From an uncultured Planctomycetaceae bacterium (GTDB taxonomy: Bacteria; Planctomycetota; Phycisphaerae; SM23-33), in contig CAZHEH010000007.1 of the NCBI GenBank assembly GCA_964531695.1, positions 34,121-98,120 on the forward strand: a stretch of 64,000 nucleotides of DNA, read 5' to 3'. The position numbers and the translations under genes were made by a program. Below are positions 1-64,000 of the stretch, piece by piece. Below the pieces are notes generated by a model. It worked only from the letters and a program-made list of their open reading frames with translations. It made no database searches and had not been told where the DNA came from. Positions within the stretch are counted from its first letter, which is position 1. Every line of letters begins with the position of its first letter.

Positions 1-353
1 TCGACCGCGCGGATGTAGTTCACGCGCTGGGTGAAGGGGCTGGTGCCGAGCTTCTCGTCGTCGAGGATCTTGTAGCCCGCCTGCCCGCCGCTGGGCACCC
101 CGCTGCCCGCCAGCGTCATGCGGCAGGAGTCGACCTGCTCGACCGGAACCTGAACGGTCGTGCCGCCGTTGTTCAGTTCGTAGGGCACGTCCTGGTCGCG
201 CAGCTTGTCGACGACCCGGGCGGCCTCCTCCGTCGTCAGTCCGCCGTAAAGGATCGTCATCTTCGGCCGCGTCGCCCAGTGCCCCAGCAGCACCGCCGCC
301 CCCACGACCGCCAGCAGCACGGTCAGCAGGAGCACGCGGTGAACGACCGTCAT
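1..353 (-). CDS. fliF: Flagellar M-ring protein FliF, N-terminal part; the gene continues beyond the window start
   Basis: Minus-strand translation from ATG at 353 gives MTVVHRVLLLTVLLAVVGAAVLLGHWATRPKMTILYGGLTTEEAARVVDKLRDQDVPYELNNGGTTVQVP. This has an N-terminal TM helix and the typical FliF N-terminus. It is open to position 1 and lies directly downstream of fliE. Confidence 0.7.
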   Translation of the reverse strand, partial: MTVVHRVLLLTVLLAVVGAAVLLGHWATRPKMTILYGGLTTEEAARVVDKLRDQDVPYELNNGGTTVQVPVEQVDSCRMTLAGSGVPSGGQAGYKILDDEKLGTSPFTQRVNYIRAV

Positions 354-425
354 CTGCCGCCACGCCTCGCCGAGATTCCGAAGTATCTGAGCCACAATCC
401 GTCCTCACCGAATGGCCGCGGCGCC

Positions 426-734
426 CTAGACCTGCATGTTCAGCGTCTGCTTGTACGCCTCGATCATCTTGTTCCGCACGCCGACGAGCAGCTTGAAGCT
501 CATGTCGGCCTTGGCCATCGCCGCCACGGCCGGCAGCACGTCCTCGCTCTTGCCCGACAGCAGGTCCTTGACCGCCGCGCTCGAGGCGTGCTGGTCCTTG
601 TCCACGTTCTTCATGTACGTCTGGAGCGTGTCCTGGAAGCCGGGCTTGGCCGTCGGCTGCGCCCGTTGGGTGCCCTGAATTCCGGAAACGCCCGAAACCG
701 GGTTCGGGCCGCCGGCAATGGGGTTGATCGCCAT
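426..734 (-). CDS. fliE: Flagellar hook-basal body complex protein FliE
   Basis: 102-aa ORF with the FliE C-terminal signature (…SFKLLVGVRNKMIEAYKQTLNMQV). Operon order is flgB-flgC-fliE-fliF. Confidence 0.85.
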   Translation of the reverse strand: MAINPIAGGPNPVSGVSGIQGTQRAQPTAKPGFQDTLQTYMKNVDKDQHASSAAVKDLLSGKSEDVLPAVAAMAKADMSFKLLVGVRNKMIEAYKQTLNMQV

Positions 735-745
735 CTCGAATGCTC

Positions 746-1153
746 CTATCGCAACAGTTCCAACGCGTTGTCCACCGAGTCCTGGTATCTCTTGAGCACG
801 GCCGCGTTCGCCTGGTACGCCCGCGACGCGACCACGAGGTTCATCATCTCCGAGGGGATCGACACGTTCGGCATCGTGACATACCCATCGGCGTCGGCGT
901 CCGGGTGGCCCGGCATGCGGACGCGCTGGAGCGGGTTCTCCATGTCCGGACGGACGGTCTCGATCGTCACGCCGCTCGGGCCGTCGCCGCCGGCGCGGAG
1001 GACGACCTCCCTGCGGCGGTACGGGCCGCCGTCGGCGGTGCGCGTGGTGTGCGCGTTGGCGAGGTTCTCGGCGATAACCTGCATCCGCTGCGACTGCGCC
1101 CGCAGGCCCGAGACCGCAATGTCCACCGAACTGCCGACTCCGTTGACTGCCAT
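746..1153 (-). CDS. flgC: Flagellar basal-body rod protein FlgC
   Basis: From the internal Met MAVNGVGSSVDIAVSGLRAQSQRMQVIAENLANAHTTRT … MMNLVVASRAYQANAAVLKRYQDSVDNALELLR. Flg rod N- and C-terminal motifs are present. The upstream part of the track ORF is a high-GC extension. Confidence 0.85.
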   Translation of the reverse strand: MAVNGVGSSVDIAVSGLRAQSQRMQVIAENLANAHTTRTADGGPYRRREVVLRAGGDGPSGVTIETVRPDMENPLQRVRMPGHPDADADGYVTMPNVSIPSEMMNLVVASRAYQANAAVLKRYQDSVDNALELLR

Positions 1154-1175
1154 GGCTCTCGTCCCGTTCCCGCGC

Positions 1176-1538
1176 CTACCGCTGGGTCTGGATCGCGATT
1201 TCCATCTGGTCGTACACCTTGCCGAGCAGGCGCATGTAGGTCTTCCGGATCGCACTGTTCTTGATCATCTCACCGACTTCCCCGTCGAGGTCCACGTCGT
1301 TGCCGTTCGGGCCCACCGGCGTGTCCATCGGCCGCGTCACGTCGATCTCGAAATTCCGCAGCGTTTCGAGGTCTCCGTCCTCGACGGCCTGGGCGAGGAT
1401 CTTCTCGAACTCGACGGCCCGCCGCCGGAAGTCGGGCGTGTTCATGTTGGCGATGTTGTCCGCCAGCACCTTGCCCCGCATCCCGGTGGCGCGGAGGCCC
1501 GCCTCGATGTACTGAATCACGTTCCCGTCGCCGCCCAT
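1176..1538 (-). CDS. flgB: Flagellar basal-body rod protein FlgB
   Basis: MGGDGNVIQYIEAGLRATGMRGKVLADNIANMNTPDF…RKTYMRLLGKVYDQMEIAIQTQR. A GGAGAGAG RBS precedes the ATG. It overlaps the 3' end of the upstream regulator gene by about 20 nt. Confidence 0.8.
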   Translation of the reverse strand: MGGDGNVIQYIEAGLRATGMRGKVLADNIANMNTPDFRRRAVEFEKILAQAVEDGDLETLRNFEIDVTRPMDTPVGPNGNDVDLDGEVGEMIKNSAIRKTYMRLLGKVYDQMEIAIQTQR

Positions 1539-2923
1539 CGTCTCTCTCCCGCCTCGGCGAAGGCGTCGGGCGGCTCGAAGCCGTCGCGACGGTATCGCCG
1601 CAGCTTGTCCCGCAAGGTTCGGTCGGTGATGCCCAGCATCTCGGCGGCCTTGGCCTGATGGGCCTTGGTCCGCCGCAGCGCCTCGTAGATCGCGGAGCGT
1701 TCCAGCTCCGCCAGCGACAGCGTCGAAAGGTCCCGCGGCGCCGGGGCGCGGAGCTGCCGCCACAGCGACGGCACGCCCGCCAGCGAGAGCGTCTCGCCCT
1801 CGCCCAGCACCAGGGCCGTCCGCACGACGTTGCGGAGCTGCCTGACGTTGCCCGGCCAGGCGTACTTCTGGAACGCGTCCATCATCTCGGGCTCGAGCCG
1901 GGTGACCCGCCGCCCGACCTCGCCGGCGTGAAGGTTCACGAAATGCCACACCAGGGCCTGCAGGTCGCCCGTCCGCTCGCGCAGCGGCGGCATCCAAATC
2001 TCCAGCCCGCCCAGCCGGTAGTACAGGTCGCGCCGGAACGCGCCCTTCTCGACCTCCTCGGCGAGCTTGCGGTTCGACGTGCTGATCACCCGCACGTTGA
2101 CCTGGATCGGCTCGCTGCCGCCGACCCGCTCGAACCGCTGCTGCTCCAGGACCCGAAGCAACTCCGCCTGAAGCTGCGGGCTGGTCTCCGAAATCTCATC
2201 CAACAGCAGCGTGCCCCCGTGGGCCTGCTCGAAGCGCCCCTTGCGGCGGGCGTGCGCGCCGGTGAAGGCCCCGCGCTCGTGCCCGAACAGCTCGCTCTCC
2301 AGCAGCGTCTCGCTCATCGCCCCGCAGTTGACCGCCACGAACGGCCCCTCCGCACGCCGGCTGTGATGGTGAATCATCCGCGAGACCAGCTCCTTGCCCG
2401 TGCCGCTCTCGCCCGTGATCAGAACCGGCAGCGACGTGCCCGCCACCTTGCGGGCCACCGAGATCGTCTCCCGCAGCCGCGGGCTCTCACCCGCGATGTG
2501 AAAGGCCTGCCCCGCCTCGTCGCAGCCGACCGCCGCCATCGGCACCTCGTGCGACGGAACGTAGGCGTCCAGGACCCGCTCCAGGTCCTCGCGCCCCAGC
2601 GGCCGCTCCAGGTAATCCCGGCAGCCCTCCTGCATGGCCCGCACGGCCGTCTCGACCGACTCATCGCCGGCGATCATCACGACCGGTAGCTCCGGATCCT
2701 GCTCGCGGACCCGCTCCATCAGCTCGGCCCAATCGGCGGCGACCGGCGACAGGTCGATCAGCGCCAAGTCCCACGAGCGCCGCGGAAGCTGACGGCACCC
2801 CGCGGCCGTGTCCCGCGCCACCGTGCCGCGAACGCCGCGCGCCGCGAGCATCTCCAGCACCAGCCGCGTCGTTGGCGGGTCGTCGCACACGAACAGAACG
2901 TTCTGTACCGGTGTCTCGGGCAT
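1517..2923 (-). CDS. Sigma-54-dependent response regulator (receiver + AAA+ sigma-54 activator + Fis-type HTH), FleR/FlrC-like flagellar regulator
   Basis: Receiver Asp region, Walker A GESGTGKE, the GAFTGA sigma-54 interaction loop (ERGAFTGA) and a C-terminal HTH (AAEMLGITDRTLRDKLRRY). It is embedded in the flgB operon. Confidence 0.85.
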   Translation of the reverse strand: MPETPVQNVLFVCDDPPTTRLVLEMLAARGVRGTVARDTAAGCRQLPRRSWDLALIDLSPVAADWAELMERVREQDPELPVVMIAGDESVETAVRAMQEGCRDYLERPLGREDLERVLDAYVPSHEVPMAAVGCDEAGQAFHIAGESPRLRETISVARKVAGTSLPVLITGESGTGKELVSRMIHHHSRRAEGPFVAVNCGAMSETLLESELFGHERGAFTGAHARRKGRFEQAHGGTLLLDEISETSPQLQAELLRVLEQQRFERVGGSEPIQVNVRVISTSNRKLAEEVEKGAFRRDLYYRLGGLEIWMPPLRERTGDLQALVWHFVNLHAGEVGRRVTRLEPEMMDAFQKYAWPGNVRQLRNVVRTALVLGEGETLSLAGVPSLWRQLRAPAPRDLSTLSLAELERSAIYEALRRTKAHQAKAAEMLGITDRTLRDKLRRYRRDGFEPPDAFAEAGERRWAATGT

Positions 2924-3801
2924 CAGGCGCCTTCGTCCGCTTTCGCTTCGGTGGCCGAGGTCGATGCCGGTGTCGAGTCCGCGGCCGGGGCGGGCTCGCG
3001 CCTCACCGGCCCGATTGCGTCCACTTCCCGGAGGAACTCGCGCGGCCGCGTGGACTGCTCCCAGGCGATCAGCTCATCCTGCGTGCGGGCCGGCTCGGCC
3101 CAAGGGCTCTCGGCGTGCTCGGCCATGACCTGCTTGTAGGCGGCCCGCGCCGCGGCGGGGTCGCGGGTTTGCAGCGAGTTGCCCGTCTGGAACAGGATCC
3201 ACGCCTTGTCGGCCGGGCTCGGGTCGCGCCGCAGGGCGAGCTGGTAGAACACGGCCGCCGTGTCGAGGTGCCCGGCGCGGAAGAGCGTGTCCGCCAGCGC
3301 CAGCGGGTCCGCCACGCTGTCGGGCGGCACGCTCGTCCGGAGCGTCTCGAGCGTGGCCGCGTCGAGACCCGGCGCGGGGGCTTCCGCCGGTTCCGGCTCC
3401 GGCTCGGCCGGGTCGTCGGTCCCGCCGTCGGCCGTCGTGTCGGTCGGCTCCTCCGGCTCGGGCTCGGCATCCTTCGGCTTCGGGCGCTCCGCGCCCAGCC
3501 GCATCGCGCGGAGACGGCGCAGCGTCGCGGACAGGTCGCGGGCGTCCGCCTCGGTGGACTCCGCCGGCGCCGAAAAGCTCTCCCGCATCAGGTCGCGCAC
3601 GCCGATGTCGAGTTCGGGGTCCGCGGCGGCGTCGGCCTCGTCGGCGTCCCCGGCCGGGCGCGTGGTGGGGGCCGAGGCGGGCCCCGCCGCGCGTTCCGCC
3701 CCGCTCGCGGCCGTCGGGTCGGCCTCCGGCGCCTCCTGGGCCCACAGCGGCGAGGCCCAGGTCGAGAGAATCACCATGACCGTCACGAGGCGCGGCATCA
3801 T
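2923..3801 (-). CDS. Secreted TPR-like protein (signal peptide; acidic Pro/Glu-rich linker)
   Basis: Start at MMPRLVTVMVILSTWASPLWAQE (signal peptide). The C-terminal region has TPR-like helices (FYQLALRRDPSPADKAWILFQTGNSLQ). There is a 4-nt ATGA overlap with the upstream gene. Confidence 0.5.
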   Translation of the reverse strand: MMPRLVTVMVILSTWASPLWAQEAPEADPTAASGAERAAGPASAPTTRPAGDADEADAAADPELDIGVRDLMRESFSAPAESTEADARDLSATLRRLRAMRLGAERPKPKDAEPEPEEPTDTTADGGTDDPAEPEPEPAEAPAPGLDAATLETLRTSVPPDSVADPLALADTLFRAGHLDTAAVFYQLALRRDPSPADKAWILFQTGNSLQTRDPAAARAAYKQVMAEHAESPWAEPARTQDELIAWEQSTRPREFLREVDAIGPVRREPAPAADSTPASTSATEAKADEGA

Positions 3802-6359
3802 TCGGGCTTCTCCCCCGTCTTGGCGTCGAGCATGTCCGAGTAGGCCAGTGCGGCCTTCCGGTAGTCGTGTCGGAGGGCATAGGCGGCCCCGAGCAGTCCG
3901 AGGGCCCGCTCGCGGGCGTCCGGCCCGCTGTCGGCGTCCAGCACGCCCCGGGCCAGCGTAATCGTCTGGGCGGCCTCGCCCAGCTCCAGGCACGCCTCCG
4001 CCAGGTCGCACGCGGCGCCGTAGTACGCCTCACAGGGCGCCATCTTCTCCAGCACCTCGGTCAGGGCCTGCCGGGCGGCCTCGTGGTGGCCGGCGGCCCG
4101 GTGGCAGCGAGCGATCTCGATGCCGACACGGGCCCGGCTCTGGATGTCGCCGGCGGAGGCGACGTGCTCGCTCAGCCGCCGGACGCCGCGCTCGGGCAGG
4201 CCCATCTGGCGGTACATCCGCCCGAGCAGCAGCAGGTAGCGGGCCAGGCGCTCCGCCGGCAACGCGTCGACGTCCAAGCTCCGCAAGGTGCCCAGCGCCT
4301 GAACGGTCTTGCCCGTGTCCAGGTACAGTTCGGACAACGCCAGCGACACCGAGAGGTACTGCTCGCGCGACGGGTCGGTTCCCAGCGCCCGTCGCAGGTC
4401 CGCCTCGGCCAGCTCGGGGCGCCCCAGCTCTCGCCGGCTGAAGCCGCGGAGCAGATACGCCTCGGTCAGGGCCTCGTCGCCCTCGGCGGCCGTGCCGATG
4501 TACCGCGTCAGCCACTTGTCCGCCTTCTCGTGCAGCCCCTTGGCGTAATGGCACCGCCCGACGCCCAGCGCCGCGCGGGCCCGCGACTCGGCCGAGAGGT
4601 TCTGCGTCCAGAGCTTATGGAAGTCGGAGATGGCGTCGTTGTGGCGGCCTTGTCGCCGGTTGGCCTCGCCGAGCGCCAGGTAGACCTCGTCCTGGGCCTG
4701 GAAGTCCGGGTGCAGGTCCAGCAGGCGCTGGAGGTCGTTGCGGGCGCCCTCGTAGTTGGTCAGTTCCATGCGCAGCCGGGCGCAGCGGAGCAGCGCCTCC
4801 GGCGCCACGCGGTGCGCGTCGAACCGGCCCGCGATGAGCTGGTATTCCTTCATCGCCCCGAGCGTGTCGCCGGAGAGCTCCTGCACGACCGCCAAGGCGT
4901 AGCGCCCGAGCGGCCCGCGCGGGTCCCCCGCATCTCGCTGACGCAGGAAGAACCGCCGCCAGCACGAGTTCGCCTCCCGCACGAGCAGATCACGCGATTC
5001 CGACAGCGAGTCGAAGCCGGCCGGGTCGTAGATGTCGATCTGCTCGCCGGAGAAGCGCGCAATCAGCCCGGCCGCGCCCGAGATGACCTCGGCCACGCGC
5101 CCGTCCGACGCGCCTGAAGTGAAGACCGTCACCGCCCGTCGCCGGACTTCCGGGCGAACGTTGACCCATTGCACCTCGATCCCCGCCTGCGAGCCGAAAC
5201 GCGCCAGCAACTCATCCAGGTGCGCGCCGGCGGCCGTGACGGACCACGCCCGGCGCGTCTCGTCCGCGTCCCGCTGAACCTCCGGGCCGAGCAGGGCCCG
5301 GTCCAGCCGTTCGGCGCCCAACGCCAGGCGCTCCCGCAGCTCGGCGTCGGTCAGCCCGGCGAACGGATCCTTCCAGCGGGGCGCCCGCCACTGCACGGCC
5401 TCCTGCTGTCCGTACATGGACAGAACCTTCATCGCCAGCGCACGGGCGGCGAGGTAGTCGCAGTCCAGCTCCATCGGCAACGGCTCGCCGACCGCGCCGA
5501 GCGACGCCATCGCCAGATATGCCTTCGTCCGGCCGTGCAGGAACTGCCCGCCGGACAGGTCCATCTCCGCCAACTGATACCAGGACGCGGCCCGGACCAC
5601 CGGCGAGTCGCTCGACGTCCCCGCCCGCAAGAACTTTCTGCCCAAGGACTTGCGGCCGAGCTGCCGCAGGCAGTAGCCGCGGCGGAACGTCAGCACGTCC
5701 GCCACCAGCGAGTCCGCGGGCGTGCGGGTCGCCTTGTCCAGCAGATGCAGATAGCCGGAGAGGGCCAGCTCGTACTCGCCCCGACCCAGCGCCTTCTCGG
5801 CGCGGGCCCAGGACATGGACGCGGGCGCCGGCTCGCCCGGCTCCGAGGGCTCTTCGGGCGCGTCCGGCTGCGGTGCCGTCCCGGCCGCGACGGGAGCCGG
5901 CGTGGCGCCGCCGGGCAGGCCCCACACGAAGTGCCAGATCAGCACGAAGCCGATCACCGCGATCAGCACCGTGTTGATCAGCAGCACGCCCTGGATGAAC
6001 CTCGGGCGAAGCAGCGGGCTGCCGGCGGACAGGGCCGCCCCGGCGGGGGCCTGGGCCTGAGTCTTCTCGGCCTCAGCGGCTTCCCGCTGTTTCTCGGCCT
6101 CGGCCTGCTCGGTCTCCTGCTTGGCCTTCTTGGCCTGCAGGCGGGCCCGCTGACGCGCGATGATCTCCTGCAGCGAGGGCTGCTGGCCCTCGCCCTCTTG
6201 CGCGCCTTCGGCCGGGGCGCCGCCGTCGGCCGCCGCGTCCGCCGGAGCGTCCGGGGCGGCTTCGTTCATCGGCTCGGAGGGCGGCTCCGACTGCGGCGTG
6301 GACTCTTCGGCGTCGTCCGGCGCGTCGGGCTGGGGATTCTGGCTCTCTTCTTCGGCCAT
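3798..6359 (-). CDS. Large membrane-anchored TPR-repeat protein (acidic/coiled N-terminus, one TM helix, periplasmic TPR array), first gene of the sigma-54 flagellar operon
   Basis: 853 aa. N-terminal EAEKQREAAEAEK coiled segment, TM helix FIQGVLLINTVLIAVIGFVLIWHFVW and multiple TPR-like repeats. It is co-oriented and overlaps the downstream genes. Confidence 0.6.
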   Translation of the reverse strand: MAEEESQNPQPDAPDDAEESTPQSEPPSEPMNEAAPDAPADAAADGGAPAEGAQEGEGQQPSLQEIIARQRARLQAKKAKQETEQAEAEKQREAAEAEKTQAQAPAGAALSAGSPLLRPRFIQGVLLINTVLIAVIGFVLIWHFVWGLPGGATPAPVAAGTAPQPDAPEEPSEPGEPAPASMSWARAEKALGRGEYELALSGYLHLLDKATRTPADSLVADVLTFRRGYCLRQLGRKSLGRKFLRAGTSSDSPVVRAASWYQLAEMDLSGGQFLHGRTKAYLAMASLGAVGEPLPMELDCDYLAARALAMKVLSMYGQQEAVQWRAPRWKDPFAGLTDAELRERLALGAERLDRALLGPEVQRDADETRRAWSVTAAGAHLDELLARFGSQAGIEVQWVNVRPEVRRRAVTVFTSGASDGRVAEVISGAAGLIARFSGEQIDIYDPAGFDSLSESRDLLVREANSCWRRFFLRQRDAGDPRGPLGRYALAVVQELSGDTLGAMKEYQLIAGRFDAHRVAPEALLRCARLRMELTNYEGARNDLQRLLDLHPDFQAQDEVYLALGEANRRQGRHNDAISDFHKLWTQNLSAESRARAALGVGRCHYAKGLHEKADKWLTRYIGTAAEGDEALTEAYLLRGFSRRELGRPELAEADLRRALGTDPSREQYLSVSLALSELYLDTGKTVQALGTLRSLDVDALPAERLARYLLLLGRMYRQMGLPERGVRRLSEHVASAGDIQSRARVGIEIARCHRAAGHHEAARQALTEVLEKMAPCEAYYGAACDLAEACLELGEAAQTITLARGVLDADSGPDARERALGLLGAAYALRHDYRKAALAYSDMLDAKTGEKPE

Positions 6360-6442
6360 GCTTCTTCGAAGTTTCTCGGCGTATCCTGACTCTCAAAGGC
6401 CGTGCGCAAACAGCGCGTGCGCACAGCGCGTTGCTGAACCGG

Positions 6443-6458
6443 ATGCAACGGGTGTGCC
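6443..6458 (-). promoter_or_regulatory. Sigma-54 (RpoN) promoter TGGCAC-N5-TTGCA upstream of the flagellar operon
   Basis: Reverse complement of 6441-6460 is GTTGGCACACCCGTTGCATC, a perfect -24 GG / -12 GC consensus about 85 nt upstream of the start at 6359. Confidence 0.5.
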
Positions 6459-6616
6459 AACCTCAGAGAACGGCACACATGAGCCATCTAGGCATGCCCA
6501 GGAGCCGTATGCGTCAATATCTAAGATGTGCTCGGCCGTGTCCCCGAGCGCAGCGTCAGGATTCTTGCGCCCGCGGCGCTTGCTTTTCGGACACTCCGCC
6601 GTCCCGGCCGGGGGAT

Positions 6617-6630
6617 GTTCCACGTGGAAC
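6617..6630. promoter_or_regulatory. Perfect 14-bp palindrome GTTCCACGTGGAAC in the divergent intergenic region
   Basis: Read directly from the sequence. It lies between the divergently transcribed flagellar operon and the secreted-protein / ECF sigma operon. Confidence 0.35.
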
Positions 6631-6738
6631 ACCCCGTTATCGACGCGATTCTGCGCGCGTATAGGGAGGTAGTATGATGCTTGGGACGTGTTCGATGGAA
6701 CCGGGCCGGCCCGACGGCCGCCCCCAGGGAGACCTGCG

Positions 6739-7746
6739 ATGAAGCGGACGATTCTGATCAGTGCGATGCTGGCGATGTTGACCTGCCCGATGTTGGCGGA
6801 TGAGGCGGAGCCGGCCTATATCTCGGCCGACGCGGCCTGGGTGGTGCATTTCGACGCGGACGCCTGGGGCGAGACGAAGCTGGAGCAGGCCATCCTGGAC
6901 CAGCACCCCGAGGCGATTCCGAAGCTGGAGGAGTTCCGGGCGACCTTCGGCTTCGATCTGCGCGAGGACCTTCACGGCGTGACGCTGTACGGCAGGGGCT
7001 TCGAGCCCGGGCGGGGCGTGGCGATGTTCGACGTGGACGTCGATGAGGACCGCATTCTCGACCTGCTGCGCGAGAACGCGGGCTACGAAACGAGCGAGTA
7101 CGGCGACCGGACGATCCACCGGTGGATCGAGGAGTCGAAACCCCGCCATGGCGAGGAAGACGACGGCACGCGCTACGGGACGTTCGCGGCGTTCGACCTG
7201 GTGGTGGTCTCGCGCGACCTGGACGACCTCAAGGCCGCGCTCGACGTCATCGACGGCGAGGCCGAAAACGCCTCCGAGGCCGAGGAGCCCGTCCTGCCCG
7301 AGGCGCCGGACGGGGCGTTCCTCATCGCTCGGGCCCGCAACCTGGAACTGCCCGAGGGCGCCCGGCGGCCGCGGGCGGCGCTGCTGAAGAAGTGCGAGGA
7401 GCTGTCGATGACCCTTGGCGAGAAGGACGCGCAGGTCTACGTGAACATCGCCGCGGAGATGGAGACCGAGAAGGACGCCCGGCGCGTCACGAAGATGATC
7501 GAGGGCATGCAGGCGTTCGCCGAGATGGCGGCCGAGCATGCTCGCGCTCGGGCCGAGGACGACGACGGCGAGCCCGCCAAGACCCTGCCGGTTTGGATGA
7601 GCTCGCTGATGGAAGCCGAGATGAGCGGGGAGGGGACGAAGGTCGTGCTGGAGATGTCGATGCCGACCGAAGGACTGATGGAGATGGCGGAGAAGCTCCG
7701 AGAAGCCCACCATGGCAGGCGGCACGAAGCGGGCGAGCGTGAGTGA
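6739..7746 (+). CDS. Secreted acidic hypothetical protein (signal peptide)
   Basis: MKRTILISAMLAMLTCPMLADEAEP signal peptide. No recognisable catalytic motifs. It lies upstream of and overlaps the ECF sigma gene. Confidence 0.5.
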   Translation: MKRTILISAMLAMLTCPMLADEAEPAYISADAAWVVHFDADAWGETKLEQAILDQHPEAIPKLEEFRATFGFDLREDLHGVTLYGRGFEPGRGVAMFDVDVDEDRILDLLRENAGYETSEYGDRTIHRWIEESKPRHGEEDDGTRYGTFAAFDLVVVSRDLDDLKAALDVIDGEAENASEAEEPVLPEAPDGAFLIARARNLELPEGARRPRAALLKKCEELSMTLGEKDAQVYVNIAAEMETEKDARRVTKMIEGMQAFAEMAAEHARARAEDDDGEPAKTLPVWMSSLMEAEMSGEGTKVVLEMSMPTEGLMEMAEKLREAHHGRRHEAGERE

Positions 7747-8308
7747 CGAGCCGGACTCGACACCGCGCGAGAGGACGCGGAGCGCCGAGGAGCTGGCCCG
7801 GGATGCGCGGGCCGGCTCCGCGGACGCGTTCGCCGCGCTGGTCGAGCGGTTCCGTCCGCGCCTGAGGGCCTACCTCGGGCGCGGGGCCGGCCAGGAGGCC
7901 GAGGACCTGACGCAGGAGACCTTCCTGCGGGCCTACCAGAAGCTCCGGCAGTACGACCCGAGCCGCCCGTTCGCGCCGTGGCTCTATGCGGTGGCGCGGA
8001 GCGTGGCCGCCACGCAGGCCCGTCGCCGCCGGCCCGCCGCCGCGATGCCGGACGCGGGCCTCGCCGACGCCGCGCCCCAGCCGGGCGACGCCGTCGCGGC
8101 GGACGAGCAGCGGGCCGAGTTGTGGCGGCTTGCCCGCCGCCGGCTGAGTGAAGACCAATACCGGGCGCTCTGGCTGCGATACGCGCGCGACGCGGAAGTG
8201 GCCGAGATCGCCCGCGAGATGCGGCGGAGCCGACCGGCCGTGCGCGTGCTGCTGCACCGCGGCCGGAAGCGGCTCATCGACGCGGCCCGGACCGCCGGAA
8301 CCGCGTAG
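7712..8308 (+). CDS. ECF-type RNA polymerase sigma-70 family factor
   Basis: Region 2 (DLTQETFLRAYQKLRQYDPSRPFAPWLYAVARS) and region 4 (LSEDQYRALWLRYARDAEVAEIAREMRRSRPAVRVLLHRGRKRL). Confidence 0.8.
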   Translation: MAGGTKRASVSDEPDSTPRERTRSAEELARDARAGSADAFAALVERFRPRLRAYLGRGAGQEAEDLTQETFLRAYQKLRQYDPSRPFAPWLYAVARSVAATQARRRRPAAAMPDAGLADAAPQPGDAVAADEQRAELWRLARRRLSEDQYRALWLRYARDAEVAEIAREMRRSRPAVRVLLHRGRKRLIDAARTAGTA

Positions 8309-8322
8309 ATTCGAGGTGCGCC

Positions 8323-8853
8323 ATGCGATGTGAAACCTGCCAGTCGATGATCTCCGAATCGCTTGACGAGCGCCGCGCGTTGACGCCCGCCGCCCGGCGC
8401 CACGCCGAGCAGTGCCCGGATTGCGGTGCGTTCCTGGACGCCTCCCGCGAGTTGGAGGATCGGCTCCGCGCCGCCGCCGACCTCGCGCCCGCACCGGCCG
8501 GGGCGCGACGCCGCACGCCCGTGCTGCGCTTCTGGCGTTGGGCGGGGCCCATCGCGGCGGCCGCGTGCCTGGTGTTGGGCGTATCGCTGTGGCTGTCCCG
8601 CAACGGGGCGCCGGAGCCGCCGGGGGATCGGGCCGGGCCCGGCGGCGAGGTGGCCGCCCCGGCGCAGCCGTCCGCGTTCGGGGCGCCCCGGTCCACGATC
8701 GACACGACCGGAATGGCCGTGGCCCGCGTCGCCACGCAGCCGGTCCGGCGGGAGCTGGAGTTGCTCCGCGCGGACGCCGCCGCCGCGGCCGAGGCGGTCA
8801 TCGACTGCATCGAACTGTTTCCCGCGCGCCAACCGGCGGACCGCGACGGCTGA
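8323..8853 (+). CDS. Anti-sigma factor, zinc-finger (CxxC…CxxC) type with one TM helix
   Basis: N-terminal CETCQ…CPDC motif (zf-HC2-like) and TM segment WRWAGPIAAAACLVLGVSLWL. It lies immediately downstream of the ECF sigma gene. Confidence 0.65.
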   Translation: MRCETCQSMISESLDERRALTPAARRHAEQCPDCGAFLDASRELEDRLRAAADLAPAPAGARRRTPVLRFWRWAGPIAAAACLVLGVSLWLSRNGAPEPPGDRAGPGGEVAAPAQPSAFGAPRSTIDTTGMAVARVATQPVRRELELLRADAAAAAEAVIDCIELFPARQPADRDG

Positions 8854-8860
8854 GACGCGC

Positions 8861-9802
8861 CTACGGCTCTTCGCGGCGCGAGGTCACCTTGGTATCGGTC
8901 TTCTGGTCGATGACCATCTCGACCGCCTCTTGCTCCGGCGGGTCGATGGTCACATGGATCTCGCCCTCTTGGCTCGTCTCGACGGTGGCGAACAATCCCA
9001 GCGTCGCGTCGAAGAGCATGGTGCCCTTCTGGCGGAACTCCATGCCCTGCAACTCCGTTGCGACGCCCGCTGTCACCGGCAACTCGCCGCCCTCGGAACT
9101 CATCGTGCCGTCGAAGGCGATCTCAACCATCTCGTGACCGTCCTGCTCCTCGATCGACAGCACCTCCGCGTCGTAGGCGAACGTCAGCGCCCCCGCCATG
9201 GGAACCGAGAACTCCATCGTGTCCGCGTACGTGTCGCCGACGCCCACGGGCTCGCCCGGCAGCATCTTCGCCTGCTGCGAGACCATCTGCGACATCGCCT
9301 CATCCCCGAGCATCGCCTTCATCTGCTCGAACATCGGCGCGGCGTCGGGCATGCGGCGGGCCATTTCGTCCCACATCGCATCGAGACCCTCGGCCTCGAC
9401 GACCTTCCCGTCAGCGTCCGTGACGACCCGGAACTTCGTGCCGACCAGAGCGCCCAGCGACTTGGCCAGAATGGGCGCGTTGCCCTCCGTGGCATCGCTG
9501 TCGTAGGTCATCACGCCGTGGGCGTGCTCGATCTCCTGGCGGACCCGCTCGAAGGTGAGGAGGGTGGTCTGCTCGCCGTCGGCGTCCACCTCGCCGCACT
9601 CGACCCGCATTTCCATCATCATCTCGACGTCCTGGCTCTGCCCGTCCATCGGGCCGCCCTGGAATGACTGCCGGGTCTCCGTGTCCACCGTCACCCTGTA
9701 CGTGCCCGGCTCGCTCATGCGCGAGAGCTCGACCTTCTCCCGGCAGCCGACGACGCACAGCATCAGACCGACCGCCGCACAGCACTGGATCGCATTTCTC
9801 AT
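8861..9802 (-). CDS. Lipoprotein, acidic, function unknown
   Basis: Lipobox LMLCVVGC. No enzymatic motifs found. Confidence 0.5.
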   Translation of the reverse strand: MRNAIQCCAAVGLMLCVVGCREKVELSRMSEPGTYRVTVDTETRQSFQGGPMDGQSQDVEMMMEMRVECGEVDADGEQTTLLTFERVRQEIEHAHGVMTYDSDATEGNAPILAKSLGALVGTKFRVVTDADGKVVEAEGLDAMWDEMARRMPDAAPMFEQMKAMLGDEAMSQMVSQQAKMLPGEPVGVGDTYADTMEFSVPMAGALTFAYDAEVLSIEEQDGHEMVEIAFDGTMSSEGGELPVTAGVATELQGMEFRQKGTMLFDATLGLFATVETSQEGEIHVTIDPPEQEAVEMVIDQKTDTKVTSRREEP

Positions 9803-9989
9803 GGGGTATCCCTTTCCAGGTGTCGGCCGCCCCGCGCGACCGTGCCGGCATCATCGGCGCCCGGCCGCCGAATCGCAAGGAGCAGCATCACCCCATCACC
9901 CCGGAGAACGCCTCGTTTGCCAGCGAGAGCCGAGCAGCAAGCGACATTCCCCCCGCTGCGGCCATGTCATCCGTGGCGAGCCGCCGCGG

Positions 9990-10805
9990 CTAGCGCCCGG
10001 ATTCGGCCTTCTCCGTCCGGCCGCGGACCTCGATGCGCTCGATGGACTCGGTCCGGCCGCTGGCGGGGTTGACCGCCGCCAGCACGCCGCACAGGCGCGG
10101 GTCGCCCTGGGCCACGTCGAACCGCGCCGGCATGGAGGTCGTCATGTACTGGAGCACGCGCTCTTTCTTGCGCCCGAGCACGCCGTCGTAGGGCCCGGTC
10201 ATGCCCACGTCCGAGATGTAGCCGGTGCCCTTGGGCAGAATCCGAGCGTCGGCCGTCGGGATGTGCGTGTGCGTGCCGAAGATCAAGCTCATCCGCCCGT
10301 CGAGGTACCAACCCATCGCGATCTTCTCGCTGCTGGCCTCCGCGTGGAAGTCCATCACGCGCATGATGACGTCGGAAGGCACCTCATTGAGGACGCTGTC
10401 CACGGCCGTGAAGGGCGAGTCCGTCTGCTTCATGAACATCTGACCCAACGCGGCCGTGACCGCCACTCGATGCCGCCCCGACTTGGTCGGCACGACGGTC
10501 CATCGTTTGCCCGCCGCCTTGGGCAGCAGGTTCGCCGGGCGGACGACGCGGTCCGACTCGCGCATCGTCGGGATGATCTCCTGCTTGCGGAAGCAGTGAT
10601 CCCCGAGCGTGACGACATCTACCCCGTAGCGGAGCAGCTTGTTGAAGATCTGCGGCGTCAGGCCGCTGCCGCCGGCGACGTTCTCCGCATTGCAGACGAC
10701 CAGCTCGATGGATCGCTCGGCGATCAGCTCCTCCAGATGGTCCGAGAGCACGCCTCGACCGGGCGGGCCCACAACGTCCCCGATGCACAGTATGTTCACC
10801 GCCAT
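9990..10805 (-). CDS. ymdB: YmdB-like metallophosphoesterase (2',3'-cyclic-nucleotide phosphodiesterase family, TIGR00282-like)
   Basis: MAVNILCIGDVVGPPGR…VVCNAENVAGGSGLTP…GDHCF…GTHTHIPTAD metallophosphatase motifs typical of YmdB. Confidence 0.8.
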   Translation of the reverse strand: MAVNILCIGDVVGPPGRGVLSDHLEELIAERSIELVVCNAENVAGGSGLTPQIFNKLLRYGVDVVTLGDHCFRKQEIIPTMRESDRVVRPANLLPKAAGKRWTVVPTKSGRHRVAVTAALGQMFMKQTDSPFTAVDSVLNEVPSDVIMRVMDFHAEASSEKIAMGWYLDGRMSLIFGTHTHIPTADARILPKGTGYISDVGMTGPYDGVLGRKKERVLQYMTTSMPARFDVAQGDPRLCGVLAAVNPASGRTESIERIEVRGRTEKAESGR

Positions 10806-10900
10806 GCGACCGCGTCGCTTCCTAGCCCCCGCTACCGCGGCATTGTAGCCGCAACGAACCGCCAGACCAACCCCGTCGCTCGAATCCGGCCGGGCCTGCG

Positions 10901-12058
10901 TCAGTCCGTGTCCCGCGTCAGGATCTGAAGGTACGCGTCGTATGCGTAGACGCGGTCGCGCTGCCGCCCGGTGGTCTCGCGCAGAATGCCCGCTTGCTGG
11001 AGCGTGTCAATGGCCTTGCCCGCCGTGGGCTTGGTCGTATCCAGCAGCTCGACGGCCGCGGGCAGCGTCAGCACCGGTCGGGTGGCCAGGCGCTCCAACA
11101 GCCGGATCGCGCTGAGCGTCGCCCGGCGGTCCTCCACGAGCGTCCGCCGATCCCGCGTCAGCAGGGCGAACAGCCGCTGGGCCGTGGCGACCGCGTCGTC
11201 GGCCGCCTCGCGAACGCACTCCAGGTAATAGACCGTCCATCCCTCCCAGTCGCCTTCCGTCCGCACGCCCGTGAGGCGACGATAGTACTCCCGCTGGCGA
11301 TGCCGGAACGCCACGCTCAGGTACAGCAGCGGCGCGTCGAGCAAGCCCCAGTGCTCCAGCAGCAGCGCGATCAGCAGCCGCCCGATCCGGCCGTTGCCGT
11401 CGAGGAACGGGTGGATCGTCTCGAACTGCACGTGGGCCAGCCCGGCCCGGATCAGCGGCGGCAGCGGGTCGTCCGCGTCTATCCATCGCTCCAGCGAGGA
11501 CATCGCCGCCGGCACCTCCTCCGGCGGCGGGGGCACGAAGGCCGCGTTGCCGGGGCGCCTGCCCCCGACCCAGTTCTGCGAGCGGCGAACCTCACCCGGC
11601 CGCTTCTGGACGCCCCGGGCCCCGGCCATGAGGCGATCGTGGGCCCGGCAAAGCAGCCGCGTGCTCAGCGGCAATCCCCGCGGGCGGGCCATCTCGCGCC
11701 GTGCGTACGACAGCGCCTCGACGTAGTTGCAGACCTCCTCCACGTCCTCCGGCCGGTCGGTCTGCTCCGTCGCCTCGAAGGCCAGCACGTCGCGAAGCGT
11801 GGCCTGCGTGCCCTCGATCTGGGAGGAGATCACGGCCTCCTTGCGGACGAAGCCGTAGAGGAACCAGTCGATGCTAGGCACCATCGAGCCGGCCACCGAG
11901 AGCCGCCCCAGCGCGGCCTGTGCTTCCGTAAGCAGGTCCGCAAGCTCGTCGTCCACGACCAGCGGTGGCTTCGTGGGCGGAAGGGGATGGGGCACGAACG
12001 TCCGGACGGTCTCGCCGCCCGCCGCGCTCGTTCGGTATGCTCCGGTCTGACGCGCCAT
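10901..12058 (-). CDS. Fic family protein (AMPylase fold) with C-terminal winged HTH
   Basis: Canonical Fic motif HPFLDGNGRIGR, N-terminal Fic_N-like region and a C-terminal wHTH (GKAIDTLQQAGILRETTG). Confidence 0.85.
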   Translation of the reverse strand: MARQTGAYRTSAAGGETVRTFVPHPLPPTKPPLVVDDELADLLTEAQAALGRLSVAGSMVPSIDWFLYGFVRKEAVISSQIEGTQATLRDVLAFEATEQTDRPEDVEEVCNYVEALSYARREMARPRGLPLSTRLLCRAHDRLMAGARGVQKRPGEVRRSQNWVGGRRPGNAAFVPPPPEEVPAAMSSLERWIDADDPLPPLIRAGLAHVQFETIHPFLDGNGRIGRLLIALLLEHWGLLDAPLLYLSVAFRHRQREYYRRLTGVRTEGDWEGWTVYYLECVREAADDAVATAQRLFALLTRDRRTLVEDRRATLSAIRLLERLATRPVLTLPAAVELLDTTKPTAGKAIDTLQQAGILRETTGRQRDRVYAYDAYLQILTRDTD

Positions 12059-12091
12059 GTCCAGTCAAGGGCCTTCACCTGTAAGCCATGC

Positions 12092-12142
12092 TAGTAAAGC
12101 ATTCTTTACTAACGTCTGCCGTTAGTCAAGGTTCCTTTACTA
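12092..12142. promoter_or_regulatory. Two tandem palindromic operator-like sites TAGTAAAG-N4-CTTTACTA (12092-12111) and TAGTCAAG-N4-CTTTACTA (12123-12142)
   Basis: Read directly from the sequence in an AT-rich stretch. They sit about 35-85 bp upstream of the Fic start and at the head of the intergenic region preceding the portal gene. Centre-to-centre spacing is 31 bp. Confidence 0.45.
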
Positions 12143-12379
12143 AAGAAGTCCGCGTCGGCCGTCCCCGCAGCCCCCACGGCCGGGGGACAAGGCCCACATT
12201 GCCCGCGCGACGCGGATGTGCGCACAGGCGTTCCTCCCCTTCGCGCGGCTCGGCCGATTTTTCGTCATTTTGCTTAAACCCTATTCAGGCAAGACTTGCA
12301 CTCGTTCCGGCCCGGCCGTGTGCCGCGTCTGTGCGCGCGCCACGCGGCGCGCGGCGGGGGAGGTCGAGGAGACGACGCA

Positions 12380-14023
12380 ATGGCCTTCGACCTGACGAAC
12401 TTCCAAGACCCCGACCTCAGCAGCGACTACGTCCAGTACCTCGTCGAGCACGAGGCGCCGGATCGGGCCCGCCGGCTCGCCCGGGCTTGGGACTACTTCG
12501 CCAACCCGACCCGCCCGCTGAGCCGGACGCTCGCCGACGGCGGCGGAACCAGCGCCCGCCCGTACGTGCAGGCGCAGGAGCAGGGCCTCCCCGCACGCAT
12601 CACCGGCCTCAACCGACTCGGATCGCGGACCCGCGAGACGAACCTGAGCCGCAAGGAAGTCGTCATCGAGAACGACATCGCCTGGCGGGTTCAGACGATG
12701 GTGGATTTCCTCTTCGGGCGTCCGGTGCGGGTGCGTTCGCTCGCGGCGGACGCGAATCTGGCGGCGACGATCGAGCAGGTCGTCGCGACGCTGCTGGAAG
12801 ACAGCGGCGGCGTCGGCTTCTGCCAGGAAGCGGCCCTGTACGGGGCCGTATACGGCTTCGTGGACATCGCTCTCCGGACCCCGGCCGGCGGATCCGCCGT
12901 GTCCGGCCCCGCCCTGCCCAGCGCGGCGGGTCGCGGCGCGGGCGGTCCCCTTCCCGCCGACGCGCCACGCCGGCCGGGGCATCTCAACAACAACGCGCCC
13001 GACGCGGGCGCACAGACCGAGAATGCGGCAGGACCGCCCGGGCGAGCCCGGCCTGAACCGCGACTACAGCGGGCCCTGCAAGCGGCCCGCATGATCCAAC
13101 TGGAGGCCCTGGAGGCCCCCCGGGTCCTGCCCATTCTCGCCGAGGACGACTGCCGCCGCATCCGCTACTGGGTGCAGGTCTACCGCAAGCGTCCGCCGCG
13201 GCTGGCCCGCTCGCGGCGCCCGTGGTTCCTGCCGGGGCGCTCGCACGCCGCCCGCCCCGAGGAGGTCGAGGTCGTCGAGATTCTCGGCCCGACCTGGTGG
13301 CAGCGCTACGAGGACCGCCGCCTGGCGGCCGAGGGCCCCAACGCTCTCGGGCGGCTGCCCGTCGTGCACGTGCAGAACGTCGCCCAGCCGGGGCGCTACG
13401 AGGGGCTCAGCGACGTGCTGCCGCTGATTCCGCTTCAGGATGAGCTGAACACGCGGCTGAGCGACCGGGCGAGCCGCGTGACGTTCCAGTCGTTCAAGAT
13501 GTACCTGGCCAAGGGCATCGACGACTTCCTCGAGCGGCCGATCGCGCCGGGACAGATGTGGGCGACGCACAACCTCGACGCCCGCATCGAGGAGTTCGGC
13601 TCGGACACCGGCTCGCCCAGCGAGGACGCCCACATCGAGCAGGTCCGCCGGGCGATGGACAAGGTCTCCGGCGTCACGCCGCTGGCGGCGGGGCTCATCG
13701 AGGGCAACGTCGGCCACCTCACCAGCGCCACGGCGCTGAAGGTCGTCCTGAGCGGCCTGCTGGCCCGCACGGCCCGCAAGCGTCTGACGTACGGCGCGGG
13801 TCTGGCCGGCGTGGTCGAGCTGGCGCTGGCGTGGCTGGACCGCACCGGCGCGCTGGCCACCCGCCCCGACGACCGGCGGATCGAGATCGACTGGCCCGGC
13901 GTCCTGCCGGAGGATGAGTCCGAGCGGCTCCGCAACGCGGTGGTCAAGTCCCAGCTCGGCGTCCCGGCCGGGCGCATCCTGGCCGAGCTCGGTTACGGCC
14001 CGACCCCCAACGACGTGCATTGA
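12380..14023 (+). CDS. Phage portal protein (probable)
   Basis: 547 aa from MAFDLTNFQDPDLSSDYVQYLVEHEA. It has a portal-like size and an N-terminal R-rich/DYF region, and it sits in the portal-scaffold-capsid gene order. Confidence 0.55.
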   Translation: MAFDLTNFQDPDLSSDYVQYLVEHEAPDRARRLARAWDYFANPTRPLSRTLADGGGTSARPYVQAQEQGLPARITGLNRLGSRTRETNLSRKEVVIENDIAWRVQTMVDFLFGRPVRVRSLAADANLAATIEQVVATLLEDSGGVGFCQEAALYGAVYGFVDIALRTPAGGSAVSGPALPSAAGRGAGGPLPADAPRRPGHLNNNAPDAGAQTENAAGPPGRARPEPRLQRALQAARMIQLEALEAPRVLPILAEDDCRRIRYWVQVYRKRPPRLARSRRPWFLPGRSHAARPEEVEVVEILGPTWWQRYEDRRLAAEGPNALGRLPVVHVQNVAQPGRYEGLSDVLPLIPLQDELNTRLSDRASRVTFQSFKMYLAKGIDDFLERPIAPGQMWATHNLDARIEEFGSDTGSPSEDAHIEQVRRAMDKVSGVTPLAAGLIEGNVGHLTSATALKVVLSGLLARTARKRLTYGAGLAGVVELALAWLDRTGALATRPDDRRIEIDWPGVLPEDESERLRNAVVKSQLGVPAGRILAELGYGPTPNDVH

Positions 14024-14044
14024 CCCCCCAGGAAAGGACACGCG

Positions 14045-14581
14045 ATGAACGACCCGACACAAGACACGCCGACACCGGAGGAAGCCCAACCGGACAGCCC
14101 CGGGCTCGCCCCCGTGGCCGAGTCCATCAAGTACCGCCGCCGAGCGCAGCAGGCCGAGAGACGCGCCGAGGAGCTGGAGCGGCGGCTCGCCGAGCGGGCG
14201 GACCAGCTCGCCACGGCCGAGGCCCAACGGGACGAGGCGGCCCAGCAACTCGCCGCGACCGAGAACCGCGCCGCCGCCGAGCGGATGCTCACGGAGGCGG
14301 GCGTGGCGGACCTGGAGGCGGCGTCGCTGCTGTTGGCCCGGCGGGTGGACCTCGCCCAGCCGGCCGAGGGCGATTCGCTCCGCACGGCCGTCGAGCACCT
14401 CCTGCTGGACAAGCCGTTCCTCCGCGGCGCCGCGCCGCAGTTGCCGCCGACCTCGGCCGGCGAGCGCGGCGACGCTCCGCTCGGAGCGCAGCTCGCCCAG
14501 GCGGCCGACCGCGCCGCGCGGCAGGGCGATCGGCGCAGCATCGCGCATTACCTCCGGCTGAGGCGCCAAGCGGCGAGCTAG
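14045..14581 (+). CDS. Phage scaffolding-like protein (acidic, coiled-coil)
   Basis: 178 aa with a long charged helical segment RRAQQAERRAEELERRLAERADQLATAEAQRDEAAQQLAA. It is located between the portal and the capsid gene. Confidence 0.5.
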   Translation: MNDPTQDTPTPEEAQPDSPGLAPVAESIKYRRRAQQAERRAEELERRLAERADQLATAEAQRDEAAQQLAATENRAAAERMLTEAGVADLEAASLLLARRVDLAQPAEGDSLRTAVEHLLLDKPFLRGAAPQLPPTSAGERGDAPLGAQLAQAADRAARQGDRRSIAHYLRLRRQAAS

Positions 14582-14751
14582 CCGACCGGGCCGTCGCGTG
14601 GGGCATGTGCGAGAGGCCCGTGCCACGCATGCGCGATTGCTCGAGCCGCAGCCATCGGATCGATGGGCCCAGGCGGGCCGAGATTCCCCGGCCGTGCCGG
14701 GAAGGACGTACCCCACACGAACACGAACCTCGAACCTTCAAGGAGCACGAC

Positions 14752-15912
14752 ATGCCATTCACCGGAAAAGCAACCTACTCCGCCGGCAGCGCCCTGCCGG
14801 AACTGGCCGAGGACGTCGGCGACATCATCGGCATCGTCTCGCCGTATGAGACGCCGCTGCTGGACCGCCTCGGCGACGCGGCCCGACCCGCCACGAGCAC
14901 CTACCACGAGTGGCTCGAGGACGAGCTGCTGCCCAACACCGACGCGATCGACGACAACGACTGGACCGACCCGGTCTCCGATCAGACCTTCGGCGTGGAC
15001 CACCCCGAGCGGTTCCGCGTCGGCGACCAGGTCCGCCCCGCGGGCAGCTCCGAGCTGATGCTGGTGGCCGCGACGGACGCCGTCGCCGGCACGATCACCG
15101 TCGACCGCGGCTACGGCGGCACCGCGCCCGAGGACCTCGCCGACGACCAGGTGCTGCACATCCTCGGCAACGCGGCCCTGGAGGGCGACGACGCCCCGGC
15201 CGCCCGCTTCACCCACCGCGTCCGCAAGGGCAACTGGACGCAGATCTTCACCGCCGCGGTTCGCGTCAGCGGCTCGGACCTCGCCGTCCGGAAGCTCGCC
15301 GTCGCCGACGAGCTGGACTACCAGAAGCAGGAGCGGCTCCGCGAGCTGCTGCGCGACCTGGAAAGCACCGTCATCAACGGCACGACCTCCGCGGCTTCGC
15401 CCCAGGGCTCGGCCACCGTCCGCCGCACGATGAAGGGCATCATCCCCTCGCTGACGACGAACGTGTTCCGGCCGAGCGTTGGCGGCTTCCCGAACGACGG
15501 CGACCTGACCGAGACGCAGCTCAACCTCGCCCTGCGCCGCATCTGGGAGGGCGCGTCGAGCCGCATCGACACGATCGTGGTCGGCGGCTACCAGAAGCGC
15601 CGCATCAACTCTTTCATCACGTCGGGGCGCTCGTACGGCCCGGACGACGTGACGTACCGCGAGCTGGTGAGCATCTACGAGAGCGACTTCGGCGTCTGCC
15701 GCGTCGTGCTGTGCCGGTCCGTCCCGGCCGACACGGTGCTGCTGCTGGACAGCTCCCGCGTCGAGGTGCTGCCGCTGGCCGGGCGGAGCTTCCACTTCAA
15801 GCCGCTCAGCGCCGCCGGCGACTACGAGGCCGGCGAGGTCATCGGCGAGTACACGCTGGAGCTGCGGAACGAGAACGCCCACGGCGTCATCACCGGGCTG
15901 GACATCTCCTGA
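14752..15912 (+). CDS. Phage major capsid protein (probable, ~386 aa)
   Basis: ATG at 14752 follows the RBS AAGGAGC. It has a capsid-protein size and position, with a C-terminal region (…RVVLCRSVPADTVLLLDSSRVEVLPLAGRSFHFKPL…) typical of capsid-family proteins. Confidence 0.55.
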   Translation: MPFTGKATYSAGSALPELAEDVGDIIGIVSPYETPLLDRLGDAARPATSTYHEWLEDELLPNTDAIDDNDWTDPVSDQTFGVDHPERFRVGDQVRPAGSSELMLVAATDAVAGTITVDRGYGGTAPEDLADDQVLHILGNAALEGDDAPAARFTHRVRKGNWTQIFTAAVRVSGSDLAVRKLAVADELDYQKQERLRELLRDLESTVINGTTSAASPQGSATVRRTMKGIIPSLTTNVFRPSVGGFPNDGDLTETQLNLALRRIWEGASSRIDTIVVGGYQKRRINSFITSGRSYGPDDVTYRELVSIYESDFGVCRVVLCRSVPADTVLLLDSSRVEVLPLAGRSFHFKPLSAAGDYEAGEVIGEYTLELRNENAHGVITGLDIS

Positions 15913-15985
15913 CCCGCGCGGGCCGACGGTGCGGCGGGTCGATGGCCGGCCCGCCGCGCCGCTCCCGCCCGAGGAGGACGAGCCG

Positions 15986-16639
15986 ATGACATCCTTCTGC
16001 ACGGACAGAGACCTGCTCGCGGCCGAGCCGCTGATCTACCTCAGCGGCGGCTTCCCGGCCCAGGCCCCGGCCGCGGGCGACGACGGCGAACTCGACGGCA
16101 CGAGCTTTACCTCGGCCGGCAGCGACTTCGCCGCCGCGGGGGCCGCCCCCGGCATGGTGCTGCGGGTCGCCGACGGCCCGCAGGCGCAGCGAAGGGCCCT
16201 GGAGGTCGTCTCCGTCGAGGGCCCGACGGCACTGACGGTGTCCGTGCTCCGCCCGGATGCCGAAGCCGACGCCGTGCCGCCGGTCGCGGGCACCGGGCTT
16301 CACTTCGAGCTGCGGACCTTCGCGGCGCAGATCGCCTCCGTCTCGGCCACGCTGGCCGAGAAGCTCCGCACCGCGTCGGAAGCGGCCGGCATCTCCGCGG
16401 CCGAGTTCGCGGACTCGGCCCAGCTCGCCCGGTGCTGTGCGGCCGGCGTGTTGGCGAGCGTCTACACCGCCCGCGCCGAGAACGCCGCCGCCGAGGACGC
16501 CAACTGGACCAAGGCCGAGCACTATCGCCGCGTGTTCCGCCGGAGCCAGGTGCGGCTCCGACTGGCGGTGGACGCCGACTCCGACGGCACGGCCGAGAGC
16601 ACGCGAACGCTGGGGCACGTCGCCCTGCGGAGGGTCTGA
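15986..16639 (+). CDS. Phage-like structural module protein, function unknown
   Basis: Start MTSFCTDRDLLAAEP. First of a chain of translationally coupled ORFs after the capsid gene. Confidence 0.45.
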   Translation: MTSFCTDRDLLAAEPLIYLSGGFPAQAPAAGDDGELDGTSFTSAGSDFAAAGAAPGMVLRVADGPQAQRRALEVVSVEGPTALTVSVLRPDAEADAVPPVAGTGLHFELRTFAAQIASVSATLAEKLRTASEAAGISAAEFADSAQLARCCAAGVLASVYTARAENAAAEDANWTKAEHYRRVFRRSQVRLRLAVDADSDGTAESTRTLGHVALRRV

Positions 16640-16641
16640 GC

Positions 16642-17076
16642 GTGACTTCCACCGAAACCGCCATCTGCCGGGACGCGGCCGCGGCGCTGGACGCCTCGGG
16701 CCTGTTCGCCGAGACGCACGTCGGGCTCGACGCGGCGAGCAATGCCGTGCCGCGGGCGAGCGTCGCCGTCGAGGGCCGCGAGGTCTTCCTCAGCGACGAC
16801 CGCCCCAACGGCCTGTGGGTCCGCCTGCGCCTGCGCGTGTTCGTGCGGGACCGGGCGGACAACGTCGGCGACGGCGTCGCCCGCACGGCCGACCTGTGCG
16901 CCGCGGCGGGCGCGGCCCTGCTGGCGGACCCGAAGCGCGGCGGGCTCTGCCGGGACCTGCCCGTCGGGCGGGCGACGGAGTTGGGCGCGACGGACGCGGT
17001 CACGGGCGTGCGCCGCCCGGCCGTCGAGGCCTCGCTCGCCGTCCGCTGCCACTACGAGACGGAGGACGCGCCATGA
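16642..17076 (+). CDS. Phage-like small structural protein (GTG start)
   Basis: GTG is 2 nt after the previous stop, with GGAGGG about 8 nt upstream. The protein has no internal Met and ends in an ATGA overlap with the next gene. Confidence 0.4.
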   Translation: MTSTETAICRDAAAALDASGLFAETHVGLDAASNAVPRASVAVEGREVFLSDDRPNGLWVRLRLRVFVRDRADNVGDGVARTADLCAAAGAALLADPKRGGLCRDLPVGRATELGATDAVTGVRRPAVEASLAVRCHYETEDAP

Positions 17077-17480
17077 CGCGCTACGCTCGCATCGAATCGC
17101 TCCGCTTCGGCGCGACGGCGCTGCCCCTGCCGATCTCCGTCCGAGTGACGCGCCGGGCGGGGGTCCGCGCCGCCGCCGGCGCGGGCGACCGCTACGCCTC
17201 GAGCGTCGAGTTCGACGGCTGCCGCGTGGAGGCGGAGGTCCGGCTCCGCGGCACGGCCGCCGCCGAGAACCTCGCGCCCGGCGAGGAGGGGACGCTCGCC
17301 TTCACCGTCTCGGCGATGCGCGCGGGCGCGAGCGGGCGGAGCGTCAGAATCTCGGGCGCCGTCCTCACGAGCATCGAGATCGCGTACGAGCAGACGTCCG
17401 CCGCCGTCGCGGTGCTGCGACTCACGGCCGAGTCGGACGGCGGCGCGCACGACCCGCACGCCGCGGAGGATGACGAATGA
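17073..17480 (+). CDS. Phage-like small structural protein
   Basis: MTRYARIESLRFG…. ATGA overlaps on both sides. Confidence 0.45.
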   Translation: MTRYARIESLRFGATALPLPISVRVTRRAGVRAAAGAGDRYASSVEFDGCRVEAEVRLRGTAAAENLAPGEEGTLAFTVSAMRAGASGRSVRISGAVLTSIEIAYEQTSAAVAVLRLTAESDGGAHDPHAAEDDE

Positions 17481-17839
17481 CCACGATCGACGCTCAAGCC
17501 CTGTTCGCCTCCGGCCCGCACTCGCTCCGGCCGGGAACGCCGCAGCGCCATATCGTCCGCCGCGGCCTGCCGGGGCTCGACGGAGAGCTGGCGCTCGACA
17601 TGGGCCTCCGCTCGCGCCGGCTGGTGCACACCGGGCGGCTCCAGGGCCAGACCGCCCAGGAGGTCGCCGATCAACTCGCCGCCATCGAGGCCCGCATCGA
17701 CGGCCGGACGCACCTGCTCGCCGACGACCGGGCCGGAACCTTCCCCCGAGTGCTCATCGAGTCCTGCGAGCCGACGGCCATCCGTCGCGGTCGCCGCTTC
17801 TGGTGCGACTACGAAATCGTCTATCGCCAACTGCCATGA
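17477..17839 (+). CDS. Phage-like small structural protein
   Basis: MTTIDAQALF…. ATGA overlaps on both sides. Confidence 0.45.
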   Translation: MTTIDAQALFASGPHSLRPGTPQRHIVRRGLPGLDGELALDMGLRSRRLVHTGRLQGQTAQEVADQLAAIEARIDGRTHLLADDRAGTFPRVLIESCEPTAIRRGRRFWCDYEIVYRQLP

Positions 17840-18555
17840 CGACCCTCGCCACGGACAACATCGACCGTCTCACGGCCGAGCCGACCCCGAGCGGCTGGCG
17901 CGTCCGCTTCCGCTCCGCGCACCCCGGGCTGTGCCACCAGCTCTACGTCAACGGACGACTCGCCGACTTCACAGACACGCCCGCCGGCCGGGCGTTCGAC
18001 GTGCCGGCCGGCCCCGAGCCGCGCGAGCTTTGCATCGCGGCCGTCGAGCCCGCGCGGCGCGGCGAGGACCTGTCCGGCCTGCTTCCGCCCGCGCTGCGCG
18101 AGCCCGGCTGGCTCTACACGGCCACGGTCGTGCGCGAGCCGGGCGCCCGAGCCGGCGACCTGCTGGCCGTGCGGAGCGACCGGGCCGACGCCCCGCTTCG
18201 GGTTCGCGAGTCGGCCCCGGACTGGCTGCCGCGCTGGGGCTTCGGCGCAAGCGCGTTCGGCCTGGGCGCCGCCGGCTACGGCGGCATCGGCGCGCCGGGC
18301 CTGGGCCGGGGCGGCTTCGGCGCCGGCCCGTTCGGCTTCGGGGCGGCAGTCCTCGAGCTTCGCGTGCCGCTGGCGGCGGACGGGACGCACGCGATCACCC
18401 TCCGCACGCGCTCCGCCGAGGGCCAGACGACCGACACGCCCGGCGGCGAGGTCGTCGCGCATCCGCCGCCCGCGCCCCCGGCCGCGCTGCACGCAACGGC
18501 ATACGACCCGCAGACCCACGCACTCACACTCACCCTCGAGGACCCCACGCCATGA
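17836..18555 (+). CDS. Phage-like structural protein with a Gly-rich segment
   Basis: MTTLATDNIDRL… containing GFGASAFGLGAAGYGGIGAPGLGRGGFGAGPFGFG. ATGA-coupled to its neighbours. Confidence 0.45.
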   Translation: MTTLATDNIDRLTAEPTPSGWRVRFRSAHPGLCHQLYVNGRLADFTDTPAGRAFDVPAGPEPRELCIAAVEPARRGEDLSGLLPPALREPGWLYTATVVREPGARAGDLLAVRSDRADAPLRVRESAPDWLPRWGFGASAFGLGAAGYGGIGAPGLGRGGFGAGPFGFGAAVLELRVPLAADGTHAITLRTRSAEGQTTDTPGGEVVAHPPPAPPAALHATAYDPQTHALTLTLEDPTP

Positions 18556-20135
18556 CCGAACTCTACCCCACCGACGCCGAGCTGAACGCCCTGTCGGGCA
18601 CCGTCGACCCCGAGCAGGAGGTCCTGTTCATCCCCACCGGCGAGAGCCCCTACCACACGAGCTTCTACAAGATGCTCCACCGCCTGCTCGACGTCGCGCG
18701 GCGGGCCGGCGACCTCCGCGTGTACAAGGACGGCGAGCTGACCTTCGGCGTCCGCGCCGGGCGGTTCCTCGACGGCGCCACGCCCGTGGAGTTCCCCGGC
18801 GCCGGCGAGCAGCCGCTGACCGACAACGCGACCCAGGCGATCTACCTGCTTGCCGACGGGACGCTCGCGGTCGCGACGGACGGCTTTCCCGACCCGGCCG
18901 CCGTGCCGAACATCCCGCTGGCGACGATCGACTGCGCCGACGGCGGCTACGACCACGCCGACATCACAGACTGCCGCGGGCGGGCCATGCTCTCCGCGGC
19001 CAGCGGCATGGCGGCCGCGGACGCCAACGCCCTGACCGGCGGGGGCATCGCCGGGGGCCTCCACACGCACGCCGCCGAGGGCATCGAGGACGGCGCCGTG
19101 ACGGCGGCCAAACTCGCCGCCGCGGCCAGCCAGGAAATCACGGCCAGCAATCAGACGATCCAGCACGACGGCCGGCGCCTCGTCTCGCTGACCACGCCCG
19201 ACGGAGCGACCAAGGTGCTCGGCACAACCGCGGCGGCGGTCGCCGACGGAACCGTGGACGGCCAACTGCTCACGCTCCGATGCGCGGGCGGCGAGGGGTC
19301 GCTCCGGATCGCGGACAATCCCCCCACGGCCAACGTGGACCTGGGCGGCGACTGGTATCCGTACGAGACGGACATCGACGTGTCCCTGACCCTGATGTGG
19401 GACGCCTCCGCCGGGCTGTGGCGCGAGCTGTTCCGTTCCTCGGCCGCCAACGACAACTCGGGCCTCCTGGCCGCCGCGTCGGGCGGGCGGGACCACAGCA
19501 ATACCGGCGGGTACGCCGGGAGCGCCGGCGGGCGCTTCAACGTGAACTCCCACAACTACACGGGCAGCGCCGGCGGCTTTTCCATCACCAACAGCGGCCC
19601 GCGGGCGGGTTCCGTCGGCGGCCAGGGCAACACCAACTCCGGCGCATCCTCCGGCTCGGTCGGCGGCGTGCATGCGAAATGCCGCCATGAAGCCGAGTCG
19701 CTCGCCGCGTCCTACGGCCTGGAGGCGAGCCCCGGCGATTGTCAGGTGACGAACTTCATGCTGCGGGGCGATTACACGGCCGACGCGAACGAACACACCA
19801 CGCCCGTCTGGCATGAATTGACCTCGCCCGAGCGGTGGACGCTGGAGGCCGAGACGACGGTCGGATTCACGGTGACGGTCGTGGGCCGCAAGTCGGACGG
19901 CTCGAAGGCGGCGCTGTTCAAGCGGATGGCGCTGCTGGAGCGGGATGACTCGAACAACACAACCATCGTGGGTGCGGCCCAGACCCTCGGCACGGACATC
20001 GCCGACGACGCGAACTGGGACGTGCAACTGTCGGCCGACGACACGAACGAAGCCCTGAAGATTGAGGTCCATGCCGCCGACAACGACGGCGACGTGCGAT
20101 GGACCGCCCACGTGCAGGCGCAGGTCTGCGGATAG
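18552..20135 (+). CDS. Tail-fibre / receptor-binding-like protein (Gly/Ser-rich repeats)
   Basis: 527 aa. Repeats SNTGGYAGSAGGRFNVNSHNYTGSAGGFSITNSGPRAGSVGGQGNTNSGASSGSVGG are typical of phage fibre proteins. Confidence 0.5.
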   Translation: MTELYPTDAELNALSGTVDPEQEVLFIPTGESPYHTSFYKMLHRLLDVARRAGDLRVYKDGELTFGVRAGRFLDGATPVEFPGAGEQPLTDNATQAIYLLADGTLAVATDGFPDPAAVPNIPLATIDCADGGYDHADITDCRGRAMLSAASGMAAADANALTGGGIAGGLHTHAAEGIEDGAVTAAKLAAAASQEITASNQTIQHDGRRLVSLTTPDGATKVLGTTAAAVADGTVDGQLLTLRCAGGEGSLRIADNPPTANVDLGGDWYPYETDIDVSLTLMWDASAGLWRELFRSSAANDNSGLLAAASGGRDHSNTGGYAGSAGGRFNVNSHNYTGSAGGFSITNSGPRAGSVGGQGNTNSGASSGSVGGVHAKCRHEAESLAASYGLEASPGDCQVTNFMLRGDYTADANEHTTPVWHELTSPERWTLEAETTVGFTVTVVGRKSDGSKAALFKRMALLERDDSNNTTIVGAAQTLGTDIADDANWDVQLSADDTNEALKIEVHAADNDGDVRWTAHVQAQVCG

Positions 20136-20249
20136 GGGACGGCCGAATTCGGCGCTCGACGCTCGACGCGCAACGTGCCGCGAGGCGTCGAAGGTCGGCC
20201 CGATTCCTCTGCTCGGGATCGCCGAACCGTCGCAATCGAGAACGCACCC

Positions 20250-20816
20250 ATGCCCAACACCTACAACATCTACCTCGGCATCGGCTCGGTGGAGGCCGTC
20301 GATTGGTCGCAGCCGGTGGTCGTGGCGAACGGGCCCGGCCCCGTCGAGGTTCCGCTGACGGCCGAGCCGGGCGTGCGATACGTCCTGGCGGCGCGGGCCG
20401 TGTCCGAGGCCGGCGTCGAGGAACGCAACACGCACGTGTCGGCCGTCGTCGAGGTCGATGAGGCCGGCGCGCTGCTGCCGCCCCCGCCGCCTCGGTGCGA
20501 GGACACGACGGCGCGCCTGCTGACGGACGGCGACGCGCGGGTCGAGTGGTCCTGTCGCGCCCGGCCGGGCCGGGCGGAGCCGGACGGTTTCGACGTGTTC
20601 ACCGACGACGGCACCGGGACGCTCGACCTGGCCACGCCCGCCGCCGCGCTCGATGCGGTCGGTCCGGATCAGCGCGAGTTCGCCCTACGGCTGACGCCCG
20701 CCGCGCCGCCGCTGAAGCTGGCCGTGCGCGGCCGCGCGGGCGGACGTGTCGGCCCACTGAGCCGAATCGTCACGCTGGCCGCACCGGTCCCGCCCGCGCC
20801 CGCCAACGTCCTGTGA
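20250..20816 (+). CDS. Phage-like structural protein, function unknown
   Basis: MPNTYNIYLGIGSVEAVDWSQPVV…; Pro-rich. Confidence 0.4.
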   Translation: MPNTYNIYLGIGSVEAVDWSQPVVVANGPGPVEVPLTAEPGVRYVLAARAVSEAGVEERNTHVSAVVEVDEAGALLPPPPPRCEDTTARLLTDGDARVEWSCRARPGRAEPDGFDVFTDDGTGTLDLATPAAALDAVGPDQREFALRLTPAAPPLKLAVRGRAGGRVGPLSRIVTLAAPVPPAPANVL

Positions 20817-20823
20817 GGAACCC

Positions 20824-22548
20824 ATGCAGACACTCACGCTGATGCCGACCCCGCCCGAGCCGGTCCTTCGCTGCCGCCCGCCCCGCGTCTACGCGGCCGG
20901 GCTGCGGCGGCGCGACCTGGAGGTGCTGTCGATCGAGTGGCTGCCCGCGCCCGACTTCTGCCGGGCGCGGCTGCGCGTGCATCCGCCCGGATCGCGCTCT
21001 GAGGATGCGTGCTTCGAGCGGCCGGGGGCCCTGCCGCCTGTCGGCTGCCCGATCACCATCCACCCCGGCGACGGCGACGCGGGTGTCCTGCCGGGCGTCG
21101 TGACGGCGCACGAGGCGGTCTTGGGCGAGCGGGGCGAGCAACTCATCGCACACGTTTCGCACGTGCTGGCCGAGCGCCTCGCCGCGCCGGCAGGGTGGCG
21201 CTGGCAGGTCGGGCCGGACGGCGCGCCGCTAACGGTCGCCGGCGCGCGCACGTCCTTCAACGGCGACGGCGGTTGGGCCTCGGCCGATCTGCACGAACTC
21301 AACGGCAGGCCGGCGCGCGTCTTCGCCGCCTGCCCGAACGCCCGACGCTGGACGGTCGCCGACGCGCTGGGGTACCTCCTCGCTGCGCTCGCGCCCGCGG
21401 ACGTGACCGTTCCGGGCCGCGAGGAGTTGCAGGAACGGGCCGGGGGCATCGACCTTGGCCGCGTGGACGTGAGCGGCAGGTCCGCGGCCGCGGCGATTGT
21501 CGCCGTTGCGCATCGCGGTGGGCTGGAGGTGCGAGCCGCGCGCGACGGGCTCGGCATCGTCCTCTATCGTCCTGGCCGGGACGGCCGGCGCGTCTCCGTC
21601 CGCCAACAGCCCGCCGGCGAGGCGCTCGACCGGACCCGCAGCAACCTGTGGCGCGCCCGGCTCCGCTTCCGCCGCCGCCCCGGTCGCCGGGCCGTCCTCG
21701 CGCTCGGCGGACCGAAGCTCTACGAAACGACCGTCGAACTCGCGCCCGGCTGGAACCCGTCGGACGCGACCGGTCGCTGGCGCGACCACGTCCGCTCGCT
21801 CGCCGGCGGCGGCCCCGGCTCGCGCGAGGTTCTCCGAGCATGGGTGCTCAACGAGCATGGGCGCTACGGCGCCTCGCCGTGGATGCTGCCCACGCACGAC
21901 TTCGCGGCACTCGGCGAGGACTTCTTCCTGTCCGTCCCGCGGCGCCTGCGGCCGTGTGTGTCGACCGACGCGGCCGGCCGGTCGCTCGGCATCGTCGTCG
22001 AATGGCGGCCCGAGGCGGGTGCCGGCTGGCGTCCTTGGCCCGGACCGGTGTACGTGTCCCGCGACGAGTGCAGCGTGCGGCTCGGCGGGGATGCGCTGCC
22101 GGGCGCATACTTCCGGGCGGCGCTCGCGGGCACGGCCGGGGTGCGCGTCACGGCGACGATCGCCTCCGACGCCCGCCTGTCCGTGGAGGTGCCCGGCGAC
22201 GCGAACCTTCCTCGAGAGGTGATCGATCTCGGCACTCAGGCCGGTTGGCAAACCGTTCACGAGACGAGCATCTTCCACAACGCCGCGCCCGGCGAGCCGG
22301 CGGAGCGCGACGACGCGGCCGTGCTCGGTGCGCTCGCCGAGCGGCACGCCGAATCCCTCACCGGCGCCGCCCAGGCCGAACTGACGCTCGCGTGGGTCGA
22401 TCCGACCTACGCCGTCGGCGACCTCGTCGAGCGCGTCGAGGGGCGAACGCTGGAGCTGCCCGCGGCGCCCGATCGCAGCCCGGCCGTGACGAGAGTCCGG
22501 CACGAGTTCGGCAAGACCCAGACCACCACACTCACGCTGGAGGCATGA
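20824..22548 (+). CDS. Large phage-like structural protein (574 aa), tail or baseplate candidate
   Basis: Co-oriented and ATGA-coupled to the next gene. No recognisable enzymatic motif. Confidence 0.45.
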   Translation: MQTLTLMPTPPEPVLRCRPPRVYAAGLRRRDLEVLSIEWLPAPDFCRARLRVHPPGSRSEDACFERPGALPPVGCPITIHPGDGDAGVLPGVVTAHEAVLGERGEQLIAHVSHVLAERLAAPAGWRWQVGPDGAPLTVAGARTSFNGDGGWASADLHELNGRPARVFAACPNARRWTVADALGYLLAALAPADVTVPGREELQERAGGIDLGRVDVSGRSAAAAIVAVAHRGGLEVRAARDGLGIVLYRPGRDGRRVSVRQQPAGEALDRTRSNLWRARLRFRRRPGRRAVLALGGPKLYETTVELAPGWNPSDATGRWRDHVRSLAGGGPGSREVLRAWVLNEHGRYGASPWMLPTHDFAALGEDFFLSVPRRLRPCVSTDAAGRSLGIVVEWRPEAGAGWRPWPGPVYVSRDECSVRLGGDALPGAYFRAALAGTAGVRVTATIASDARLSVEVPGDANLPREVIDLGTQAGWQTVHETSIFHNAAPGEPAERDDAAVLGALAERHAESLTGAAQAELTLAWVDPTYAVGDLVERVEGRTLELPAAPDRSPAVTRVRHEFGKTQTTTLTLEA

Positions 22549-23096
22549 CGATGGACCCCTGCCAGGGACACGACGCACTCGGCCGGCTCGTGCAGGCCGG
22601 CGGCCGCGCGGGCATGATGCTCTTCCGCCTGACCGGCCTGGAAGGCGGCAACCGCTACACGGCGCTGCCCGTCGAGTTCGACGCGGACGGCGCAACGGAG
22701 CCGGCGTCCGACGAGCCGGTGACCGTGACGAACCTGGCCGAGCCCGCCGACGCGGACGGCGCGATCCCGGCCGGGACGGAAGCCGTCGGCGTCGACGTCG
22801 AGGGACGCTGGGTCGTCTTCCTGCGCCCCGTCGCGGCGGGCGCCTTCCCGGCGCGGGTCCTCGCCTCGGCCGGCGGCGCCGCGTACACGGTGCGCGAGCA
22901 GCTCGCCACCGGGCCGGGGCAGTTCACCGACAAGCCGGGGGCCGCCGACGCGACGGCCCACAATCTGGCCGAGTTATCGCTCGGTCCGGGCGCGGCCGTG
23001 GAGGACGACACCCTCGTCCTGGTCACCGCGCTGTCCGACGGGGCCGAGACCCGTCACGTGTTCGACCATCCCGCCTACGCCAAGTACCTGGATTGA
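22545..23096 (+). CDS. Phage-like structural protein
   Basis: MTMDPCQGHDALGRLV…. ATGA overlaps on both sides. Confidence 0.45.
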   Translation: MTMDPCQGHDALGRLVQAGGRAGMMLFRLTGLEGGNRYTALPVEFDADGATEPASDEPVTVTNLAEPADADGAIPAGTEAVGVDVEGRWVVFLRPVAAGAFPARVLASAGGAAYTVREQLATGPGQFTDKPGAADATAHNLAELSLGPGAAVEDDTLVLVTALSDGAETRHVFDHPAYAKYLD

Positions 23097-24139
23097 CCAT
23101 GACCTACGCACCCGCTTGGACACAACAGAACGCATCCGGCCGCTTGGAACCCGCCGTGGATCGGGTCCGCGCGGTCAGCGCGGCCGAGCTCGCCGACGCC
23201 GTCAACCGCAGGCGGCGGCTGACCTACCGCGAGGCGCACGACTACTCGCCGCAGATCACCGCCGGGCTGCCGGTTCGCCTGACGACGCTCGCCACGGCCG
23301 AGGCGCCGCCGCTGGACAACCTACGCGATGCGCTCGCCGTCCACGTGCTCGAGCCGCCCCCGGGCGGGCTGGGCGGCGACCCGCCGACACCGGCCGCGAT
23401 GGAATGGCTGTGGCCCGAGCCGGACGGCGACGAGGGCAAGGTCATCGTCCCGGCCGGCGCGGGGGCCGGCGAGGTGGCGCTGCCGGCCAAGCTCAACGGC
23501 ACGGAGGACTGGACCGACCCGGCCCCTTCGGCGGGGACCACGCCGATCCGCGCGGTGCACTGGAACGAGCTGCGGCAGGCCGTCGAGTGGCTGCGCCGCG
23601 GTCGCTGGGTGCTGCCGGTGTATCTGACGGCCGGGGTCTTCTCCGTCCTGCCCGACACGCCGTGGACGGGCGACGCCGTCGCCAACAACGGCACGAACGA
23701 GCTGCGGGCGGTCGGCTTCGCCCTGCTTCGGACCGGCGACGACCCGCCGCGCGGGCTGACGGACGTGACGGTGCTCGACGCGACCGGGCTCGAACTCACC
23801 GCGGACCTCGACTGCAAGATCGAGGCATACCGCTGCAAGCGGCCGTTGGACTTCGTCGCCGACCCGCCCACGTGGAACGAGTACGCGCCCGCGAGCGACC
23901 TCGCCTGGCAGTCGCCGGGCGGGACCGGCCCGGACGACGCCGAGAGGATCGGCACGCTCGACCTGTCCGCGGGCGAGCCGTCCGCGCTGACCGGCCCGGC
24001 GCTGGCGTCGGCCTGCCAGGCGATGGTCGGCGGCGCCGAGCAATCGTTTCTCTTCCGCCGCGCCGACACCGGGCCCGAGACGGTCGGGCTTATCGCGTGG
24101 CTCACCGTCGCGTTCGAGTTGAACGCGCCGCCCAACTGA
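23093..24139 (+). CDS. Phage-like structural protein (348 aa)
   Basis: Last of the overlapping chain. Confidence 0.45.
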   Translation: MTMTYAPAWTQQNASGRLEPAVDRVRAVSAAELADAVNRRRRLTYREAHDYSPQITAGLPVRLTTLATAEAPPLDNLRDALAVHVLEPPPGGLGGDPPTPAAMEWLWPEPDGDEGKVIVPAGAGAGEVALPAKLNGTEDWTDPAPSAGTTPIRAVHWNELRQAVEWLRRGRWVLPVYLTAGVFSVLPDTPWTGDAVANNGTNELRAVGFALLRTGDDPPRGLTDVTVLDATGLELTADLDCKIEAYRCKRPLDFVADPPTWNEYAPASDLAWQSPGGTGPDDAERIGTLDLSAGEPSALTGPALASACQAMVGGAEQSFLFRRADTGPETVGLIAWLTVAFELNAPPN

Positions 24140-24149
24140 GGAAACCGCC

Positions 24150-24434
24150 GTGACACTGACCGCCTTCATGTCGGAATTCGCCAGCTTCGGCGCGGCCGGG
24201 CTCATGGGCGCGATGTGGCTGTGGGAGCGCCGCGCCGGGCGGCTCCGCGAGCAGCAGCTCACCGACGCCCACGAGCGCATCGGCCGCGACGAGCAGCGGC
24301 TGGAACACCTCTCGCGGGTGGTGGAAGCCAACACGACGGCGCTGACTCGCTTCTCCGAAACGCAACGGCACCTCGCCGAGACACTCAAGGACCTCGCAAG
24401 GGAGTACCGCAATGACCACGCACGCAAGACGTAG
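24150..24434 (+). CDS. Small membrane protein (one N-terminal TM helix, charged tail), holin-like candidate
   Basis: FASFGAAGLMGAMWLW TM helix followed by a highly charged C-terminus. Confidence 0.4.
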   Translation: MTLTAFMSEFASFGAAGLMGAMWLWERRAGRLREQQLTDAHERIGRDEQRLEHLSRVVEANTTALTRFSETQRHLAETLKDLAREYRNDHARKT

Positions 24435-24936
24435 GGCGCCCGCGCGGACGCCGCATCGGTTTCTTCTGGCCGCACTGTGCCTGTTTTCGCCCCTGGCCGG
24501 CTGCGAGGCGCCACCGGCGACGATAGAGCTCATCGCCGTCGCCCGGACCGGCCTGGCCGGTGCGGGCGAGGCGGAGGACCAGCGACACGAGCAGGAACAG
24601 GCCCACCTCGCCGCGCAGACGGCCGCGCTGGACGCCGCGTTCGACGCGGACGTTCGCCTCGCGGCCGCGGGCGAGCTGAGGGGCGCCGACGGCGAGCGGG
24701 TCGCGCTCGACGCCGAGTGGGTCATCTCCGCGCGCAAGGGCTACGCCGCCGCGCGCGACCTGCTGGCGGATGAGGCCCGCGCCGCCGAGCGCGAACACGC
24801 CACGCGGGCGGACAACCTGCGGGCGTCGGATGAGGCGCTGGAGATGGCCCAGGAGCTGATCGCCGAGCGGTGGGCCGTCGGGGCCCGCGTGCGGCGGACC
24901 GTGATGAACCTCTTCAGGAGCACGAACGATGAATGA
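24412..24936 (+). CDS. Lipoprotein with coiled-coil region, spanin-like candidate
   Basis: Lipobox LFSPLAGC. Ala/Glu-rich helical body. It overlaps the upstream and downstream genes. Confidence 0.4.
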   Translation: MTTHARRRAPARTPHRFLLAALCLFSPLAGCEAPPATIELIAVARTGLAGAGEAEDQRHEQEQAHLAAQTAALDAAFDADVRLAAAGELRGADGERVALDAEWVISARKGYAAARDLLADEARAAEREHATRADNLRASDEALEMAQELIAERWAVGARVRRTVMNLFRSTNDE

Positions 24937-25180
24937 CCCCGTACAGCAGGCCGTGGAACAAGCCGTCGGCCGGGCCTTCGACGCCTGGGCGGCCGAGCAC
25001 CCCTCCCTCGCGGCCGTGATCGACCGCATCGCGCTGACGGAGCGATCCGTCGCCTCCCTCCGCGAGACGGACGCCTACCGCGCGGCCGTGGCGGCCTACC
25101 ACCGCGACCGCAGCCAGGCCGAGCTCGTCAGCCGCCTGACCGACGCGGCCGCGGGCGTACTCGGGCGGCTGCTGGCGTAA
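24929..25180 (+). CDS. Small hypothetical protein (83 aa)
   Basis: ATGAATGA overlap with the preceding gene; no motifs. Confidence 0.3.
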   Translation: MNDPVQQAVEQAVGRAFDAWAAEHPSLAAVIDRIALTERSVASLRETDAYRAAVAAYHRDRSQAELVSRLTDAAAGVLGRLLA

Positions 25181-25326
25181 CCGCGCGCGCCGCCCGTCCC
25201 GATGATCCTCGGGACCGGTGCATGCGCCGTATCTGCCCCTCGCCCGGCCGTGAGGACACGCCCGTGCCGCCCGGTTTCGCGCTCCTGAGACCTAACTGGT
25301 GACATAACCCACCAAGGAGAATAGAC

Positions 25327-25539
25327 ATGCGAAGCTTCCTCGAACGCATCTCGTCGCGCAAGTTCCTGACCGCCCTGGCCGTGCAGATCGCGGCCGTGGT
25401 GGCCCTGTTCCGCCCCGCCGACGCCGAAACGCTCCACACCGCCGCCGTCCGCATCGCCGCCCTGGCGGCTCTCATCCTCGCCGCACTCGGCTACGGCAAG
25501 ATCGAGGCGGAGGTGGACAAGGCGGGAGTCAAGCGGTGA
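25327..25539 (+). CDS. Small two-TM membrane protein (70 aa), holin-like
   Basis: RBS AAGGAG precedes the ATG. Two hydrophobic helices (LTALAVQIAAVVALF and AALAALILAALGY). ATGA overlap with the next gene. Confidence 0.4.
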   Translation: MRSFLERISSRKFLTALAVQIAAVVALFRPADAETLHTAAVRIAALAALILAALGYGKIEAEVDKAGVKR

Positions 25540-26096
25540 AGAGCGTGACGGGGCTGAGAAGCCCATTGCGGTGGTCGGGAGGACAGAGCCGGGTGGCGAA
25601 GGACATAGTAAACTGTGTTCCCAAACACTCCGCCTATGTGGAACCGTGCTGCGGGGCGGCTTGGGTCTTCTGGGCTAAGCCGAAGGAGCTGTCGCGTGCG
25701 GAAGTACTCAATGATCTCGACGGCGAACTGATCAACTTCTACAGGACCTTGCACAGGCGGGGTCGCCGGCTTACTCAGGAGGTAGACTCGATTCCGTACT
25801 CACGTCGCCTCTTCCGGCAGGTCGCGCATAGTAAGCCGCGAACGGCCTTCGCCCGAGCCGTCCAGTTCGGCGATGGGGATCACGTGCGTCTCCGCGAAGT
25901 CCTTCGGCGGACGGCTGGCTGCTGGCTGCTGAGCTACAGGAATTGCGCACAGGTGCGGCGTCTGTACAAGGGCTGTCACCGCAAGCTCGTGAGCACGCGC
26001 TACACATTGGGCTGCAATTCCGCCGCCCGCGCCCGGTCCGAGGCGCGCGAACTCCTGCTGAGCAACCGCCCATTACTGCGTAGGGGGCGCGCGTAG
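25536..26096 (+). CDS. D12-class (Dam-like) N6-adenine DNA methyltransferase homologue lacking the central DPPY catalytic segment; probably inactive
   Basis: The N-terminus PLRWSGGQSRVAKDIVNCVPKHSAYVEPCCGAAWVFWAKP…VLNDLDGELINFYRTL aligns to Dam motifs X/I. The C-terminus CWLLSYRNCAQVRRLYKGCHRKLVSTRYTLGCNS…ELLLSN aligns to the Dam C-terminus. Only 186 aa remain, and the DPPY region (about 90 aa) is missing. Confidence 0.6.
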   Translation: MKSVTGLRSPLRWSGGQSRVAKDIVNCVPKHSAYVEPCCGAAWVFWAKPKELSRAEVLNDLDGELINFYRTLHRRGRRLTQEVDSIPYSRRLFRQVAHSKPRTAFARAVQFGDGDHVRLREVLRRTAGCWLLSYRNCAQVRRLYKGCHRKLVSTRYTLGCNSAARARSEARELLLSNRPLLRRGRA

Positions 26097-26170
26097 CTCG
26101 CGGCCAAGTGAATCTTTGTGGCAGGGAGGTTCCGCGCTGTACGCTGTAGCCATGTTGTGAATCCTGAAGC

Positions 26171-27706
26171 GTGGAACGTCAGAGGGGATCCTGCCGCCAC
26201 ATGCCAACACACGCACCGGACCTCGGGCTGGACGCGTCATCGTCCGCGTGGGACGTGCCGGCGGCTCACGCGCCCGTCGCGCCCGCGCATTTTCGCCCGG
26301 AGCGTATCTACCTGTGCAAGGGCGCCACGGCCACGCCGCGGCGGCGGGCGTTCGTGGAGCGGATCTGCGCGGCGCTGCCGGGCGCGGAGGTCATCGAGCG
26401 CCCGGACATTCCCCACAACCGCATCGACCTCGCGGAGCTGGACCCGCTGGCCCGCAGCCGACGCGGCAAACGGACGTTGGTTTTCGGCGAGTTGAAGACG
26501 CCCGAGCTGTCCGACGCCGAGCTGGACCGGCGGATCGACGCACTGCGCCGGGCCGACTTCACCGTGACCGTTCCGGACGCCGACGGCGAGCCGGCGGACG
26601 CGCCCGTCCGCTACGAGCTGACCCGGCACGAGTTCCCGTTCGGGACGACGATCAAGGGCAAGTGGCTCGCCACCAACGACGGCTCGTGGGTGGGGGACGA
26701 GGCGAAGGACCATCCGGGCGACGCCCGCGAGTACGAGCGGATCGCCCGCGCCTACTTCAACGCGGCCGTGTGCGGGAACGACATGAAGTGGGCGTTCATG
26801 GAAAGGGCGGACGGCGAATGGAAGGGCGAGGAGCGGGCCCTGGCCGCCTATGAGTGGTGCGCCGAACGGGGGCTCGCGCTGCGCGGGCATTGCATCTGGT
26901 GGGGCGTGCCGCGCTGGCTGCCCGACTGGCAGAAGGAGCTGGCCGAGCGACCGCGGGAGGTCATCGAGGCCCGCATGACGCGCCGCCTGCGGCACGTGCT
27001 GGAGCTGTTCGCGGGCAAGGTCCACGAGTGGGACCTGAACAACGAGATGATGCACGAGGACATCTTCGCCGAAGGGATGGGGCTGGAGAGTCAGGCCGCG
27101 TACTTCCGCTGGGCCAAGGAGGCGGCGCCGGACGTGACGTTCTACGTCAACGAGTACGGCATTCTCTCGGGCGTGGACGCCGAGCGGTACGTCGAGCACA
27201 TCCGCGGGTTGATCGCCGACGGCGCGGAGGTCGGCGGCATCGGCATGCAGGCGCACTTCTTCAGGCCGGTCCCGTCGAACGAGAAGCTCTGGTCGATTCT
27301 GGAGAAGTTCCGCCCGTTCGACCTACCGATCCGCATCACCGAGTTCGACCTGCACTACGCGGACATGACCGACGAGGAGCAGGCCGAGCAGCTCGTGCGA
27401 TTCTACAAGCTCTGCTTCGCCCATCCGTCCGTCGCGGGCATCCATATGTGGGGCTTCTGGCGGGGTGCGCATTGGCGGCCCGACGCGGCCATCTGGCGGC
27501 AGGACTGGACGCCCCGCCCCGCGGCCCGAGCGTACATGAAACTCATGAACGAAACGTGGCACACCGAAGGCAGGAGCAAGCCGGACGAGAAGGGCGAGGT
27601 CGCCTTCCGCGGCTTCCCCGGAACCTATCGCATCACGCGGGGCGAGCGCACGGCCGAGGTCGAACTGACACGCCACGAGCCGAATGCGGTCGTCCGCTTC
27701 GAGTAG
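26171..27706 (+). CDS. Glycoside hydrolase family 10-like protein with an N-terminal unknown domain
   Basis: GH10 signatures WDLNNEMMHE and ITEFDL, with the catalytic Glu positions. The start may be at 26201 (MPTHAPD, GAGGGG RBS). Confidence 0.6.
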   Translation: MERQRGSCRHMPTHAPDLGLDASSSAWDVPAAHAPVAPAHFRPERIYLCKGATATPRRRAFVERICAALPGAEVIERPDIPHNRIDLAELDPLARSRRGKRTLVFGELKTPELSDAELDRRIDALRRADFTVTVPDADGEPADAPVRYELTRHEFPFGTTIKGKWLATNDGSWVGDEAKDHPGDAREYERIARAYFNAAVCGNDMKWAFMERADGEWKGEERALAAYEWCAERGLALRGHCIWWGVPRWLPDWQKELAERPREVIEARMTRRLRHVLELFAGKVHEWDLNNEMMHEDIFAEGMGLESQAAYFRWAKEAAPDVTFYVNEYGILSGVDAERYVEHIRGLIADGAEVGGIGMQAHFFRPVPSNEKLWSILEKFRPFDLPIRITEFDLHYADMTDEEQAEQLVRFYKLCFAHPSVAGIHMWGFWRGAHWRPDAAIWRQDWTPRPAARAYMKLMNETWHTEGRSKPDEKGEVAFRGFPGTYRITRGERTAEVELTRHEPNAVVRFE

Positions 27707-27750
27707 CCCGCCGACGAGCAGGGCGAGCCGGCCGTAACGGAGACGGGCGC

Positions 27751-28830
27751 ATGGCCATCGAATTCACACCGGCCGACTGGCAACGCATCCGGGAAACCTA
27801 CGCCGCCTGGTGGGCGGGCGAGCTGGGCCGGCCGCTGATCCACGTCAGCGTAACCGGGCGTGACCCCGGGCGGCCGGAACCGAAGCTGCCCGCCCGCGGC
27901 TTCGACGCACAGTACGGGCTCGAGGTGCCGCCCGAGGAGCTCATCGACCGGCGCGACTACGACCTGTCGCGCCGGCGCTTCCCGGGCGACGCCTTCCCGT
28001 CGCACTGGCTGAACTTCGGGGCGGGCGTCATGGCCGCCTTCCTGGGCGCCCGGCTCGAAACGGCCGAGAGCACCGTCTGGTTTCATGCCCCGGCCGAGCG
28101 GGAAGCCGCCGATATCCGCTTCGCCCACGATCCGGACAACGCGTGGCTGAAGCGCGTCAAGGAGCTGGCCCGCGCGGCCGTGGAGCGATGGGACGGCATG
28201 GTCCAGGTCGGCATGACCGATCTCGGCGGGAACCTGGACATCCTCTCGACCTTCCGGCCGGGCGAGCGGCTTCTGCTGGACCTGTACGATCATCCCGACC
28301 AGGTCAAGCGCCTCACCTGGGAGGCACACGAGCTGTGGTTCCGCTACTTCGACGAGCTGAACGCGATCCTTCGTCCGCGGAACCCCGGCTACACCTGCTG
28401 GACGCCGATCTTCTCGCCCGAGCCGTACTACATGCTCCAGTGCGACTTCTGCTACATGATCTCACCGGCGATGTTCGACGAGTTCGTAAAGCCCGAGCTG
28501 GCCGCGACCTGCAAGGGGCTGGCCCACCCGTTCTACCACCTCGACGGGCCCGGGCAGCTCGCGCACCTCGACTCGCTGCTGGAGATCGAGAAGCTCAAGG
28601 GCGTGCAGTGGATTCCCGGCGAGGGCCGGTCGGACGTGCGCCACTGGCCCGACGTGTACCGCACGATCCACGCGGCCGGGAAGAAGATTCAACTCTTCGG
28701 CGGTCCGGACGCGCTGGAGGCCGTGGCCGAGCAGGTCGGCGACGCCAGCGGGATCGTCCTCATCGGCGAAGTCGGCCCCGAGGACGAGCCGAAGCTGATG
28801 GAGACGCTCAAGCGGTACGGGGCGGACTGA
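27751..28830 (+). CDS. Uroporphyrinogen decarboxylase (URO-D) family protein
   Basis: 359 aa with URO-D / methyltransferase-MtaA-like fold features (…YMLQCDFCYMISPAMFDEFVKPEL…). Low-specificity family assignment. Confidence 0.5.
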   Translation: MAIEFTPADWQRIRETYAAWWAGELGRPLIHVSVTGRDPGRPEPKLPARGFDAQYGLEVPPEELIDRRDYDLSRRRFPGDAFPSHWLNFGAGVMAAFLGARLETAESTVWFHAPAEREAADIRFAHDPDNAWLKRVKELARAAVERWDGMVQVGMTDLGGNLDILSTFRPGERLLLDLYDHPDQVKRLTWEAHELWFRYFDELNAILRPRNPGYTCWTPIFSPEPYYMLQCDFCYMISPAMFDEFVKPELAATCKGLAHPFYHLDGPGQLAHLDSLLEIEKLKGVQWIPGEGRSDVRHWPDVYRTIHAAGKKIQLFGGPDALEAVAEQVGDASGIVLIGEVGPEDEPKLMETLKRYGAD

Positions 28831-28930
28831 GAACGACTCTCAGCGCGCAGACCGCGGAGGAGGACAGCGCATGCGCGAGGGCCGGGGCCGCGTCCGCCTA
28901 CGTGGCGCGCGTGCGGAAGAACTCGGCGAT

Positions 28931-29251
28931 CTACTCCTTGCCCGCCTGACCCGTGGCGACGGACACGGTAAGGTCGTACACCTCGCCACGCTGCGCTTCG
29001 ATGTCCACGCCGTTCAGGTCCAGGAAGGCCAAGGCCACCACGGCGCCCGCTCGCTTGTTGCCGCCAACGAACGGATGGTTCTGCACGAGGTGGTACATGT
29101 ATGCGGCCGCCTTCCGGCACAGGTCGCCATGCAGGTACTCCCCACCGAACGCCGCTTGGGACTGCGCGACTGCGGATTCCAGCAACCCCACATCGCGCAG
29201 GCCTTGCTCGCCCCCGTAGCGGTCGATCGGGTCGGCATGGAGCAGCAGCAC
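28931..29251 (-). CDS. doc: Doc (death-on-curing) toxin, Fic-fold
   Basis: HPFVGGNKR Doc/Fic motif; 106 aa. Confidence 0.8.
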   Translation of the reverse strand: MLLLHADPIDRYGGEQGLRDVGLLESAVAQSQAAFGGEYLHGDLCRKAAAYMYHLVQNHPFVGGNKRAGAVVALAFLDLNGVDIEAQRGEVYDLTVSVATGQAGKE

Positions 29252-29256
29252 GTCCG

Positions 29257-29484
29257 CTACTCCGCCAGCCGCCGAAGGTCGTCACCGAACTTCCGGTTGA
29301 TCTTGTCCAGCGAGGCCCGGAGCTGCGCCTCGCGCGCCTCGCCACGAACCGGCGATACCATCAGCGTGTCGCCGTCGGTCGTCAGCTCGAGCGGCGTATC
29401 CGCCGAGATGCGGAGCATCTCCAGAATCGGCTTGTCGATGACCAGCGCGTAGCTGTTGCCGTGCTTGGTGAGTTTCTTGACCAT
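29257..29484 (-). CDS. AbrB/MazE/SpoVT-type antitoxin (Phd-like partner of Doc)
   Basis: MVKKLTKHGNSYALVIDKPILEML swapped-hairpin motif. It lies immediately upstream of doc. Confidence 0.7.
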   Translation of the reverse strand: MVKKLTKHGNSYALVIDKPILEMLRISADTPLELTTDGDTLMVSPVRGEAREAQLRASLDKINRKFGDDLRRLAE

Positions 29485-29683
29485 GGCCGGGCTCCGATGG
29501 GTATACACACAGTATATCCCGTGTATATACATCGGGGCAAGCGGACCCGTGATTTCGGAACACCCGGAACGGCCGGCGCCATGCCCCCCGCCGGGCTCGC
29601 AGGCCGATCCTTGCGATTCCGCCCGAGCGCGATAGGATGGCCGCCGACGGGCGAATCAGGACGACGGACACAAGGGGATCCAC

Positions 29684-30925
29684 ATGCGTGGTACTTCGCG
29701 CCTATGGCTGGCGGCAGGGCTGTGGCTTGCGGCCACGGCCTGCCTGCCGTCTTGCAGCGACGAGACCACACGCCAGCGCGCGCCCGAGCCCCAGACACGG
29801 GAGACGGCGGAGACGCCCTCGGCCGCGGATACGCCAGCGCCGGCCACCAAACCGACCACGCGGCCGGGCGTGCTGGCCGAGTTCGCCTTCAACCCGGACA
29901 TCGGGCTCATACGGGTCCCGGTCGAGCTGGACGGCCGGGAGTACCCGTTTGTTCTCGACACCGGTTCGACGCACTGCGCGTTCGACGAATCGCTGCGGGA
30001 CCTGCTCGGCGAACCCGTGGATGAGTACGAGATGGCAACTCACGCGGGCTCTATCCCAATAGAGGCCTATCGCCCGCCGCCCGCCGTTCTCGGCCGCATC
30101 GACCTCGATGAACTCGAGTTCGTCGTATGCCTTGACCTGGAGATCTTCCGACACATCGGCGGCACGGACATCCGCGGCATCATCGGCATGGACGCCCTCC
30201 GCGACCGCGTGGTGCAAATCGACTTCGACGCCGGGCGCGTAACCATTCGCAAGCCGGACGAGCGGCCGCGTCCCGAGTGGGGCGAGGCAGTGCCGCTTCG
30301 CGTCGTGAAGGGCTACCCGATCGTCGAGGCCGGCATCGCGAGCGGACGGGGGCAGTTCCTGATCGACACGGGCGACACAGGCGGGGTGACCCTGAATGGA
30401 GAAGGTTTCGAGCTCGTCCGGAAGGCCACCGGCGCCGCCGTCACGACAGACCTGTATGCCACGGCGGCGGGCACGGTCCGCCGCCGCTTACTGCGTTTGA
30501 GACGCTTTCGGCTCGGTGAGTGTGAGTATCCGCCACTGGTCGTCGGCGAGTCGGATTTTTCGAGCATCGGGGCGAAGGTTCTGTCCCGGACCAACGTGGT
30601 GTTCGACTTCGCCGGCGGTGCGATGCACCTTCGCAAGCGCGATCGCTTCGACCGGCCGGGCGAAGCCGACATGAGTGGCCTGCACCTGCTCCGCATCGAC
30701 GGCGAAACGGTGGTGCACTCCGTGGACCGCGACAGCCCGGCCGAGAGAGCCGGCATCGAGGCCCAAGACGTCATCCTGACCGTCGACGGCAAGTCGCCCG
30801 ACACGTGGACGATGCAATCGCTCCGCGGCTATCTTCGCCGCGAGCACGGCCGCGTCGTGCGCATGACCCTCCGCCGCGGCGAGGAGGAGCTCAAGGCGGC
30901 CTTCCGCCTCCGCAGGCGGCTGTAG
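29684..30925 (+). CDS. Retropepsin-like (clan AA) aspartic protease lipoprotein with C-terminal PDZ domain
   Basis: Signal/lipobox …ATACLPSC. Two D(T/S)G motifs (LDTGSTHC and IDTGDTGG). PDZ-like C-terminus (LLRIDGETVVHSVDRDSPAERAGIEAQDVILTVDG). Confidence 0.6.
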   Translation: MRGTSRLWLAAGLWLAATACLPSCSDETTRQRAPEPQTRETAETPSAADTPAPATKPTTRPGVLAEFAFNPDIGLIRVPVELDGREYPFVLDTGSTHCAFDESLRDLLGEPVDEYEMATHAGSIPIEAYRPPPAVLGRIDLDELEFVVCLDLEIFRHIGGTDIRGIIGMDALRDRVVQIDFDAGRVTIRKPDERPRPEWGEAVPLRVVKGYPIVEAGIASGRGQFLIDTGDTGGVTLNGEGFELVRKATGAAVTTDLYATAAGTVRRRLLRLRRFRLGECEYPPLVVGESDFSSIGAKVLSRTNVVFDFAGGAMHLRKRDRFDRPGEADMSGLHLLRIDGETVVHSVDRDSPAERAGIEAQDVILTVDGKSPDTWTMQSLRGYLRREHGRVVRMTLRRGEEELKAAFRLRRRL

Positions 30926-31000
30926 GCCGAGCGCAGCCGGCGGGACTTGCCCCGGGATCGCGCAACGCTACAATGCCGCCCTGAAGGAGGCCCAACCGCC

Positions 31001-31645
31001 ATGATTCAGGCAGTCATACTCGATCTCGACGGCGTCATCGTCTCGACGGATGAGCAGCACTACCGCGGCTGGCAGAAGCTCGCCGACGAGGAGGGCATCC
31101 CCTTCGACCGCGAGACGAACCATCGGCTGCGCGGCGTCAGCCGCATGGCCAGCTTGGAGATCATCCTCGAGCGGTCGACGCGCGAGTACTCGGACGACGA
31201 GAAGGCCGAGATGGCCGCACGCAAGAACGGCTACTACCGCCAGATGCTCGCGGAGCTCTCGCCCGAGGCGATTCTGCCCGGCGCCATGGAAGTGATGGAC
31301 GCCTGCCGGGCCCGCGGGGCGAAGCTCGCCGTCGCCTCCTCCAGCCGGAACACGCCGTACATCCTGGAGCGGATCGGCCTGAGCGACTACTTCGACGCCA
31401 CCGCCGACGGCAACGACATCACGCACTCGAAGCCGCACCCGGAGGTCTTCCTGCTGGCCGCCGAGCGGGTGGGCGTTCCGCCGCAGGATTGCCTGGTCGT
31501 CGAGGACGCCCGCGCCGGCGTCGAGGCGGGGCTGGCCGGCGGCATGAAGGTCCTCGGCGTCGGCGACGCCGCCGGCGACGAACGCGCCCACCTCACCGCC
31601 GCCGACCTCTCGGCCGTGACGGCAGAGGAACTGCTGGCGATGTGA
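31001..31645 (+). CDS. pgmB: HAD-superfamily hydrolase, beta-phosphoglucomutase family
   Basis: DLDGVI motif I, S/T motif II and a K…(V)EDA…G…G pattern. RBS GAAGGAGG. Confidence 0.7.
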   Translation: MIQAVILDLDGVIVSTDEQHYRGWQKLADEEGIPFDRETNHRLRGVSRMASLEIILERSTREYSDDEKAEMAARKNGYYRQMLAELSPEAILPGAMEVMDACRARGAKLAVASSSRNTPYILERIGLSDYFDATADGNDITHSKPHPEVFLLAAERVGVPPQDCLVVEDARAGVEAGLAGGMKVLGVGDAAGDERAHLTAADLSAVTAEELLAM

Positions 31646-31689
31646 GGGCCACCGTCAGCCGTCAGCTCTCGGGTGTCGGCTAGCACTCC

Positions 31690-32170
31690 GTTGAAGAATG
31701 GGCTCCGTGGCCAGCTCGAACGGAACGGCCGGGCCCCCAGGAGCGGGAACGCAGATCCCGCCGGGAGCGAGTTTCCGCGACGCAGCGCAGGCCGTTCCGG
31801 CGATCGCAGCAGGAACAGCTTCTTCAACGGGCTGCTACGCGAAGGCATCGGAGATACGCCCGGAGACAGGCAGCGATCACGCGCCCACCGCCTCCGGCGC
31901 GGAGAAGGCCCGGCCGCCGCAGCGCAGCGAAGGCCCCGTAGGGGCCGTAAGAAGGTAGCCCCGCCCGTGCGGTCTGAAGCGAGTCCCGGCGCGTCCGGGA
32001 TGAGTCGAAGGCCGGAGGGCGGGGACAAGGTCACGCCGCAGCGCCCAGGAGCCCCAGCGGGGCGACAGAGCCGTGGATCGCCGCTTCCGTCGCCCCTGCC
32101 GGGGCTCCCAACTCGGGCAGGCGGCTCTCGGCCCCCGGTCTGACGACCGGGGCTACCTTCTGCCGCCGCT
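31690..32170. repeat. ~580-nt non-coding region with two long-range inverted repeats: CCGTTGAAGAA (31698-31708) / TTCTTCAACGG (31819-31829), and GAAGGTAGCCCCG (~31953-31965) / CGGGGCTACCTTC (~32150-32162)
   Basis: Read from the sequence. There is no credible ORF, because the track ORFs here are GC-artefacts. It lies immediately upstream of the Rhs C-terminal fragment. Confidence 0.3.
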
Positions 32171-32226
32171 GCCGCTGCGCCGTTTGCCCTTGCCGATTCC
32201 GGCCGTGCGCGGGATAATCCCCGGCC

Positions 32227-33300
32227 GTGATGGGGAACGCGTCATCTCGGGGCTTCGCCCAAGGCCGACCGACCTGCGCGCCCCCGGCACAGCCCCTCGA
32301 GGTCCGCACGAACGGCGACGGCGAATCCGACTGGGAAAACGGCATCGTCTACTGCGGTTACCGCCAGGACCCCGAAAGCGGCGCGAACGGACAGGGCATC
32401 ATGCATGTGCGGCATCGGCCGTATCTGCCCCCGCTCGGCCGCTGGGCCAGCCGGGATCCGCTGAATCAGGATGTTGCCGGCGGCGGGTATCACGATGGGA
32501 TGGGGTTGTATACATATGTACGTTCAATCCCCATTGGTGCGACTGACCCCACGGGCAACGTCTTGGTAGTGATGGCGGGTTGGGCACAGAGCTTTGAATA
32601 TATGCAAACATTGGCAGATGCGGTTGGTGACAGCATTCTCAGCCGACTGTCCCCATATGATGCTCCTGCTGACTTGGTTCTTGGGCAACGTTTTATATCC
32701 GAGGGCCCGCTCATAGATAATGGGCACTATGACAAGCCTCCTGCCGGGTCATCGGAAAAAGAATATATCTCTTATAGCAGGAGCCGCATGAGCTATGATG
32801 ATGCGGTTCGGTATCATTATGAGCAATACGTCCAACGGAAAAGGGACGACCCGTGTAGCCTGGAACAATTTGTCGCCATCGGGCATAGCTCTGGGGCCTC
32901 TGCCATAGCAAATAATCTGGCAGCGGGGCATCTCACTGATCCTGATTTCCCGCCTGCCTTTCTTGGCCTGATCGATCCTGTCTTAGGCGAACATGACCTT
33001 CGGTCAGTCACACACGACGGATGGGGCGTCTTCGTCTGGTATCAAGAAAACCCACTGGACTTCCATGGCTCACCTGTCCAAGGTGCCGATAAGAATTGGC
33101 TTATTGAAGGCAAGAATGTTACTCCTGCCGGTGAGACTAGTCGTGAGGATGTTGGTCATATGAATATTGTTAGCGATCAGAGAGTACTCTCCGAAGTATC
33201 TCAAGGAGCCGCTGCCTATTACCATGTAAGGGTATATATCGAGTCCAAGAAAGCACCGGGCAAGGTACCTTATGATACGCCGGAGGAGGGAAGATGGTGA
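32227..33300 (+). CDS. Orphan Rhs C-terminal module: last Rhs repeat plus the DPxG boundary, fused to an alpha/beta-hydrolase (lipase/phospholipase-type, GHSxG) toxin domain
   Basis: VYCGYRQDPESG…RHRPYLPPLGRWASRDPL…GGYHDGMGLYTYVRSIPIGATDPTGN is the Rhs core end. It is followed by a domain with the GHSSGAS nucleophile motif and downstream Asp/His residues. Local GC drops. Confidence 0.7.
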   Translation: MMGNASSRGFAQGRPTCAPPAQPLEVRTNGDGESDWENGIVYCGYRQDPESGANGQGIMHVRHRPYLPPLGRWASRDPLNQDVAGGGYHDGMGLYTYVRSIPIGATDPTGNVLVVMAGWAQSFEYMQTLADAVGDSILSRLSPYDAPADLVLGQRFISEGPLIDNGHYDKPPAGSSEKEYISYSRSRMSYDDAVRYHYEQYVQRKRDDPCSLEQFVAIGHSSGASAIANNLAAGHLTDPDFPPAFLGLIDPVLGEHDLRSVTHDGWGVFVWYQENPLDFHGSPVQGADKNWLIEGKNVTPAGETSREDVGHMNIVSDQRVLSEVSQGAAAYYHVRVYIESKKAPGKVPYDTPEEGRW

Positions 33301-33812
33301 TGAAATTGACGATGACGTGTTCTATTGTGTTTATTGTGGCGACCATGCTGATTGGGTGCGACACGGGGCATGTTGAGCCATGCGAGAGATGCTCATCTCC
33401 GCAGGCGTTAATGTCGGCGTTGTATCACAAATTTGAGTCAGAGGAGTATCCTGATCTTGAGTCCCTGATTCATCCCCGACTACGTGGGCAGTGGAAGGAG
33501 TTTGTCTATTGGGACGGCCGAATTAGGCGCGAATTCCCGAAGGCTCTCGGCACAGAATACACAAGTCCGATAGATAACCTTCGAGAAGAAGTATGCCATG
33601 GGAAGGGGCAGTGGAAGATCGAAGCACAGAGGGATCTGGCGCGTGTGAGGATCGGAGAGTCAGGCACTTCACTGGTTCTCAGAAGACATTACGGGCAATG
33701 GTACATCGTGCTATATGAAACCTGGGAAGTCGCTGAGTATATGTCGCGATTGAGGAAGGAAATCTCGAAGGTAGAGTATCACAGACTAAGCGATATGAAT
33801 CGCAGGGACTAA
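33294..33812 (+). CDS. Lipoprotein, candidate immunity protein for the Rhs lipase toxin
   Basis: MKLTMTCSIVFIVATMLIGC lipobox. It overlaps the toxin gene's 3' end and has low GC like the toxin. Confidence 0.45.
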   Translation: MVMKLTMTCSIVFIVATMLIGCDTGHVEPCERCSSPQALMSALYHKFESEEYPDLESLIHPRLRGQWKEFVYWDGRIRREFPKALGTEYTSPIDNLREEVCHGKGQWKIEAQRDLARVRIGESGTSLVLRRHYGQWYIVLYETWEVAEYMSRLRKEISKVEYHRLSDMNRRD

Positions 33813-33816
33813 CAAC

Positions 33817-33837
33817 GTGTCCAGTCCGTAGGGACAC
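33817..33837. terminator. Hairpin GTGTCC-N9-GGACAC directly after the immunity gene stop (terminator-like, no clear U-tract)
   Basis: Read from the sequence. It shares the GGGACAC core with the inverted repeats at 34022 and 34299. Confidence 0.3.
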
Positions 33838-34021
33838 ATAGTTAGCCCGCATTATTCGTGAAGCTGCGCGAAACGCACGATTGTGACGGGTTTTGGCATG
33901 CCGTCGAGGCGAGAGGGGTGGCTGAGGCGCGGCGAGGCGGCGGAAGGGAGCAATCGGCGGCGCTGAGAGGCCAACATCCGCCCCGACCCGTGGCGGAATC
34001 TTGGGAATCTTGGAATCTCGC

Positions 34022-34317
34022 TTGGGACACCATACGGTTTTTTGCTTGCGTGGAGATGTAATAGCGGTAGGATGTTTTGCATGCCGAGACTCGCACGAGC
34101 AGTGATTCCGGGCCGGCCCCACCACGTCACGCAGCGCGGCAACCGTCGCCAGCAGACGTTTTTCGGCGAGGACGACTATCGCGCGTACCTGTCGCTGCTG
34201 GGCCGGTGGTGCGCGGCGCACGAACTGCGGGTATGGGAAGCTGCTGGGCCGCCCCCTCCTGCCCGGCCGACCCGGTCGGCCTCGTACGCGAGAGAAACAA
34301 ACCGTATGGTGTCCCAG
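34022..34317. mobile_element. Degenerate REPtron-like element: 19-bp perfect inverted repeats TTGGGACACCATACGGTTT (34022-34040) and AAACCGTATGGTGTCCCAG (34299-34317) flanking a truncated RAYT/IS200-like transposase fragment
   Basis: The inverted repeats were read from the sequence. The enclosed ORF begins MPRLARAVIPGRPHHVTQRGNRRQQTFFGEDDYRAYLSLL, the conserved N-terminus of REP-associated tyrosine transposases, but it lacks the HuH and catalytic Tyr regions. A GGAATCTTG x3 tandem repeat lies just upstream (33997-34020). Confidence 0.5.
34081..34260 (+). pseudogene. Truncated REP-associated tyrosine transposase (IS200/IS605-like TnpA) N-terminal fragment
   Basis: Only about 50 aa of homology. 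The downstream track ORF continuation is unrelated sequence. Confidence 0.5.
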
Positions 34318-34514
34318 GATAACAGGATAACCATGAAGGAAGAGATCACATGTGACGCGGCTGGGAACTTGCAAGTGCCACCCGAGGCCGTATCGTGTAC
34401 CGGGAAGAAGTGTTCTGGGGATGCGACGTCCTCGCCGAAGGAGTAGTTATGATTATCAGCTATGCCTGTGTGGCAGTTTGTGACAGACCATCAATGGATG
34501 TGCCTCGTACAAGA

Positions 34515-35231
34515 ATGCGCCGGCACGGTCTCGCAATGCCCGCAGGACCGCTCCAACTTCGCCTGGTTCTGCTGATTGGGGCGGCTCTCTGTCTTGGCTT
34601 GCACGGCTGCTCGGACACGCGAGATGGTAGCCGCCGCGCTGGAGGTACAGAGCCGAAGAGGCCTGCTTCTGCCCAAGAACAGGCGGTTGCGGAAACGCCG
34701 ATGTTAACCGGCCTAGAGATTTGGGAACCGGAGGGCGCGAGTGTCGAAGGGCGGCCATCGCAATCAGGCCAGCTCACTGTGGCGCAGCTTGCCCAGGAAA
34801 CGCTGCTTGACCTGAGCGATGATGGGGCCTCAGTCGTGGCCAATCCCAAAATATCATTCAGCGTTACGAAGAAATCGGCCGAACAAAGGGTGTGGCTGGA
34901 GATCGTCATGCGTGTTCCGACTGGGGAGCCATTTTCGGATGATAAGGTGTATTGGCTTGCCTCTCGGAATATTGGCAAGGTGTACTTGGCAGGTGGGTCA
35001 CGCGGCCCGAGCGGACTCCCTTACCGTGTTGAGGAAACGATCAGAATACACACAAAGCTTGGCCGCGCTGGTACGGATGTGAAGCGCTTCACGGAAGCCA
35101 ACGGCGTCATTTGCGGATCATTGTACGGACGGTCAATGAAGCCGAATGGGCATGGGGCCTGCCTGTTGGCAAGCTTCACCATCCCAATCGCCGCACCGGA
35201 CCGCACGTGGGGGAACAATGTGGTCGAGTAG
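34515..35231 (+). CDS. Secreted / lipoprotein-like hypothetical protein (low-GC island)
   Basis: MRRHGLAMPAGPLQLRLVLLIGAALCLGLHGC signal region; start uncertain among 34395/34515/34533. Confidence 0.4.
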   Translation: MRRHGLAMPAGPLQLRLVLLIGAALCLGLHGCSDTRDGSRRAGGTEPKRPASAQEQAVAETPMLTGLEIWEPEGASVEGRPSQSGQLTVAQLAQETLLDLSDDGASVVANPKISFSVTKKSAEQRVWLEIVMRVPTGEPFSDDKVYWLASRNIGKVYLAGGSRGPSGLPYRVEETIRIHTKLGRAGTDVKRFTEANGVICGSLYGRSMKPNGHGACLLASFTIPIAAPDRTWGNNVVE

Positions 35232-35552
35232 CGCGTGCAGGCATCGGGGGGAAAGGGGACCGGCAGCGGCCGGAGGCGCCGCCGGAGTGTCGTCTCCGAA
35301 ATAGGGCCCTTCTTCAATCTTGTTGGTGGACTGAATGCTTGAAACAACGCTCAACCTCTGCTTGTTCAATGGGTTGTCACGCCTCATCGATCGGCAGGAG
35401 GTTGAGCCAGGTATGTGCACGGCATTCGTGCGTTGTTTCACTGTGAAGGGCACGTCGTCCGGAAGATTACGATGAACAGCGACATTGTCCAGCGAAGCGC
35501 GACGCAGTCATTGAATGGCATCGCCTGAGGGCGCTCCCGTCTTGCGGGGCGG

Positions 35553-36410
35553 TCAGACGGCGCGCGGCTTCGTCAGCCGGCGCTTGAGCGTCGTGCCGCC
35601 GAGGACGGCCAGGTAGCAGGCGCCGGCCAGCAGGATGGTCGTCGCCCCGGCGGGCAGTTCCGGGCCGTAGCTGACGGCCAGGCCGACGAGGACGAGCAGG
35701 ATGCTCAGCGCAGACGAGGCGGCCATGAGCTTCCACAGGCGACGGGTGAACGGTGCGGCCGTGGCGACGGGCAGCGTGAGCAGCGCGATCACCAGCACGA
35801 CGCCCACGACGCTGACGAGCGCGACCACGCTCAGGGCCGTCAGCGCCAGCAGCAGAAGGTAGTACGCATCCACCCGCACGCCGCGCGAGCGGGCGAACTC
35901 CTCGTCGAAGCAGATCGCAAGGAATTGCTTGTAGCAGGCGAGCGTGACGAGGATGACCAGCCCGGCCAGCACGGCCACCAGCTTCAGCTCGGCCGTCGAG
36001 ACCAGCGTGATGTTGCCGAACAGGTAGCTCATCAGGTCCTGCCGGTAGCCGGGCGTCGCCCAGATGAACAGCACGCCCGCGGCCATGCCGAGCGCCCACA
36101 GGGCGCTGATGACCGTGTCCTCGCGCTGGCGGAAGCGTAAGCTGACGGTCCCGATGCCCACGGCCGCGACCAGCGCGGCCGCGACGGCGCCGTGCAGCGG
36201 ATGCAGCCACGACCAGCCGTGGACGGTTTGGAGGTACATGGCCGCGCCCATGCCGCCGAGCACGCAATGGGCGATGCCCGCGCCGAGGTAGGTGATGCGC
36301 CGGACGACGACGAACGTGCCGACCACCCCGCACGTCACGCCGGCCAGCATGCCGGTCAGCACGGCCCGCTGCACGAGGGGGAACCGCAGCGCCTGGAAGA
36401 ACTCAACCAT
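35553..36410 (-). CDS. znuB: Metal (Zn/Mn) ABC transporter permease, ZnuB/MntB family
   Basis: Eight predicted TM segments and a family-typical …LFGNITLVS… region. Confidence 0.75.
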   Translation of the reverse strand: MVEFFQALRFPLVQRAVLTGMLAGVTCGVVGTFVVVRRITYLGAGIAHCVLGGMGAAMYLQTVHGWSWLHPLHGAVAAALVAAVGIGTVSLRFRQREDTVISALWALGMAAGVLFIWATPGYRQDLMSYLFGNITLVSTAELKLVAVLAGLVILVTLACYKQFLAICFDEEFARSRGVRVDAYYLLLLALTALSVVALVSVVGVVLVIALLTLPVATAAPFTRRLWKLMAASSALSILLVLVGLAVSYGPELPAGATTILLAGACYLAVLGGTTLKRRLTKPRAV

Positions 36411-37149
36411 GGTCGCCCTCCCGGTGGTCGTGGCGGACCATCCGCACGTCGGTCGCGTAGAGATCGCGCAGCACGTCGCCCGTAAGCTCCTCCGTCGGGT
36501 GCACTTCCGTCGTTCCCTTCACGCAGACGACGCGATCGATGGACTGCGAGACGAAGCCGATGTCGTGCGAGGTCATCAGGATGGTCATCCGCTCATTGAG
36601 CCGGGCGAGCAGCTCGTAGAGGCGTTGCTCGGCCGCGACATCCAAGCTCGAGGTCGGCTCGTCGAGGAAGAGCAGCTCCGGCTCGCCCGCGAGCGAGCGC
36701 GCGATGACGGCCCGCTGCCGCTGCCCGCCGGAGAGCGCCCCGAACGGCCGGTTGCGGAGCTGGTCCAGCTCAACCTCGCGAAGCGCGGCGCGGGCGGCGT
36801 CTCGGTCGGGGCGGCGGAACGGCCCGATCGGGCGGGTCTGCCCCAGCCGGCCCATGAGGACCACGTCGAGCACGCTGGCGGGGAAGTGCGAATCGACGGA
36901 GGTGTGCTGCGGCGTGTAGCCGATGCGCCCGCGGGCCTCCTCCGCCGGCATGCCGAGGATGCGGACCGTGCCCCGGTCCGGGCGGAGCAGCCCGAGGCAG
37001 ATCTTCAGCAGCGTGGTCTTGCCGCCGCCGTTGGGGCCGACCATGCTGACCATCTCGCCGCGCGCGATGGTGAAGCCGGCGTCTTCGAGCACCGGCCCGC
37101 CCTCGTAGGCAAACCACACCCCGGCGACCTCGACCGCGGGAGCGGGCAT
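36403..37149 (-). CDS. znuC: Metal ABC transporter ATP-binding protein, ZnuC family
   Basis: Walker A GPNGGGKTT, signature LSGGQRQR and Walker B LLFLDEP. Confidence 0.8.
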   Translation of the reverse strand: MPAPAVEVAGVWFAYEGGPVLEDAGFTIARGEMVSMVGPNGGGKTTLLKICLGLLRPDRGTVRILGMPAEEARGRIGYTPQHTSVDSHFPASVLDVVLMGRLGQTRPIGPFRRPDRDAARAALREVELDQLRNRPFGALSGGQRQRAVIARSLAGEPELLFLDEPTSSLDVAAEQRLYELLARLNERMTILMTSHDIGFVSQSIDRVVCVKGTTEVHPTEELTGDVLRDLYATDVRMVRHDHREGDHG

Positions 37150-38103
37150 CAGCCGCCTCCCCCCGACAGCGCGTCGCGGATCCGCCCCGCCAGTGTCCGC
37201 ATGTTCGCCAGGTAGTCGCGGGCGAGCGGGTCCATCGGCACGACGGCGACCGACACGTCCCGGCCGTCCGCGCGGTAGAGCCGCTCCATCTCGTCGGCGA
37301 GCGTGCGAGCGGATTCGTCCGAGAACTGCGGCTGGACGAAGATCACGCGGACGCCTTCTCCGACCGCGTTCTCGGCGATCCGGCCGATCCGCTTCTCGCT
37401 GGGCTGCTTGCCCTCGATCTCGACCGGCTCCTGCACGAGCCCGTAGTCCTCCGCCAGGTAGCCGTAGGCGGGGTGATAGACGTAGATCTTCTGCCCGGCC
37501 AGCGGCCCGAGCGTCTCCTCCAACTCGCGATCGAGCGCGTCGAGGTCCGCCTGGAACGCCTCGAGGTTCCGCCGGTACTCCTCGGCATGCTCCGGGTCGG
37601 CCGCGATGAAGGCCTCGGCCGTGTTCGCGGCGACCGTCTGGACCCGACGCGGCGAGAGCCAGATGTGCGGGTCCCGCGCGCCGTGCTCGTGCCCGTGGTC
37701 GTGGTCATGATCGGCGTCGCGGGGCTTCATCGAGCGCATCGCGACGCCCCGGCTCGTGTCGACGATCCGCGGCCGGTCGTCGGAAGTCTCGATCTTCGGC
37801 AGCAGGGCCTGCTCGAACGGCACGCCGATGCGGAGGTACAGCGCGGCGTGGTCCAGCTCGACCATCTGCTTCATCGGCGGGCTGTACGTCGCGGGCGAGT
37901 CGCCGGGCCCGAGCAGGGGGACCACCTTGAAGCGATCCCCCGCGATCCGCTCGGCGAAGTACGCCTGTGGCGGAATGCTGACGAACGCGACGCGCTCCTC
38001 GGCCGGTCCGTCCCCGCAGCCGTGCAGCCAGACGCCCGACAACACGGCCGCGAGCAGGCAGGCCCCGGCCAGCCCCGCACGGCGAAGCGGTGATCGCGTC
38101 ATG
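37149..38103 (-). CDS. znuA: Metal ABC transporter substrate-binding lipoprotein, ZnuA family with a His-rich loop
   Basis: Start MTRSPLRRAGLAGACLLAAVLSGVWLHGC (signal/lipobox). His-rich loop DHDHDHGHEHGARDPHIW, typical of ZnuA. Confidence 0.75.
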
Positions 38104-38407
38104 GGCTTGTCCTTTCGGGTTCGAGCGATTCCGGGTGGGCCTCGTCCGTCTCTTCCTGCTCGCAGACGAGGTGTACCTCGTGGCACTCGGGGCACTCGCG
38201 GGCGGTGTGATGGGCGGCGAACTGCTCCCAGTGCTCCCACTGCCGCGGGCTCAGCGTGCCCGTGCCGGCGCAGAGGGGGCAGCTCCGCCCGAGCGCGGCC
38301 AGCACGGCCGCCCGGATGAACTCCGAGCGGTTCGGCACGCCGCGCATGGCTTCGACGAGCGCCGGCTCGGCCTTGAACGTGATGATCTCGCTGTTCTTCC
38401 GGGCCAT
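38099..38407 (-). CDS. Ribbon-helix-helix (CopG/Arc/MetJ-like) DNA-binding protein with a C-terminal Cys/His zinc-ribbon; putative metal-responsive regulator of the znu operon
   Basis: MARKNSEIITFKAEPALVEAMRGVPNRSEFIRAAVLAAL is an RHH fold. It is followed by CPLCAGTG…H…H…CPECHEVHLVC. It is the first gene of the operon and overlaps the znuA start. Confidence 0.55.
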   Translation of the reverse strand: MARKNSEIITFKAEPALVEAMRGVPNRSEFIRAAVLAALGRSCPLCAGTGTLSPRQWEHWEQFAAHHTARECPECHEVHLVCEQEETDEAHPESLEPERTSP

Positions 38408-38569
38408 TGGCGTATGCCTCACGGAGTACGGGTAACACATCGTATTCCCTCCATCAAGCCGGTAGCAAGGGCGACGTGCGGGGGCACGGCAAATCGCGCG
38501 GGCGGCGTGGGGGCTTCTGGTATGATTCCCGCCCGGCCGGGAGAGACCGGCAGCTCGAGGAGAACAGCG

Positions 38570-39154
38570 ATGAGCGCGAAGAGCGAGCAGCACGAGGCGG
38601 ACCGAATGCCGTTGGTGCCGAAGGAGATCTTCTTCACCAAGGGCGTCGGCAAGCACAGGAACCGCTTGCAGAGCTTCGAGTTGGCCCTGCGGAAGGCCGG
38701 CGTGGAGCAGTGCAACCTGGTGAAGGTATCGAGCATTCTGCCGCCTCGTTGCGGGCTGATCTCGCGGGCGGCGGGGCTCAAGCGGCTCCGCCCGGGGCAG
38801 ATCACCTTCTGCGTGATGGCCGAGTGCTCGACCAACGAGCCGTCGCGGCTGGTGGGCGCGGGCATCGGCCTGGCCCGCCCGACGGACAAGGAGCAGTACG
38901 GCTACATCAGCGAGCATCACGGCTTCGGACTGCGACGGGAGAGGATCGAGGAACTCGTCGAGGACATGGCCGCGACGATGCTGGCCACGACGCTGGGCCT
39001 GGAGCTGGACCCGGAGGCGGCCTGGGACGAGCGGCGCGAGATCTACCGGATGTCGGGCAAGATCGTGAAGGGCCGCAGTTGCGTCCAGACGGCCGAGGGC
39101 GACAAGAACGGCCTTTGGACGACCGTCGTATCCGCGGCTATCATGCTGCTCTAG
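38570..39154 (+). CDS. pdaD: Pyruvoyl-dependent arginine decarboxylase
   Basis: LVPKEIFFTKGVGKH…LQSFELALRKAGVEQCNLVKVSSILPP matches the PdaD family. RBS GAGGAG. Confidence 0.75.
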   Translation: MSAKSEQHEADRMPLVPKEIFFTKGVGKHRNRLQSFELALRKAGVEQCNLVKVSSILPPRCGLISRAAGLKRLRPGQITFCVMAECSTNEPSRLVGAGIGLARPTDKEQYGYISEHHGFGLRRERIEELVEDMAATMLATTLGLELDPEAAWDERREIYRMSGKIVKGRSCVQTAEGDKNGLWTTVVSAAIMLL

Positions 39155-39185
39155 CCGACCTGTCCAACGGAAGGAGGCATCCGGC

Positions 39186-40298
39186 ATGGCTGACGGCAAG
39201 GCGCCCGACGAGCAGGCGAACGCTCCGGTCGGGGGCGAATCCAAGCGCGAGTTCCTCGACCGCGAGGTGCGCCCCGTCTCGCTCCGGCCGGGCATGAGCG
39301 TGGCGGACCTGGTCGACGGGCTCAAGGGCATGTCGATCCAGGCCCGGAACGTCGGCCGCTGCGCCGAGGTGCTCGACGGCGTCTACGGCGACCCGGACCG
39401 CCCGACGGTGTACCTCGGGCTGGCGGGCCCGCTTATCGCGGCCGGGCTGCGGAACGTCCTTCGCGAGCTGATCGTCGGCGGCTACGTCGACGTGGTCGTC
39501 TCGACCGGGGCGATCCTGTATCAGGACATCTACCAGGCCCGCGGCCACCGGCACTACCAGGGCAGGCCCGACGCCGACGACGTCCGCCTCCGCGAGCTGC
39601 ACATCGACCGCATCTACGACACGTACGTCGACGAGGACATGTTCTGGCAGACGGACCTCTGGTGCGGGCGGCAGGCGGACGAGCTGGCAGCGGGCAACTA
39701 CTCCAGCCGGGCCTTCCTGGACGTTCTCGGCTCGCGGCTGGACGACGAGGACTCGATCGTCCGCCAGTGCCACCGGCTGGGCGTGCCGATCTTCTGCCCG
39801 GCGCTGAACGACTCCTCGCTCGGCATCGGCCTGACGGATCACTACCACCGCTGCCGCGCGGAGGGGCGCAAGGGCATCGCCATCGACTCCATCCGCGACA
39901 ACTACGAACTGGTGCAGACCGTCATCCGCAGCCCGAAGACGGCCGCCATCTACATCGCCGGCGGCGTGCCGAAGAACTACATCAACGACTCGATCGTCAT
40001 GGCGTACATCTTCAACGAGGAGCGTGGCCACGACTACGCCATCCAGCTCACCACGGCCGTGACGCATGACGGCGGGCTGTCCGGCTCGACGCTCGGCGAG
40101 GCCCGGAGCTGGGGCAAGATCCGCGGCGACGCCCGCTTCGCCATGGCGTGGGTGGAGCCGAGCGTGTCGTTGCCGCTCGTGGCCGGCTACGTGTTCGACC
40201 GCTTCCCGGCGCCCTGCCGCCCGCGCCTGCGCTTCGACTGGGACGGCGACGAACTGCGCTCCCTGACGGCGGCGCGGACGAACGAGGCGACCCGATGA
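39186..40298 (+). CDS. Deoxyhypusine synthase-like protein (bacterial homospermidine-synthase-type)
   Basis: DHS-family core (…GLAGPLIAAGLR…VVSTGAILYQDI…IAGGVPKNY…). It is operonic with pdaD and speB. Confidence 0.7.
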   Translation: MADGKAPDEQANAPVGGESKREFLDREVRPVSLRPGMSVADLVDGLKGMSIQARNVGRCAEVLDGVYGDPDRPTVYLGLAGPLIAAGLRNVLRELIVGGYVDVVVSTGAILYQDIYQARGHRHYQGRPDADDVRLRELHIDRIYDTYVDEDMFWQTDLWCGRQADELAAGNYSSRAFLDVLGSRLDDEDSIVRQCHRLGVPIFCPALNDSSLGIGLTDHYHRCRAEGRKGIAIDSIRDNYELVQTVIRSPKTAAIYIAGGVPKNYINDSIVMAYIFNEERGHDYAIQLTTAVTHDGGLSGSTLGEARSWGKIRGDARFAMAWVEPSVSLPLVAGYVFDRFPAPCRPRLRFDWDGDELRSLTAARTNEATR

Positions 40299-41146
40299 GG
40301 CCGTTCCTGGGCGAGGAAGGTGCGTGCGCGGCCCCTTCGCGGGCTCGCTACGTTGTTCTGCCGGTCCCGTACGAGGGGACGGTCAGCTACCTGACGGGCA
40401 CGGCCGGCGCGCCTGAGGCGATCCTGGCGGCGTCGGAGCAGGTCGAGCTGTTCGACGAGGAGCTGCTGCGGGAGTGTCACCACGCCGGCATCGCCACGCT
40501 GCCGCCCGTGGCCCCGGCCGACGCGCCGGCCGAGCAGATGCAGCGGGTTCGCGCCGCGGCCGCGCCGTGGGTCGAAGCGGGCAAGTTCGTCCTCGCGCTG
40601 GGCGGCGAGCACAGCATCACGGCGCCGCTCGTGGCGGCTGTGGCGGAGGCCCGGTGCGGCGTGAGCGTGCTGCAAGTCGACGCCCACGCGGACCTGCGGG
40701 ACGAGTACGACGGCACGCGGCACTCGCACGCGTGCGTGATGCGGCGGGTGCTGGAGGTGACGGACCGCGTCTGCGAGGTCGGCGTGCGGAGCTTCAGCGC
40801 GGCCGAGTATGCCGAGTGCCGCGAGCGGATCGACGCCTGGGTCACGCCCGCCGACATCGACGACGGCGAGGCGTGGATCGGCCGTGTCGTCGAGCGGCTG
40901 GCGGACCCCGTCTACGTGACGATCGACCTGGACGGGCTGGATCCGTCGATCGCCCCCGGCGTCGGGACGCCGGAGCCGGGCGGGCTCACCTGGCGACAGG
41001 TGACGCGCCTGCTGCGGGCCGTCTGCCGCGAGCGAGAGGTCGTCGGGGCCGACATCGTCGAGGCCGTGCCGATGCCGCCGGCGACGTTGACGGAGTTCAC
41101 GGCCGCCCGGCTGGCGTACAAGATCGTCGCCTACACGCAGGAGTGA
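40295..41146 (+). CDS. speB: Agmatinase (ureohydrolase family)
   Basis: Arginase-family metal-binding motifs GGEHSIT, DAHADL and TIDLDGLDPS. ATGA overlap with the upstream gene. Confidence 0.8.
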   Translation: MRPFLGEEGACAAPSRARYVVLPVPYEGTVSYLTGTAGAPEAILAASEQVELFDEELLRECHHAGIATLPPVAPADAPAEQMQRVRAAAAPWVEAGKFVLALGGEHSITAPLVAAVAEARCGVSVLQVDAHADLRDEYDGTRHSHACVMRRVLEVTDRVCEVGVRSFSAAEYAECRERIDAWVTPADIDDGEAWIGRVVERLADPVYVTIDLDGLDPSIAPGVGTPEPGGLTWRQVTRLLRAVCREREVVGADIVEAVPMPPATLTEFTAARLAYKIVAYTQE

Positions 41147-41276
41147 ACGGCGAGGGGAGGAACCGGGGGCACGCGGCCCGCCCGAACGGCCGCCGAACGG
41201 CCGCCGGCGCGGCGTCGGGCCGGGGGGCTGCGTCACGGCGCCGCGATCGGAGCTTGCGCCGGCGTGGGTGCATAAG

Positions 41277-41305
41277 AAAACGCCGCCCGATATCGGACGG
41301 CGTTT
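41277..41305. terminator. Bidirectional Rho-independent terminator (AAAAC-GCCGCCCGAT/ATCGGACGGC-GTTTT) between the convergent speB and cspA
   Basis: A GC-rich imperfect palindrome flanked by an A-tract and a T-tract. Confidence 0.5.
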
Positions 41306-41330
41306 TGTGATGGCTGCCTGTACTTTGCAG

Positions 41331-41531
41331 CTAGGGCTTGGCGACGTTCGTCGCCCGCGGGCCCTTTTCGCCCTGGACGATCTCGAAGGACACCGTCTCG
41401 CCCTCTGCGAGCGTACGGAAGCCCTCCATCTGGATGTCGTTGTGATGCACGAAGACGTCGCCGCCCTCGTCGGACTCGATGAAACCGAAGCCCTTGGAGT
41501 CATTGAACCATTTCACTTTGCCTGTTGCCAT
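41331..41531 (-). CDS. cspA: Cold-shock protein, CspA family
   Basis: [33 protein letters not shown] motifs. RBS GGAG. Long 5' UTR. Confidence 0.85.
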
Positions 41532-42091
41532 ACCTACGGCTCCTTCAAACACTCAGCACGATGGGTTCCCCAGCGTCGTTCGTCCAAGCTGTGCTTTCCG
41601 TCACGGCGATGGATGTCCGTCTACCCCGGCACCTTGCCGGGACTACTGTTCAAGACCTGACCTAAAGCTGGAAACGATTCGGATGCAATCCCGATTCGTC
41701 GGTCCGGCGTGGAACCTCTCCACGCCCGTCACCGACCCACAACTCCAGGATACTACGGACGGCACCCGGGCAAGTCAACAAAAAATCTCGATTCTTGATC
41801 GCGGCCGTCCGGGGGCTGCCCCCACCTGCCCCGGACCGGGGCCGTGCGCCCCGGCCGGGCAGGGCACGCCGGATGCGCGGGGCCGCCGGGTTCGGGCCCA
41901 ACTCGACCGGGGAACGGGAGAGGGCGGGCGCCCCTTCCGGAGCGCGGGCGCCCTCCCGAGCCCCCCTGCCCCTCGGGCAAGCTGCCCGGCTCTTGGCCCG
42001 AACGGCTACCCGAGTCCGTGGGTATGCGTTACAATGCCGGCTTCCTGTCGCGCCGTCGGGCGCGGAAACGAGACCCGAAAGGGACGAACCG

Positions 42092-42922
42092 ATGTATGAG
42101 GTCATAAGCAACGAGGAGCTGGCCCCCAACGTGCGGCGGCTGGTGGTGCGGGCCGAGCGCGTCGCGGCGGCCCGCAAGCCCGGCCAGTTCGTGATCGTCC
42201 GGGCCGGCCAGGATTGCGAGCGGATCCCCCTGACGATCGCGGACGCCGACGCGGAAGAGGGCACGATCACCCTGATCGTGCAGGCAGTGGGCGAGAGTAC
42301 GACGGATATCGCGTCCGTGCCGCCCGGAGAGGGCCTGCGCGACGTGGCCGGGCCCCTCGGCAAGCCGACGGAGATCGAGAAGTTCGGCCGCGTGGCCTGC
42401 ATCGGCGGCGGCGTCGGCACGGCCGTGCTGTTCCCGCTGGCCAAGGCCCTGGCGGAAGCCGGCAACGACGTGACGGCCATCATCGGAGGGCGGGGCAAGC
42501 CGCAGGTGATCCTGCGGGACGAGCTGGCCGAGTTCTGCTCGGAAGTGCTTGTCACCACGGAGGACGGCTCGCTGGGCACGAAGGGCTTCGTCACGGCCGA
42601 GCTGGAGAAGCTGCTGGCGGATGAGGCCCGCCGACCGGACGCGGTCTACGCCGTCGGCCCGGTGCCGATGATGCGGGCCGTGACCGAGCGGACGCGCGAG
42701 CCGGGCATCAAGACGATCGTGAGCTTGAACCCGATCATGGTCGACGGCACGGGCATGTGCGGCGGCTGCCGGGTGACGGTCGGCGGCGCGGTGAAGTTCG
42801 CCTGCGTGGACGGCCCGGAGTTCGACGGACACGAGGTCGACTTCGTCGAATTGGCCACACGCCAGCGAACGTACGAGGAGGACTACTGCCGCCTGGAGAG
42901 CAAGCTCCGTACGATGGAATAG
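42092..42922 (+). CDS. Ferredoxin-NADP reductase-like / sulfide dehydrogenase beta-type subunit (NfnA/PyrK-like, FAD and [2Fe-2S])
   Basis: FAD/NAD-binding fold plus a C-terminal CGGC…C cluster motif (GMCGGCRVTVGG…C). It is paired with the downstream GltD-like gene. Confidence 0.65.
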   Translation: MYEVISNEELAPNVRRLVVRAERVAAARKPGQFVIVRAGQDCERIPLTIADADAEEGTITLIVQAVGESTTDIASVPPGEGLRDVAGPLGKPTEIEKFGRVACIGGGVGTAVLFPLAKALAEAGNDVTAIIGGRGKPQVILRDELAEFCSEVLVTTEDGSLGTKGFVTAELEKLLADEARRPDAVYAVGPVPMMRAVTERTREPGIKTIVSLNPIMVDGTGMCGGCRVTVGGAVKFACVDGPEFDGHEVDFVELATRQRTYEEDYCRLESKLRTME

Positions 42923-43025
42923 CAGAGCCCGCGGATTCCACGAATTCCACGAATCAGATAGACGAACTCAGAACCCTCCCCTTCGCGAAATCCATGCGAT
43001 TCGTGGCAATGTTGTCAGGTCAACC

Positions 43026-44450
43026 ATGAACACGACGAACGACAAACTGACGCCCAAAGAGCGGATGGCCATCGACCGGGTCGAGATGCCCGAGCAGCCG
43101 GCGGCCGAGCGGATCACGAACTTCTCGGAGGTCAACCGGGGCCTGGCCGAGGAAGCGGCCGTGCGCGAGGCCCAGCGATGCCTCCAGTGCCGCAACCGCC
43201 CGTGCGTGGCCGGCTGCCCGGTCGCCGTTCGCATCCCGGAGATGCTGGAGCGGGTCGCCGGGGGCGACTTCGCCGGTGCGGCCGAGATTCTCCAGGTCGA
43301 CAACGCCCTGCCCGCCACGACCGGGCGGGTCTGCCCGCAGGAGGAGCAGTGCGAGCAGCTCTGCGTCCGCGGCAAGAACGGCGAGCCGGTGGCGGTCGGC
43401 TGGCTGGAGCGGTTCGTCGCCGACTGGGCGACGGAACACGGCGAGCCGCCGCCGGCCCCGCCGGTGCTGACCGGCTTCAAGGTCGCGGTGGTCGGCGCCG
43501 GGCCGGGCGGCCTGACGGCCGCGGGCGAGCTGGCCCGCATGGGCCACTCCGTCACCATCTTCGAGGCCCTGCACGAGGCCGGCGGGGTGCTTCGCTACGG
43601 CATCCCCGAGTTCCGCCTGCCCAAGCGGATCATCGACAAGGAGGTCGCCAACCTCGAAGCGCTCGGCGTGCGGCTGGAGATGAACGTGGTGGTCGGCAAG
43701 ACCCTCACGCTCCGGCAGATTCGTGACGAGTTCGACGCCTGCTTCGTCGCCAACGGGGCCGGCCTGCCGCGGTTTCTCAACATCCCCGGCGAGAACCTCA
43801 AGGGCGTGTACTCGGCCAACGAGTACCTGACGCGCGTGAACCTGATGGGCGCGTACCGGGACGATTCCCGCACCCCGGTGGCCCGCGGCGCCACGGCCGT
43901 GGTGTTCGGCGGCGGCAACACGGCGATGGACTCGGTCCGTACGGCCCGGCGGATGGGCTCGGAGCGGGCGGTGATCGCCTACCGCCGCGCGCGGGAGCAG
44001 ATGCCGGCCCGCGCCGAGGAGATCAAGCACGCCGAGGAGGAAGGCATCGAGTTCATGTTCCTCGTCAGCCCTCTGGAGCTTCGCGGCGACGAGGACGGCT
44101 GGCTGCGGTCCGTGCGGCTCCAGCGGATGGAGCTGGGCGAGCCGGACGATTCCGGCCGGCGCCGGCCGGTACCGGTCGAGGGCAGCGAGTTCGAGTTGCC
44201 CGCCCAGATCGCCATCGTGGCCATCGGCACGCGCCCGAACCCGCTGCTGACGGCCGCCAGCCCGGAGCTGACCCTGAACAAGTGGGGCAACATCGAAACC
44301 GGCGAGAAGCACAGGACGTCCCTGCCGGACGTCTTCGCCGGCGGCGACATCGTCCGCGGCGGGGCGACGGTGATCCTCGCAATGGGCGACGGCAAGGAGG
44401 CGGCCGCGGCGATTGACAGATATCTCAAATCCAACCCGGCCGAGAAGTAA
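43026..44450 (+). CDS. NADPH-dependent glutamate synthase small-subunit-like oxidoreductase (NfnB/GltD/SudA family)
   Basis: Two N-terminal Cys clusters (CLQCRNRPCVAGCP, C…C…C) and two Rossmann motifs (VVGAGPGG, VFGGGNTAMD). Confidence 0.8.
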   Translation: MNTTNDKLTPKERMAIDRVEMPEQPAAERITNFSEVNRGLAEEAAVREAQRCLQCRNRPCVAGCPVAVRIPEMLERVAGGDFAGAAEILQVDNALPATTGRVCPQEEQCEQLCVRGKNGEPVAVGWLERFVADWATEHGEPPPAPPVLTGFKVAVVGAGPGGLTAAGELARMGHSVTIFEALHEAGGVLRYGIPEFRLPKRIIDKEVANLEALGVRLEMNVVVGKTLTLRQIRDEFDACFVANGAGLPRFLNIPGENLKGVYSANEYLTRVNLMGAYRDDSRTPVARGATAVVFGGGNTAMDSVRTARRMGSERAVIAYRRAREQMPARAEEIKHAEEEGIEFMFLVSPLELRGDEDGWLRSVRLQRMELGEPDDSGRRRPVPVEGSEFELPAQIAIVAIGTRPNPLLTAASPELTLNKWGNIETGEKHRTSLPDVFAGGDIVRGGATVILAMGDGKEAAAAIDRYLKSNPAEK

Positions 44451-44635
44451 CGGCATCGGGCCGGGCCAGCCGCGCACGGCGCCGTCGTTACAACGGCGTA
44501 TTTTTCTCGGATTTGTACGAAATGGGCAAGCCGGGCTGACGTTATAGAGGTAGCATTGTCATGGCGGGTCAAGTCCGCACATGGGTCGGATGGCGTGCCG
44601 CTGTGGGCGGCCGCGACATGTTAAGGAGAAGAACC

Positions 44636-45412
44636 ATGCGACGTGGAACGGTACTGGTGGTGACGCTGGCATTGATGGCGGGTGTGGTGCTTTCGGTCCT
44701 TCCGGCACGAGCCGAGGGCGACGAGAGCGAACTGAAGAAGAAGCTCGACGCGCTCAAGGCCTTGGACACCGAGGAGTTCTCCCGCGAGAACAACGCCGGC
44801 GACCTGGTGCGCGGCTTCGTCACCGGCTCCGTGGCCGAGGGCGACGGGTACGTGGCGTACGTGTACCTGCATTGGGGCGACCTGGACGACAAGATCGACA
44901 CGATCGACCCGGAGCACTACAGCAACTGGGACGGCTACGTCGAGGTTTCCGGCGGCATGGCCTCCGTCGAGGCGGAGATCGTCTTCGACGACGGCAGCGC
45001 GGGCGTCGGCTCCGAGCCGCCGCCGAGCAAGGAAGAGATCCTCGCCAGGTTCGTGGACCGCATGGAGGACAGAATCGCGCGGATCACCGCCCGGATCGAG
45101 GAGAAGGTCGACGACCCGGACAGACGCGAGGAGCTGATCGCCAAGGCAGAGGCCCGTGGCGAGAAGGCCATCGCGGATTTCACCGAGCGGCTCGAGGCCC
45201 GCCCGGAGCCGGGCCCCCGCGAGGGCTCCGGCCGTGACCTGCTGCTGCCGAGCGACGATGAATCGGTCGTCTCATGGGAAGCCGGCGTGATCGGCGCCAC
45301 GGACGGGCTGCTGATCAAGCTGGAGCTCGACAGCCCCGAGGCCACCGGCGAGATCCAGGCGGGCGTGTTCACCATCCCCTTCATGGTCGCGCCGGTCGAG
45401 ACCGAAGAGTAA
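44636..45412 (+). CDS. Secreted acidic hypothetical protein
   Basis: RBS AAGGAG. Signal peptide MRRGTVLVVTLALMAGVVLSVLPARA. Confidence 0.5.
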   Translation: MRRGTVLVVTLALMAGVVLSVLPARAEGDESELKKKLDALKALDTEEFSRENNAGDLVRGFVTGSVAEGDGYVAYVYLHWGDLDDKIDTIDPEHYSNWDGYVEVSGGMASVEAEIVFDDGSAGVGSEPPPSKEEILARFVDRMEDRIARITARIEEKVDDPDRREELIAKAEARGEKAIADFTERLEARPEPGPREGSGRDLLLPSDDESVVSWEAGVIGATDGLLIKLELDSPEATGEIQAGVFTIPFMVAPVETEE

Positions 45413-45508
45413 GCACGAGTCGGTACAGGCAAGCCGGGCCGCGGCGTTCGCGAATACGAGCGTCTCGGCCCGGCGTCTTCTTCTCCCGGCGGGCCGGCCC
45501 GCGGGTCT

Positions 45509-47092
45509 CTACGCCAACTCGCCGATCCGCTCGCGGCGAATGGCCTCGGCCGCCGCTTCGTCGATGATCCGCAGGCGGGCCGGTCCTCCCTCGGCCGGGC
45601 AGACCACCACGGCCGCCAGGGTCCGCGAGAGGGGCCACGGCTCCAAGCCCATCGCCAGCAGTTCGCCGACGGCCTCGGCGGCGTCCGCCGCCCGCACCAC
45701 CGCCACCACCGAAGCGCCTTCGCGAGCCGCCTCGAACGCCTCCAGCGCCGTACCGGGGTCGCGCAGGTCCTCGACGCAGACCAGATCCGCGTCCTGCCCC
45801 ATGGCCGCGGACATCGCCTCGGCATATGCCAGCCCGTTCCGCCCGCCGGTCGGGACGTCGTCGGCCTCCTCGCCGGCCACCCCCGCCTGGCGCCCGAGCA
45901 CCAGCACGCTGCACCCCGCGGCCGCCGCTTCGCCCGCCAGCGAGCACAGCAGGGCCCGGCGCCCGCTGCGCGCCGGCCCGGCCAGAACGACCCAAACGCC
46001 GCCGCCGGTCAGCAGCTCCATGAGCCGCGCGCGGTCCACCGCGCTCAGAGCGGCTCGTGCGCCGGCCCCGTCCATCGGGCGGAGGCGCAGAACCAGGCGC
46101 GGGCCCCGAGCCGTCGGGCATGTCGCCACGGCCGCGTAATAGGACGTATCCCCGTGACGTACTTCCATCATTCCCTCGGCCGGTCGCTCCAGCGCCTCGG
46201 CGTCCAGGCCGGCGCGCCCCGCCAGCCGTTCCAGAATCGCCCGGTCCAGCCCCGCGGGCAGACGGGCGGCGAAGCCCGGCTTCTCCCGCAGCACGCCATC
46301 CACGCGAAGGCGGAGCGACAGCCCCTCTTCGCGCGGCTCGAAGTGTACGGCCGTGGCGTGCTTGGCCAGGGCATCCGCCAGCACCGCCTCGATGACCTGG
46401 TCGGCCCGAGCCGGGCAGGCGTCGTCGGCCTCCGGCTCGTCGGCCTCGTGGGGCCCGGCCTCGTTGAGTTCGGCCTCTTGGGGATGGGCCTCCGGGGTAG
46501 TCCTGGGCTCCGGCTCGGGCACCGGCCGAAGCTCGACCTCCAGCTCGTCAAACGCCGGCTCCGCTTCCGGCATTGGGCTCGGCCGCGGCTCGTCTGCCCC
46601 GGACGGCTCCGGGCCGGCCTCGTGTGCGGCCGGCGTTTCGGGCTCGGGCTCCGCCTCGGGCTGCGGCTCGGGCTCGTAGCGGCCCTCATCCGGCTGCGGA
46701 TCGATCGGCTCGGGCTCGACCGGCTCGCGCCCATCCGGCCGGGCCGGCTCGGAATCCGCCACGTCCGGCTCCCACGACTCCGCCTCGCTCGGCGGCTCGC
46801 CCGCCGGCCGACTGGCGATCCGCCGGGCCAGCAGCTTCCGCGCCCGGCGGGCCGATGCCTCTTCGTCCTCCGGCTCGGACGCGGGCTCGACCCTCGCCCC
46901 GGCCATAAGCTCCGCCAGGTCCACGCCGCGGTCTCGGAGGAACCCCACGAGCGATTGCTCGGAGATTCGGATGGCCCCGTCCGGCATGCGACGCACCGGC
47001 AGCCAGCCCTTCTGGATCCACTCGACCACCGTGCCGGGCGTCTGCCCGAGCAACTCGGCGATTTGGTAAGTCGTGAAGGTACGCTGGGACAT
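45509..47092 (-). CDS. Fusion protein: N-terminal MerR/excisionase-type HTH, Pro/Glu-rich linker, then a C-terminal GspE/PilB N-domain-like region with a degenerate Walker A (pseudo-ATPase)
   Basis: MSQRTFTTYQIAELLGQTPGTVVEWIQKGWLPVRRMPDGAIRIS (HTH). About 200 aa of PE-rich low complexity. Then VIEAVLADALAKHATAVHFEPREEGLSLRLRVDGVL (T2SSE_N-like) and GVWVVLAGPARSGRRALLCSLA, which is GxxxxGRR rather than GKT. Confidence 0.5.
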   Translation of the reverse strand: MSQRTFTTYQIAELLGQTPGTVVEWIQKGWLPVRRMPDGAIRISEQSLVGFLRDRGVDLAELMAGARVEPASEPEDEEASARRARKLLARRIASRPAGEPPSEAESWEPDVADSEPARPDGREPVEPEPIDPQPDEGRYEPEPQPEAEPEPETPAAHEAGPEPSGADEPRPSPMPEAEPAFDELEVELRPVPEPEPRTTPEAHPQEAELNEAGPHEADEPEADDACPARADQVIEAVLADALAKHATAVHFEPREEGLSLRLRVDGVLREKPGFAARLPAGLDRAILERLAGRAGLDAEALERPAEGMMEVRHGDTSYYAAVATCPTARGPRLVLRLRPMDGAGARAALSAVDRARLMELLTGGGVWVVLAGPARSGRRALLCSLAGEAAAAGCSVLVLGRQAGVAGEEADDVPTGGRNGLAYAEAMSAAMGQDADLVCVEDLRDPGTALEAFEAAREGASVVAVVRAADAAEAVGELLAMGLEPWPLSRTLAAVVVCPAEGGPARLRIIDEAAAEAIRRERIGELA

Positions 47093-47256
47093 CGAGGGCC
47101 TCCGGTCTCCCGTCGGGGGCATTGTCCCACCCCCCCGCCGATCCGTCAACCGGGCCCACGGCCGGGCTTGTAAGGGGGCGAGGCAGCGGCTATGCTCGAT
47201 GTTTCGGCGCGGCGGGACAAGTCGTGCCGTCAACCCGAACGAGAAGGAACCTACCC

Positions 47257-48357
47257 ATGCGGATTGCGGTAATCGGCGGAGACGGGACCGGACCGGAAGT
47301 GGTGGCCGAGGGGCTGAAGGTGCTCCGGGCGGTCGCGGCGAAGGTCGGCTTCGAATACGAGACGAAGGACTTCAACGTCAGCGGCGATCGATACCTCGCC
47401 GCGGGCGGCGACCCGAACGTCGCCTCGATGCCTATCGTCAGCGAAGAGGAGATCGACGAGCTTCGCGGCTACGACGCGATCTACCTCGGCGCGGTCGGCC
47501 ACCCGGACATCGCCCCCGGCATCCTGGAGAAGGGCCTGCTGCTGCGGCTGCGCTTCGCGCTGGACCAGTACATCAACCTTCGCCCGGTGAAGCTCTACCC
47601 CGGCGTCGAGACCCCGCTGGCGGGCAAGGGCCCGGAGGACATCGACTTCGTCGTCGTCCGCGAGAACACCGAGGGGCTCTACACGGGCATGGGCGGCAAC
47701 CAGTACCAAGGCACCGCCAACGAGGTCGCCACGCAGGTGATGTGCAACACGCGCCACGGCGTGGAGCGGGCGATTCGCTACGCCTTCGAGCTGTGCAAGC
47801 GGCGGAACGACAAGGGGCGGCTGACGCTCGTCGGCAAGACGAACGTACTGACCTTCGCCCATGGGCTGTGGTACCGCGCCTTCTGCGAGATCGGCGAGGA
47901 ATACCCCGACATCGAGAAGGACTACAACCACGTCGACGCCTGCTGCATGTGGTTCGTCAAGAACCCCGAGTACTACGACACGATCGTCGTGTGTAACATG
48001 TTCGGGGACATCATCACGGACCTCGGCGCGATGATTCAGGGCGGAATGGGCGTGGCCGCGGGCGGGAACATCAACCCCTCCGGCGTGTCGATGTTCGAGC
48101 CCATCGGCGGCTCGGCGCCCAAGTACACCGGGCAGAACGTCATCAACCCGGTCGCGGCGATCGCCTCGCTGGCCATGCTGCTGCGCGAGACGGGGCAGAA
48201 CACGGGCGAAGCCAAACTCATCGACGCCGGCGACCGCGTCGAGGCCGCCATCATGGCCGTCACCCCCAAGATGGACAGCCAGTCCGCCAAGGGGATGGGC
48301 TACTCGACCACCGAGGTCGGCGACCTGGTCGCCCAGGCCGTGACGGACGCGGAATAG
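47257..48357 (+). CDS. Isocitrate / isopropylmalate dehydrogenase family enzyme (LeuB-like, 366 aa)
   Basis: MRIAVIGGDGTGPEV…NLRPV…GSAPKY motifs of the beta-decarboxylating dehydrogenase family. Confidence 0.75.
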   Translation: MRIAVIGGDGTGPEVVAEGLKVLRAVAAKVGFEYETKDFNVSGDRYLAAGGDPNVASMPIVSEEEIDELRGYDAIYLGAVGHPDIAPGILEKGLLLRLRFALDQYINLRPVKLYPGVETPLAGKGPEDIDFVVVRENTEGLYTGMGGNQYQGTANEVATQVMCNTRHGVERAIRYAFELCKRRNDKGRLTLVGKTNVLTFAHGLWYRAFCEIGEEYPDIEKDYNHVDACCMWFVKNPEYYDTIVVCNMFGDIITDLGAMIQGGMGVAAGGNINPSGVSMFEPIGGSAPKYTGQNVINPVAAIASLAMLLRETGQNTGEAKLIDAGDRVEAAIMAVTPKMDSQSAKGMGYSTTEVGDLVAQAVTDAE

Positions 48358-48449
48358 GCAACGGCGAGGGGAGGCGTCCCGGCGCCGGCAACTCGACCGG
48401 GCGCATCCCGACTCCCACGGATGGGTAAGCCACCCGCGCCCCGCACGGA

Positions 48450-48791
48450 TCAGCTTGCCGCCGCGTAGGCCGCCAGGCCCGGCCGGCTGCGGCGGAGGCG
48501 CTCGAGCCGCTCCGCCAGCTCGCTCTGGTGTTGAGCCAGGGCCAGGCCCAACTCGCGCTGGAGCTTGCCGATGCGCTCCGCCTGCGCCTCGCAGCCGGAC
48601 GGCGGGCCGTCGAGCTGCCGCAGGTGCTGCGTGCACTGTCGCACGGCCGCATCGAGCGCAGAGAGCGCCTCGTACCGGCCCTTGCGGGCGAGGGCGAGCT
48701 GCTTGGTCAGCACAGTCTCGACCTGTTCAAGCACTCGGGCCGGATCGGCAGGCGGTTCCGGCACGGCATGTTTGTCTTGGGGTTGGGTCAT
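48450..48791 (-). CDS. Small helical hypothetical protein (113 aa), last gene of the glycosyltransferase/TPR operon; possible FlgN-like chaperone
   Basis: MTQPQDKHAV…LTKQLALARKGRYEALSALDAAVRQCTQHLRQL. ATGA-coupled to the upstream TPR gene. Confidence 0.35.
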   Translation of the reverse strand: MTQPQDKHAVPEPPADPARVLEQVETVLTKQLALARKGRYEALSALDAAVRQCTQHLRQLDGPPSGCEAQAERIGKLQRELGLALAQHQSELAERLERLRRSRPGLAAYAAAS

Positions 48792-49439
48792 CGGTTGGCG
48801 GCTCCGGCGGTCTGGCATGCGGCGAGGCGGCGCTCGACGTCGGCGAGCAACTCGGTCGCCTCCTTCTTGTCCGGCTCGAGCGCGAGCACGCGGCGCAGGA
48901 CCTCGGCGGCGTCCTCGAACCGTTCTTCCTTCACGTAGAGCGAGCTGAGGCAGAACAGCACGCTCGTGTCGCCCGGGTGCTTGTCCAGGTACAGCTCCAG
49001 GAACTGGATCACCTTGCCGAAGGTGCCCATCTGGCACGAGGTCTGGAAGAGCCCCAGCAGCGCCGAGAGATTGTCGACGTCCAATTCGAGGCACGTCAGG
49101 TACATCTCGAAGGCCTTGGCGTACTCGGCCTTCTGCTGGTAGACCATCGCCAGCCCGCCGTAGGCCTCGGCGCAATTCGGGTCGAGCCGCTTGGCCGTGC
49201 TGAAGGCCGCCAGCGCGTCGTCGGACCGGCCGTCCTGGATCGCCAGCACCCCGAGCCCGACGTGCGGCTGGGCCTTATTCGGCGCCAAGTCGAGGGCGCC
49301 GAGGTAACACTCCCGGGCCCGGCCGCCGTCGCCGAGGCCGGCGTAGCAGTCGCCCATTTCCTTCATCACCTCGTAGTGCTGGTCGAGGACGTTGTCCGGC
49401 TGTCCGGACTGGCGCTTGTTCGAAGTCTCGGGTTTCACT
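48788..49439 (-). CDS. TPR-repeat protein
   Basis: Tandem TPR helices (AYGGLAMVYQQKAEYAKAFEMYLTCLELD…). Probable GTG start with a GGAAGG RBS. Confidence 0.5.
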
Positions 49440-51000
49440 GGGGAACCTTCCAATCCAGAATCTTCTTGGCCTGTTGCAAACGCTGGAGCGCCTCGCCCAG
49501 GCGGTCGGACCGCCGGTGCAGCTTGGCCTCCAGCAGCAGCGTGGCTGGGGTGGGTCGTTCCTGGTTGACGGTGCGGCAGAGCTTCATGGCCTCGTCGTCG
49601 GCCGGTCCGCCGGCGTTGTACAGCGCCTGAATCGTCTGTCGCTGCATCCACGTGTCGTTCCGGAAGCGGCGGCGGCATTCCTGATACACATCGGCCGCCC
49701 GTAGCCAGTCGCCGTCGCCTTCGGCCCGGATCGCCTCCCGCATGACGTCGTCGAAACGGAACGGCAACTCCTCGTATTCCGGGTTCCGCACGGTGACGCC
49801 CGAGGCCTGTACGCTCCGCCGGACACTCAAGCCGGGCCATCGCCGGCGGGCCCGGATGAGCGTCTCGCGGTCGATCACGGCCGCCCAGCGATCCGGGCGG
49901 CAGCCGGGGATGCGGAACGCCTGATTCGCGTCGCCGCAGTTGATCAGGGCATGCAGCGGCCGCTCGATGAACATGTCGCCCACCGGCATTCCGCCCGGAA
50001 GGACCGCGACGTAGTCCCCCTCGCAGCGGGCCAGGGCGGCATCGACCCGCGCCTCGTGCGGCATGTCGGTCGGCACGGGCACCAACACGACGTTCGGCAT
50101 GCCGGAGGAGATCGACGCCTGCTCGTAGTCCGGAAGGGCCAGATACACCTGGTACGGCATGAAGCCGTAACGCCAGATGCCCTTGAGCTGGTTGATGACC
50201 GTCGCGTCCAGATGCGGCGGTGCGTGCAGGATGGAAAGGTCCGGCACCTTCGCCCACGGCTTGGGCGGGCGGGCCGTCTTGATGCGCAGCGTGTTGTGCA
50301 GGTACTTGTTCTGGTCCTCCCGCTCGCGCGTCGAGATGCGGTCCTTCTTGTTGACCGTCACGCAGAACTCACCCGTCACGGCCGGGACGTGCAGGAAGTC
50401 GCTGTAGAACGCGATTCTCCGGTTCAGGTCCCACTCGATCATCACCCGGACCTTCTCGTTGTACGGGCCCGTCCGGTCTAGGATCTCCCGCGTGTGCATC
50501 AAGCTCACGTGCAGGACCTGGTTGATGTAGAACTCGAAGTAACGGTCATAGTCACGGCTGATCGACACGTGCTTGCTGAGTACCCGCCTGGAGCCGTCGG
50601 GCTCGACGCGCACGTTCATCTGGTACAGGTCGCTGTAGGCCAGGTGGTACTCGGGGTTGCGCTCCAGGGCGTCCACAAGCGTCCGGACGTGGTTCGGGTA
50701 GTGGATGTTGTCGTCGAGATAGCAGATGTACTTGCCCGAAGACAGCCCGATCGCCTCGTTCAGCGAGGCGGCCTTGCCCTTGGTCTCCGCCCGCTGGTGG
50801 AGCTTGACGCGCGGATCGCCCGCCGCCTCGACGATGTCGGCCACGTTCTCCCCGCCGTCGTTGACGAGGATCACCTCCAGGTTCGGGTAGTCCTGCGTCA
50901 GCGCGCTGCGCAGGGCGTCCGGCAGGTACTGCCGCCGGTTGTACGTGCAGATGATTACGCTTACCCGCGGCGTCTGCCGGCTGTCGGCGAGGTTAATCAT
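49435..51000 (-). CDS. Family 2 glycosyltransferase with extended C-terminal domain
   Basis: From MINLADSR: VSVIICTYNRRQYLPDALRSALTQDY…ILVNDGG…YLDDN is a GT-A fold with a DxD motif. Confidence 0.7.
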   Translation of the reverse strand: MINLADSRQTPRVSVIICTYNRRQYLPDALRSALTQDYPNLEVILVNDGGENVADIVEAAGDPRVKLHQRAETKGKAASLNEAIGLSSGKYICYLDDNIHYPNHVRTLVDALERNPEYHLAYSDLYQMNVRVEPDGSRRVLSKHVSISRDYDRYFEFYINQVLHVSLMHTREILDRTGPYNEKVRVMIEWDLNRRIAFYSDFLHVPAVTGEFCVTVNKKDRISTREREDQNKYLHNTLRIKTARPPKPWAKVPDLSILHAPPHLDATVINQLKGIWRYGFMPYQVYLALPDYEQASISSGMPNVVLVPVPTDMPHEARVDAALARCEGDYVAVLPGGMPVGDMFIERPLHALINCGDANQAFRIPGCRPDRWAAVIDRETLIRARRRWPGLSVRRSVQASGVTVRNPEYEELPFRFDDVMREAIRAEGDGDWLRAADVYQECRRRFRNDTWMQRQTIQALYNAGGPADDEAMKLCRTVNQERPTPATLLLEAKLHRRSDRLGEALQRLQQAKKILDWKVPQ

Positions 51001-52540
51001 CGGCGCCCCCTTCCCGTCCGGCCGAAGACCCGACCGGCTCGACGCTGCCGGTCCAGGTCCCGTTCTCCTCACCGCGGACCGGATCGGCCTCCAACTCCAT
51101 CAGAAGCTCGTTGATGCGGTCGTGGGTCCGCCGAAGGGAGAACCGCGTCTCGACGAACCGGCGGTACGCCGACGGGTCGAATGTCCCGTCCGTCACGATC
51201 GCCCGGAACTCCTCCGGCGTGCGGAACAGGTGTTCGTCCGGCAGCAGCCCCCGGCTTCCGGGGAAGGCATGCACCACCGGCTTGAGTCCGCGGGCCATGC
51301 CCTCCAGCACGTGCAGCGGAATGCCGTCGAACAGCGCCGTCGAGACGATGTACTGCTTGTCCGCCAGGTAGGCGTCGAGGTCGGCCTGATGTCCATCGAA
51401 GGTGACCCGCCCGGACAGGCCCAGCTCGTCCGCCATCGTCCGCAGGTAGGTCTCCAGGGCGTCGCCGCGGATCGATCCCGCCACGTGAAGCGAGTACTCC
51501 GCGTCGGCATCGCACAGGACCTTCATGCATTGAAGCAGCAGTGCGGGCCCGGACAGGAAGTCCGGGTCGCCGATGCAGGCCAGACGTTTGCCCGGCTTGC
51601 GCTCGACGAACCTCGCCCCGGCCAGCTCGACCCCGCGGGGACAGTCGATCAGCCGCGTCTTTTCCCCGATACGCGGCACACGTTCCAGGAGTCCGGCACG
51701 CCCGGCCTCGTTCATATTGAGCACGACCGCGTCCACGCGACTCCAGTCCGTGTCGCACAGCATCGGCCCGAACAGGTCGTGCTGGTGCAGCCGGAGAACC
51801 GTTCGCTTGCGCTTGCCCAGGCAACTCACCCGTGCCGCCTGCTCCGTACACGACTCGAACCACGCGATGTCGCACCAGGCGTACCGGTCCAGGACTTCCT
51901 CGTCCTTCGTGCCGTGGAAGACCCGCACCTCGTGCCGCGGCTCCAGAAAACGCCGCAGGGCATCGGCGTACACCGCCAGCGCCGGCGGGTAGAACAGCGC
52001 CACCTTCGCCCGGGTCCGGCGGATGTTCTTGAGGATCGGCTCGAGGATCTTCTGCTGGTCCGGCGCCATCTCCATCGAACGGAGCAGCGCTTCCATTCCG
52101 CGTCCGGCCTTGCCCGCCTCGATGAATGCCGTGGCCGTGCGGTTCACGAGGTCCGGGTTGAGCAATTCCTCGGCGGCGAGTCGGTCAAACAGGGACAGCG
52201 CCTCGTCCGGTCGCCCGGCGGCAAGATGCACCTCCACCAGGTTCCACAGGGTCTCGGGGGCCCCGTCGGGCAAGTGCTCCAGCGCCTGGCGCAGGTGCTC
52301 GGCCGCCTCGTCGAACCGTCCGAGGGTGTACAGCAGCGCGCCGGCGTCGTTGAGGGCCTGCCCGTCCCTGGGCTGCTGACAAAGGTGCTCGCGGAGGCAC
52401 TCCAAGGCCTCCTCGTGCTTGCCGGCCTCGGCGAGTTCGAGGCCTCGCTGATAGGCGGATTGCGGCTGCGATGGATCGGTCACGATGCCATCCTTCCTGT
52501 CGAGTTCCGCTCGTGCGGCCGGGGCGCGGGGACGCACCAC
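50993..52540 (-). CDS. TPR-domain plus GT1/GT4-type glycosyltransferase fusion (flagellar-locus glycosyltransferase)
   Basis: N-terminal TPRs (AYQRGLELAEAGKHEEALECL…), then a GT-B C-terminal domain (…DGIPLHVLEGMARGLKPV…). The start is uncertain; a GTG at about 52483 with an AAGGA RBS is possible. Confidence 0.6.
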   Translation of the reverse strand: MVRPRAPAARAELDRKDGIVTDPSQPQSAYQRGLELAEAGKHEEALECLREHLCQQPRDGQALNDAGALLYTLGRFDEAAEHLRQALEHLPDGAPETLWNLVEVHLAAGRPDEALSLFDRLAAEELLNPDLVNRTATAFIEAGKAGRGMEALLRSMEMAPDQQKILEPILKNIRRTRAKVALFYPPALAVYADALRRFLEPRHEVRVFHGTKDEEVLDRYAWCDIAWFESCTEQAARVSCLGKRKRTVLRLHQHDLFGPMLCDTDWSRVDAVVLNMNEAGRAGLLERVPRIGEKTRLIDCPRGVELAGARFVERKPGKRLACIGDPDFLSGPALLLQCMKVLCDADAEYSLHVAGSIRGDALETYLRTMADELGLSGRVTFDGHQADLDAYLADKQYIVSTALFDGIPLHVLEGMARGLKPVVHAFPGSRGLLPDEHLFRTPEEFRAIVTDGTFDPSAYRRFVETRFSLRRTHDRINELLMELEADPVRGEENGTWTGSVEPVGSSAGREGGADD

Positions 52541-52556
52541 GGCCTTGTCGTGGTGA

Positions 52557-52573
52557 TTGCAAATCCTGTGCCG
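52557..52573 (-). promoter_or_regulatory. Sigma-54 promoter-like element GGCAC-N5-TTGCA upstream of the TPR-glycosyltransferase operon
   Basis: Reverse complement of 52557-52573 reads CGGCACAGGATTTGCAA (GG-N10-GC spacing is exact). Confidence 0.45.
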
Positions 52574-52730
52574 CTCGGCCGGATGACGTATTCCGCCGCG
52601 TTCGGCCCGCCCAAAGGCCGCACGGGCCGGGGCGGGGCCCCAAATTCCGACGTCGGCCGGAATTCCGGCCGCCGGCCGTCAAGATATCGTGCGCGTCTGC
52701 GCCAAAATGCTGTCCGGCCGGAATCGTCTT

Positions 52731-54152
52731 TCAGATGAAATCCAGCAGGGACAGCGACAGCAGTTTGGACGCGCTGGCGAGGGTCATCTGGTACAGCGTC
52801 TGGGTCCGGGCGAGATCGACCGCCACCTGCGCGATGTCCGCGTCGGACAGCCGGCTCCGTTCCATCTTCGATTCGCTCTGGAGGCCCTCCAGCGAGTTCT
52901 GGAGCTTGTCCATCGCCGACAGCCGGGCGCCGATGGTGGTCATGCTCTCGGTAACGGCGGCCGTAACCTCGTCCAGCGATTCCAGGGACCGCTCCATGAA
53001 GTCCTGCCGCGTGTCGCGGTCCATCTCGACGTCGTTGGCCAGCGCGTCGCGGATCTGGATCAGCGAGTCGAAGACGTCGTAGGTTCCCGGCACGCGGACG
53101 GGCTCGACGCCCTCGCGGCGGATCCCGGTCGTGTCCAGGTTCAGCACGCGGCCCGACTCCCCGTCCGTGACGGCGAGCTCGGCGGCGAAGTCGTCCACCG
53201 GGGTCGTGGTCGCCCCGCCGTCGACCGAGGCCGTGCCGGTTCCCGTAATCGTGACGGACTCGTCCAAGCCGGACCAGCCGGAGACGTCCACGTGGACGAC
53301 GTCGCCGTCCGCGTTGGTCACCTCGACATTCGTCTGGCCGGGGGTGAACGTGACGGCCGGGCCGCCGTCCAACTGGATCTGCCGGCCCGAGGCGGTGACG
53401 GTGAGCGTATGCTCGCCGAGGATCGTGTCCTCATCCGCGGAGTCGTCGCCCGCGGCCAGGCCGTGCGCGCCGGCGGCGTAGTCGGTGGCGGTGTGCGTCA
53501 GTGCCAGCCACACGTCGCCCTGTACGGAATGCGTCGCATCGCCGCCGGCCGCCCCGGTCTTGCCGAGGAAGGTCGGGTCCTGACGGTTGTCGGAGCGGAA
53601 GATCTCCTCGCCGACGAAGATCCCCGCCTGCTCGACGCCCTGACCGACGGGCACGGGCATCTCCAGATGGCTGCCTTGGTACGACACGCTTACGATCTTT
53701 CCGTCCGCGTATTCGGCGACGTACGGCTTCACGCCGGGGCTGGCCCCGCTGAAGACGTATCGGCCCATGCTCTTGTGGTTCGCCAGCGCAACCGTCTGCT
53801 TGAGCAGAGCGCTGATCTCCTCGGAGATCGCGCGCTTGTTGCTATCGTTGAGCGTGCCGTTGACGGCCTGGGTGAGCAGCTCCTGTACGCGGGCCAGCCC
53901 GGAGCTGACCTGCTCCAGGGAGTTCGACGCCTCGCCCATGCTCTGGACCACGGAGTGAAGGTTCTCGACGTAGCTGGCCAGCGTCGCCGATTCCGTGCCG
54001 AGGTACAGAATGCGATTGGCGTCGCTCGGATCGTCCGAGACGCGCGTGACGCGTGAGCCGGTCGACGCCTGGCGCTGAAGCTCGGCCATGCGCGCCGAGT
54101 GCGTCCGCATCGAGAACGTCGTCGAGTTGTAGATGGAACCCCATCCGCTCAC
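52731..54152 (-). CDS. flgL: Flagellar hook-associated protein 3 (hook-filament junction) FlgL
   Basis: Flagellin-family N-terminus (…RMAELQRQASTGSRVTRVSDDPSDA) and C-terminus (…DADIAQVAVDLARTQTLYQMTLASASKLLSLSLLDFI). Confidence 0.8.
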   Translation of the reverse strand: MSGWGSIYNSTTFSMRTHSARMAELQRQASTGSRVTRVSDDPSDANRILYLGTESATLASYVENLHSVVQSMGEASNSLEQVSSGLARVQELLTQAVNGTLNDSNKRAISEEISALLKQTVALANHKSMGRYVFSGASPGVKPYVAEYADGKIVSVSYQGSHLEMPVPVGQGVEQAGIFVGEEIFRSDNRQDPTFLGKTGAAGGDATHSVQGDVWLALTHTATDYAAGAHGLAAGDDSADEDTILGEHTLTVTASGRQIQLDGGPAVTFTPGQTNVEVTNADGDVVHVDVSGWSGLDESVTITGTGTASVDGGATTTPVDDFAAELAVTDGESGRVLNLDTTGIRREGVEPVRVPGTYDVFDSLIQIRDALANDVEMDRDTRQDFMERSLESLDEVTAAVTESMTTIGARLSAMDKLQNSLEGLQSESKMERSRLSDADIAQVAVDLARTQTLYQMTLASASKLLSLSLLDFI

Positions 54153-54174
54153 CGGACGGCTCCTTCCTGCCGCG

Positions 54175-56142
54175 CTAGAGCAACTGGGCCAGCATGTCCA
54201 GCGCGTCCTTCTGCGTGTTCATGAACTTCGCAACCCCCTGGAACATCTGCTCGTAGACCAGAAGCTTGGCGGCTTCCTCGTTGACATCGACGCCCCCGAT
54301 TTCGTCCCGCCGCTGCTCGAGCTGGCGCATCACGGCCTCCATCCCCTCGAGACGGGACTCCCGGACCGCGACCGACTGCCCCACGCCCGTGACCATCTCG
54401 CGGTACGCGTCCGAGGGTGTGAGGTCCCCCAGCGCCGTCAACGTCGTCTCCGACAAGTCCGCCATGCGATGCACGTTGATGTTGTCCGTCATGTCGCCGC
54501 TGGAGGCCACGGCCAGCCGGGCCGGGTCGTCCTGCAGCTCCTGCCGGACGCCGAGCGTGGTGGCGGAGTTCCCGCTGAACAGCGTGTTCATGCCCGCCGC
54601 CGCCAGCAGCCCGCTCGTGTCCGTCTCGGCCAGGGCGAGGATCGAGAAGCTCTCGGTGTCCGTCACCGTTCCGACGGGCATCGAAACATAGAGCCCGTTG
54701 CCGATGTTGATCGGATCGCCGGGGGCGTAGCCCGAGCCGATATTCACCGTGTCGAGCAACTCGCCCGCGCCGTTGCGGACCTCCAGCGAAAGATCGCCGG
54801 TTCCGACCGTGCCGTCGCCGTCGACGGTTACGGTGAGCGTGTCGTTCGATTCGCCCGTGTAGACGCCCGAGGCGACGGGCTCCGACGTGCCCGTCCAGCC
54901 GCCGGAGATGTCCGCCAGCGGGGCGGGCAGGAAGTCGAAGGTGAAGGTCTGGTCGTCGACGCTCTCGATCCGCAGTGCCCCGGCCGTGACCCTGGCGGTC
55001 AGCGCCGCGTCCCCGTCGGCGTCCGTCAGCCCGTCCAGGGCCGTGGCCACGTCCGAGAGAGTCTGGCCGGTCGTCACGTCGATCTTGTGCCGGACGATCT
55101 TGCCCGTGCTCTCGTTCGTCACGCGGAGGTGGAACGAGCCGTCCTGGATGCCCGCGTTCCACTCGCTGAACGCCTCGGAGGCCGAGGGCACGCCGGTCAG
55201 GTCCGTGAAGGCCCCGCGGGCGCCCACGCCCTGGGCATGCAGCTTGTTGATCTCCGTGGCGAGGGTCGACGCGAGCGTGTCGAGCTGGTTCTGAACGTTC
55301 GGGATGATCTCGTTGTACAGGGCGAACAGCCCGCCGAGCTTGCCGCCGTCGCAGCTCGTGGAGTAGTTCCCGGCGCCGCGGGCCGCCACGCCGAGCTTGT
55401 CGCCGCTGGTGATCGCCACGTCCAGCGCGGTCGTGATCGTGCTGATGGCCAGCGGCGTGCCGACCGACAGGACCGAGACCGACCCCTCGTACGAGCCGTC
55501 GTAGCTGACCTCCATCTCGATGAGCTTGCCGAGGTCGGCCAGGGCTTGGTCCCGCTTGTCCAGCAGCACGTTCGGATTCCCGCCGCGGACGTTCATCGTG
55601 TGGATCTCGCTGTTGAGCGAGGCGATCTCGGCGGCGAGCGTGTTGACGTCCTCGACCCGGTTCCGTGCCTCGACGGCCACCTGCCGCCGCAGCCCCTCGA
55701 TGAACCGCCCGACGCGGCGGAACTCTGTGGTCAGCGAGTGGGCGGCCCAGACCGCCTGGTTCTGGAGCGGCTGGCTGTTGGGCTGGGCGGACAGCTCCCG
55801 CAGCGCGCCGAAGAACGTGTCCAAGGCCGTGCCGAGACCCTCGGCGTCCAGCTCGCCGAAGACGCTCTCCAGCGTCTTGAGGGTCGTCAGTTCCCGCTCC
55901 ACTTGGCCGTGCTGGGGCTGTTGCCCGACGATCTCGGCCTCCAGCAGCGCGTCGGCGGCGCGCTGGATGTCCACCACCTCGACGCCGAGGGGCTCCTGCA
56001 TCGTCTCGCCGAAGGCGACCGGCGCCAGACGCAGGTCCTGGCGGTGGTAGCCCTCGGTCGCGGCATTCGAGATGTTCGTGCCGACCAGGGAGATCGCCCG
56101 CTGGGCGACCTCGAGTCCGGTAAGTCCGATTGACCAGTTCAT
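54175..56142 (-). CDS. flgK: Flagellar hook-associated protein 1 FlgK
   Basis: MNWSIGLTGLEVAQRAISLVGTNISNAATEGYHRQ N-terminus and conserved C-terminus (…LLVYEQMFQGVAKFMNTQKDALDMLAQLL). Confidence 0.85.
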   Translation of the reverse strand: MNWSIGLTGLEVAQRAISLVGTNISNAATEGYHRQDLRLAPVAFGETMQEPLGVEVVDIQRAADALLEAEIVGQQPQHGQVERELTTLKTLESVFGELDAEGLGTALDTFFGALRELSAQPNSQPLQNQAVWAAHSLTTEFRRVGRFIEGLRRQVAVEARNRVEDVNTLAAEIASLNSEIHTMNVRGGNPNVLLDKRDQALADLGKLIEMEVSYDGSYEGSVSVLSVGTPLAISTITTALDVAITSGDKLGVAARGAGNYSTSCDGGKLGGLFALYNEIIPNVQNQLDTLASTLATEINKLHAQGVGARGAFTDLTGVPSASEAFSEWNAGIQDGSFHLRVTNESTGKIVRHKIDVTTGQTLSDVATALDGLTDADGDAALTARVTAGALRIESVDDQTFTFDFLPAPLADISGGWTGTSEPVASGVYTGESNDTLTVTVDGDGTVGTGDLSLEVRNGAGELLDTVNIGSGYAPGDPINIGNGLYVSMPVGTVTDTESFSILALAETDTSGLLAAAGMNTLFSGNSATTLGVRQELQDDPARLAVASSGDMTDNINVHRMADLSETTLTALGDLTPSDAYREMVTGVGQSVAVRESRLEGMEAVMRQLEQRRDEIGGVDVNEEAAKLLVYEQMFQGVAKFMNTQKDALDMLAQLL

Positions 56143-56145
56143 GCG

Positions 56146-56664
56146 CTACGACTCCGTGTCCACCAGGCCGGTGTGCGGGCGCCAGGACTCGCGCCCGGAC
56201 GTGCCGTAGGTGGTCACCGGCGTGCTGGCGGGGAAGAGCGTCTCCATCAGCTCGCGGTTAACGCGGGCGCACTCGGTGAGCAGCATGGCCGTGCGGATGT
56301 GCTCGCGGCGAACGTCCTCAACGAGGACCATGATCCGCCGCCGGCGCCACTCGATCCGCCCGCGGTCCTCGCCCGAGAGGCGGTCGATCAGGCGGCTGAG
56401 GCGCAGCTCCGAGGCGTCGCAGGCGAAGCACGCGGCCAGGGCGCGCCGCGCGTGCCGCAGCCGGCGGTCCGTGGCGGCCTGTACCTGCTGAAGCTGCTCC
56501 ATCTCCGCCAGGAGGCGCTCCATCGGCTCGTCGTCGCGAGCCGCGATGGCGCCGGCCAGCTCGCGGAGCTGCCCGTGCCGGCGGGTCAGCAGGGCGATCT
56601 CCTCGTCCAGCACGTCGGCGAGATTCGCCACGAGCCCCGATAGCGTGGGTCCGCTCGGCATCAT
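56146..56664 (-). CDS. flgN: FlgN-like flagellar export chaperone (probable)
   Basis: 173-aa helical protein immediately upstream of flgK. Start MMPSGPTLSGLVANLADVLDEEIALL. Confidence 0.5.
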   Translation of the reverse strand: MMPSGPTLSGLVANLADVLDEEIALLTRRHGQLRELAGAIAARDDEPMERLLAEMEQLQQVQAATDRRLRHARRALAACFACDASELRLSRLIDRLSGEDRGRIEWRRRRIMVLVEDVRREHIRTAMLLTECARVNRELMETLFPASTPVTTYGTSGRESWRPHTGLVDTES

Positions 56665-57014
56665 AGGGATTGCTCCACGGCCGGCGGCTCGGGCTCCTGC
56701 CCGCCGCCGTATTCGTTGTAGACGTCCTTCCACAGGCCCAGCCCGCCCTTGTCCGCCAGATCCTGCGAGAGGTACATCCAGAACATGTCCTGCATCTGCT
56801 TCGTCACGCCGCTGGACAGGAGCCCCGAGTCGGGGATCGTCCGCTTCATCTCTTCCATCAGACGGCCGAGCAGGACGGACTCGAAGTCCTTGGCGGCCTC
56901 GCTCGCCTTGGCGCGCTGCGCGGCGGCCTGGGCCAGCGACTGCTGCGCCGCGGCCAGCGGGTCGGGCACGTTCCGGGACGAGATCGGGTCGATGGGAAAG
57001 TCGATTCCGCTCAT
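56661..57014 (-). CDS. flgJ: Rod-binding protein (FlgJ N-terminal domain-like)
   Basis: …AKASEAAKDFESVLLGRLMEEMKRTIP…MFWMYLSQDLADKGGLGL matches the Rod_binding family. There is no muramidase domain. Confidence 0.65.
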   Translation of the reverse strand: MSGIDFPIDPISSRNVPDPLAAAQQSLAQAAAQRAKASEAAKDFESVLLGRLMEEMKRTIPDSGLLSSGVTKQMQDMFWMYLSQDLADKGGLGLWKDVYNEYGGGQEPEPPAVEQSL

Positions 57015-57022
57015 GGCTGCTC

Positions 57023-58132
57023 CTACATCACTTCCAGTTCGGCCTGGAGGGCGCCGGCCTTCTTGAGCGCCTGGAAGATGGCGATGATGTCGCGCGGGGT
57101 CAGGCCCATCGAGTTCAGCGCTCGCGCCAGTTCGGCCACGGACGCCCCGTCCGGGATGACCTCGATCTCGGCCTGCTCCTCCACCACGCGAATCCGGGTT
57201 TCCGTCGTCGTCTCGCTGCTGCCCGTCCGCGAAAACGGCAGCGGCTGGGAGACCTCCTCCCGTTCTTCCGTGACGATCGAGAGGTTGCCGTGTGAGATCG
57301 CCACCGACGAGATCCGCACGTTCTTGCCGACGATGACCGTGCCGGTCTTCTCGTTGAAGACCACCGTGGCGGGGAAATCGACCTCGACCTCCAGCGCGCG
57401 AATCTCACGCACGAAGCCGGCGAGCTTCTTGGGGGTGATCTCGTCGGGCAGGTCCACCCGGACCGTGCCCGCGTCGACGGCCGTGGCGGCGCCCTCGTAG
57501 GCCGCGTTGATCTTGTCCGCGATGCTCTCGGCCGTGCCGAAATCCGGATTCCGCAGCAGGAGCGTGACTTCCTCGTTCTCTACGAACTCGCCGATCTCGC
57601 TGCGTTCGACGATGGCCCCGTCCGGCACCGTCGCGACGGTGGCGTGGCCCTTGGTCACCGAACTCTTGTCGCCGGTGGCGGAGAATCCGCCGACCATCAG
57701 CGGCTTCTGCACGACGGCATAGACCTGCCCGTCTGCGCCTTTGAGCTCGGTCATCAGCAGCGTGCCGCCCCGCAAGCTCGTGGCGCTGCCGATGGTCGAT
57801 ACGGTCACGTCCAGCCGCCCCCCCACGCGGTCAAACGCCCCCAGCTCGGCCGTGACGATCACGCTCGCGATGTTCTTGCTCGACATGTCGTCGGGATCGA
57901 GCACCAGCCCCTCGCGACGCAGTATGTTCGTCAGCGCCTGGCGGCTGGCGGCGGCGTTGTCACCGGTGCCGTCCAGTCCGACCACGACGCCATAGCCCCA
58001 GATCGGGTTGCCGCGGGCGCCCTTGATGCTCGTGATGTCCTTGATGCGCTCGGCGCCCGCGCCGGCGGCCAGGACCAGCACGGCCGCGGTCGTCAGCAGC
58101 GTCCTTCGCGTGGTGTCGCTTCTGCTGTGCAT
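57023..58132 (-). CDS. flgI: Flagellar P-ring protein FlgI
   Basis: Signal peptide, then ERIKDITSIKGARGNPIWGYGVVVGLDGTGD…NSMGLTPRDIIAIFQALKKAGAL. Confidence 0.85.
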   Translation of the reverse strand: MHSRSDTTRRTLLTTAAVLVLAAGAGAERIKDITSIKGARGNPIWGYGVVVGLDGTGDNAAASRQALTNILRREGLVLDPDDMSSKNIASVIVTAELGAFDRVGGRLDVTVSTIGSATSLRGGTLLMTELKGADGQVYAVVQKPLMVGGFSATGDKSSVTKGHATVATVPDGAIVERSEIGEFVENEEVTLLLRNPDFGTAESIADKINAAYEGAATAVDAGTVRVDLPDEITPKKLAGFVREIRALEVEVDFPATVVFNEKTGTVIVGKNVRISSVAISHGNLSIVTEEREEVSQPLPFSRTGSSETTTETRIRVVEEQAEIEVIPDGASVAELARALNSMGLTPRDIIAIFQALKKAGALQAELEVM

Positions 58133-58147
58133 GTGTCGGGCTTTCCT

Positions 58148-58786
58148 CTAGAACGGGCTCAGGGCGTTGGCCAGGCGCGAGAGCCAGCCGGGGTTCACGA
58201 AGTCCTCTTCCTGCCCTCGGGCCTTGAAGACGATGTGGAAGTCCGCCACGCGGGTGCTGTCCACCTCGTTGTCGATGTTGATGTCCGACGGGCGGACCAG
58301 GCCGCTGGCCTGGATGATCTGCGTGTCGCCGCCGACCGTCCGCGTCCGCGTGCCGAGCACGACCAGGTTGCCGTTGGGCAGCACGTCCTCGACGACGACG
58401 GAGATCTTGTCCGTCAAGCTGCGATCGCTGCCGTAGTCGGCCCCGCCGGCGAAGGTCGACTCGGCCGAGCTTCCGAAGTCCAGATTCGGAAAGTCGAAGA
58501 TGTACTTCCCGACCTGGGCCAGGAGGTTCGCCGGGTCGAGCGTGCCGCCCATCTCCGCGTCCCGCGTCTCGCTCTTGTCCAGCTCCCGGCTGGTCTCGTT
58601 CTCGATCTTCGTCTGCTCGTCGATCGTGATCGTGAGGATGTCGCCGACGTCCCGCGCCGTGTCGTCCGTGAAGATCGACTGCGTCCGGCGCGACCCCCGG
58701 GCCCAGATGGACCCGGCCTCCGCCGAACCGGCCAGAAGCGCCCCGGCCGCGAGTGTCAACACGATGCATCGAAGGTAGCGGCTCAT
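58148..58786 (-). CDS. flgH: Flagellar L-ring lipoprotein FlgH
   Basis: …GDILTITIDEQT… and …GNLVVLGTRTRTVGGDTQIIQASGLVRPSDI…. Confidence 0.8.
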   Translation of the reverse strand: MSRYLRCIVLTLAAGALLAGSAEAGSIWARGSRRTQSIFTDDTARDVGDILTITIDEQTKIENETSRELDKSETRDAEMGGTLDPANLLAQVGKYIFDFPNLDFGSSAESTFAGGADYGSDRSLTDKISVVVEDVLPNGNLVVLGTRTRTVGGDTQIIQASGLVRPSDINIDNEVDSTRVADFHIVFKARGQEEDFVNPGWLSRLANALSPF

Positions 58787-58790
58787 GCCA

Positions 58791-59783
58791 TCACCTCTTG
58801 ACTATGGGTTTCACGGTTCCGTCGAAGGCGACCTTCGCCGTCACGACGCGCCCGGTGTCCGGGTTGCGGACCCGGATGAAGTCCCCCGGACGCCCGTCCT
58901 CAAGGGCCCGCCCCACGGCCGAGATCGTGAAGCACTCGCCGGTTATCTTCATCATCACCGGCTCGTTTCGCTTGACGACGATCTCCGGACGGGCCTCGGC
59001 CAGCAGCGGCGGGCGAATGACCGTCCCCGCCGAGACGCGGCGGTTCGTCTTGGAGCCGTACGGCGGCTCCCAGCCCGGCTCGGGGGCGGAGGTCTTCTCC
59101 ACCACCTGTATTTCCGTGTTGCTCGGCGTGACCAGCGTGCCGGGGGCAAGGTCCTTCGTGGCCACCAGCTCCCGCACGCGGTACCGGGCCGAGAAGTGAA
59201 CGTCCCGCGCGGCGAGCTGGTCCTCGCCCCGCATCACCGCCACGGTGATGGTCACGCGGCCCTCGGCGGAATGCTCGCCCACGGCGGCGGTCAGCTCGAC
59301 CTCGGCGTCGGCGGGCACGGCGATCGCCTCGGGCTTCCGCACGAGGCGCCAGGTTGCGGCCGGCTCGACGACCTCCTCCGAGAGCTTCTTCTGCGCGACC
59401 GCCAGGATCTGCTCCGGGACGATCAGCTTGTCGTGGCGGCGGACGCGGATCTCCTCGGAGCCGCTGAACTCCACCCGCTCCGGGTCCACGCCCGACGCCG
59501 CCAGCCGGCTCAGCAGCGTGCGGCGCTCGATGACGATGGTCTCGTCGTCCCACGGCGCCCGACCCATGGGCACCTTGCAGGCGGCGGCGTGAAGGTCCGC
59601 GTCGTCGCACGACAGCACCGCCACCTGCTCGAGCGTCACCGCCTCGCCCTCGACGGTGATGTTGCGGGGGCAGTACACCTTCAGCACGGGCGGGGCGTCG
59701 TCGCCGCCCTCGTCGGCCGCCGGCGACAGCGCCGCGACGACCAGGCAGCCCAGCAGAATTTGAAGCGATACCCGGCGGATCAT
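58791..59783 (-). CDS. flgA: Flagellar basal-body P-ring formation chaperone FlgA (SAF domain)
   Basis: Signal peptide. C-terminal …ITGECFTISAVGRALEDGRPGDFIRVRNPDTGRVVTAKV is SAF/ChapFlgA-like. Confidence 0.7.
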   Translation of the reverse strand: MIRRVSLQILLGCLVVAALSPAADEGGDDAPPVLKVYCPRNITVEGEAVTLEQVAVLSCDDADLHAAACKVPMGRAPWDDETIVIERRTLLSRLAASGVDPERVEFSGSEEIRVRRHDKLIVPEQILAVAQKKLSEEVVEPAATWRLVRKPEAIAVPADAEVELTAAVGEHSAEGRVTITVAVMRGEDQLAARDVHFSARYRVRELVATKDLAPGTLVTPSNTEIQVVEKTSAPEPGWEPPYGSKTNRRVSAGTVIRPPLLAEARPEIVVKRNEPVMMKITGECFTISAVGRALEDGRPGDFIRVRNPDTGRVVTAKVAFDGTVKPIVKR

Positions 59784-59791
59784 GGCGGCTC

Positions 59792-60580
59792 CTATCGGAT
59801 CAACTGGTTCGCGGTGGTCAGCATCTCGTCGCCCGCCTTGATGGCGCGCGAGTTGATCTCGTACGCCCGCTGGGCCGTGATCAGGTTCACCAACTCGCTC
59901 ACCATCTGAACGTTGGCCTTCTCCAGGAAGCCCTGGCGAATCGTCCCGAACCCGTCGGCCCCGGCCGTGCCGGTGGTCGGCGAGCCGCTGGCGGGAGTCT
60001 CGGCCAGCAGGTTCTCGCCCTCGCTGCTCAGCCCGGACGGGTTGGAGAACCGCGCCAGCGTCAACGTGCCGACGACGCTCGGCGTGGTGGAGCCCCCGGA
60101 CATCACCGAGATCGTCCCGTCCTTGCCGATGCTGATCGTCCGGGCGTCGGCGGGAATGCTGATCGCCGGCTCGACGAGGTACCCGCCGCTGGTAACGAGG
60201 TTGCCGTTGGCGTCCACCCGCAGCGACCCGTCTCGCGTGTAGCGGACCGCGCCGTTGGGGGTGGTGATCTGGAGGAACCCGTCGCCCTCGATGGCGATGT
60301 CGAGGTTCCGCTGCGTGTTGAGCATCTCGCCCTGGCTGAACACCCGCAGCGTCGAGGCGGGCGAGACGCCCGTGCCCAGCTCGAAGCCGCTGGGGGCGAC
60401 CACGCCCGCGGCCGTCTCGCGTCCGGGCTCGGCCAGCTTGAGGTACATCAGGTCCTGGAAGTCGACCTGCGCGCGCTTGTAGCCCGTCGTGTTGATGTTC
60501 GCCAAATTGTTGGCGATCACGTCCACAACCGACTGCTGCGCCTCCATCCCGGTTGCCGCCGTCGAAAACGCTCGTAACAT
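59792..60580 (-). CDS. flgG: Flagellar basal-body rod protein FlgG
   Basis: MLRAFSTAATGMEAQQSVVDVIANNLANINTTGYKR…VSELVNLITAQRAYEINSRAIKAGDEMLTTANQLIR. Confidence 0.85.
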   Translation of the reverse strand: MLRAFSTAATGMEAQQSVVDVIANNLANINTTGYKRAQVDFQDLMYLKLAEPGRETAAGVVAPSGFELGTGVSPASTLRVFSQGEMLNTQRNLDIAIEGDGFLQITTPNGAVRYTRDGSLRVDANGNLVTSGGYLVEPAISIPADARTISIGKDGTISVMSGGSTTPSVVGTLTLARFSNPSGLSSEGENLLAETPASGSPTTGTAGADGFGTIRQGFLEKANVQMVSELVNLITAQRAYEINSRAIKAGDEMLTTANQLIR

Positions 60581-60606
60581 TCGTCCTACTCCCGCGCCGA
60601 TGCGCG

Positions 60607-61317
60607 CTACGCCATCAGGACCTTCAGAATCTGGCCCATTCGCTCGTCCTGTTTGGAAATCATCTTCATGTTCGCCTGGTAGAGGCGGGTGATCTGGATC
60701 AGGTCCACCAACTCCCGGACCGTCGAGACGTTCGACCCCTCCTGGAAGCCGCTGCTGACGGTCGCCTCCGTCGCCGCGGTCGGGCTGGCCGTGTCCGGCG
60801 CGGAGAAGCAGCTCGCCCCGACGGCCGTCAGGACCGACGGATCCTCGAACCGCACGATCTGAAGCCGGCCGATCGCCTGGCCCGCGGCCGTGACCTGCCC
60901 GTCGCGACCGATCCCGATCTGTGAGGGCGACACCGACTCCGGCAGCACGATCACCCCGCCCACGCCGGCCACGAGCCGCCCGGCTCCGTCCACGAGCTGC
61001 CGGCGATCGTTCGGGCGGAACACGCCGCTCCGGGTGTACACCCGCCCGCCGGGAACGTCCGGCGTCTCGACGACGAAGAAACCGTCGCCCGAGATCGCCG
61101 CGTCCAACGGGCGCCCGGTGTGGACGAGCCGGCCCTGGCTGAAGTCCACGGCCGGGGCGGCGACCACCGGGCTGCCGGCACCGTTCCCGGCCTCTCTGCA
61201 CGCGGCCAGCCGCCGCTTGAAGCCGGGCGTGGCGGCGTTGGCGAGGTTCTCCGTCGCCGTCCGGAACTGGTGGCTCAGCGACTCGATGCCACTGCTTGTG
61301 CTGATCGGTATGCTCAT
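60607..61317 (-). CDS. flgF: Flagellar basal-body rod protein FlgF
   Basis: MSIPISTSSGIESLSHQFRTATENLANAATPGFKR…VRELVDLIQITRLYQANMKMISKQDERMGQIL. Confidence 0.75.
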   Translation of the reverse strand: MSIPISTSSGIESLSHQFRTATENLANAATPGFKRRLAACREAGNGAGSPVVAAPAVDFSQGRLVHTGRPLDAAISGDGFFVVETPDVPGGRVYTRSGVFRPNDRRQLVDGAGRLVAGVGGVIVLPESVSPSQIGIGRDGQVTAAGQAIGRLQIVRFEDPSVLTAVGASCFSAPDTASPTAATEATVSSGFQEGSNVSTVRELVDLIQITRLYQANMKMISKQDERMGQILKVLMA

Positions 61318-62435
61318 GCGTCACTCGGCTCGGCCGATGGGGCCGCGGCGCCGGTCTGGGCGGCGTTCGTCGCCCGCACCAGCTCGGCGATTTGCTCGTG
61401 GTTCAGGCCGGTCAGTTCGACGGCCAGCACGGCCTTGCCGTCCTCGTTGTGCATCACGCGGTGCACCGTGCCGACCGCCTGGAGCTTCCGCTCCGCGTCG
61501 AGCTGCACGACGGCCAGGATGTTCTGGCCCGCGCGGGCTTCCAGGTCCGTCTCGAGCCGCATGCCCGGCCCGGCGATCTCCACCACCGTCCCCGGAACAA
61601 ACTGCGGGGCGTCCGAGGCGTCCGCCGCTTCCACGCCCGCCATGCCCGCCAACTGAGCCGGCCGTTCCGTCGGCACGCGCGGGAAGCGCCGCCGGTTGAT
61701 GTAGCGGAACCGCGACGGGCGGTTCAGAACGAAGCGGTTCCGCTCCCGCCGCAGCACCGAGGCATCGAACTCCCACACCGTGCCGCCGTTGGGATACCGG
61801 ACCAGCCAGCTCTCGCCCGGCTCGGTCGAGACCGTCGGACCGTCCGATTCGATGACCAGCTCGCGCTCGGTGACCTCCCGAATCGTGCCGGTGAAGTCGC
61901 CGCCGCGCCCGCGATGCACGACTGCGACCTGCCCGCCCGCCTCCAACGTCTCATACGCCCGCGGCGCTGCGGCGGCCGCGACGGGGGCGGCCGTCCGGAG
62001 GCCGAGCTTTTCCCGGAGCGACTCGGCCGTGGTGAGGACGCTCTCCTGCTGCTCGGTCGGCAGCGCGCGGAAGGCGCGGGACTCCACGTAGCCGGACAGC
62101 CCCCGAGCGAACGCCACCTGCGAGGTCAGCACGATGGTGGGGTCGCTCAGGCCGGCCTGCCGCGTGACCCGCCAGGCCAGGCCGGCCTCGTCCTCGGTCA
62201 GCCCGAGCCGTTCGGCGGGCCCGTCGAGCGCCCGCCGCCCGCGGCGGAGCAGCACGCTCCGGCCGACCAGCAGCGCCACCGACCCGAGCACGAGCAGGCC
62301 CAGCACGGCGATCAGCGCGACCCACAGCCACCAGCCGCCGGCGTCGCTGGGCATGTTCTGGGCGGCCTCGAACCGCTCGACCGCGTTCAGGACCGAGAAG
62401 GGCGAGGCCGGATCCGTTGTGACCGGAACGTTCAT
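61314..62435 (-). CDS. Membrane-anchored PilZ-domain protein (YcgR-like candidate c-di-GMP receptor) between flgE and flgF
   Basis: N-terminal TM helix (WWLWVALIAVLGLLVLGSVALLV), an RRRFPR (RxxxR) motif and a downstream beta-barrel-like C-terminus. Confidence 0.45.
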   Translation of the reverse strand: MNVPVTTDPASPFSVLNAVERFEAAQNMPSDAGGWWLWVALIAVLGLLVLGSVALLVGRSVLLRRGRRALDGPAERLGLTEDEAGLAWRVTRQAGLSDPTIVLTSQVAFARGLSGYVESRAFRALPTEQQESVLTTAESLREKLGLRTAAPVAAAAAPRAYETLEAGGQVAVVHRGRGGDFTGTIREVTERELVIESDGPTVSTEPGESWLVRYPNGGTVWEFDASVLRRERNRFVLNRPSRFRYINRRRFPRVPTERPAQLAGMAGVEAADASDAPQFVPGTVVEIAGPGMRLETDLEARAGQNILAVVQLDAERKLQAVGTVHRVMHNEDGKAVLAVELTGLNHEQIAELVRATNAAQTGAAAPSAEPSDA

Positions 62436-62451
62436 GTCGTCTCAGCGTTTC

Positions 62452-64000
62452 CTAGCGGATCAGGTTCGTCAGCTCGCGGAGCATCTCGTTGCTGACTGTG
62501 ATGGTCCGGGCGTTGGCCTGGAAGGCATTCTGGGCCTGAATCAGGTTCACGAACTCCTGGGCGGTATCGACGTTGGAGCTTTCCAGCGAGCCGCCCTGGA
62601 CGGCGCCCGCCCCGCCGGACATGGCCTTGGTGGGCACGGCCTCTCCGGAGTTGGCCGACGGCTCGAAGTAGTTGTTGCCGATGGACAGCAGGCCCGCGGG
62701 GTTCTGGAACGTTGACAGCTTGATGGCCGCCAGGTCGCGCCGGGCGCCGTTGGTGAACACGCCCACCAACACGCCCTCGCGGGTCACGGACACGCTGGAC
62801 AGGTCGCCCGAGGCGTAGCCGTCCTGCCCGGACGGCGACACGGTGGACGAGCCGCCGAACTGGCTCAGCCCGTCGTATTGGCCGATCGTGCCGAGGTCGA
62901 CGCTCACCTCGACCTGGCTGTCCGGGTCGTGCCCGAACTTCATCTTGAAGCTCTGGGACTCGGGCGGGGTCGCCTCGGCCAGGCCGCCGAAGGCACCGTC
63001 GGCCAGGAAGGTGATGCCCTGGATCCGCCGGTCGACGAGCTCCACGTCGCCCGTGATGGACGTCAGCACCATGTCCCACTGGTTGGCGGTGTCCGTCTTG
63101 ACGAACGCGGCCGAGAGAATGTGGCTGATGCCCTGTGAATCGAAGATCTCGATATTGGTGTTCTTCACCTCCTGCCCGCCGGCGGTCATGACTTGCCAGT
63201 GATCGGGCAACTCCAGCGTCGCATCCGTGCCGCCGGAGAAGGCGATGTCCAGGTCCGCCTGGCTGTAGCCGGCCGAGTCGCCGACCAGCCGGATCTCGCC
63301 GTTGACCAGCGTCGCCGTCGAATCCTCGTACAGGGCGCTGATCTCGTCGAGCAGATCCTCCATGGTCTGGACCTCGTCGACTCCGGCCGCGGCGTCAACG
63401 ACGGTGAGCGCCTTGCTGACGGCATCGCCGTCCTCGTCGGTGCCCGTGATCGTGAGCGTGCCGCCGACGATGGTGCCGCCGACGTCCGTGACGGTGACCT
63501 GGTCGAGGTCCTTGATGACCGTGTCGCTGGCGGCGCTGGCGCCGTCGATGGTGTACTGCGTGCCCGACGTGATCGTGTGGGTCGTCGGCTCGGTCTGGTC
63601 GGCGGAGAGATTGCCGTTGTAAGAGACCGACTCGGTGGCCTTGGCCGGCAGGGCCACGTCGTAGGGAATGCGAATGGCGTCACTCGTGGCGACCTGGAAG
63701 CCCTCGGACACGCCCTCGGAACCGGTCCGCTGCACTCGGTAGCCGGTGCTCGGGTCGACGAGGTAGAATTCCGAATCCACCGCGAAGGTCCCGACGCGGG
63801 TGAAGACCTCCTGCGTGCCGTCGTGCAGGACGAAGTACCCGTTGCCCTCGATCGCCATGTCCAGCGGCTGGCCCGTGTTGATCATGCTGCCTTCGGACAT
63901 GTCGCGGTCGATGCTGCCGACCGTCACGCCCGAGCCGACCTGCTGGGGGTTCGTGCCGCCGACCGTCGAGGTCGGCTGCGACGCTTCCTTGGTCGTCTCG
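62452..64000 (-). CDS. flgE: Flagellar hook protein FlgE (C-terminal about 515 aa; the N-terminus lies beyond the window end)
   Basis: …GQPLDMAIEGNGYFV… and C-terminal …SNVDTAQEFVNLIQAQNAFQANARTITVSNEMLRELTNLIR. The reading frame is open to position 64000. Confidence 0.8.
   Translation of the reverse strand, partial: ETTKEASQPTSTVGGTNPQQVGSGVTVGSIDRDMSEGSMINTGQPLDMAIEGNGYFVLHDGTQEVFTRVGTFAVDSEFYLVDPSTGYRVQRTGSEGVSEGFQVATSDAIRIPYDVALPAKATESVSYNGNLSADQTEPTTHTITSGTQYTIDGASAASDTVIKDLDQVTVTDVGGTIVGGTLTITGTDEDGDAVSKALTVVDAAAGVDEVQTMEDLLDEISALYEDSTATLVNGEIRLVGDSAGYSQADLDIAFSGGTDATLELPDHWQVMTAGGQEVKNTNIEIFDSQGISHILSAAFVKTDTANQWDMVLTSITGDVELVDRRIQGITFLADGAFGGLAEATPPESQSFKMKFGHDPDSQVEVSVDLGTIGQYDGLSQFGGSSTVSPSGQDGYASGDLSSVSVTREGVLVGVFTNGARRDLAAIKLSTFQNPAGLLSIGNNYFEPSANSGEAVPTKAMSGGAGAVQGGSLESSNVDTAQEFVNLIQAQNAFQANARTITVSNEMLRELTNLIR

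Follow-up and report, generated by a model that had tools for sequence, protein, structure and literature searches.

The closest described relatives of the gene analyzed here are E. coli Dam, T4 Dam and DpnM (PDB 2g1p, 4rtl and 2dpm), α-group N6-adenine DNA methyltransferases of about 260–280 aa. In the structures of the E. coli and T4 enzymes, a hairpin in the target-recognition region makes the base-specific contacts with GATC, and the strand that precedes motif IV (DPPY) is central to the Rossmann-type sheet of class I methyltransferases. The same family is represented among phages and prophages by orphan Dam-like methyltransferases (phrog_56), such as cje0220 of a Mu-like prophage of Campylobacter and the homologues found in cyanophages. 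Two other kinds of known system are relevant to a family member without a catalytic motif: the pseudogenes that deletions between short direct repeats leave in cryptic prophages, and proteins such as DNMT3L and METTL14, which have lost catalytic competence, kept their methyltransferase homology and acquired roles. The latter retain a complete, stably folded methyltransferase domain that is under purifying selection.

The locus described here lies in a window of 64,000 nucleotides (the whole stretch of DNA that was analyzed) from the metagenome-assembled genome of an uncultured Phycisphaerae bacterium. An ORF of 186 aa with a GTG start, at 25536–26096 on the forward strand, is homologous in both of its retained halves to the Dam enzymes and is judged to be a pseudogene, very probably what is left of an orphan Dam-type methyltransferase gene, carried by a phage and inactivated recently, that closed the late operon of what is now a prophage remnant. 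Compared with the Dam enzymes, it keeps motifs X, I and II, the first target-recognition helices and the last three C-terminal strands, whereas motif IV, two strands of the core and the β-hairpin of the recognition domain are absent; in addition, the lysine of the GGK motif is replaced by Gln. The phage orphan methyltransferases share its family and its lifestyle, but all phage homologues fall below 60% identity, and this copy is internally deleted and sits in a prophage remnant. With the pseudogenes of cryptic prophages it shares a 12-bp repeat junction, an intact allele in a close relative, relaxed evolution, a frameshift and nearby deletions; nothing material separates it from them, a mild oddity being that both local deletions are in frame. 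Unlike DNMT3L and METTL14, the remnant misses one third of the fold and displays no detectable constraint. It is a case of ordinary gene loss and decay in a prophage remnant.

The family assignment rests on several profiles. PF02086 (MethyltransfD12) matches the 186-aa ORF with an E-value of 6.6e-10 and 39.6 bits (cut-off 22), in a best stretch that aligns residues 13–85 with profile positions 1–75 of 253 and a second, short stretch at the C-terminus. The TIGR00571 (dam) profile also matches (8e-15), its 55 bits lying under the family cut-off of 114.85. Among phage families, phrog_56 (DNA methyltransferase) matches residues 1–111 (1.2e-35) and phrog_1996 residues 111–177, and the MTase_II and orphan-MTase profiles of PADLOC match mainly at residues 7–111. 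The retained N-terminal part (25536–25856, forward strand), defined by the family alignment and by PF02086 positions 1–75, comprises motifs X, I and II together with the helices that open the target-recognition domain, and it aligns, through a full-length relative (P0002, see below), with residues 5–111 of E. coli Dam (2g1p). The retained C-terminal part (25869–26096, forward strand) corresponds to P0002 residues 180–270, to phrog_1996 and, in the structural models, to the helix and three β-strands that follow motif IV (LLSYRN...ELLLSN).

Motif X of the remnant reads PLRWSGGQ, with Gln in place of a lysine that is found in 98% of relatives, and motif II (EVLNDLDGE) is intact. The first-pass annotation had singled out EPCCGAAW as the motif I of this gene; the variant is present, but it is a trait of the whole sub-clade, shared with the full-length members P0003 and P0005–P0008, rather than a peculiarity of the remnant. 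The central proposal of the same annotation, that this is a Dam-like D12 homologue of 186 aa without the DPPY region, is borne out both by the PF02086 alignment that it had recommended, whose best stretch is confined to the first 75 profile positions, and by a clean gap of 84 residues against P0002 that spans motif IV. In the closest full-length relative, the missing motif reads SPPY and not DPPY. A catalytic motif displaced into a shifted register had been named as the finding that would overturn this reading, and it does not exist: no [DNS]PP[YFWH] motif occurs in the remnant's own frame or in any other frame across the ORF.

The remnant is the last gene of a same-strand run with the character of a phage late-gene module (12296–25539, forward strand), which extends from the portal gene to lysis-like ORFs and which the methyltransferase remnant terminates, as previously proposed; two full-length relatives (P0003 and P0008) likewise stand last in comparable runs of same-strand genes. 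The module includes a portal gene (12296–14023, forward; phrog_104, 5e-21; PF05133), an SU10-type major capsid protein (within 14020–15912, forward; PF17236, SU10_MCP, 2.7e-83), a weakly matching Rz-like ORF (24150–24434, forward), an ORF with a lipoprotein-type N-terminus (24412–24936, forward) and about ten ORFs without family matches. Immediately upstream of the remnant, a 70-aa ORF (25327–25539, forward), whose only profile match is a weak one to a PHROG of unknown function, contains two hydrophobic segments by hydropathy (at about residues 12–28 and 36–55), in agreement with the two-TM holin-like ORF described in the first-pass annotation. The overlap between the two genes had been read as ATGA; the sequence is GTGA, the GTG start of the remnant (25536–25538) overlapping the TGA stop of the 70-aa ORF (25537–25539). 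Since most ORFs of the tail and lysis regions have no assignment in PHROGs or Pfam, the labels holin and spanin rest on size, hydropathy and the weak Rz-like match.

No restriction endonuclease gene is adjacent to the remnant, which identifies it as an orphan phage methyltransferase, and the element looks like a prophage remnant, given that genes for a terminase, an integrase or replication were not seen with the phage module. Its structural genes still evolve at dN/dS 0.15–0.28 against the sister strain; the element may be either a cryptic prophage remnant or a domesticated one. To its left, the module borders on host genes: a Fic gene (10901–12058, reverse strand) adjoins the portal gene, and YmdB and DUF6263 proteins, a σ54 activator and an ECF sigma factor are encoded on the same side. 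Among named sequences, the YmdB protein has its best relatives, 78–79% identical, in MAGs of Phycisphaerae and Planctomycetota. No tRNA genes were found in the window, and a scan of 24900–26400 for promoters and terminators returned no promoter-like site and one terminator-like site, the chance level. The remnant differs from its neighbors in composition, with a GC content of 0.635 and a GC3 of 0.754 against GC3 values of 0.88–0.94. Positions 25550–26000 have a GC content of 0.60–0.66, against 0.70–0.77 in the surrounding phage and host genes, and the segment deleted from the remnant is lower still in an intact allele (0.57 in contig L001). Its low GC and GC3 suggest that the phage picked up the methyltransferase gene at a later time.

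A search of the protein collection recovered an identical 186-aa protein (P0001) and a 270-aa protein, P0002, which is 93% identical to the remnant over residues 1–111 and 87% identical over its C-terminal 91 residues (P0002 180–270). The other 49 protein matches are 247–311 aa long, with the exception of a 132-aa match (P0009). P0002 is encoded on four metagenome contigs, L001–L004 (at 2377–3189 in L001), at the same locus and with the same neighboring genes as in the window, to which these contigs are 95.7–97.5% identical at the nucleotide level. An intact orthologue between the same flanking genes is what a pseudogene in the window would be expected to have, and the orthologue comparison that the first-pass annotation had recommended thus yielded both this full-length allele and, in three further contigs (L005, L086 and L087), the recurrence of the deletion.

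More distant relatives are widespread. Matches below 60% identity were found in 610 phage records, 434 of them covering at least 80% of the full-length query, and a scan of genome contigs with the family alignment returned at least 80 loci; none of the matches listed exceeds 40% identity, and neither the window's own genome nor a close relative is among them. Scans with P0002 recovered only the L087 contig, again, from metagenome contigs and gave no match among viral contigs. In the conservation alignment, built from 50 full-length family members including P0002, the latter departs from its family at several positions: it has Ser at the Asp of DPPY, a residue that is Asp in all 49 other aligned members; Gln at the 98% conserved Lys of GGK, a change that the window shares; Lys at Arg110, which is 94% conserved among aligned members; and Cys at the Phe of motif I, a change common to its sub-clade. 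N4-cytosine methyltransferases usually have SPPY as their motif IV (PMC10406627). The presence of SPPY and GGQ in P0002 suggests that the gene's function may already have been altered or lost when the deletion occurred, and the intact P0002 allele could itself be inactive, weakened or altered in specificity.

At this gene, the window is exactly 252 bp (84 codons) shorter than the intact allele. The BLAST segments that align the window with L001–L004 overlap by 12 bp, and the alignment breaks at window positions 25868/25857. Base-by-base reading places the deletion junction in this overlap (25857–25868, forward strand), which holds the sole surviving copy of a repeat, GCCGTCCAGTTC, encoding AVQF. 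In the intact allele, GCCGTCAAGTTC (AVKF) stands to the left of the 252-bp block and GCCGTCCAGTTC (AVQF) to its right, so that the window keeps the right-hand variant. These flanking direct repeats, GCCGTC(A/C)AGTTC, are 12 bp long and identical at 11 of 12 positions, and at their 252-bp spacing they form the top-ranked direct-repeat family in the intact gene (L001:2377–3189). Since 252 is a multiple of three, the reading frame stays open. A single deletion between the imperfect repeats thus removed the 84 codons, probably through replication slippage or microhomology-mediated recombination.

The same junction is found in four assemblies representing three or four read sets: the window itself (NCBI); L005 (Logan, SRR7048227), which matches the window at 99.88% identity across 16.3 kb; L086 (ENA ERZ27257107), which encodes P0053; and L087 (JGI 3300027962), which encodes P0054. 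Point substitutions distinguish these assemblies, which are hence not copies of one error. The deletion is real, and the possibility, noted in the first-pass annotation, of a fragment produced by a sequencing indel is excluded by the recurrence of the junction. Two other accounts of the length difference were considered and rejected. An ancestral short form, with the long form as an insertion, is incompatible with the full alignment of the extra 84 residues to conserved family columns, including motif IV, and programmed or phase-variable switching is incompatible with the irreversibility of a deletion at a 12-bp repeat and with the location of the two alleles on diverged backgrounds.

The elements removed by the deletion can be read from the AlphaFold model of P0002 (mean pLDDT 83.8, pTM 0.84) and from its alignment with E. 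coli Dam. In the model, the deleted block contains the terminal portion of the third target-recognition helix, a β-hairpin at about residues 118–128 and the helices at 143–154 and 164–171, and motif IV (SPPY, residues 181–184) also falls within it. Of the seven strands of the modeled sheet (33–36, 55–59, 157–160, 176–180, 213–219, 232–240 and 252–260), two (157–160 and 176–180) are deleted, leaving the remnant without a complete seven-stranded Rossmann-type sheet; of the target-recognition domain only the first helices remain, the β-hairpin being gone. In a sequence search of the PDB, P0002 residues 8–186 align with residues 5–186 of E. coli Dam, placing 'FARAVKFWYVNRCGFGG' on 'FRRAVLFLYLNRYGYNG', SPPY on DPPY and the hairpin at 118–128 on the 'LNRYGYNG...' region of the E. 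coli enzyme, and the deleted block corresponds to residues ~112–186 of the latter, DPPY included. Judging from these models, the remnant has lost its catalytic loop together with the element that reads DNA and a portion of the core, and the lesion thus takes elements (motif IV, the hairpin and two core strands) that are indispensable for D12 activity, as expected of a pseudogene. The AlphaFold model of the 186-aa remnant itself has a mean pLDDT of 76, with values of 52–66 over residues 61–111, and borrows from the parental alignment, so that it is no test of stability and speaks neither for nor against function. Foldseek matches this model best to E. coli Dam chains (E-value 1.2e-4, TMq 0.62), with a TMt of 0.47 that reflects the one third of the Dam fold left without a counterpart. 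The product of the remnant would be unable to methylate DNA and almost certainly would neither fold like Dam nor bind DNA as Dam does. Translation of the remnant may continue by way of its GTGA overlap with the holin-like ORF upstream.

The history of the gene after the deletion was followed in the deletion-bearing clade (window/L005, L086 and L087), with substitutions polarized using L001 as the reference. Seven substitutions separate the members of this clade within the ORF, and all are nonsynonymous, with 0 synonymous changes: V35M in L087, R70S in L086, R78P, R90S and R184P in L086 and L087, and A80T and R184G in the window and L005. Two of the replaced residues are strongly conserved among the 49 full-length relatives (R70 in 92% and R90 in 96%). 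With Nei-Gojobori site counts of S = 142.5 and N = 415.5, the probability of seven nonsynonymous changes out of seven is ~0.13 at neutrality and ~0.002 at ω = 0.25, a value typical of the neighboring phage genes; the observation is compatible with neutrality, and counts this small leave room by themselves for weak or diversifying selection. Furthermore, L087 has lost the 7-bp unit of a tandem repeat (GCTGGCT, ~2.5 copies; 25914–25920, forward strand) and is consequently frameshifted, its product (P0054) ending at ...RRTAGC. Of the three lineages with the deletion, two (window/L005 and L086) keep an open frame. Against the intact allele, dN/dS is 0.78 in the N-terminal part and 0.37 in the C-terminal part, compared with 0.15–0.28 in the adjacent phage structural genes and 0 in the holin-like ORF and a 94-aa ORF when the sister strain is used for comparison; the holin-like ORF has no substitutions at all against L087 and a dN of 0 against L002. 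Within the limits of these small counts, every indicator points to relaxed constraint and to a remnant without detectable purifying selection, that is, to a sequence that has drifted freely since the deletion. Less certainly, selection on the gene may have been relaxed or altered already before the deletion, as the SPPY and GGQ of the sister allele would suggest.

The stretch downstream of the remnant has also lost DNA. At 400 bp from it, the window lacks a further 1188 bp with respect to L001–L003, again in frame, and the result is a fusion ORF (26171–27706, forward strand; junction at 26497–26504) in which the first ~100 codons of a gene resembling spore photoproduct lyase (PF20903) run into a GH10 gene. 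This deletion takes most of the lyase-like radical-SAM gene, including its Cys motif, the intergenic region and the GH10 signal peptide, and only about 4–8 bp of microhomology are found at its junction. L087 carries the 252-bp deletion and not the 1188-bp one, so that the deletion in the methyltransferase came earlier and the second took place in the window's own lineage, where a nearby lesion that destroys two further genes indicates that the stretch is eroding. Both local deletions (252 and 1188 bp) being in frame has a chance probability of about 1 in 9.

Other features lie further downstream. On the reverse strand of the window, at 28931–29532, a 106-aa Fic-domain gene, smaller than the Fic gene beside the portal gene, follows an ORF of 75–91 aa with a weak MazE-antitoxin match (as called in L005), and from their sequences these look like a toxin-antitoxin pair downstream of the eroding region. 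A 413-aa Asp-protease/PDZ gene (29684–30925) is present in the window and in L005, and most of it (about 1.26 kb, 29597–30860) is missing from L001, a further strain-level indel within the same 10 kb. Beyond it, a low-GC island (32300–35450; 0.50–0.61 against ~0.70) begins where synteny with L001 stops (~32308). Its ORFs at 32227–33300, 33294–33812 and 34395–35231 have no Pfam or PADLOC matches, and L001 has different genes at the island position, including a weak T5orf172 match.

One competing view is that the truncated protein is a functional derivative, catalytically dead, which binds SAM or DNA and works as a decoy, a regulator or an anti-restriction factor. The first-pass annotation had offered a dead DNA-binding regulator or anti-restriction factor alongside a recent pseudogene, and the two proposals fare very differently. 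An in-frame deletion, an ORF that remains open in the window/L005 and L086, the GTGA coupling to the holin-like ORF and the preservation of the SAM-binding half (motifs X, I and II) would all suit a functional protein. Open frames, however, easily survive by chance in DNA of 63–70% GC at ~1% divergence, and the retained half comes without the DNA-reading hairpin and the central β-strand with motif IV. Furthermore, the changes that followed the deletion replaced the conserved R70 and R90, were nonsynonymous in all seven cases and were accompanied by the frameshift of L087, and no comparably short family member was seen among the relatives listed, the 132-aa P0009 aside. With two core strands lost and no signal of purifying selection, a functional derivative appears improbable. 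Even less credence can be given to the more specific proposal that the 186-aa product is still made late in prophage induction and serves a new non-catalytic role, for instance as a decoy that binds SAM or interacts with methyltransferases, or to the related suggestion that the SPPY sister represents a Dam fold switched to N4-cytosine methylation; were the latter true, the methyltransferase of this lineage would have been unusual even before the deletion. The reading as a recent pseudogene is upheld by the intact allele at ~96–97% identity, the 12-bp repeat junction, the all-nonsynonymous changes and the frameshift in one relative.

A different question is whether the loss of the methyltransferase was itself selected, as an adaptive knockout that avoids Type IV restriction or the regulatory cost of methylation. 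The occurrence of the deletion allele in three or four data sets, its persistence through ~0.75–1% divergence and the foreign composition of the gene (GC3 0.75 against ~0.9) would fit such a process, but the SPPY and GGQ of the intact sister, at positions that are 98–100% conserved, are in keeping with an earlier loss of constraint, the neighboring and unrelated 1188-bp deletion suggests general erosion, and on present data selected loss is indistinguishable from drift, which makes it an unlikely explanation. It is barely conceivable that the deletion arose in assembly or sequencing and that the true genome holds a full-length gene. All the sequences are metagenome assemblies, in which collapses at short repeats occur, but the identical junction was reached by different pipelines in assemblies that differ by point substitutions, and an imperfect 12-bp repeat is far below assembler k-mer length. 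A recently inactivated phage methyltransferase remains the preferred reading.

This reading has a practical consequence for the annotation of the family. Automatic pipelines would call the ORF a DNA adenine methylase, given that it passes the Pfam threshold, and since it lacks the catalytic motif it should be flagged as a pseudogene or remnant and not as a functional DNA adenine methylase. Without such a flag, methylome or restriction-modification predictions for this Phycisphaerae MAG go wrong. The locus also constitutes a tidy and datable case of prophage-remnant erosion, in which related contigs preserve the sequence of events: after a microhomology deletion came point changes at conserved residues and, in one lineage, a frameshift, and another lineage underwent a second deletion.

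Follow-up and report, generated by a model that had tools for sequence, protein, structure and literature searches.

The window, the 64-kb stretch of DNA that was analysed, carries a reading frame on its minus strand that opens with TTG at 47233 and would encode 574 amino acids (Table 1). This start was rejected, and database proteins begin MSQRTF. The ATG at 47092 gives a 527-amino acid protein (45509-47092, minus strand) identical to the database protein P0001. The frame is a real gene. This ATG is its true start, because a predicted promoter and a Shine-Dalgarno sequence sit within the longer TTG frame. The Shine-Dalgarno sequence lies 6 nt upstream of the ATG. The pattern TTGAC-N14-16-TG-N4-AAT occurred once across the window, compared to 0.04 occurrences expected. 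It was found directly upstream of the family gene in 23 of the 34 loci fetched, with one additional match elsewhere (L010). The predicted promoter is near-consensus and conserved. No palindromic operator or autoregulatory site was conserved in an alignment of 17 distinct promoter regions, which contained promoter elements only. The gene is predicted to be functional and expressed. A near-consensus promoter could mean high expression, which would be unusual for a specific transcription factor.

Table 1. Coordinates of the gene, its predicted upstream signals and the regions of the encoded protein.
Feature	Position	Strand	Basis or remark
Open reading frame	45509..47233	(-)	Reading frame from TTG
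Predicted sigma70-type promoter, extended -10: TTGACG, 17 nt, (TG)G-GACAAT	47121..47149	(-)	1 site vs 0.0 expected in shuffles
Shine-Dalgarno GGAGG	47099..47103	(-)	Read directly from sequence
Winged HTH, MerR/excisionase/BldC type, aa 1-66	46895..47092	(-)	Pfam, profile, predicted fold
Acidic Pro/Glu/Ala-rich linker, intrinsically disordered, aa 67-225	46418..46894	(-)	pLDDT and composition
N2 subdomain (N2D) of PilB/GspE ATPase core, aa 226-345	46058..46417	(-)	Pfam, PDB sequence match, predicted fold
RecA-like C-terminal domain (CTD) of PilB/GspE core, aa 346-527 and stop, catalytically degenerate	45509..46057	(-)	
Walker A remnant GPARSGRR, aa 372-379	45956..45979	(-)	PilB/GspE: GPTGSGK[ST]; family consensus: (G/A)PPRSGR
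Asp-box remnant VLGRQAGVAGEEADDV	45854..45901	(-)	Canonical T(I/V)EDP(I/V)E; Asp-box glutamates gone
Walker B-like strand DADLVCVEDLRD	45758..45793	(-)	Canonical DPDVIxVGEIRD; catalytic Glu position is Asp (VEDLRD)
His-box remnant EGASVVAVVRAADA	45680..45721	(-)	Canonical TGHLVxSTLHTNDA; neither His kept (EGA...VRAA)
Family signature MGLEPWPLS	45626..45652	(-)	Canonical MG(V/I)EP(F/Y)L(V/I)

The N-terminal 66 residues were assigned to a winged helix-turn-helix (HTH) with helices predicted at residues 8-15, 19-27 and 45-54 and a wing at residues 33-44. Pfam HTH_17 matched residues 6-55 at 26.6 bits, slightly below its cut-off of 27, and matched 37 of 40 family members tested at E ≤ 0.01 (best E value 4e-10). 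The MerR and MerR_1 models matched just two of the 40. A profile of the family HTH searched against the PDB matched BldC, Xis, RacA and a MerR-type B12 protein with E values of 8e-7 to 1e-3. Modelled alone, the HTH had a pLDDT of 86 and superposed on BldC with TM scores of 0.74-0.81. Its top matches by sequence and structure (BldC, NmlR/MerR, Xis, RacA and CarH) are DNA-binding proteins, several of which were solved on DNA. The dN/dS of the HTH was 0.06 in comparison with a 92%-identical orthologue. The layout of classical MerR proteins, in which the winged HTH is followed by a long antiparallel coiled-coil helix for dimerisation and by a C-terminal region that binds the effector, was not found. 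The predicted structure has a short helix after the HTH, followed by the disordered linker.

Residues R4, Q10, W25, G29, R42, F51 and G56 of the HTH are near-invariant across the family. The conserved basic and polar residues R4, Q10, T18, K28, R35 and R42 are located at helix N-termini and in the wing and are of the DNA-contact type. On the putative recognition helix, the exposed positions 20, 21, 23, 24 and 27 are variable in the family, position 24 being mostly acidic or Gln. The family median net charge of the HTH is 0. The variable or acidic recognition-helix surface and the neutral charge would be in keeping with a domain that binds DNA weakly or without specificity, or that binds protein.

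The linker of 159 residues is 23% Glu, 21% Pro and 7% Asp, with a net charge of -0.21 per residue. The pLDDT was below 50 over residues 98-224. In the family the linker ranges from 2 to 442 residues in length (median 107) and is net acidic in 93% of members. Weak tandem repeats of 6-24 nt were seen in the DNA encoding it. A preliminary description of this DNA had called the protein a pseudo-ATPase DNA-binding fusion, in which a MerR/excisionase-type HTH is joined by about 200 residues of PE-rich sequence to a GspE-N-like domain followed by a P-loop remnant. The type of HTH was borne out, as were the Pro/Glu-rich, disordered character of the linker and the degenerate Walker A. The linker is shorter than stated, and far more than a P-loop remnant follows it, the whole PF00437 core being present.

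PF00437 (T2SSE) matched residues 232-496 at 84.5 bits (cut-off 24.9), covering profile positions 10-273 of 370. A phmmer search of the PDB found PilF, GspE and PilB at E values of about 1e-22, with the aligned region made up of the N2D and CTD. Foldseek returned 5zfr, 5oiu, 1p9w and 5tsh, also at about 1e-22. NCBIfam equivalog scores were far below cut-off for both GspE (92 vs 630) and PilB (91 vs 676).

The catalytic motifs of this core were degenerate. In the Walker A of the window protein both the Lys and the Ser/Thr are replaced by Arg, with GxxxxG kept. GRQAGVAGEE was found at the site of the EDPVE Asp box, and the N2D Arg-finger motif RLPQDGR reads ERPAEGM. The same positions were scored in 136 cluster representatives with the HTH. 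Of these, 11 have the Walker A Lys and 63 have Arg in its place. Eight retain the first His-box His, 26 the last Asp-box Glu and 31 the Arg of the N2D DGR. The Walker B aspartate is near-invariant (131/136). Walker A, Asp-box, His-box and N2D Arg-finger residues are each required in PilB, PilT and GspE (reviewed in part in PMC11656802). From these residues, the PilB/GspE-type N2D-CTD module is predicted to be no longer able to hydrolyse ATP. A still active ATPase with unusual motifs, such as a DNA-dependent motor, could draw on the intact ATPase-like fold with its high pLDDT, the Walker B aspartate and the retained GxxxxG, but is very improbable given the loss of both Walker A residues, the Asp-box Glu, both His-box His and the Arg finger. 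The new conserved P-loop motif PPRSGR and the signature EPWPL suggest that structure was retained while function changed.

The same architecture was found in at least 136 clusters at 50% identity, all with E ≤ 1e-89, so the fusion noted in the preliminary description extends well beyond the window. All named members are from Phycisphaerae. In the databases they are named 'Flp pilus assembly ATPase TadA', 'ATPase, T2SS/T4P/T4SS family' or 'GspE/PilB-like'. No description of an HTH and T2SSE fusion, a pseudo-ATPase PilB or a Planctomycetes counterpart was found in the literature searched. The proteins appear to form an undescribed family, so far known only from Phycisphaerae. A word-index homologue search with a 40-sequence profile found no further members. 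Fifteen top profile hits (829-1047 amino acids) have no HTH and were rejected as family members. Their motifs are mostly canonical, and they are real ATPases. A defence system was also rejected, PADLOC giving just a weak match of the HTH to mad1 (E 2e-4).

A Cys4 zinc motif is present in 122 of the 136 relatives. The window protein has neither this module nor the terminal helices, and of the motif's four Cys only C498 remains. Together with the missing catalytic motifs, this could suggest a decaying, frameshifted or truncated remnant of a full-length PilB/GspE with a fortuitous N-terminal extension. Against the 92%-identical orthologue, however, dN/dS was 0.23 overall and 0.23 for the ATPase-like part (dS 0.12), which shows purifying selection on the gene. 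The short variant without the zinc module recurs in frame in P0004, P0084, P0101 and P0103, relatives as distant as 42% identity. A shifted C-terminus would not fit, as the stop codon is only about 96 bp from the next gene. The architecture is kept across the clusters and the promoter is conserved. These results refute decay, which we regard as close to inconceivable.

The gene stands alone. In the window and in L002 it is divergent from leuB. The preliminary description had spoken of a leuB-like gene here, and the neighbour is indeed a true leuB (NF002898, 479 bits vs cut-off 393). Among the loci, leuB lies upstream only in the window, L002 and L028/L029. The arrangement was given no functional weight because it is absent in L031, a 92%-identical relative. 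Conserved operon partners were not found in the sampled loci. An nfnAB-like pair (DHODB_Fe-S and GltD-like) is convergent with the gene in at least nine loci and was read as lineage synteny. Flagellar/chemotaxis operons adjoin the gene in three of about 23 sampled lineages (window/L002, P0089 and P0133). This adjacency may be inherited synteny, and a connection with flagellar and motility genes is no more than a lead.

The protein might instead assist or regulate a membrane nanomachine, be it a type IV pilus, T2SS or flagellum, with the dead module docking at the motor site or forming mixed rings and the winged HTH replacing N1 as a protein-interaction or localisation module. The HTH sits where GspE and PilB have the N1 domain (N1D), likewise on a flexible linker, and its variable or acidic recognition-helix surface and neutral charge would suit such a role. 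The flagellar operons in three lineages and the widely kept zinc module, which is needed for function in real motors, are also consistent with it. However, no pilM/N/O/C, gspL/F or pilin genes were adjacent in about 23 loci, and every protein close in structure to the head domain is a DNA binder. The flagellum also uses its own, unrelated ATPase, FliI. A nanomachine accessory is possible, though on the unlikely side.

The preliminary description had proposed a second-messenger-responsive factor on the basis of MshEN/T2SSE_N homology in the GspE-N-like domain. PF05157 (T2SSE_N/MshEN) did not match the window protein, even at E ≤ 1, or any of the 40 family members tested. A regular expression for the 24-residue MshEN motif RLGxx(L/V/I)(L/V/I)xxG(L/V/I)(L/V/I)xxxxLxxxLxxQ found none in the window protein. 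The PF05157 test was informative because canonical PilB homologues from the same search (P0010-P0022) carry the domain. With MshEN/T2SSE_N absent, and the alignment confined to the N2D and CTD, the case for c-di-GMP sensing fails; the preliminary description had itself named a lack of T2SSE_N/MshEN similarity as refuting its idea. A transcription factor responsive to c-di-GMP or another second messenger, reading the signal through an MshEN-like domain or a remodelled nucleotide pocket, is decidedly unlikely. The conserved Arg-rich PPRSGR could bind a phosphate-bearing ligand without Mg2+, GK[ST] is kept in a few members (P0081, P0089 and P0096) and a PilZ-domain gene is present in the neighbouring flagellar operon. 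FleQ/FlrA-type regulators, in which c-di-GMP binds at the AAA+ site, provide a precedent. Ligand sensing at the remodelled P-loop is a speculative possibility.

The reading that we tentatively prefer, a little short of probable, is an oligomeric DNA-binding factor with a dead motor-ATPase module as scaffold or sensor. The observation in the preliminary description is partly confirmed and its interpretation partly supported. In this proposed factor, a BldC/MerR/excisionase-type winged HTH would be joined by a long acidic Pro-rich disordered tether to a hydrolysis-incompetent PilB/GspE-type N2D-CTD. The dead module would keep its fold and act as an oligomerisation scaffold, probably in ring-like assemblies comparable to those of its hexameric relatives, and may also bind a ligand or partner. 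PilB/GspE/PilT ATPases are textbook hexameric motors; GspE is a poor hexamer in vitro. With the DNA-binding head of each subunit on its own flexible, acidic leash, the complex would bind DNA multivalently as a transcriptional regulator or nucleoid-organising factor. The leash may be an entropic spacer or an intramolecular DNA mimic that tunes binding. PilB can signal independently of hydrolysis, a precedent for a non-catalytic role (review PMC11656802). A bolder version, a class-wide Phycisphaerae regulator in which a secretion-motor ring became a non-catalytic oligomerisation hub that senses a ligand or partner and carries six BldC-like heads on acidic leashes, perhaps controlling flagellar and motility genes, is unlikely.

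No conserved, selected pseudo-enzyme branch of PilB/GspE/PilT fused to a putative DNA-binding head is described in the literature searched. If the preferred reading is true, the family would show clearly how a molecular motor can be turned into a regulatory scaffold. If the sensing-hub reading is true, bacterial transcription or nucleoid factors would gain a new architecture. Should the connection with flagella prove correct, the family would be a candidate regulator of motility, and we know of no characterised flagellar or motility regulators of Planctomycetota. With such proteins annotated as working ATPases, pilus and secretion systems are overcounted in Phycisphaerae MAGs. For work on expression in this poorly studied class, the conserved promoter is a concrete handle.

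The family was compared to known systems. PilB, PilF and GspE (EpsE), which share PF00437, have a homologous N2D and RecA-like CTD and an N-terminal accessory domain on a flexible linker. The Cys4 zinc motif is common to them and most family members, the window copy being without it. Unlike these ATPases the family has no N1D/GSPII/MshEN, carrying the HTH head instead, has lost the Walker A Lys, Asp box, His box and N2D Arg finger, and has no pilC/M or gspF/L nearby. MshEN (PF05157), as in MshE, is N-terminal in many PilB/GspE/MshE ATPases but is absent from the window protein and all 40 members tested. BldC, a Streptomyces developmental regulator, Xis and RacA were the best matches of the head domain (6ama and 6amk, TM 0.74-0.81; 4j2n; 5i41). 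Like BldC and unlike classical MerR proteins, residues 1-66 have no long coiled-coil dimerisation helix. Where BldC has basic recognition-helix residues (K/T/R), the family has variable or acidic ones, and an acidic disordered region connects the putative DNA-binding domain to a module of about 300 amino acids. FleQ/FlrA is alike in concept only, as an oligomeric ASCE-class ATPase with an HTH and a possible flagellar link; this is resemblance and not homology. The ATPase lineages are unrelated, FleQ being an AAA+ sigma54 activator and the family here belonging to the PilT/GspE class. FleQ has a C-terminal HTH and an active ATPase, whereas in this family the HTH is N-terminal and the ATPase module is degenerate.

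The window gene encodes a protein of 527 aa (N-terminus MSQRTF) with an N-terminal helix-turn-helix (HTH), an acidic linker and a PilB/GspE-type core. Proteins with such an HTH, a variable linker and a PilB-like core are referred to as the family. The corresponding ORF in the ORF listing of the window starts at a TTG. Because a sigma70-type promoter and a Shine-Dalgarno site fall between this TTG and an internal ATG at 47092, the ATG is, on sequence grounds, the true start; the TTG, upstream of both signals, was ruled out. With this start the gene coordinates in the preliminary description were exact. Database protein P0001, encoded on a 101-kb NCBI contig, was 100% identical to the 527-aa product.

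Positions of features in the window and of promoter copies in fetched loci of relatives (L-numbers; selected copies)
Feature	Sequence	Position	Strand	Remarks
DHODB_Fe-S (FAD/NAD subunit)	window	41795..42922	+	NfnAB/SudAB-like pair
GltD-like subunit	window	43026..44450	+	NfnAB/SudAB-like pair
Hypothetical 283-aa ORF	window	44561..45412	+	convergent with window gene, between gltD-like gene and window gene
Window gene	window	45509-47092	-	ATG start
Listed ORF	window	45509..47233	-	TTG start, 574 aa
Linker DNA	window	46418-46894	-	weak short tandem repeats, periods 6, 12, 15 and 24 nt
Shine-Dalgarno GGAGG	window	47099-47103	-	between TTG and ATG
Promoter	window	47121-47149	-	TTGACG, 17 nt, GACAAT preceded by TG; between TTG and ATG
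leuB	window	47257-48357		divergent from window gene; NF002898, 479 bits
Flagellar operon	window	63927 to 48450	-	beyond leuB
PilZ-domain gene	window	61314-62435		in flagellar operon
Promoter copy	L002	9944-9972		upstream of family gene
Promoter copy	L005	7547-7575		upstream of family gene
Promoter copy	L007	9895-9924		upstream of family gene
Promoter copy	L015	6061-6089		upstream of family gene
Promoter copy	L016	9930-9958		upstream of family gene
Promoter copy	L017	9939-9967		upstream of family gene
Promoter copy	L033	9839-9867		upstream of family gene

Pfam HTH_17 matched aa 6-55 at 26.6 bits (cut-off 27) and Pfam T2SSE (PF00437) matched aa 232-496 (profile positions 10-273 of 370) at 84.5 bits. 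Scores of the NCBIfam equivalogs GspE, PilB, TfpB and ComGA over the T2SSE stretch were about 90 bits, far short of their cut-offs of 300-850. Using phmmer against the PDB, aa 210-496 aligned with the N2D-plus-CTD cores of PilF from T. thermophilus, EpsE/GspE from V. cholerae and PilB from Myxococcus and Geobacter (E ~1e-22). The AlphaFold2 model was confident for aa 1-60 and 225-527, with pLDDT <50 for aa 98-224, and Foldseek again placed PilB, PilF and EpsE on top (E ~1e-22). The post-linker domain is the core ATPase, made up of the N2 subdomain and the RecA-like C-terminal domain, not the N1/GSPII/MshEN domain implied by its earlier labelling as GspE-N-like. PF05157 (T2SSE_N/MshEN) had no match in the window protein even at E<=1 and none in 40 diverse family members, and the MshEN consensus motif was not found in the window protein. 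This negative is informative since PF05157 is present in the canonical PilB homologues that the same homologue search brought up. The c-di-GMP-responsive role first proposed had MshEN as its stated basis. With that domain absent, what is left of it is a general sensing of some ligand by the degenerate pocket, which was judged quite unlikely. The linker (aa 67-225) contains 23% Glu, 21% Pro, 14% Ala and 7% Asp; it is PE-rich and of low complexity as initially described, at 159 aa rather than about 200.

A profile of 35 head sequences (aa 1-68) matched the MerR-type HTH of a cobalamin-binding protein (8jbs, E 8e-7), BldC (6ama and 6amk), mycobacteriophage Xis (4j2n) and RacA (5i41) in the PDB. 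A stand-alone model of the head (pLDDT 86) superposed best on DNA-bound BldC (target-normalised TM 0.74-0.81, rmsd 1.6-2.4 Å), followed by NmlR/MerR, Xis, lambda gpNu1, RacA and CarH. The MerR/excisionase-type assignment in the preliminary description was thus borne out. Across 136 heads A12, L14, L15, V22, W25, G29, L31, F51, L52 and G56 form a near-invariant core, and R4, Q10, T18, K28, R35 and R42 are conserved polar or basic residues at positions of backbone-contact type. On the putative recognition helix the exposed positions (20, 21, 23, 24 and 27) are variable and often acidic, and the median net charge of the head is 0. DNA binding can therefore reasonably be inferred from homology, but conserved sequence-specific recognition was not evident in the column statistics of the 136 heads.

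Catalytic motifs were compared using alignments of the window protein to PilF and GspE.

Catalytic motifs of the window protein and retention of key residues among 136 HTH-bearing members
Motif	Canonical	Window protein	Kept
Walker A	GPTGSGK(T/S)	GPARSGRR	Lys 11/136 (Arg in 63/136)
Asp box	(T/S)(I/V)EDP(V/I)E	VLGRQAGVAGEE	last Glu 26/136
Walker B strand	DPDVIxVGEIRD	DADLVCVEDLRD	first Asp 131/136
His box	TGHLVxSTLHTNDA	EGASVVAVVRAADA	first His 8/136
N2D arginine finger	RLPQDGR	ERPAEGM	DGR Arg 31/136
Cys4 zinc motif			122/136

Judged by sequence, the combined losses rule out ATP hydrolysis by the mechanism accepted for the PilB/GspE superfamily (reviewed in PMC11656802). The degenerate Walker A noted earlier was recovered in these alignments, and the pseudo-ATPase claim extends to most of the family. 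An active ATPase would have to operate with the Walker A, Asp box, His box and N2D arginine finger all lost in the window protein, and this very improbable reading was counted as effectively excluded. Newly conserved in the family are a (G/A)PPRSGR P-loop and MGLEPWPL(A/S). A few HTH-bearing members (P0081, P0089, P0096 and P0030) retain a Walker A GK[ST] with the Asp and His boxes gone. These could be intermediates which bind nucleotide without hydrolysing it.

A word-index search found only eight relatives of the window protein. An exhaustive profile search of 1.84 billion representatives gave 150 matches, all with E<=1e-89, and the combined set numbered 155 sequences, at least 136 of which share the N-terminal HTH, variable linker and PilB-like core. 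Fifteen top profile matches of 829-1047 aa were rejected as members, having no HTH and mostly canonical motifs, and are genuine ATPases. These roughly 15 best matches (P0045, P0069, P0085, P0104, P0111 and others) carry large extra regions and look, from their sequences, like a separate, active, multidomain branch near the family. The linker of family members is 2 to 442 aa long (median 107) and carries a net acidic charge in 93% of them, with medians of 19% Asp+Glu and 18.5% Pro. The 92%-identical orthologue of the window protein has in-frame indels in the linker and is 14 aa shorter; with the tandem repeats in the linker DNA, this fits a tether whose length varies by repeat-driven change. 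All organism-named members were from Phycisphaerae or uncultured Planctomycetota MAGs.

The promoter pattern TTGAC-N14-16-TG-N4-AAT had one match in the 64-kb window against 0.04 expected, the promoter of the window gene itself. In 23 of 34 fetched loci it stands immediately before the family gene, on the same strand, and it was found only once elsewhere in their ~400 kb (L010), and is kept across members only ~30% identical. Alignment of 17 distinct versions showed a T-rich stretch near -45 (TTTGC), TTGAC(G/C), GTG and nnAnAAT, with no palindromic operator. The -10 element lies 28 to ~130 nt from the start codon. Because this near-consensus pattern recurs upstream, the family gene is probably expressed, from an extended -10 sigma70 promoter conserved across the family.

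Eight members, among them the window protein, P0002 and P0004, have neither the zinc module nor the terminal helical bundle. Their shortcut preserves the reading frame, and the next strand and helix are kept (...RLRIIDEAAAEAIRR in the window protein, AVTYVD..AAAIRAG in P0004 and P0084). Nei-Gojobori dN/dS against the 92%-identical orthologue (locus L031) was 0.23 for the whole gene (dS 0.12), 0.06 for the HTH, 0.33 for the linker and 0.23 for the ATPase-like part. The convergent next ORF ends only ~96 bp past the stop codon, so a frame-shifted C-terminus has no space. The frameshifted remnant considered in the preliminary description was not supported. That the window gene is a pseudogene is extremely improbable against the dN/dS, the in-frame shortcut in several members and the short downstream space, and can in effect be excluded.

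Divergence of the window gene from leuB was confirmed. A leuB gene also lies upstream in L002 and L028/L029, not in L031. The 283-aa ORF had no Pfam, NCBIfam or PADLOC match; it is present in L031 and not in L002, and by eye its translation seems to begin with a hydrophobic segment. In at least nine loci the nfnAB-like pair and the family gene are convergent (recorded for the window, L002, L005, L011, L012, L018, L023, L024, L028 and L030); this was read as lineage synteny without obvious functional link. The flagellar operon runs flgE, the PilZ-domain gene, flgF/G, flgA, flgH, flgI, flgN, flgK and flgL, then TPR-GT1 and GT2 glycosyltransferases, a TPR gene and a fliT-like gene. Embedded glycosyltransferase and TPR genes are found again in L034, and this recurrence suggests that Phycisphaerae have a conserved module for flagellar glycosylation.

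The family gene was adjacent to flagellar or chemotaxis genes in three of ~23 lineages sampled, two of the cases being distant members. The gene for P0089 (27% identical) lies on the same strand between cheY-X-A-R-D-Y-X-B and fliK-flgD-flgE-pilZ-flgF-G-A-H-I operons; that for P0133 (35% identical) is convergent and 19 bp from the end of a flgJ-flgN-flgK-flgL-GT-GT-GT-TPR-fliT-like operon. Flagellar and chemotaxis clusters make up roughly 1-2% of such a genome, and by this rough estimate, with well below one case expected, the adjacencies exceed chance. In two of the three the neighbouring operon is the same one, which may be inherited synteny. The flagellar link is a lead. No pilus or T2SS genes were found beside the family gene in the ~23 lineages. 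In the main rival explanation the protein serves a pilus, secretion or flagellar machine as accessory or decoy, and its HTH replaces N1D for interaction and has no DNA role; this was considered rather unlikely.

The family is under selection, appears expressed and joins a MerR/BldC-type winged HTH to a dead PilB/GspE core by an acidic disordered tether; so far it is known only from Phycisphaerae. The dead core may be retained for folding and self-association, and perhaps for binding either a partner or, at its remodelled PPRSGR loop, some phosphate-bearing ligand. With DNA bound by its heads, the assembly would contact DNA multivalently and could act as a regulator or as a nucleoid or anchoring factor; the acidic linker would keep the modules apart or mimic DNA and so be autoinhibitory. 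Taken as a whole this reading is tentative, its probability put a little below even.

Neither an HTH-T2SSE fusion nor a PilB-family pseudo-ATPase was found described in the literature searched, of incomplete coverage; both the architecture and the fact that it is conserved are real and, as far as that search goes, unreported. Family members are misannotated in databases, and their function is inferential. Fold and homology place the window protein in the PF00437 superfamily, but it differs from assembly ATPases in Walker A, Asp box, His box, N1D and partner genes, the features testable here, and its copy also lacks the zinc motif. Classical MerR regulators have a coiled coil and an effector domain, whereas the window protein has neither. 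Its head resembles the minimal winged HTH proteins of the BldC type.

Follow-up and report, generated by a model that had tools for sequence, protein, structure and literature searches.

What is the operon that follows the hook-associated protein genes flgK and flgL in a flagellated planctomycete of the class Phycisphaerae, and how is it read? We analyzed it in a 64-kb stretch of DNA (the window) and in a comparison set of 80 Phycisphaerae genome loci, among which protein identity is only ~40%. The features are collected in Table 1. At a probability of about 60%, we read genes A to D as a flagellar operon that depends on sigma-54 and serves to glycosylate and chaperone exported axial proteins in the cytoplasm.

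Table 1. Features of the operon and its surroundings in the window
Feature	Positions	Strand	Description
Operon A-B-C-D	48450-52483	minus	four overlapping genes, transcription order A to D
Gene A, 496 aa	50993-52483	minus	TPR (residues 10-156) plus GT-B-fold GT4, Glycos_transf_1 (residues 160-470)
Gene B, 521 aa	49435-51000	minus	GT-A-fold GT2, Glycos_transf_2 (residues 13-242, D96-D97-N98 motif)
Gene C, 216 aa	48788-49438	minus	stand-alone TPR protein; Pfam TPR_2, 8e-21
Gene D, 113 aa	48450-48791	minus	weak FliT/FlgN-type flagellar chaperone similarity; ATG overlaps C stop (ATGA)
Predicted 5' leader, ~65 nt	52484-52548	minus	ribosome-binding site AGGAAGGA at 52498-52491
Putative sigma-54 (-24/-12) promoter element, CGGCAC-AGGAT-TTGCA	52558-52573	minus	window sequence CGGCACAGGATTTGCA; conserved in relatives
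Upstream conserved element	52677-52693	minus	window version CGCACGATATCTTGACG; conserved in relatives
flgL	52731-54152	minus	TIGR02550, 1.4e-59; hook-associated protein
flgK	54175-56142	minus	TIGR02492, 1.9e-84; hook-associated protein
flgN	56146-56733		Pfam FlgN, 1.3e-8
Response-regulator bEBP with GAFTGA	1517-2923		followed by flgB-flgC-fliE

An earlier note on this DNA had described the operon as a TPR-glycosyltransferase (GT) fusion, a GT2 with a large C-terminal extension, a TPR protein, and a 113-aa protein, and these are the genes that we find, the extension of the GT2 being ~280 aa long. As it had also stated, they are coupled into one unit by short overlaps of 8 nt (A/B), 4 nt (B/C, GTGA), and 4 nt (C/D). 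The note had placed the operon upstream of flgL-flgK; because all of the genes are on the minus strand, the operon instead lies downstream of flgK and flgL in transcription. Its tie to the hook-associated-protein locus is borne out by the order flgI-flgJ-flgN-flgK-flgL-A-B-C-(D), preserved in essentially all of the 80 loci, and by the FliT/FlgN-like character of D. A flagellin gene was found neither in the 64-kb window nor, at any of the 80 loci, within 8 kb.

The promoter region and start of gene A

The motif CGGCAC-N5-TTGCA (52573-52558) has its GG and GC exactly 10 nt apart and begins 90 nt before the GTG at 52483. The sequence and exact GG-N10-GC spacing given in the earlier note hold, although its coordinates (52557-52573) were one base too long. 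Only two copies of GGCAC-N5-TTGCW are present in the window, where 0.12 would be expected (none of 100 shuffles reached two), and both are intergenic and upstream of flagellar operons. Among the 80 orthologous loci, 76 carry the -24/-12 element on the coding strand before A; 7 of these are perfect, 55 have one mismatch, and 14 have two, and GT replaces GC at -12 in 9. In 1.12 Mb read on both strands (2.2 Mb), the element was matched 71 times with no more than one mismatch, and 53 to 55 of these matches lay just upstream of A on the strand of A. What stays invariant is precisely the set of bases that sigma-54 contacts, GG and, 10 nt away, GC or GT, whereas the spacer and flanks vary. Such conservation before the orthologous gene in distant genomes argues for a true promoter of the sigma-54 type, as first proposed. 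We infer that A to D are transcribed by sigma-54 RNA polymerase from this element, and the usual sigma-54 geometry predicts a transcription start near 52548.

The longest open reading frame of A begins with a GTG at 52540, only 18 nt past the -12 element. The suggestion that translation uses a GTG farther downstream is right, since an independent gene call begins at 52483, the AGGAAGGA ribosome-binding site stands 8 nt upstream of it, and the N termini of homologues are consistent with this start. The leader does not fold exceptionally (z = -1.7). For 60 of 75 relatives, 70 to 119 nt separate the first base of the element from the start codon, so their leaders would measure roughly 45 to 95 nt.

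A second conserved element, absent from the earlier note, lies farther upstream. Its 17-nt consensus in relatives, TGTyTGATATTTATACA, is a TGT-N11-ACA partial dyad; the window copy is GCGCACGATATCTTGACGG, with its GATAT core 115 nt before the -24 element. Both elements occur together in 67 of the 80 genome loci, and in relatives the distance between them is only 62 to 65, 72 to 75, 84 to 86, or 106 nt. This helically phased spacing suggests an activator site, which makes the 17-nt element a candidate for binding of an activator (bEBP). A comparison by eye with known activator consensus sequences and with those of IHF and sigma-28 gave no match. In metagenomes, the exact 17-nt element with the sigma-54 motif was almost exclusive to the flgL-A intergenic region, where at least 106 of 120 hits of a combined scan for both elements fell. 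The TPR-RR-flgB operons of relatives have sigma-54 promoters without the 17-nt element. One flagellar operon in the window contains a bEBP gene, and this operon has a sigma-54 motif both there and in relatives (L203 to L206); rpoN is absent from the 64-kb window.

Could the -24/-12 match be no working promoter, with A to D relying wholly on transcripts that run on from the flgE...flgL operon? The conserved blocks would then be a 3'-end or stability element of the flgL RNA or a promoter of another type. The flgL-A interval showed no terminator-like site, and transcripts continuing from flgL may therefore add to A-D expression. Furthermore, the flgL 3' region folds unusually strongly (z = -3.0), and two natural variants (L050 and L015) retain A without the -24/-12 element. 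Nevertheless, we consider read-through alone very improbable. The conserved bases are those that sigma-54 contacts, the element is always on the coding strand and mostly at a confined distance from the start codon, and an RNA element would give no rationale for the helical phasing. Additionally, where an extra gene lies between flgL and A, the 17-nt and sigma-54 pair remains next to A rather than flgL, and there was no match in Rfam.

The four proteins and the variation of the module

The GT folds of A and B were both modeled with high confidence. Beyond its GT2 domain, B has a second alpha/beta domain (residues 255 to 405) and then a C-terminal six-helix TPR-like domain (residues 415 to 516); D96 and D97 are invariant in 32 sequences. 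The Pfam GT1 match of A is above the cutoff in the window copy and in most homologues. However, the second glutamate of the GT4 EX7E motif has been lost from several A homologues, for which Pfam gives no GT hit either, and A may therefore be an active enzyme in only part of the loci; the window protein has D-x7-E at this position.

The start of C, set by a GC3 switch and a ribosome-binding site, is a GTG that overlaps the stop of B. C has sub-threshold NCBIfam similarity (7e-13) to SycD/LcrH-type type III secretion chaperones. An open reading frame of 103 to 130 aa follows C in nearly all loci. When 30 D homologues were scanned individually against Pfam, FlgN was matched in 14 and FliT in 11 (best value, 4.6e-6); matches of the D family are sub-cutoff, as is that of the window protein (FliT at 0.0035). 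From this similarity, D is presumably helical.

C is present in every locus with enough sequence, including loci without A and B, whereas roughly 10 to 25% of loci lack the GTs. Either B alone or both A and B are missing in 8 of 33 metagenome loci, two genome loci (L028 and L047) are without B, and in L206, where D is a weak FliT match, C-D still stands behind the promoter with A and/or B gone. Judged by gene content, C-D is the invariant cargo of the predicted promoter and A and B are sometimes missing, a pattern that the earlier note had not seen. This persistence would fit a module that is chiefly for chaperoning or assembly, with C-D as the functional core serving proteins exported late (FliD, FlgK/L, or flagellin) and with A and B as scaffolds or regulators that are pseudo-enzymes in some lineages. 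The A subclade without the second EX7E glutamate and the SycD/LcrH-type likeness of C point in the same direction. We find this explanation rather unlikely because most A and B homologues keep their GT signatures, because the models of both folds are good, and because sugar-nucleotide genes often follow the module. In relatives, these variable genes after D, called by eye from the N termini of open reading frames, appear to include NeuB/NeuC-like genes, UDP-GlcNAc 2-epimerase, UDP-glucose dehydrogenase, and dehydratases. In the window, no dedicated sugar pathway adjoins the operon.

If A and B are enzymes, they might instead make or modify a non-protein glycan (a flagellar sheath, an envelope or capsule-like polymer, or a cell wall glycan near the motor) that is simply co-expressed with flagella. 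Synthesis of polysaccharides and glycolipids typically falls to families GT4 and GT2, the closest solved structures to A and B are mostly enzymes of such synthesis, and no flagellin gene is adjacent. However, A to D are all soluble, with no membrane segment in any of them, and the conserved core module has no flippase, polymerase, lipid carrier transferase, or exporter; for these reasons the sheath polysaccharide function raised in the earlier note is unlikely. Both GTs also carry protein-binding repeats, like known flagellin GTs (PMC7591256; bioRxiv 10.1101/2023.12.03.569772), and their partner D is chaperone-like. We therefore regard a non-protein glycan as a distinctly improbable product.

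Comparison with known systems

FlmG binds flagellin through its TPR domain, and its GT-B domain determines which donor is used (PMC7591256; bioRxiv 10.1101/2022.03.25.485807). By domain layout, A is like FlmG of Caulobacter crescentus and Brevundimonas subvibrioides: each is a soluble, cytoplasmic protein of a flagellar gene set with an N-terminal TPR and a C-terminal GT-B fold. A is smaller, with a ~150-aa TPR in 496 aa against a ~310-aa TPR in 596 aa. The solved relatives of its GT4/Glycos_transf_1 domain use UDP- or GDP-sugars, whereas FlmG transfers pseudaminic or legionaminic acid, and no nonulosonic acid pathway adjoins the operon in the window.

Maf-1 has a C-terminal TPR, and GlfM (89 aa, helical, FliS/FliT-like), encoded downstream of Maf-2, bridges GT and flagellin (bioRxiv 10.1101/2023.12.03.569772). 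B shares with Maf-1 a GT-A-fold catalytic domain followed by a C-terminal TPR or TPR-like domain. By description, D, the last gene of the operon, is like GlfM of the Maf-2 system in being a small FliT-like protein downstream of a GT. Unlike Maf-1 and Maf-2/GlfM, the "bipartite" and "tripartite" flagellin glycosylation systems of Shewanella oneidensis and others, A to D contain no MAF_flag10/DUF115 domain, B is a classical GT2, and the stand-alone TPR protein C is without counterpart.

Pseudomonas glycosylation islands place GT genes in the flgL-to-fliD stretch of the flagellar cluster (PMC3927599). Those of P. aeruginosa PAK and P. syringae (fgt1/fgt2 plus viosamine) share with our operon GTs in a flagellar cluster and a conserved GT core with variable sugar biosynthesis genes. 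Here, however, no fliC follows and flagellin genes are >8 kb away, the GTs are TPR fused and accompanied by a TPR and FliT-like pair, and the operon has its own conserved sigma-54 promoter element and upstream element. In Helicobacter pylori, flaB and jhp0106 are RpoN controlled, which puts a putative flagellin GT in the middle/late flagellar class (PMC5368276). Both there and in the window a putative GT stands behind a sigma-54 promoter, but the H. pylori gene is cotranscribed with flagellin from the flagellin promoter, whereas in the window the GT/chaperone operon stands behind a promoter of its own, which follows flgL and is accompanied by the conserved, phased element upstream. The literature that we searched held no experimentally studied flagellar hierarchy from Planctomycetota.

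Proposed function

Taken together, these features suggest how an operon for glycosylation and chaperoning would work. Sigma-54 RNA polymerase would read A to D as a separate unit after flgK-flgL from the -24/-12 element. A bEBP would probably activate it by binding the 17-nt element ~90 to 140 nt upstream of the transcription start; DNA looping is consistent with the helically phased spacing. Four translationally coupled cytoplasmic proteins would be made from the transcript. Through their repeat domains, A and B may keep hold of a still unfolded protein destined for flagellar export, most likely flagellin, and their catalytic domains would glycosylate it from ordinary nucleotide-sugars before it is exported. 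C and D would serve these late substrates as a pair of chaperones or adaptors and would form the constant core of the module, to which the GTs would be a frequent but dispensable addition.

The flgL-A junction and its sigma-54-type element

The genes A (TPR plus GT4 glycosyltransferase [GT], GT-B fold), B (GT2), C (stand-alone TPR) and D (weakly FliT/FlgN-like) form one minus-strand operon. Neighboring genes overlap by 8 (A/B), 4 (B/C, GTGA) and 4 (C/D, ATGA) nt, and an independent gene call on the identical public contig agrees on all four, with lengths of 496, 521, 216 and 113 aa. On the same strand, the order upstream is flgE, a PilZ-domain gene, flgF, flgG, flgA, flgH, flgI, a rod-binding flgJ-like gene, flgN, flgK and flgL. 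The earlier note had placed the operon upstream of flgL-flgK; on the minus strand, A to D are transcriptionally downstream of flgK-flgL. The observation as such, a promoter match followed by four overlapping genes, was confirmed in the window.

Features of the window discussed in the text
Feature	Position	Strand	Remarks
Response-regulator bEBP gene	1517-2923	minus	Sigma54_activat 9.6e-69; GAFTGA present
Second exact sigma-54 match, TGGCACACCCGTTGCA	6444-6459	minus	precedes operon 3-6359 (minus)
Low-GC island	32000-35300		57-62% GC vs ~70%; small unannotated ORFs
RHS-core-like C-terminal fragment	32227-33300	plus	in low-GC island; by eye from translations
REP-type (RayT-like) transposase-like ORF	34042-34446	plus	in low-GC island; by eye from translations
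HTH_17/T2SSE gene	45509-47233	minus	574 aa
Dehydrogenase-like gene	47122-48357	plus	convergent; bounds operon at its end
D	48450-48791	minus	113 aa
C	48788-49438	minus	216 aa
B	49435-51000	minus	521 aa
A	50993-52483	minus	496 aa
-24/-12 element, CGGCACAGGATTTGCA	52573-52558	minus	sigma-54-type match before A
Folded RNA segment	52600-52730	minus	right after flgL stop
flgL	52731-54152	minus	directly upstream of A in transcription order
flgN (bona fide)	56146-56733	minus	
PilZ-domain gene	61314-62441	minus	375 aa; Pfam 9e-7

The flgL-A gap is 247 nt long and contains the sigma-54 match. CGGCACAGGATTTGCA agrees with 10 of the 11 specified positions of TGGCAC-N5-TTGCW, its sole mismatch being T to C at the first position, and its GG and GC doublets are spaced by exactly 10 nt. 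The element is intergenic, on the same strand as A and 90 nt before GTG 52483. In the 64 kb, GGCAC-N5-TTGCW was seen twice against an expectation of 0.12, and none of 100 shuffles gave two matches; looser versions of the pattern occurred at chance-level counts. The longest open reading frame of A begins at GTG 52540, just 18 nt past the -12 element. The called start lies further along, at GTG 52483; AGGAAGGA stands 8 nt before it and the N termini of homologues fit it, so the prediction of a downstream GTG start for the first gene was correct.

Next, we examined the element in relatives. One genome per species was scanned, giving 265 relatives, and 80 loci were kept for counts. The homologues of A are full length at ~40% identity, and the named ones come from Sedimentisphaerales, Phycisphaerae or Planctomycetota, including Anaerobaca lacustris. 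On the coding strand, the 600 nt before A contain the element, with up to two mismatches, in 76/80 loci; among these 76, seven elements are perfect, 55 have one mismatch, and GT replaces GC at -12 in nine. Of the other four, L015 and L050 have lost the element, a third carries it with three mismatches, and for the fourth there is no upstream sequence. Over 1.12 Mb of loci searched on both strands (2.2 Mb), 71 sites match with no more than one mismatch; 53 of them fall in the 400 nt before A, with two more at -472 and -521. The N5 spacer and the flanks vary and the sigma-54 contact bases do not. Counted from its first base, the element stands 70 to 119 nt before the start codon in 60/75 loci. 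This conservation is far beyond chance and is as predicted for a functional -24/-12 promoter. Thus, the sigma-54-type promoter call of the earlier note is strongly supported by contact bases kept in 76/80 orthologous loci, and the promoter before A is very probably functional. No rpoN gene is present in the window.

Several loci depart from this layout. In L050 (~2230-2290), the promoter was lost by a deletion after which the second conserved upstream block, the GATAT element, directly abuts the A ribosome-binding site, and in L015 (~7870-8000) both the -24/-12 and GATAT elements are absent. Seven loci (L006, L012, L022, L044, L077, L018 and L046) carry an extra gene of 511 to 718 aa between flgL and A; in those with high GC, the sigma-54 motif lies inside the coding sequence of the inserted gene, 190 to 520 nt before A. 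In a subclade of six loci (L045, L053, L058, L064, L072 and L073), the A leader is conserved and contains a short hairpin, GACC-N7-GGTC, with GGGAUGG in the loop and AGGAG after it, an arrangement that resembles CsrA-type binding sites.

No intrinsic-terminator-like site occurs from 48200 to 52900 on the minus strand. Rfam gave no match anywhere in the window, and no tRNA genes were found. Right behind the flgL stop, the RNA has an unusually stable predicted fold (-70.1 kcal/mol, z = -3.0). This segment contains the perfect palindrome GGCCGGAATTCCGGCC with no U-tract after it and may act as a 3'-end stabilizer or terminator. Elsewhere in the window, the low-GC island holds an RHS-core-like fragment and a transposase-like ORF, and the HTH_17/T2SSE gene encodes an unusual combination of an N-terminal HTH_17, a long acidic proline-rich linker and a T2SSE (GspE/PilB-type) ATPase. 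The PilZ-domain gene sits between flgE and flgF, inside the rod/hook run, and its product may feed c-di-GMP signals into the motor.

A phased 17-nt block and other sigma-54-type promoters

A second block, TGTyTGATATTTATACA, occurs upstream of the sigma-54 element in 67/80 loci, with ~1.6 to 2 bits per position and a partial dyad symmetry (TGT-N11-ACA). With the GATAT core and the first base of the -24/-12 element as end points, the spacing is 62 to 65 nt in 51 loci, 72 to 75 nt in 13, 84 to 86 nt in two and 106 nt in one, and zero loci lie between these discrete classes. The vector strength of the distances peaks at 0.93 for a period of 10.5 bp, and the spacings follow 63 + ~10.5n nt. The window copy is a high-GC version, GCGCACGATATCTTGACGG (52693-52675), at a spacing of 115 nt, or 63 nt plus five helical turns. 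Such face-of-helix spacing is a hallmark of upstream activator sites at sigma-54 promoters, where DNA looping depends on an enhancer-binding protein (bEBP).

Metagenome contigs were then scanned for the composite pattern GATATTTATAC-N50-66-GGCAC-N5-TTGC. Of the 120 stretches recovered, at least 106 lie in the flgL-to-A or flgL-to-C intergenic region. The 14 hits left unassigned by a tblastn screen are apparent chance matches in other organisms, except L113, a further flgL locus that is truncated where its contig ends. The extra gene between flgL and A encodes 630 aa in L018 and L046, where both elements are situated between it and A; they therefore belong to the promoter of A and not to the end of flgL.

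By eye, the 17-mer did not fit an E. coli IHF site (WATCAANNNNTTR), sigma-28 (TAAA-N15-GCCGATAA) or sigma-70 hexamers, a FleQ box, the NifA site TGT-N10-ACA, or an FNR/CRP or NtcA site.

The second sigma-54 match of the window precedes an operon for an 853-aa TPR membrane protein, a secreted TPR-like protein, the response-regulator bEBP, flgB, flgC, fliE and probably fliF. In four relatives (L203 to L206), the same operon runs on via fliF-fliG-fliH-fliI-fliJ-motA-motB. The window site has GATAT 62 nt upstream, from which the idea arose that GATAT is common to all flagellar sigma-54 promoters. The four orthologous TPR-RR-flgB promoters keep the -24/-12 motif but lack GATAT and the 17-nt element, and the idea was rejected; the GATAT in the window is thus probably a chance or lineage-specific occurrence.

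Just upstream of this operon, three of the four relatives encode a second bEBP (L203, 2961-4352; L204, 2854-4239; L206, 3440-4525) without a clear receiver domain and in a FleQ/FlrA-like position. It has no counterpart in the window, where the single tblastn match is the response-regulator bEBP itself. A sigma-54 motif also stands before fliK-flgD-flgE in one of these three relatives, and CGGCACG-N4-TTGCA precedes a gene for an ~170-aa fliO-like membrane protein in two other loci (L028, ~17231, and L078, ~17031, both minus strand). In place of the 17-nt element, the fliO-like promoters have an TTGTCAAG-N3-TTCGACAA palindrome ~70 to 90 nt upstream, which suggests that activator sites are specific to a promoter class. 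Given the motifs before TPR-RR-flgB, fliK-flgD-flgE and the fliO-like gene together with the two bEBPs, the flagellar regulon of the class appears to be broadly sigma-54 dependent, with two activators or more and with upstream sites specific to each promoter.

The four proteins and the promoter's cargo in relatives

A has an N-terminal TPR region and a C-terminal GT-B domain, the two-domain architecture of the FlmG class, and matches the Glycos_transf_1 (GT4) profile above its curated cutoff. The EX7E motif of its C-terminal Rossmann domain reads D-x7-E in the window (FDGIPLHVLEGMA) and E-x7-E in most homologues; a subclade lacks the second E. In that subclade, which includes Anaerobaca lacustris, the second glutamate is replaced by A, S or T (homologues P0063, P0076, P0104, P0106, P0108 and P0116), and the Pfam GT match is absent in most members (P0063, P0076 and P0108). 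These altered forms of A may be noncatalytic.

B matches the family 2 profile above cutoff (Pfam, 1.9e-24), with a GT-A fold and a DXD-type motif in which D96 and D97 are invariant among 32 homologues. In its structural model (pLDDT 86.4), residues 255-405 form a second alpha/beta domain, and the six helices at the C terminus (415-516) look like those of TPR proteins. C is all TPR, and its similarity to SycD/LcrH-type secretion chaperones is below threshold. The window copy of D scored weakly against FliT (18.6 bits versus a cutoff of 29.5). When 30 homologues of D were scanned singly at E <= 0.1, FlgN was matched in 14 and FliT in 11, with a best value of 4.6e-6. A PDB sequence search gave only generic TPR and GT2 matches. 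No membrane-compatible hydrophobic stretch occurs in A, B, C or D.

The order flgI-flgJ-flgN-flgK-flgL-A-B-C is kept in essentially all loci with enough sequence, and a D-like ORF of 103 to 130 aa follows C. Beyond D, the content varies and often includes NeuB/NeuC-like proteins, UDP-GlcNAc 2-epimerase, UDP-glucose dehydrogenase, dehydratases and large glycosyltransferases, assigned by eye from ORF N termini. This layout in relatives, GT genes in a flagellar cluster accompanied by variable sugar-nucleotide genes, is that of a glycosylation island; the operon of the window has no sugar-nucleotide genes adjoining it. A search with the termini of E. coli FliC found no flagellin genes in the window or the 80 loci.

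We also took a census of metagenome loci picked by promoter pattern alone, in which flgL precedes the promoter and 4.3 kb or more follows it. The promoter was followed by A-B-C in 25 loci, by A-C in five and by C alone in three, and L206 has the order flgK-flgL-CGGCACGAGTTTTGCA-C-D with no glycosyltransferase. These gene contents point to the TPR and FliT-like pair as the invariant cargo of the promoter, with A and B as common accessories.

A predicted flagellar modification module

In the mechanism that we propose, sigma-54 holoenzyme would bind 52573-52558, a flagellar bEBP at the 17-mer would switch the promoter on, and the transcript would begin near 52548. A and B would hold an export substrate, most likely flagellin, by their repeat domains and glycosylate it in the cytoplasm, and C and D would serve as chaperones of the substrate or link it to the enzymes. 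We give this model as a whole a probability of about 0.6. As read from sequence, its functional side is plausible overall, and we lean modestly toward glycosylation of a flagellar protein by the operon. The sheath polysaccharide function that the earlier note had offered beside flagellar glycosylation is unlikely.

Parts of this design are familiar from other bacteria. FlmG combines a TPR domain, by which it binds flagellin, with a GT-B domain (PMC7591256). Maf-1 has a GT-A domain and a C-terminal TPR, and Maf-2 requires GlfM, a small FliS/FliT-like protein encoded downstream of it (bioRxiv 10.1101/2023.12.03.569772). In Pseudomonas, glycosylation genes lie within the flgL-fliD stretch (PMC3927599), and in H. 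pylori a putative flagellin GT is expressed from an RpoN promoter (PMC5368276). A shares the TPR plus GT-B design with FlmG, a likeness of architecture, and its GT-B domain is GT4-like. The FlmG class uses CMP-pseudaminic or CMP-legionaminic acid, whereas the solved folds nearest to A are GT4 enzymes using UDP- or GDP-sugars, which argues against a sialyltransferase-type donor for A. As to Maf, neither MAF_flag10 nor DUF115 was matched in A, B, C or D (Pfam, E <= 0.01). By analogy, the module would work like the FlmG, Maf, Pseudomonas and H. pylori systems; no membership in the FlmG or Maf family is claimed for it.

For Planctomycetota, the searchable literature yielded neither a paper on glycosylation of flagella or their control by sigma-54 nor an experimental study of flagellar regulation or flagellin modification. 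The locus overturns nothing known. Its chief interest is an unusually clean cis-regulatory architecture, the combination of TPR-GT, TPR and FliT-like proteins, and the variants that lack GTs or the promoter. The -24/-12 element and the phased 17-nt site are exceptionally clear phylogenetic footprints, and they could anchor a reconstruction of the flagellar hierarchy of the phylum and help to identify the cognate activator. Protein-binding repeats fused to two unrelated GT folds beside a FliT-like adaptor make up a compact, class-wide set and a natural comparison to FlmG and Maf/GlfM for how GTs recognize flagellar export substrates. Natural variants without one or both GTs, or without the promoter, make the roles testable by comparison.

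A more far-reaching combination of claims is tentative and, taken jointly, rather improbable. It holds that Phycisphaerae have an undescribed four-part modification system, comprising two different TPR-tethered GTs (GT4 and GT2) acting on ordinary nucleotide-sugars, a free TPR protein and a FliT-like adaptor; that a dedicated sigma-54 promoter gates this system, with the 17-mer as the recognition site of a class-specific flagellar bEBP; and that the GT4 partner is a noncatalytic scaffold in some lineages. If true, this would give a new activator/site pair marking a distinct tier of the planctomycete flagellar hierarchy.
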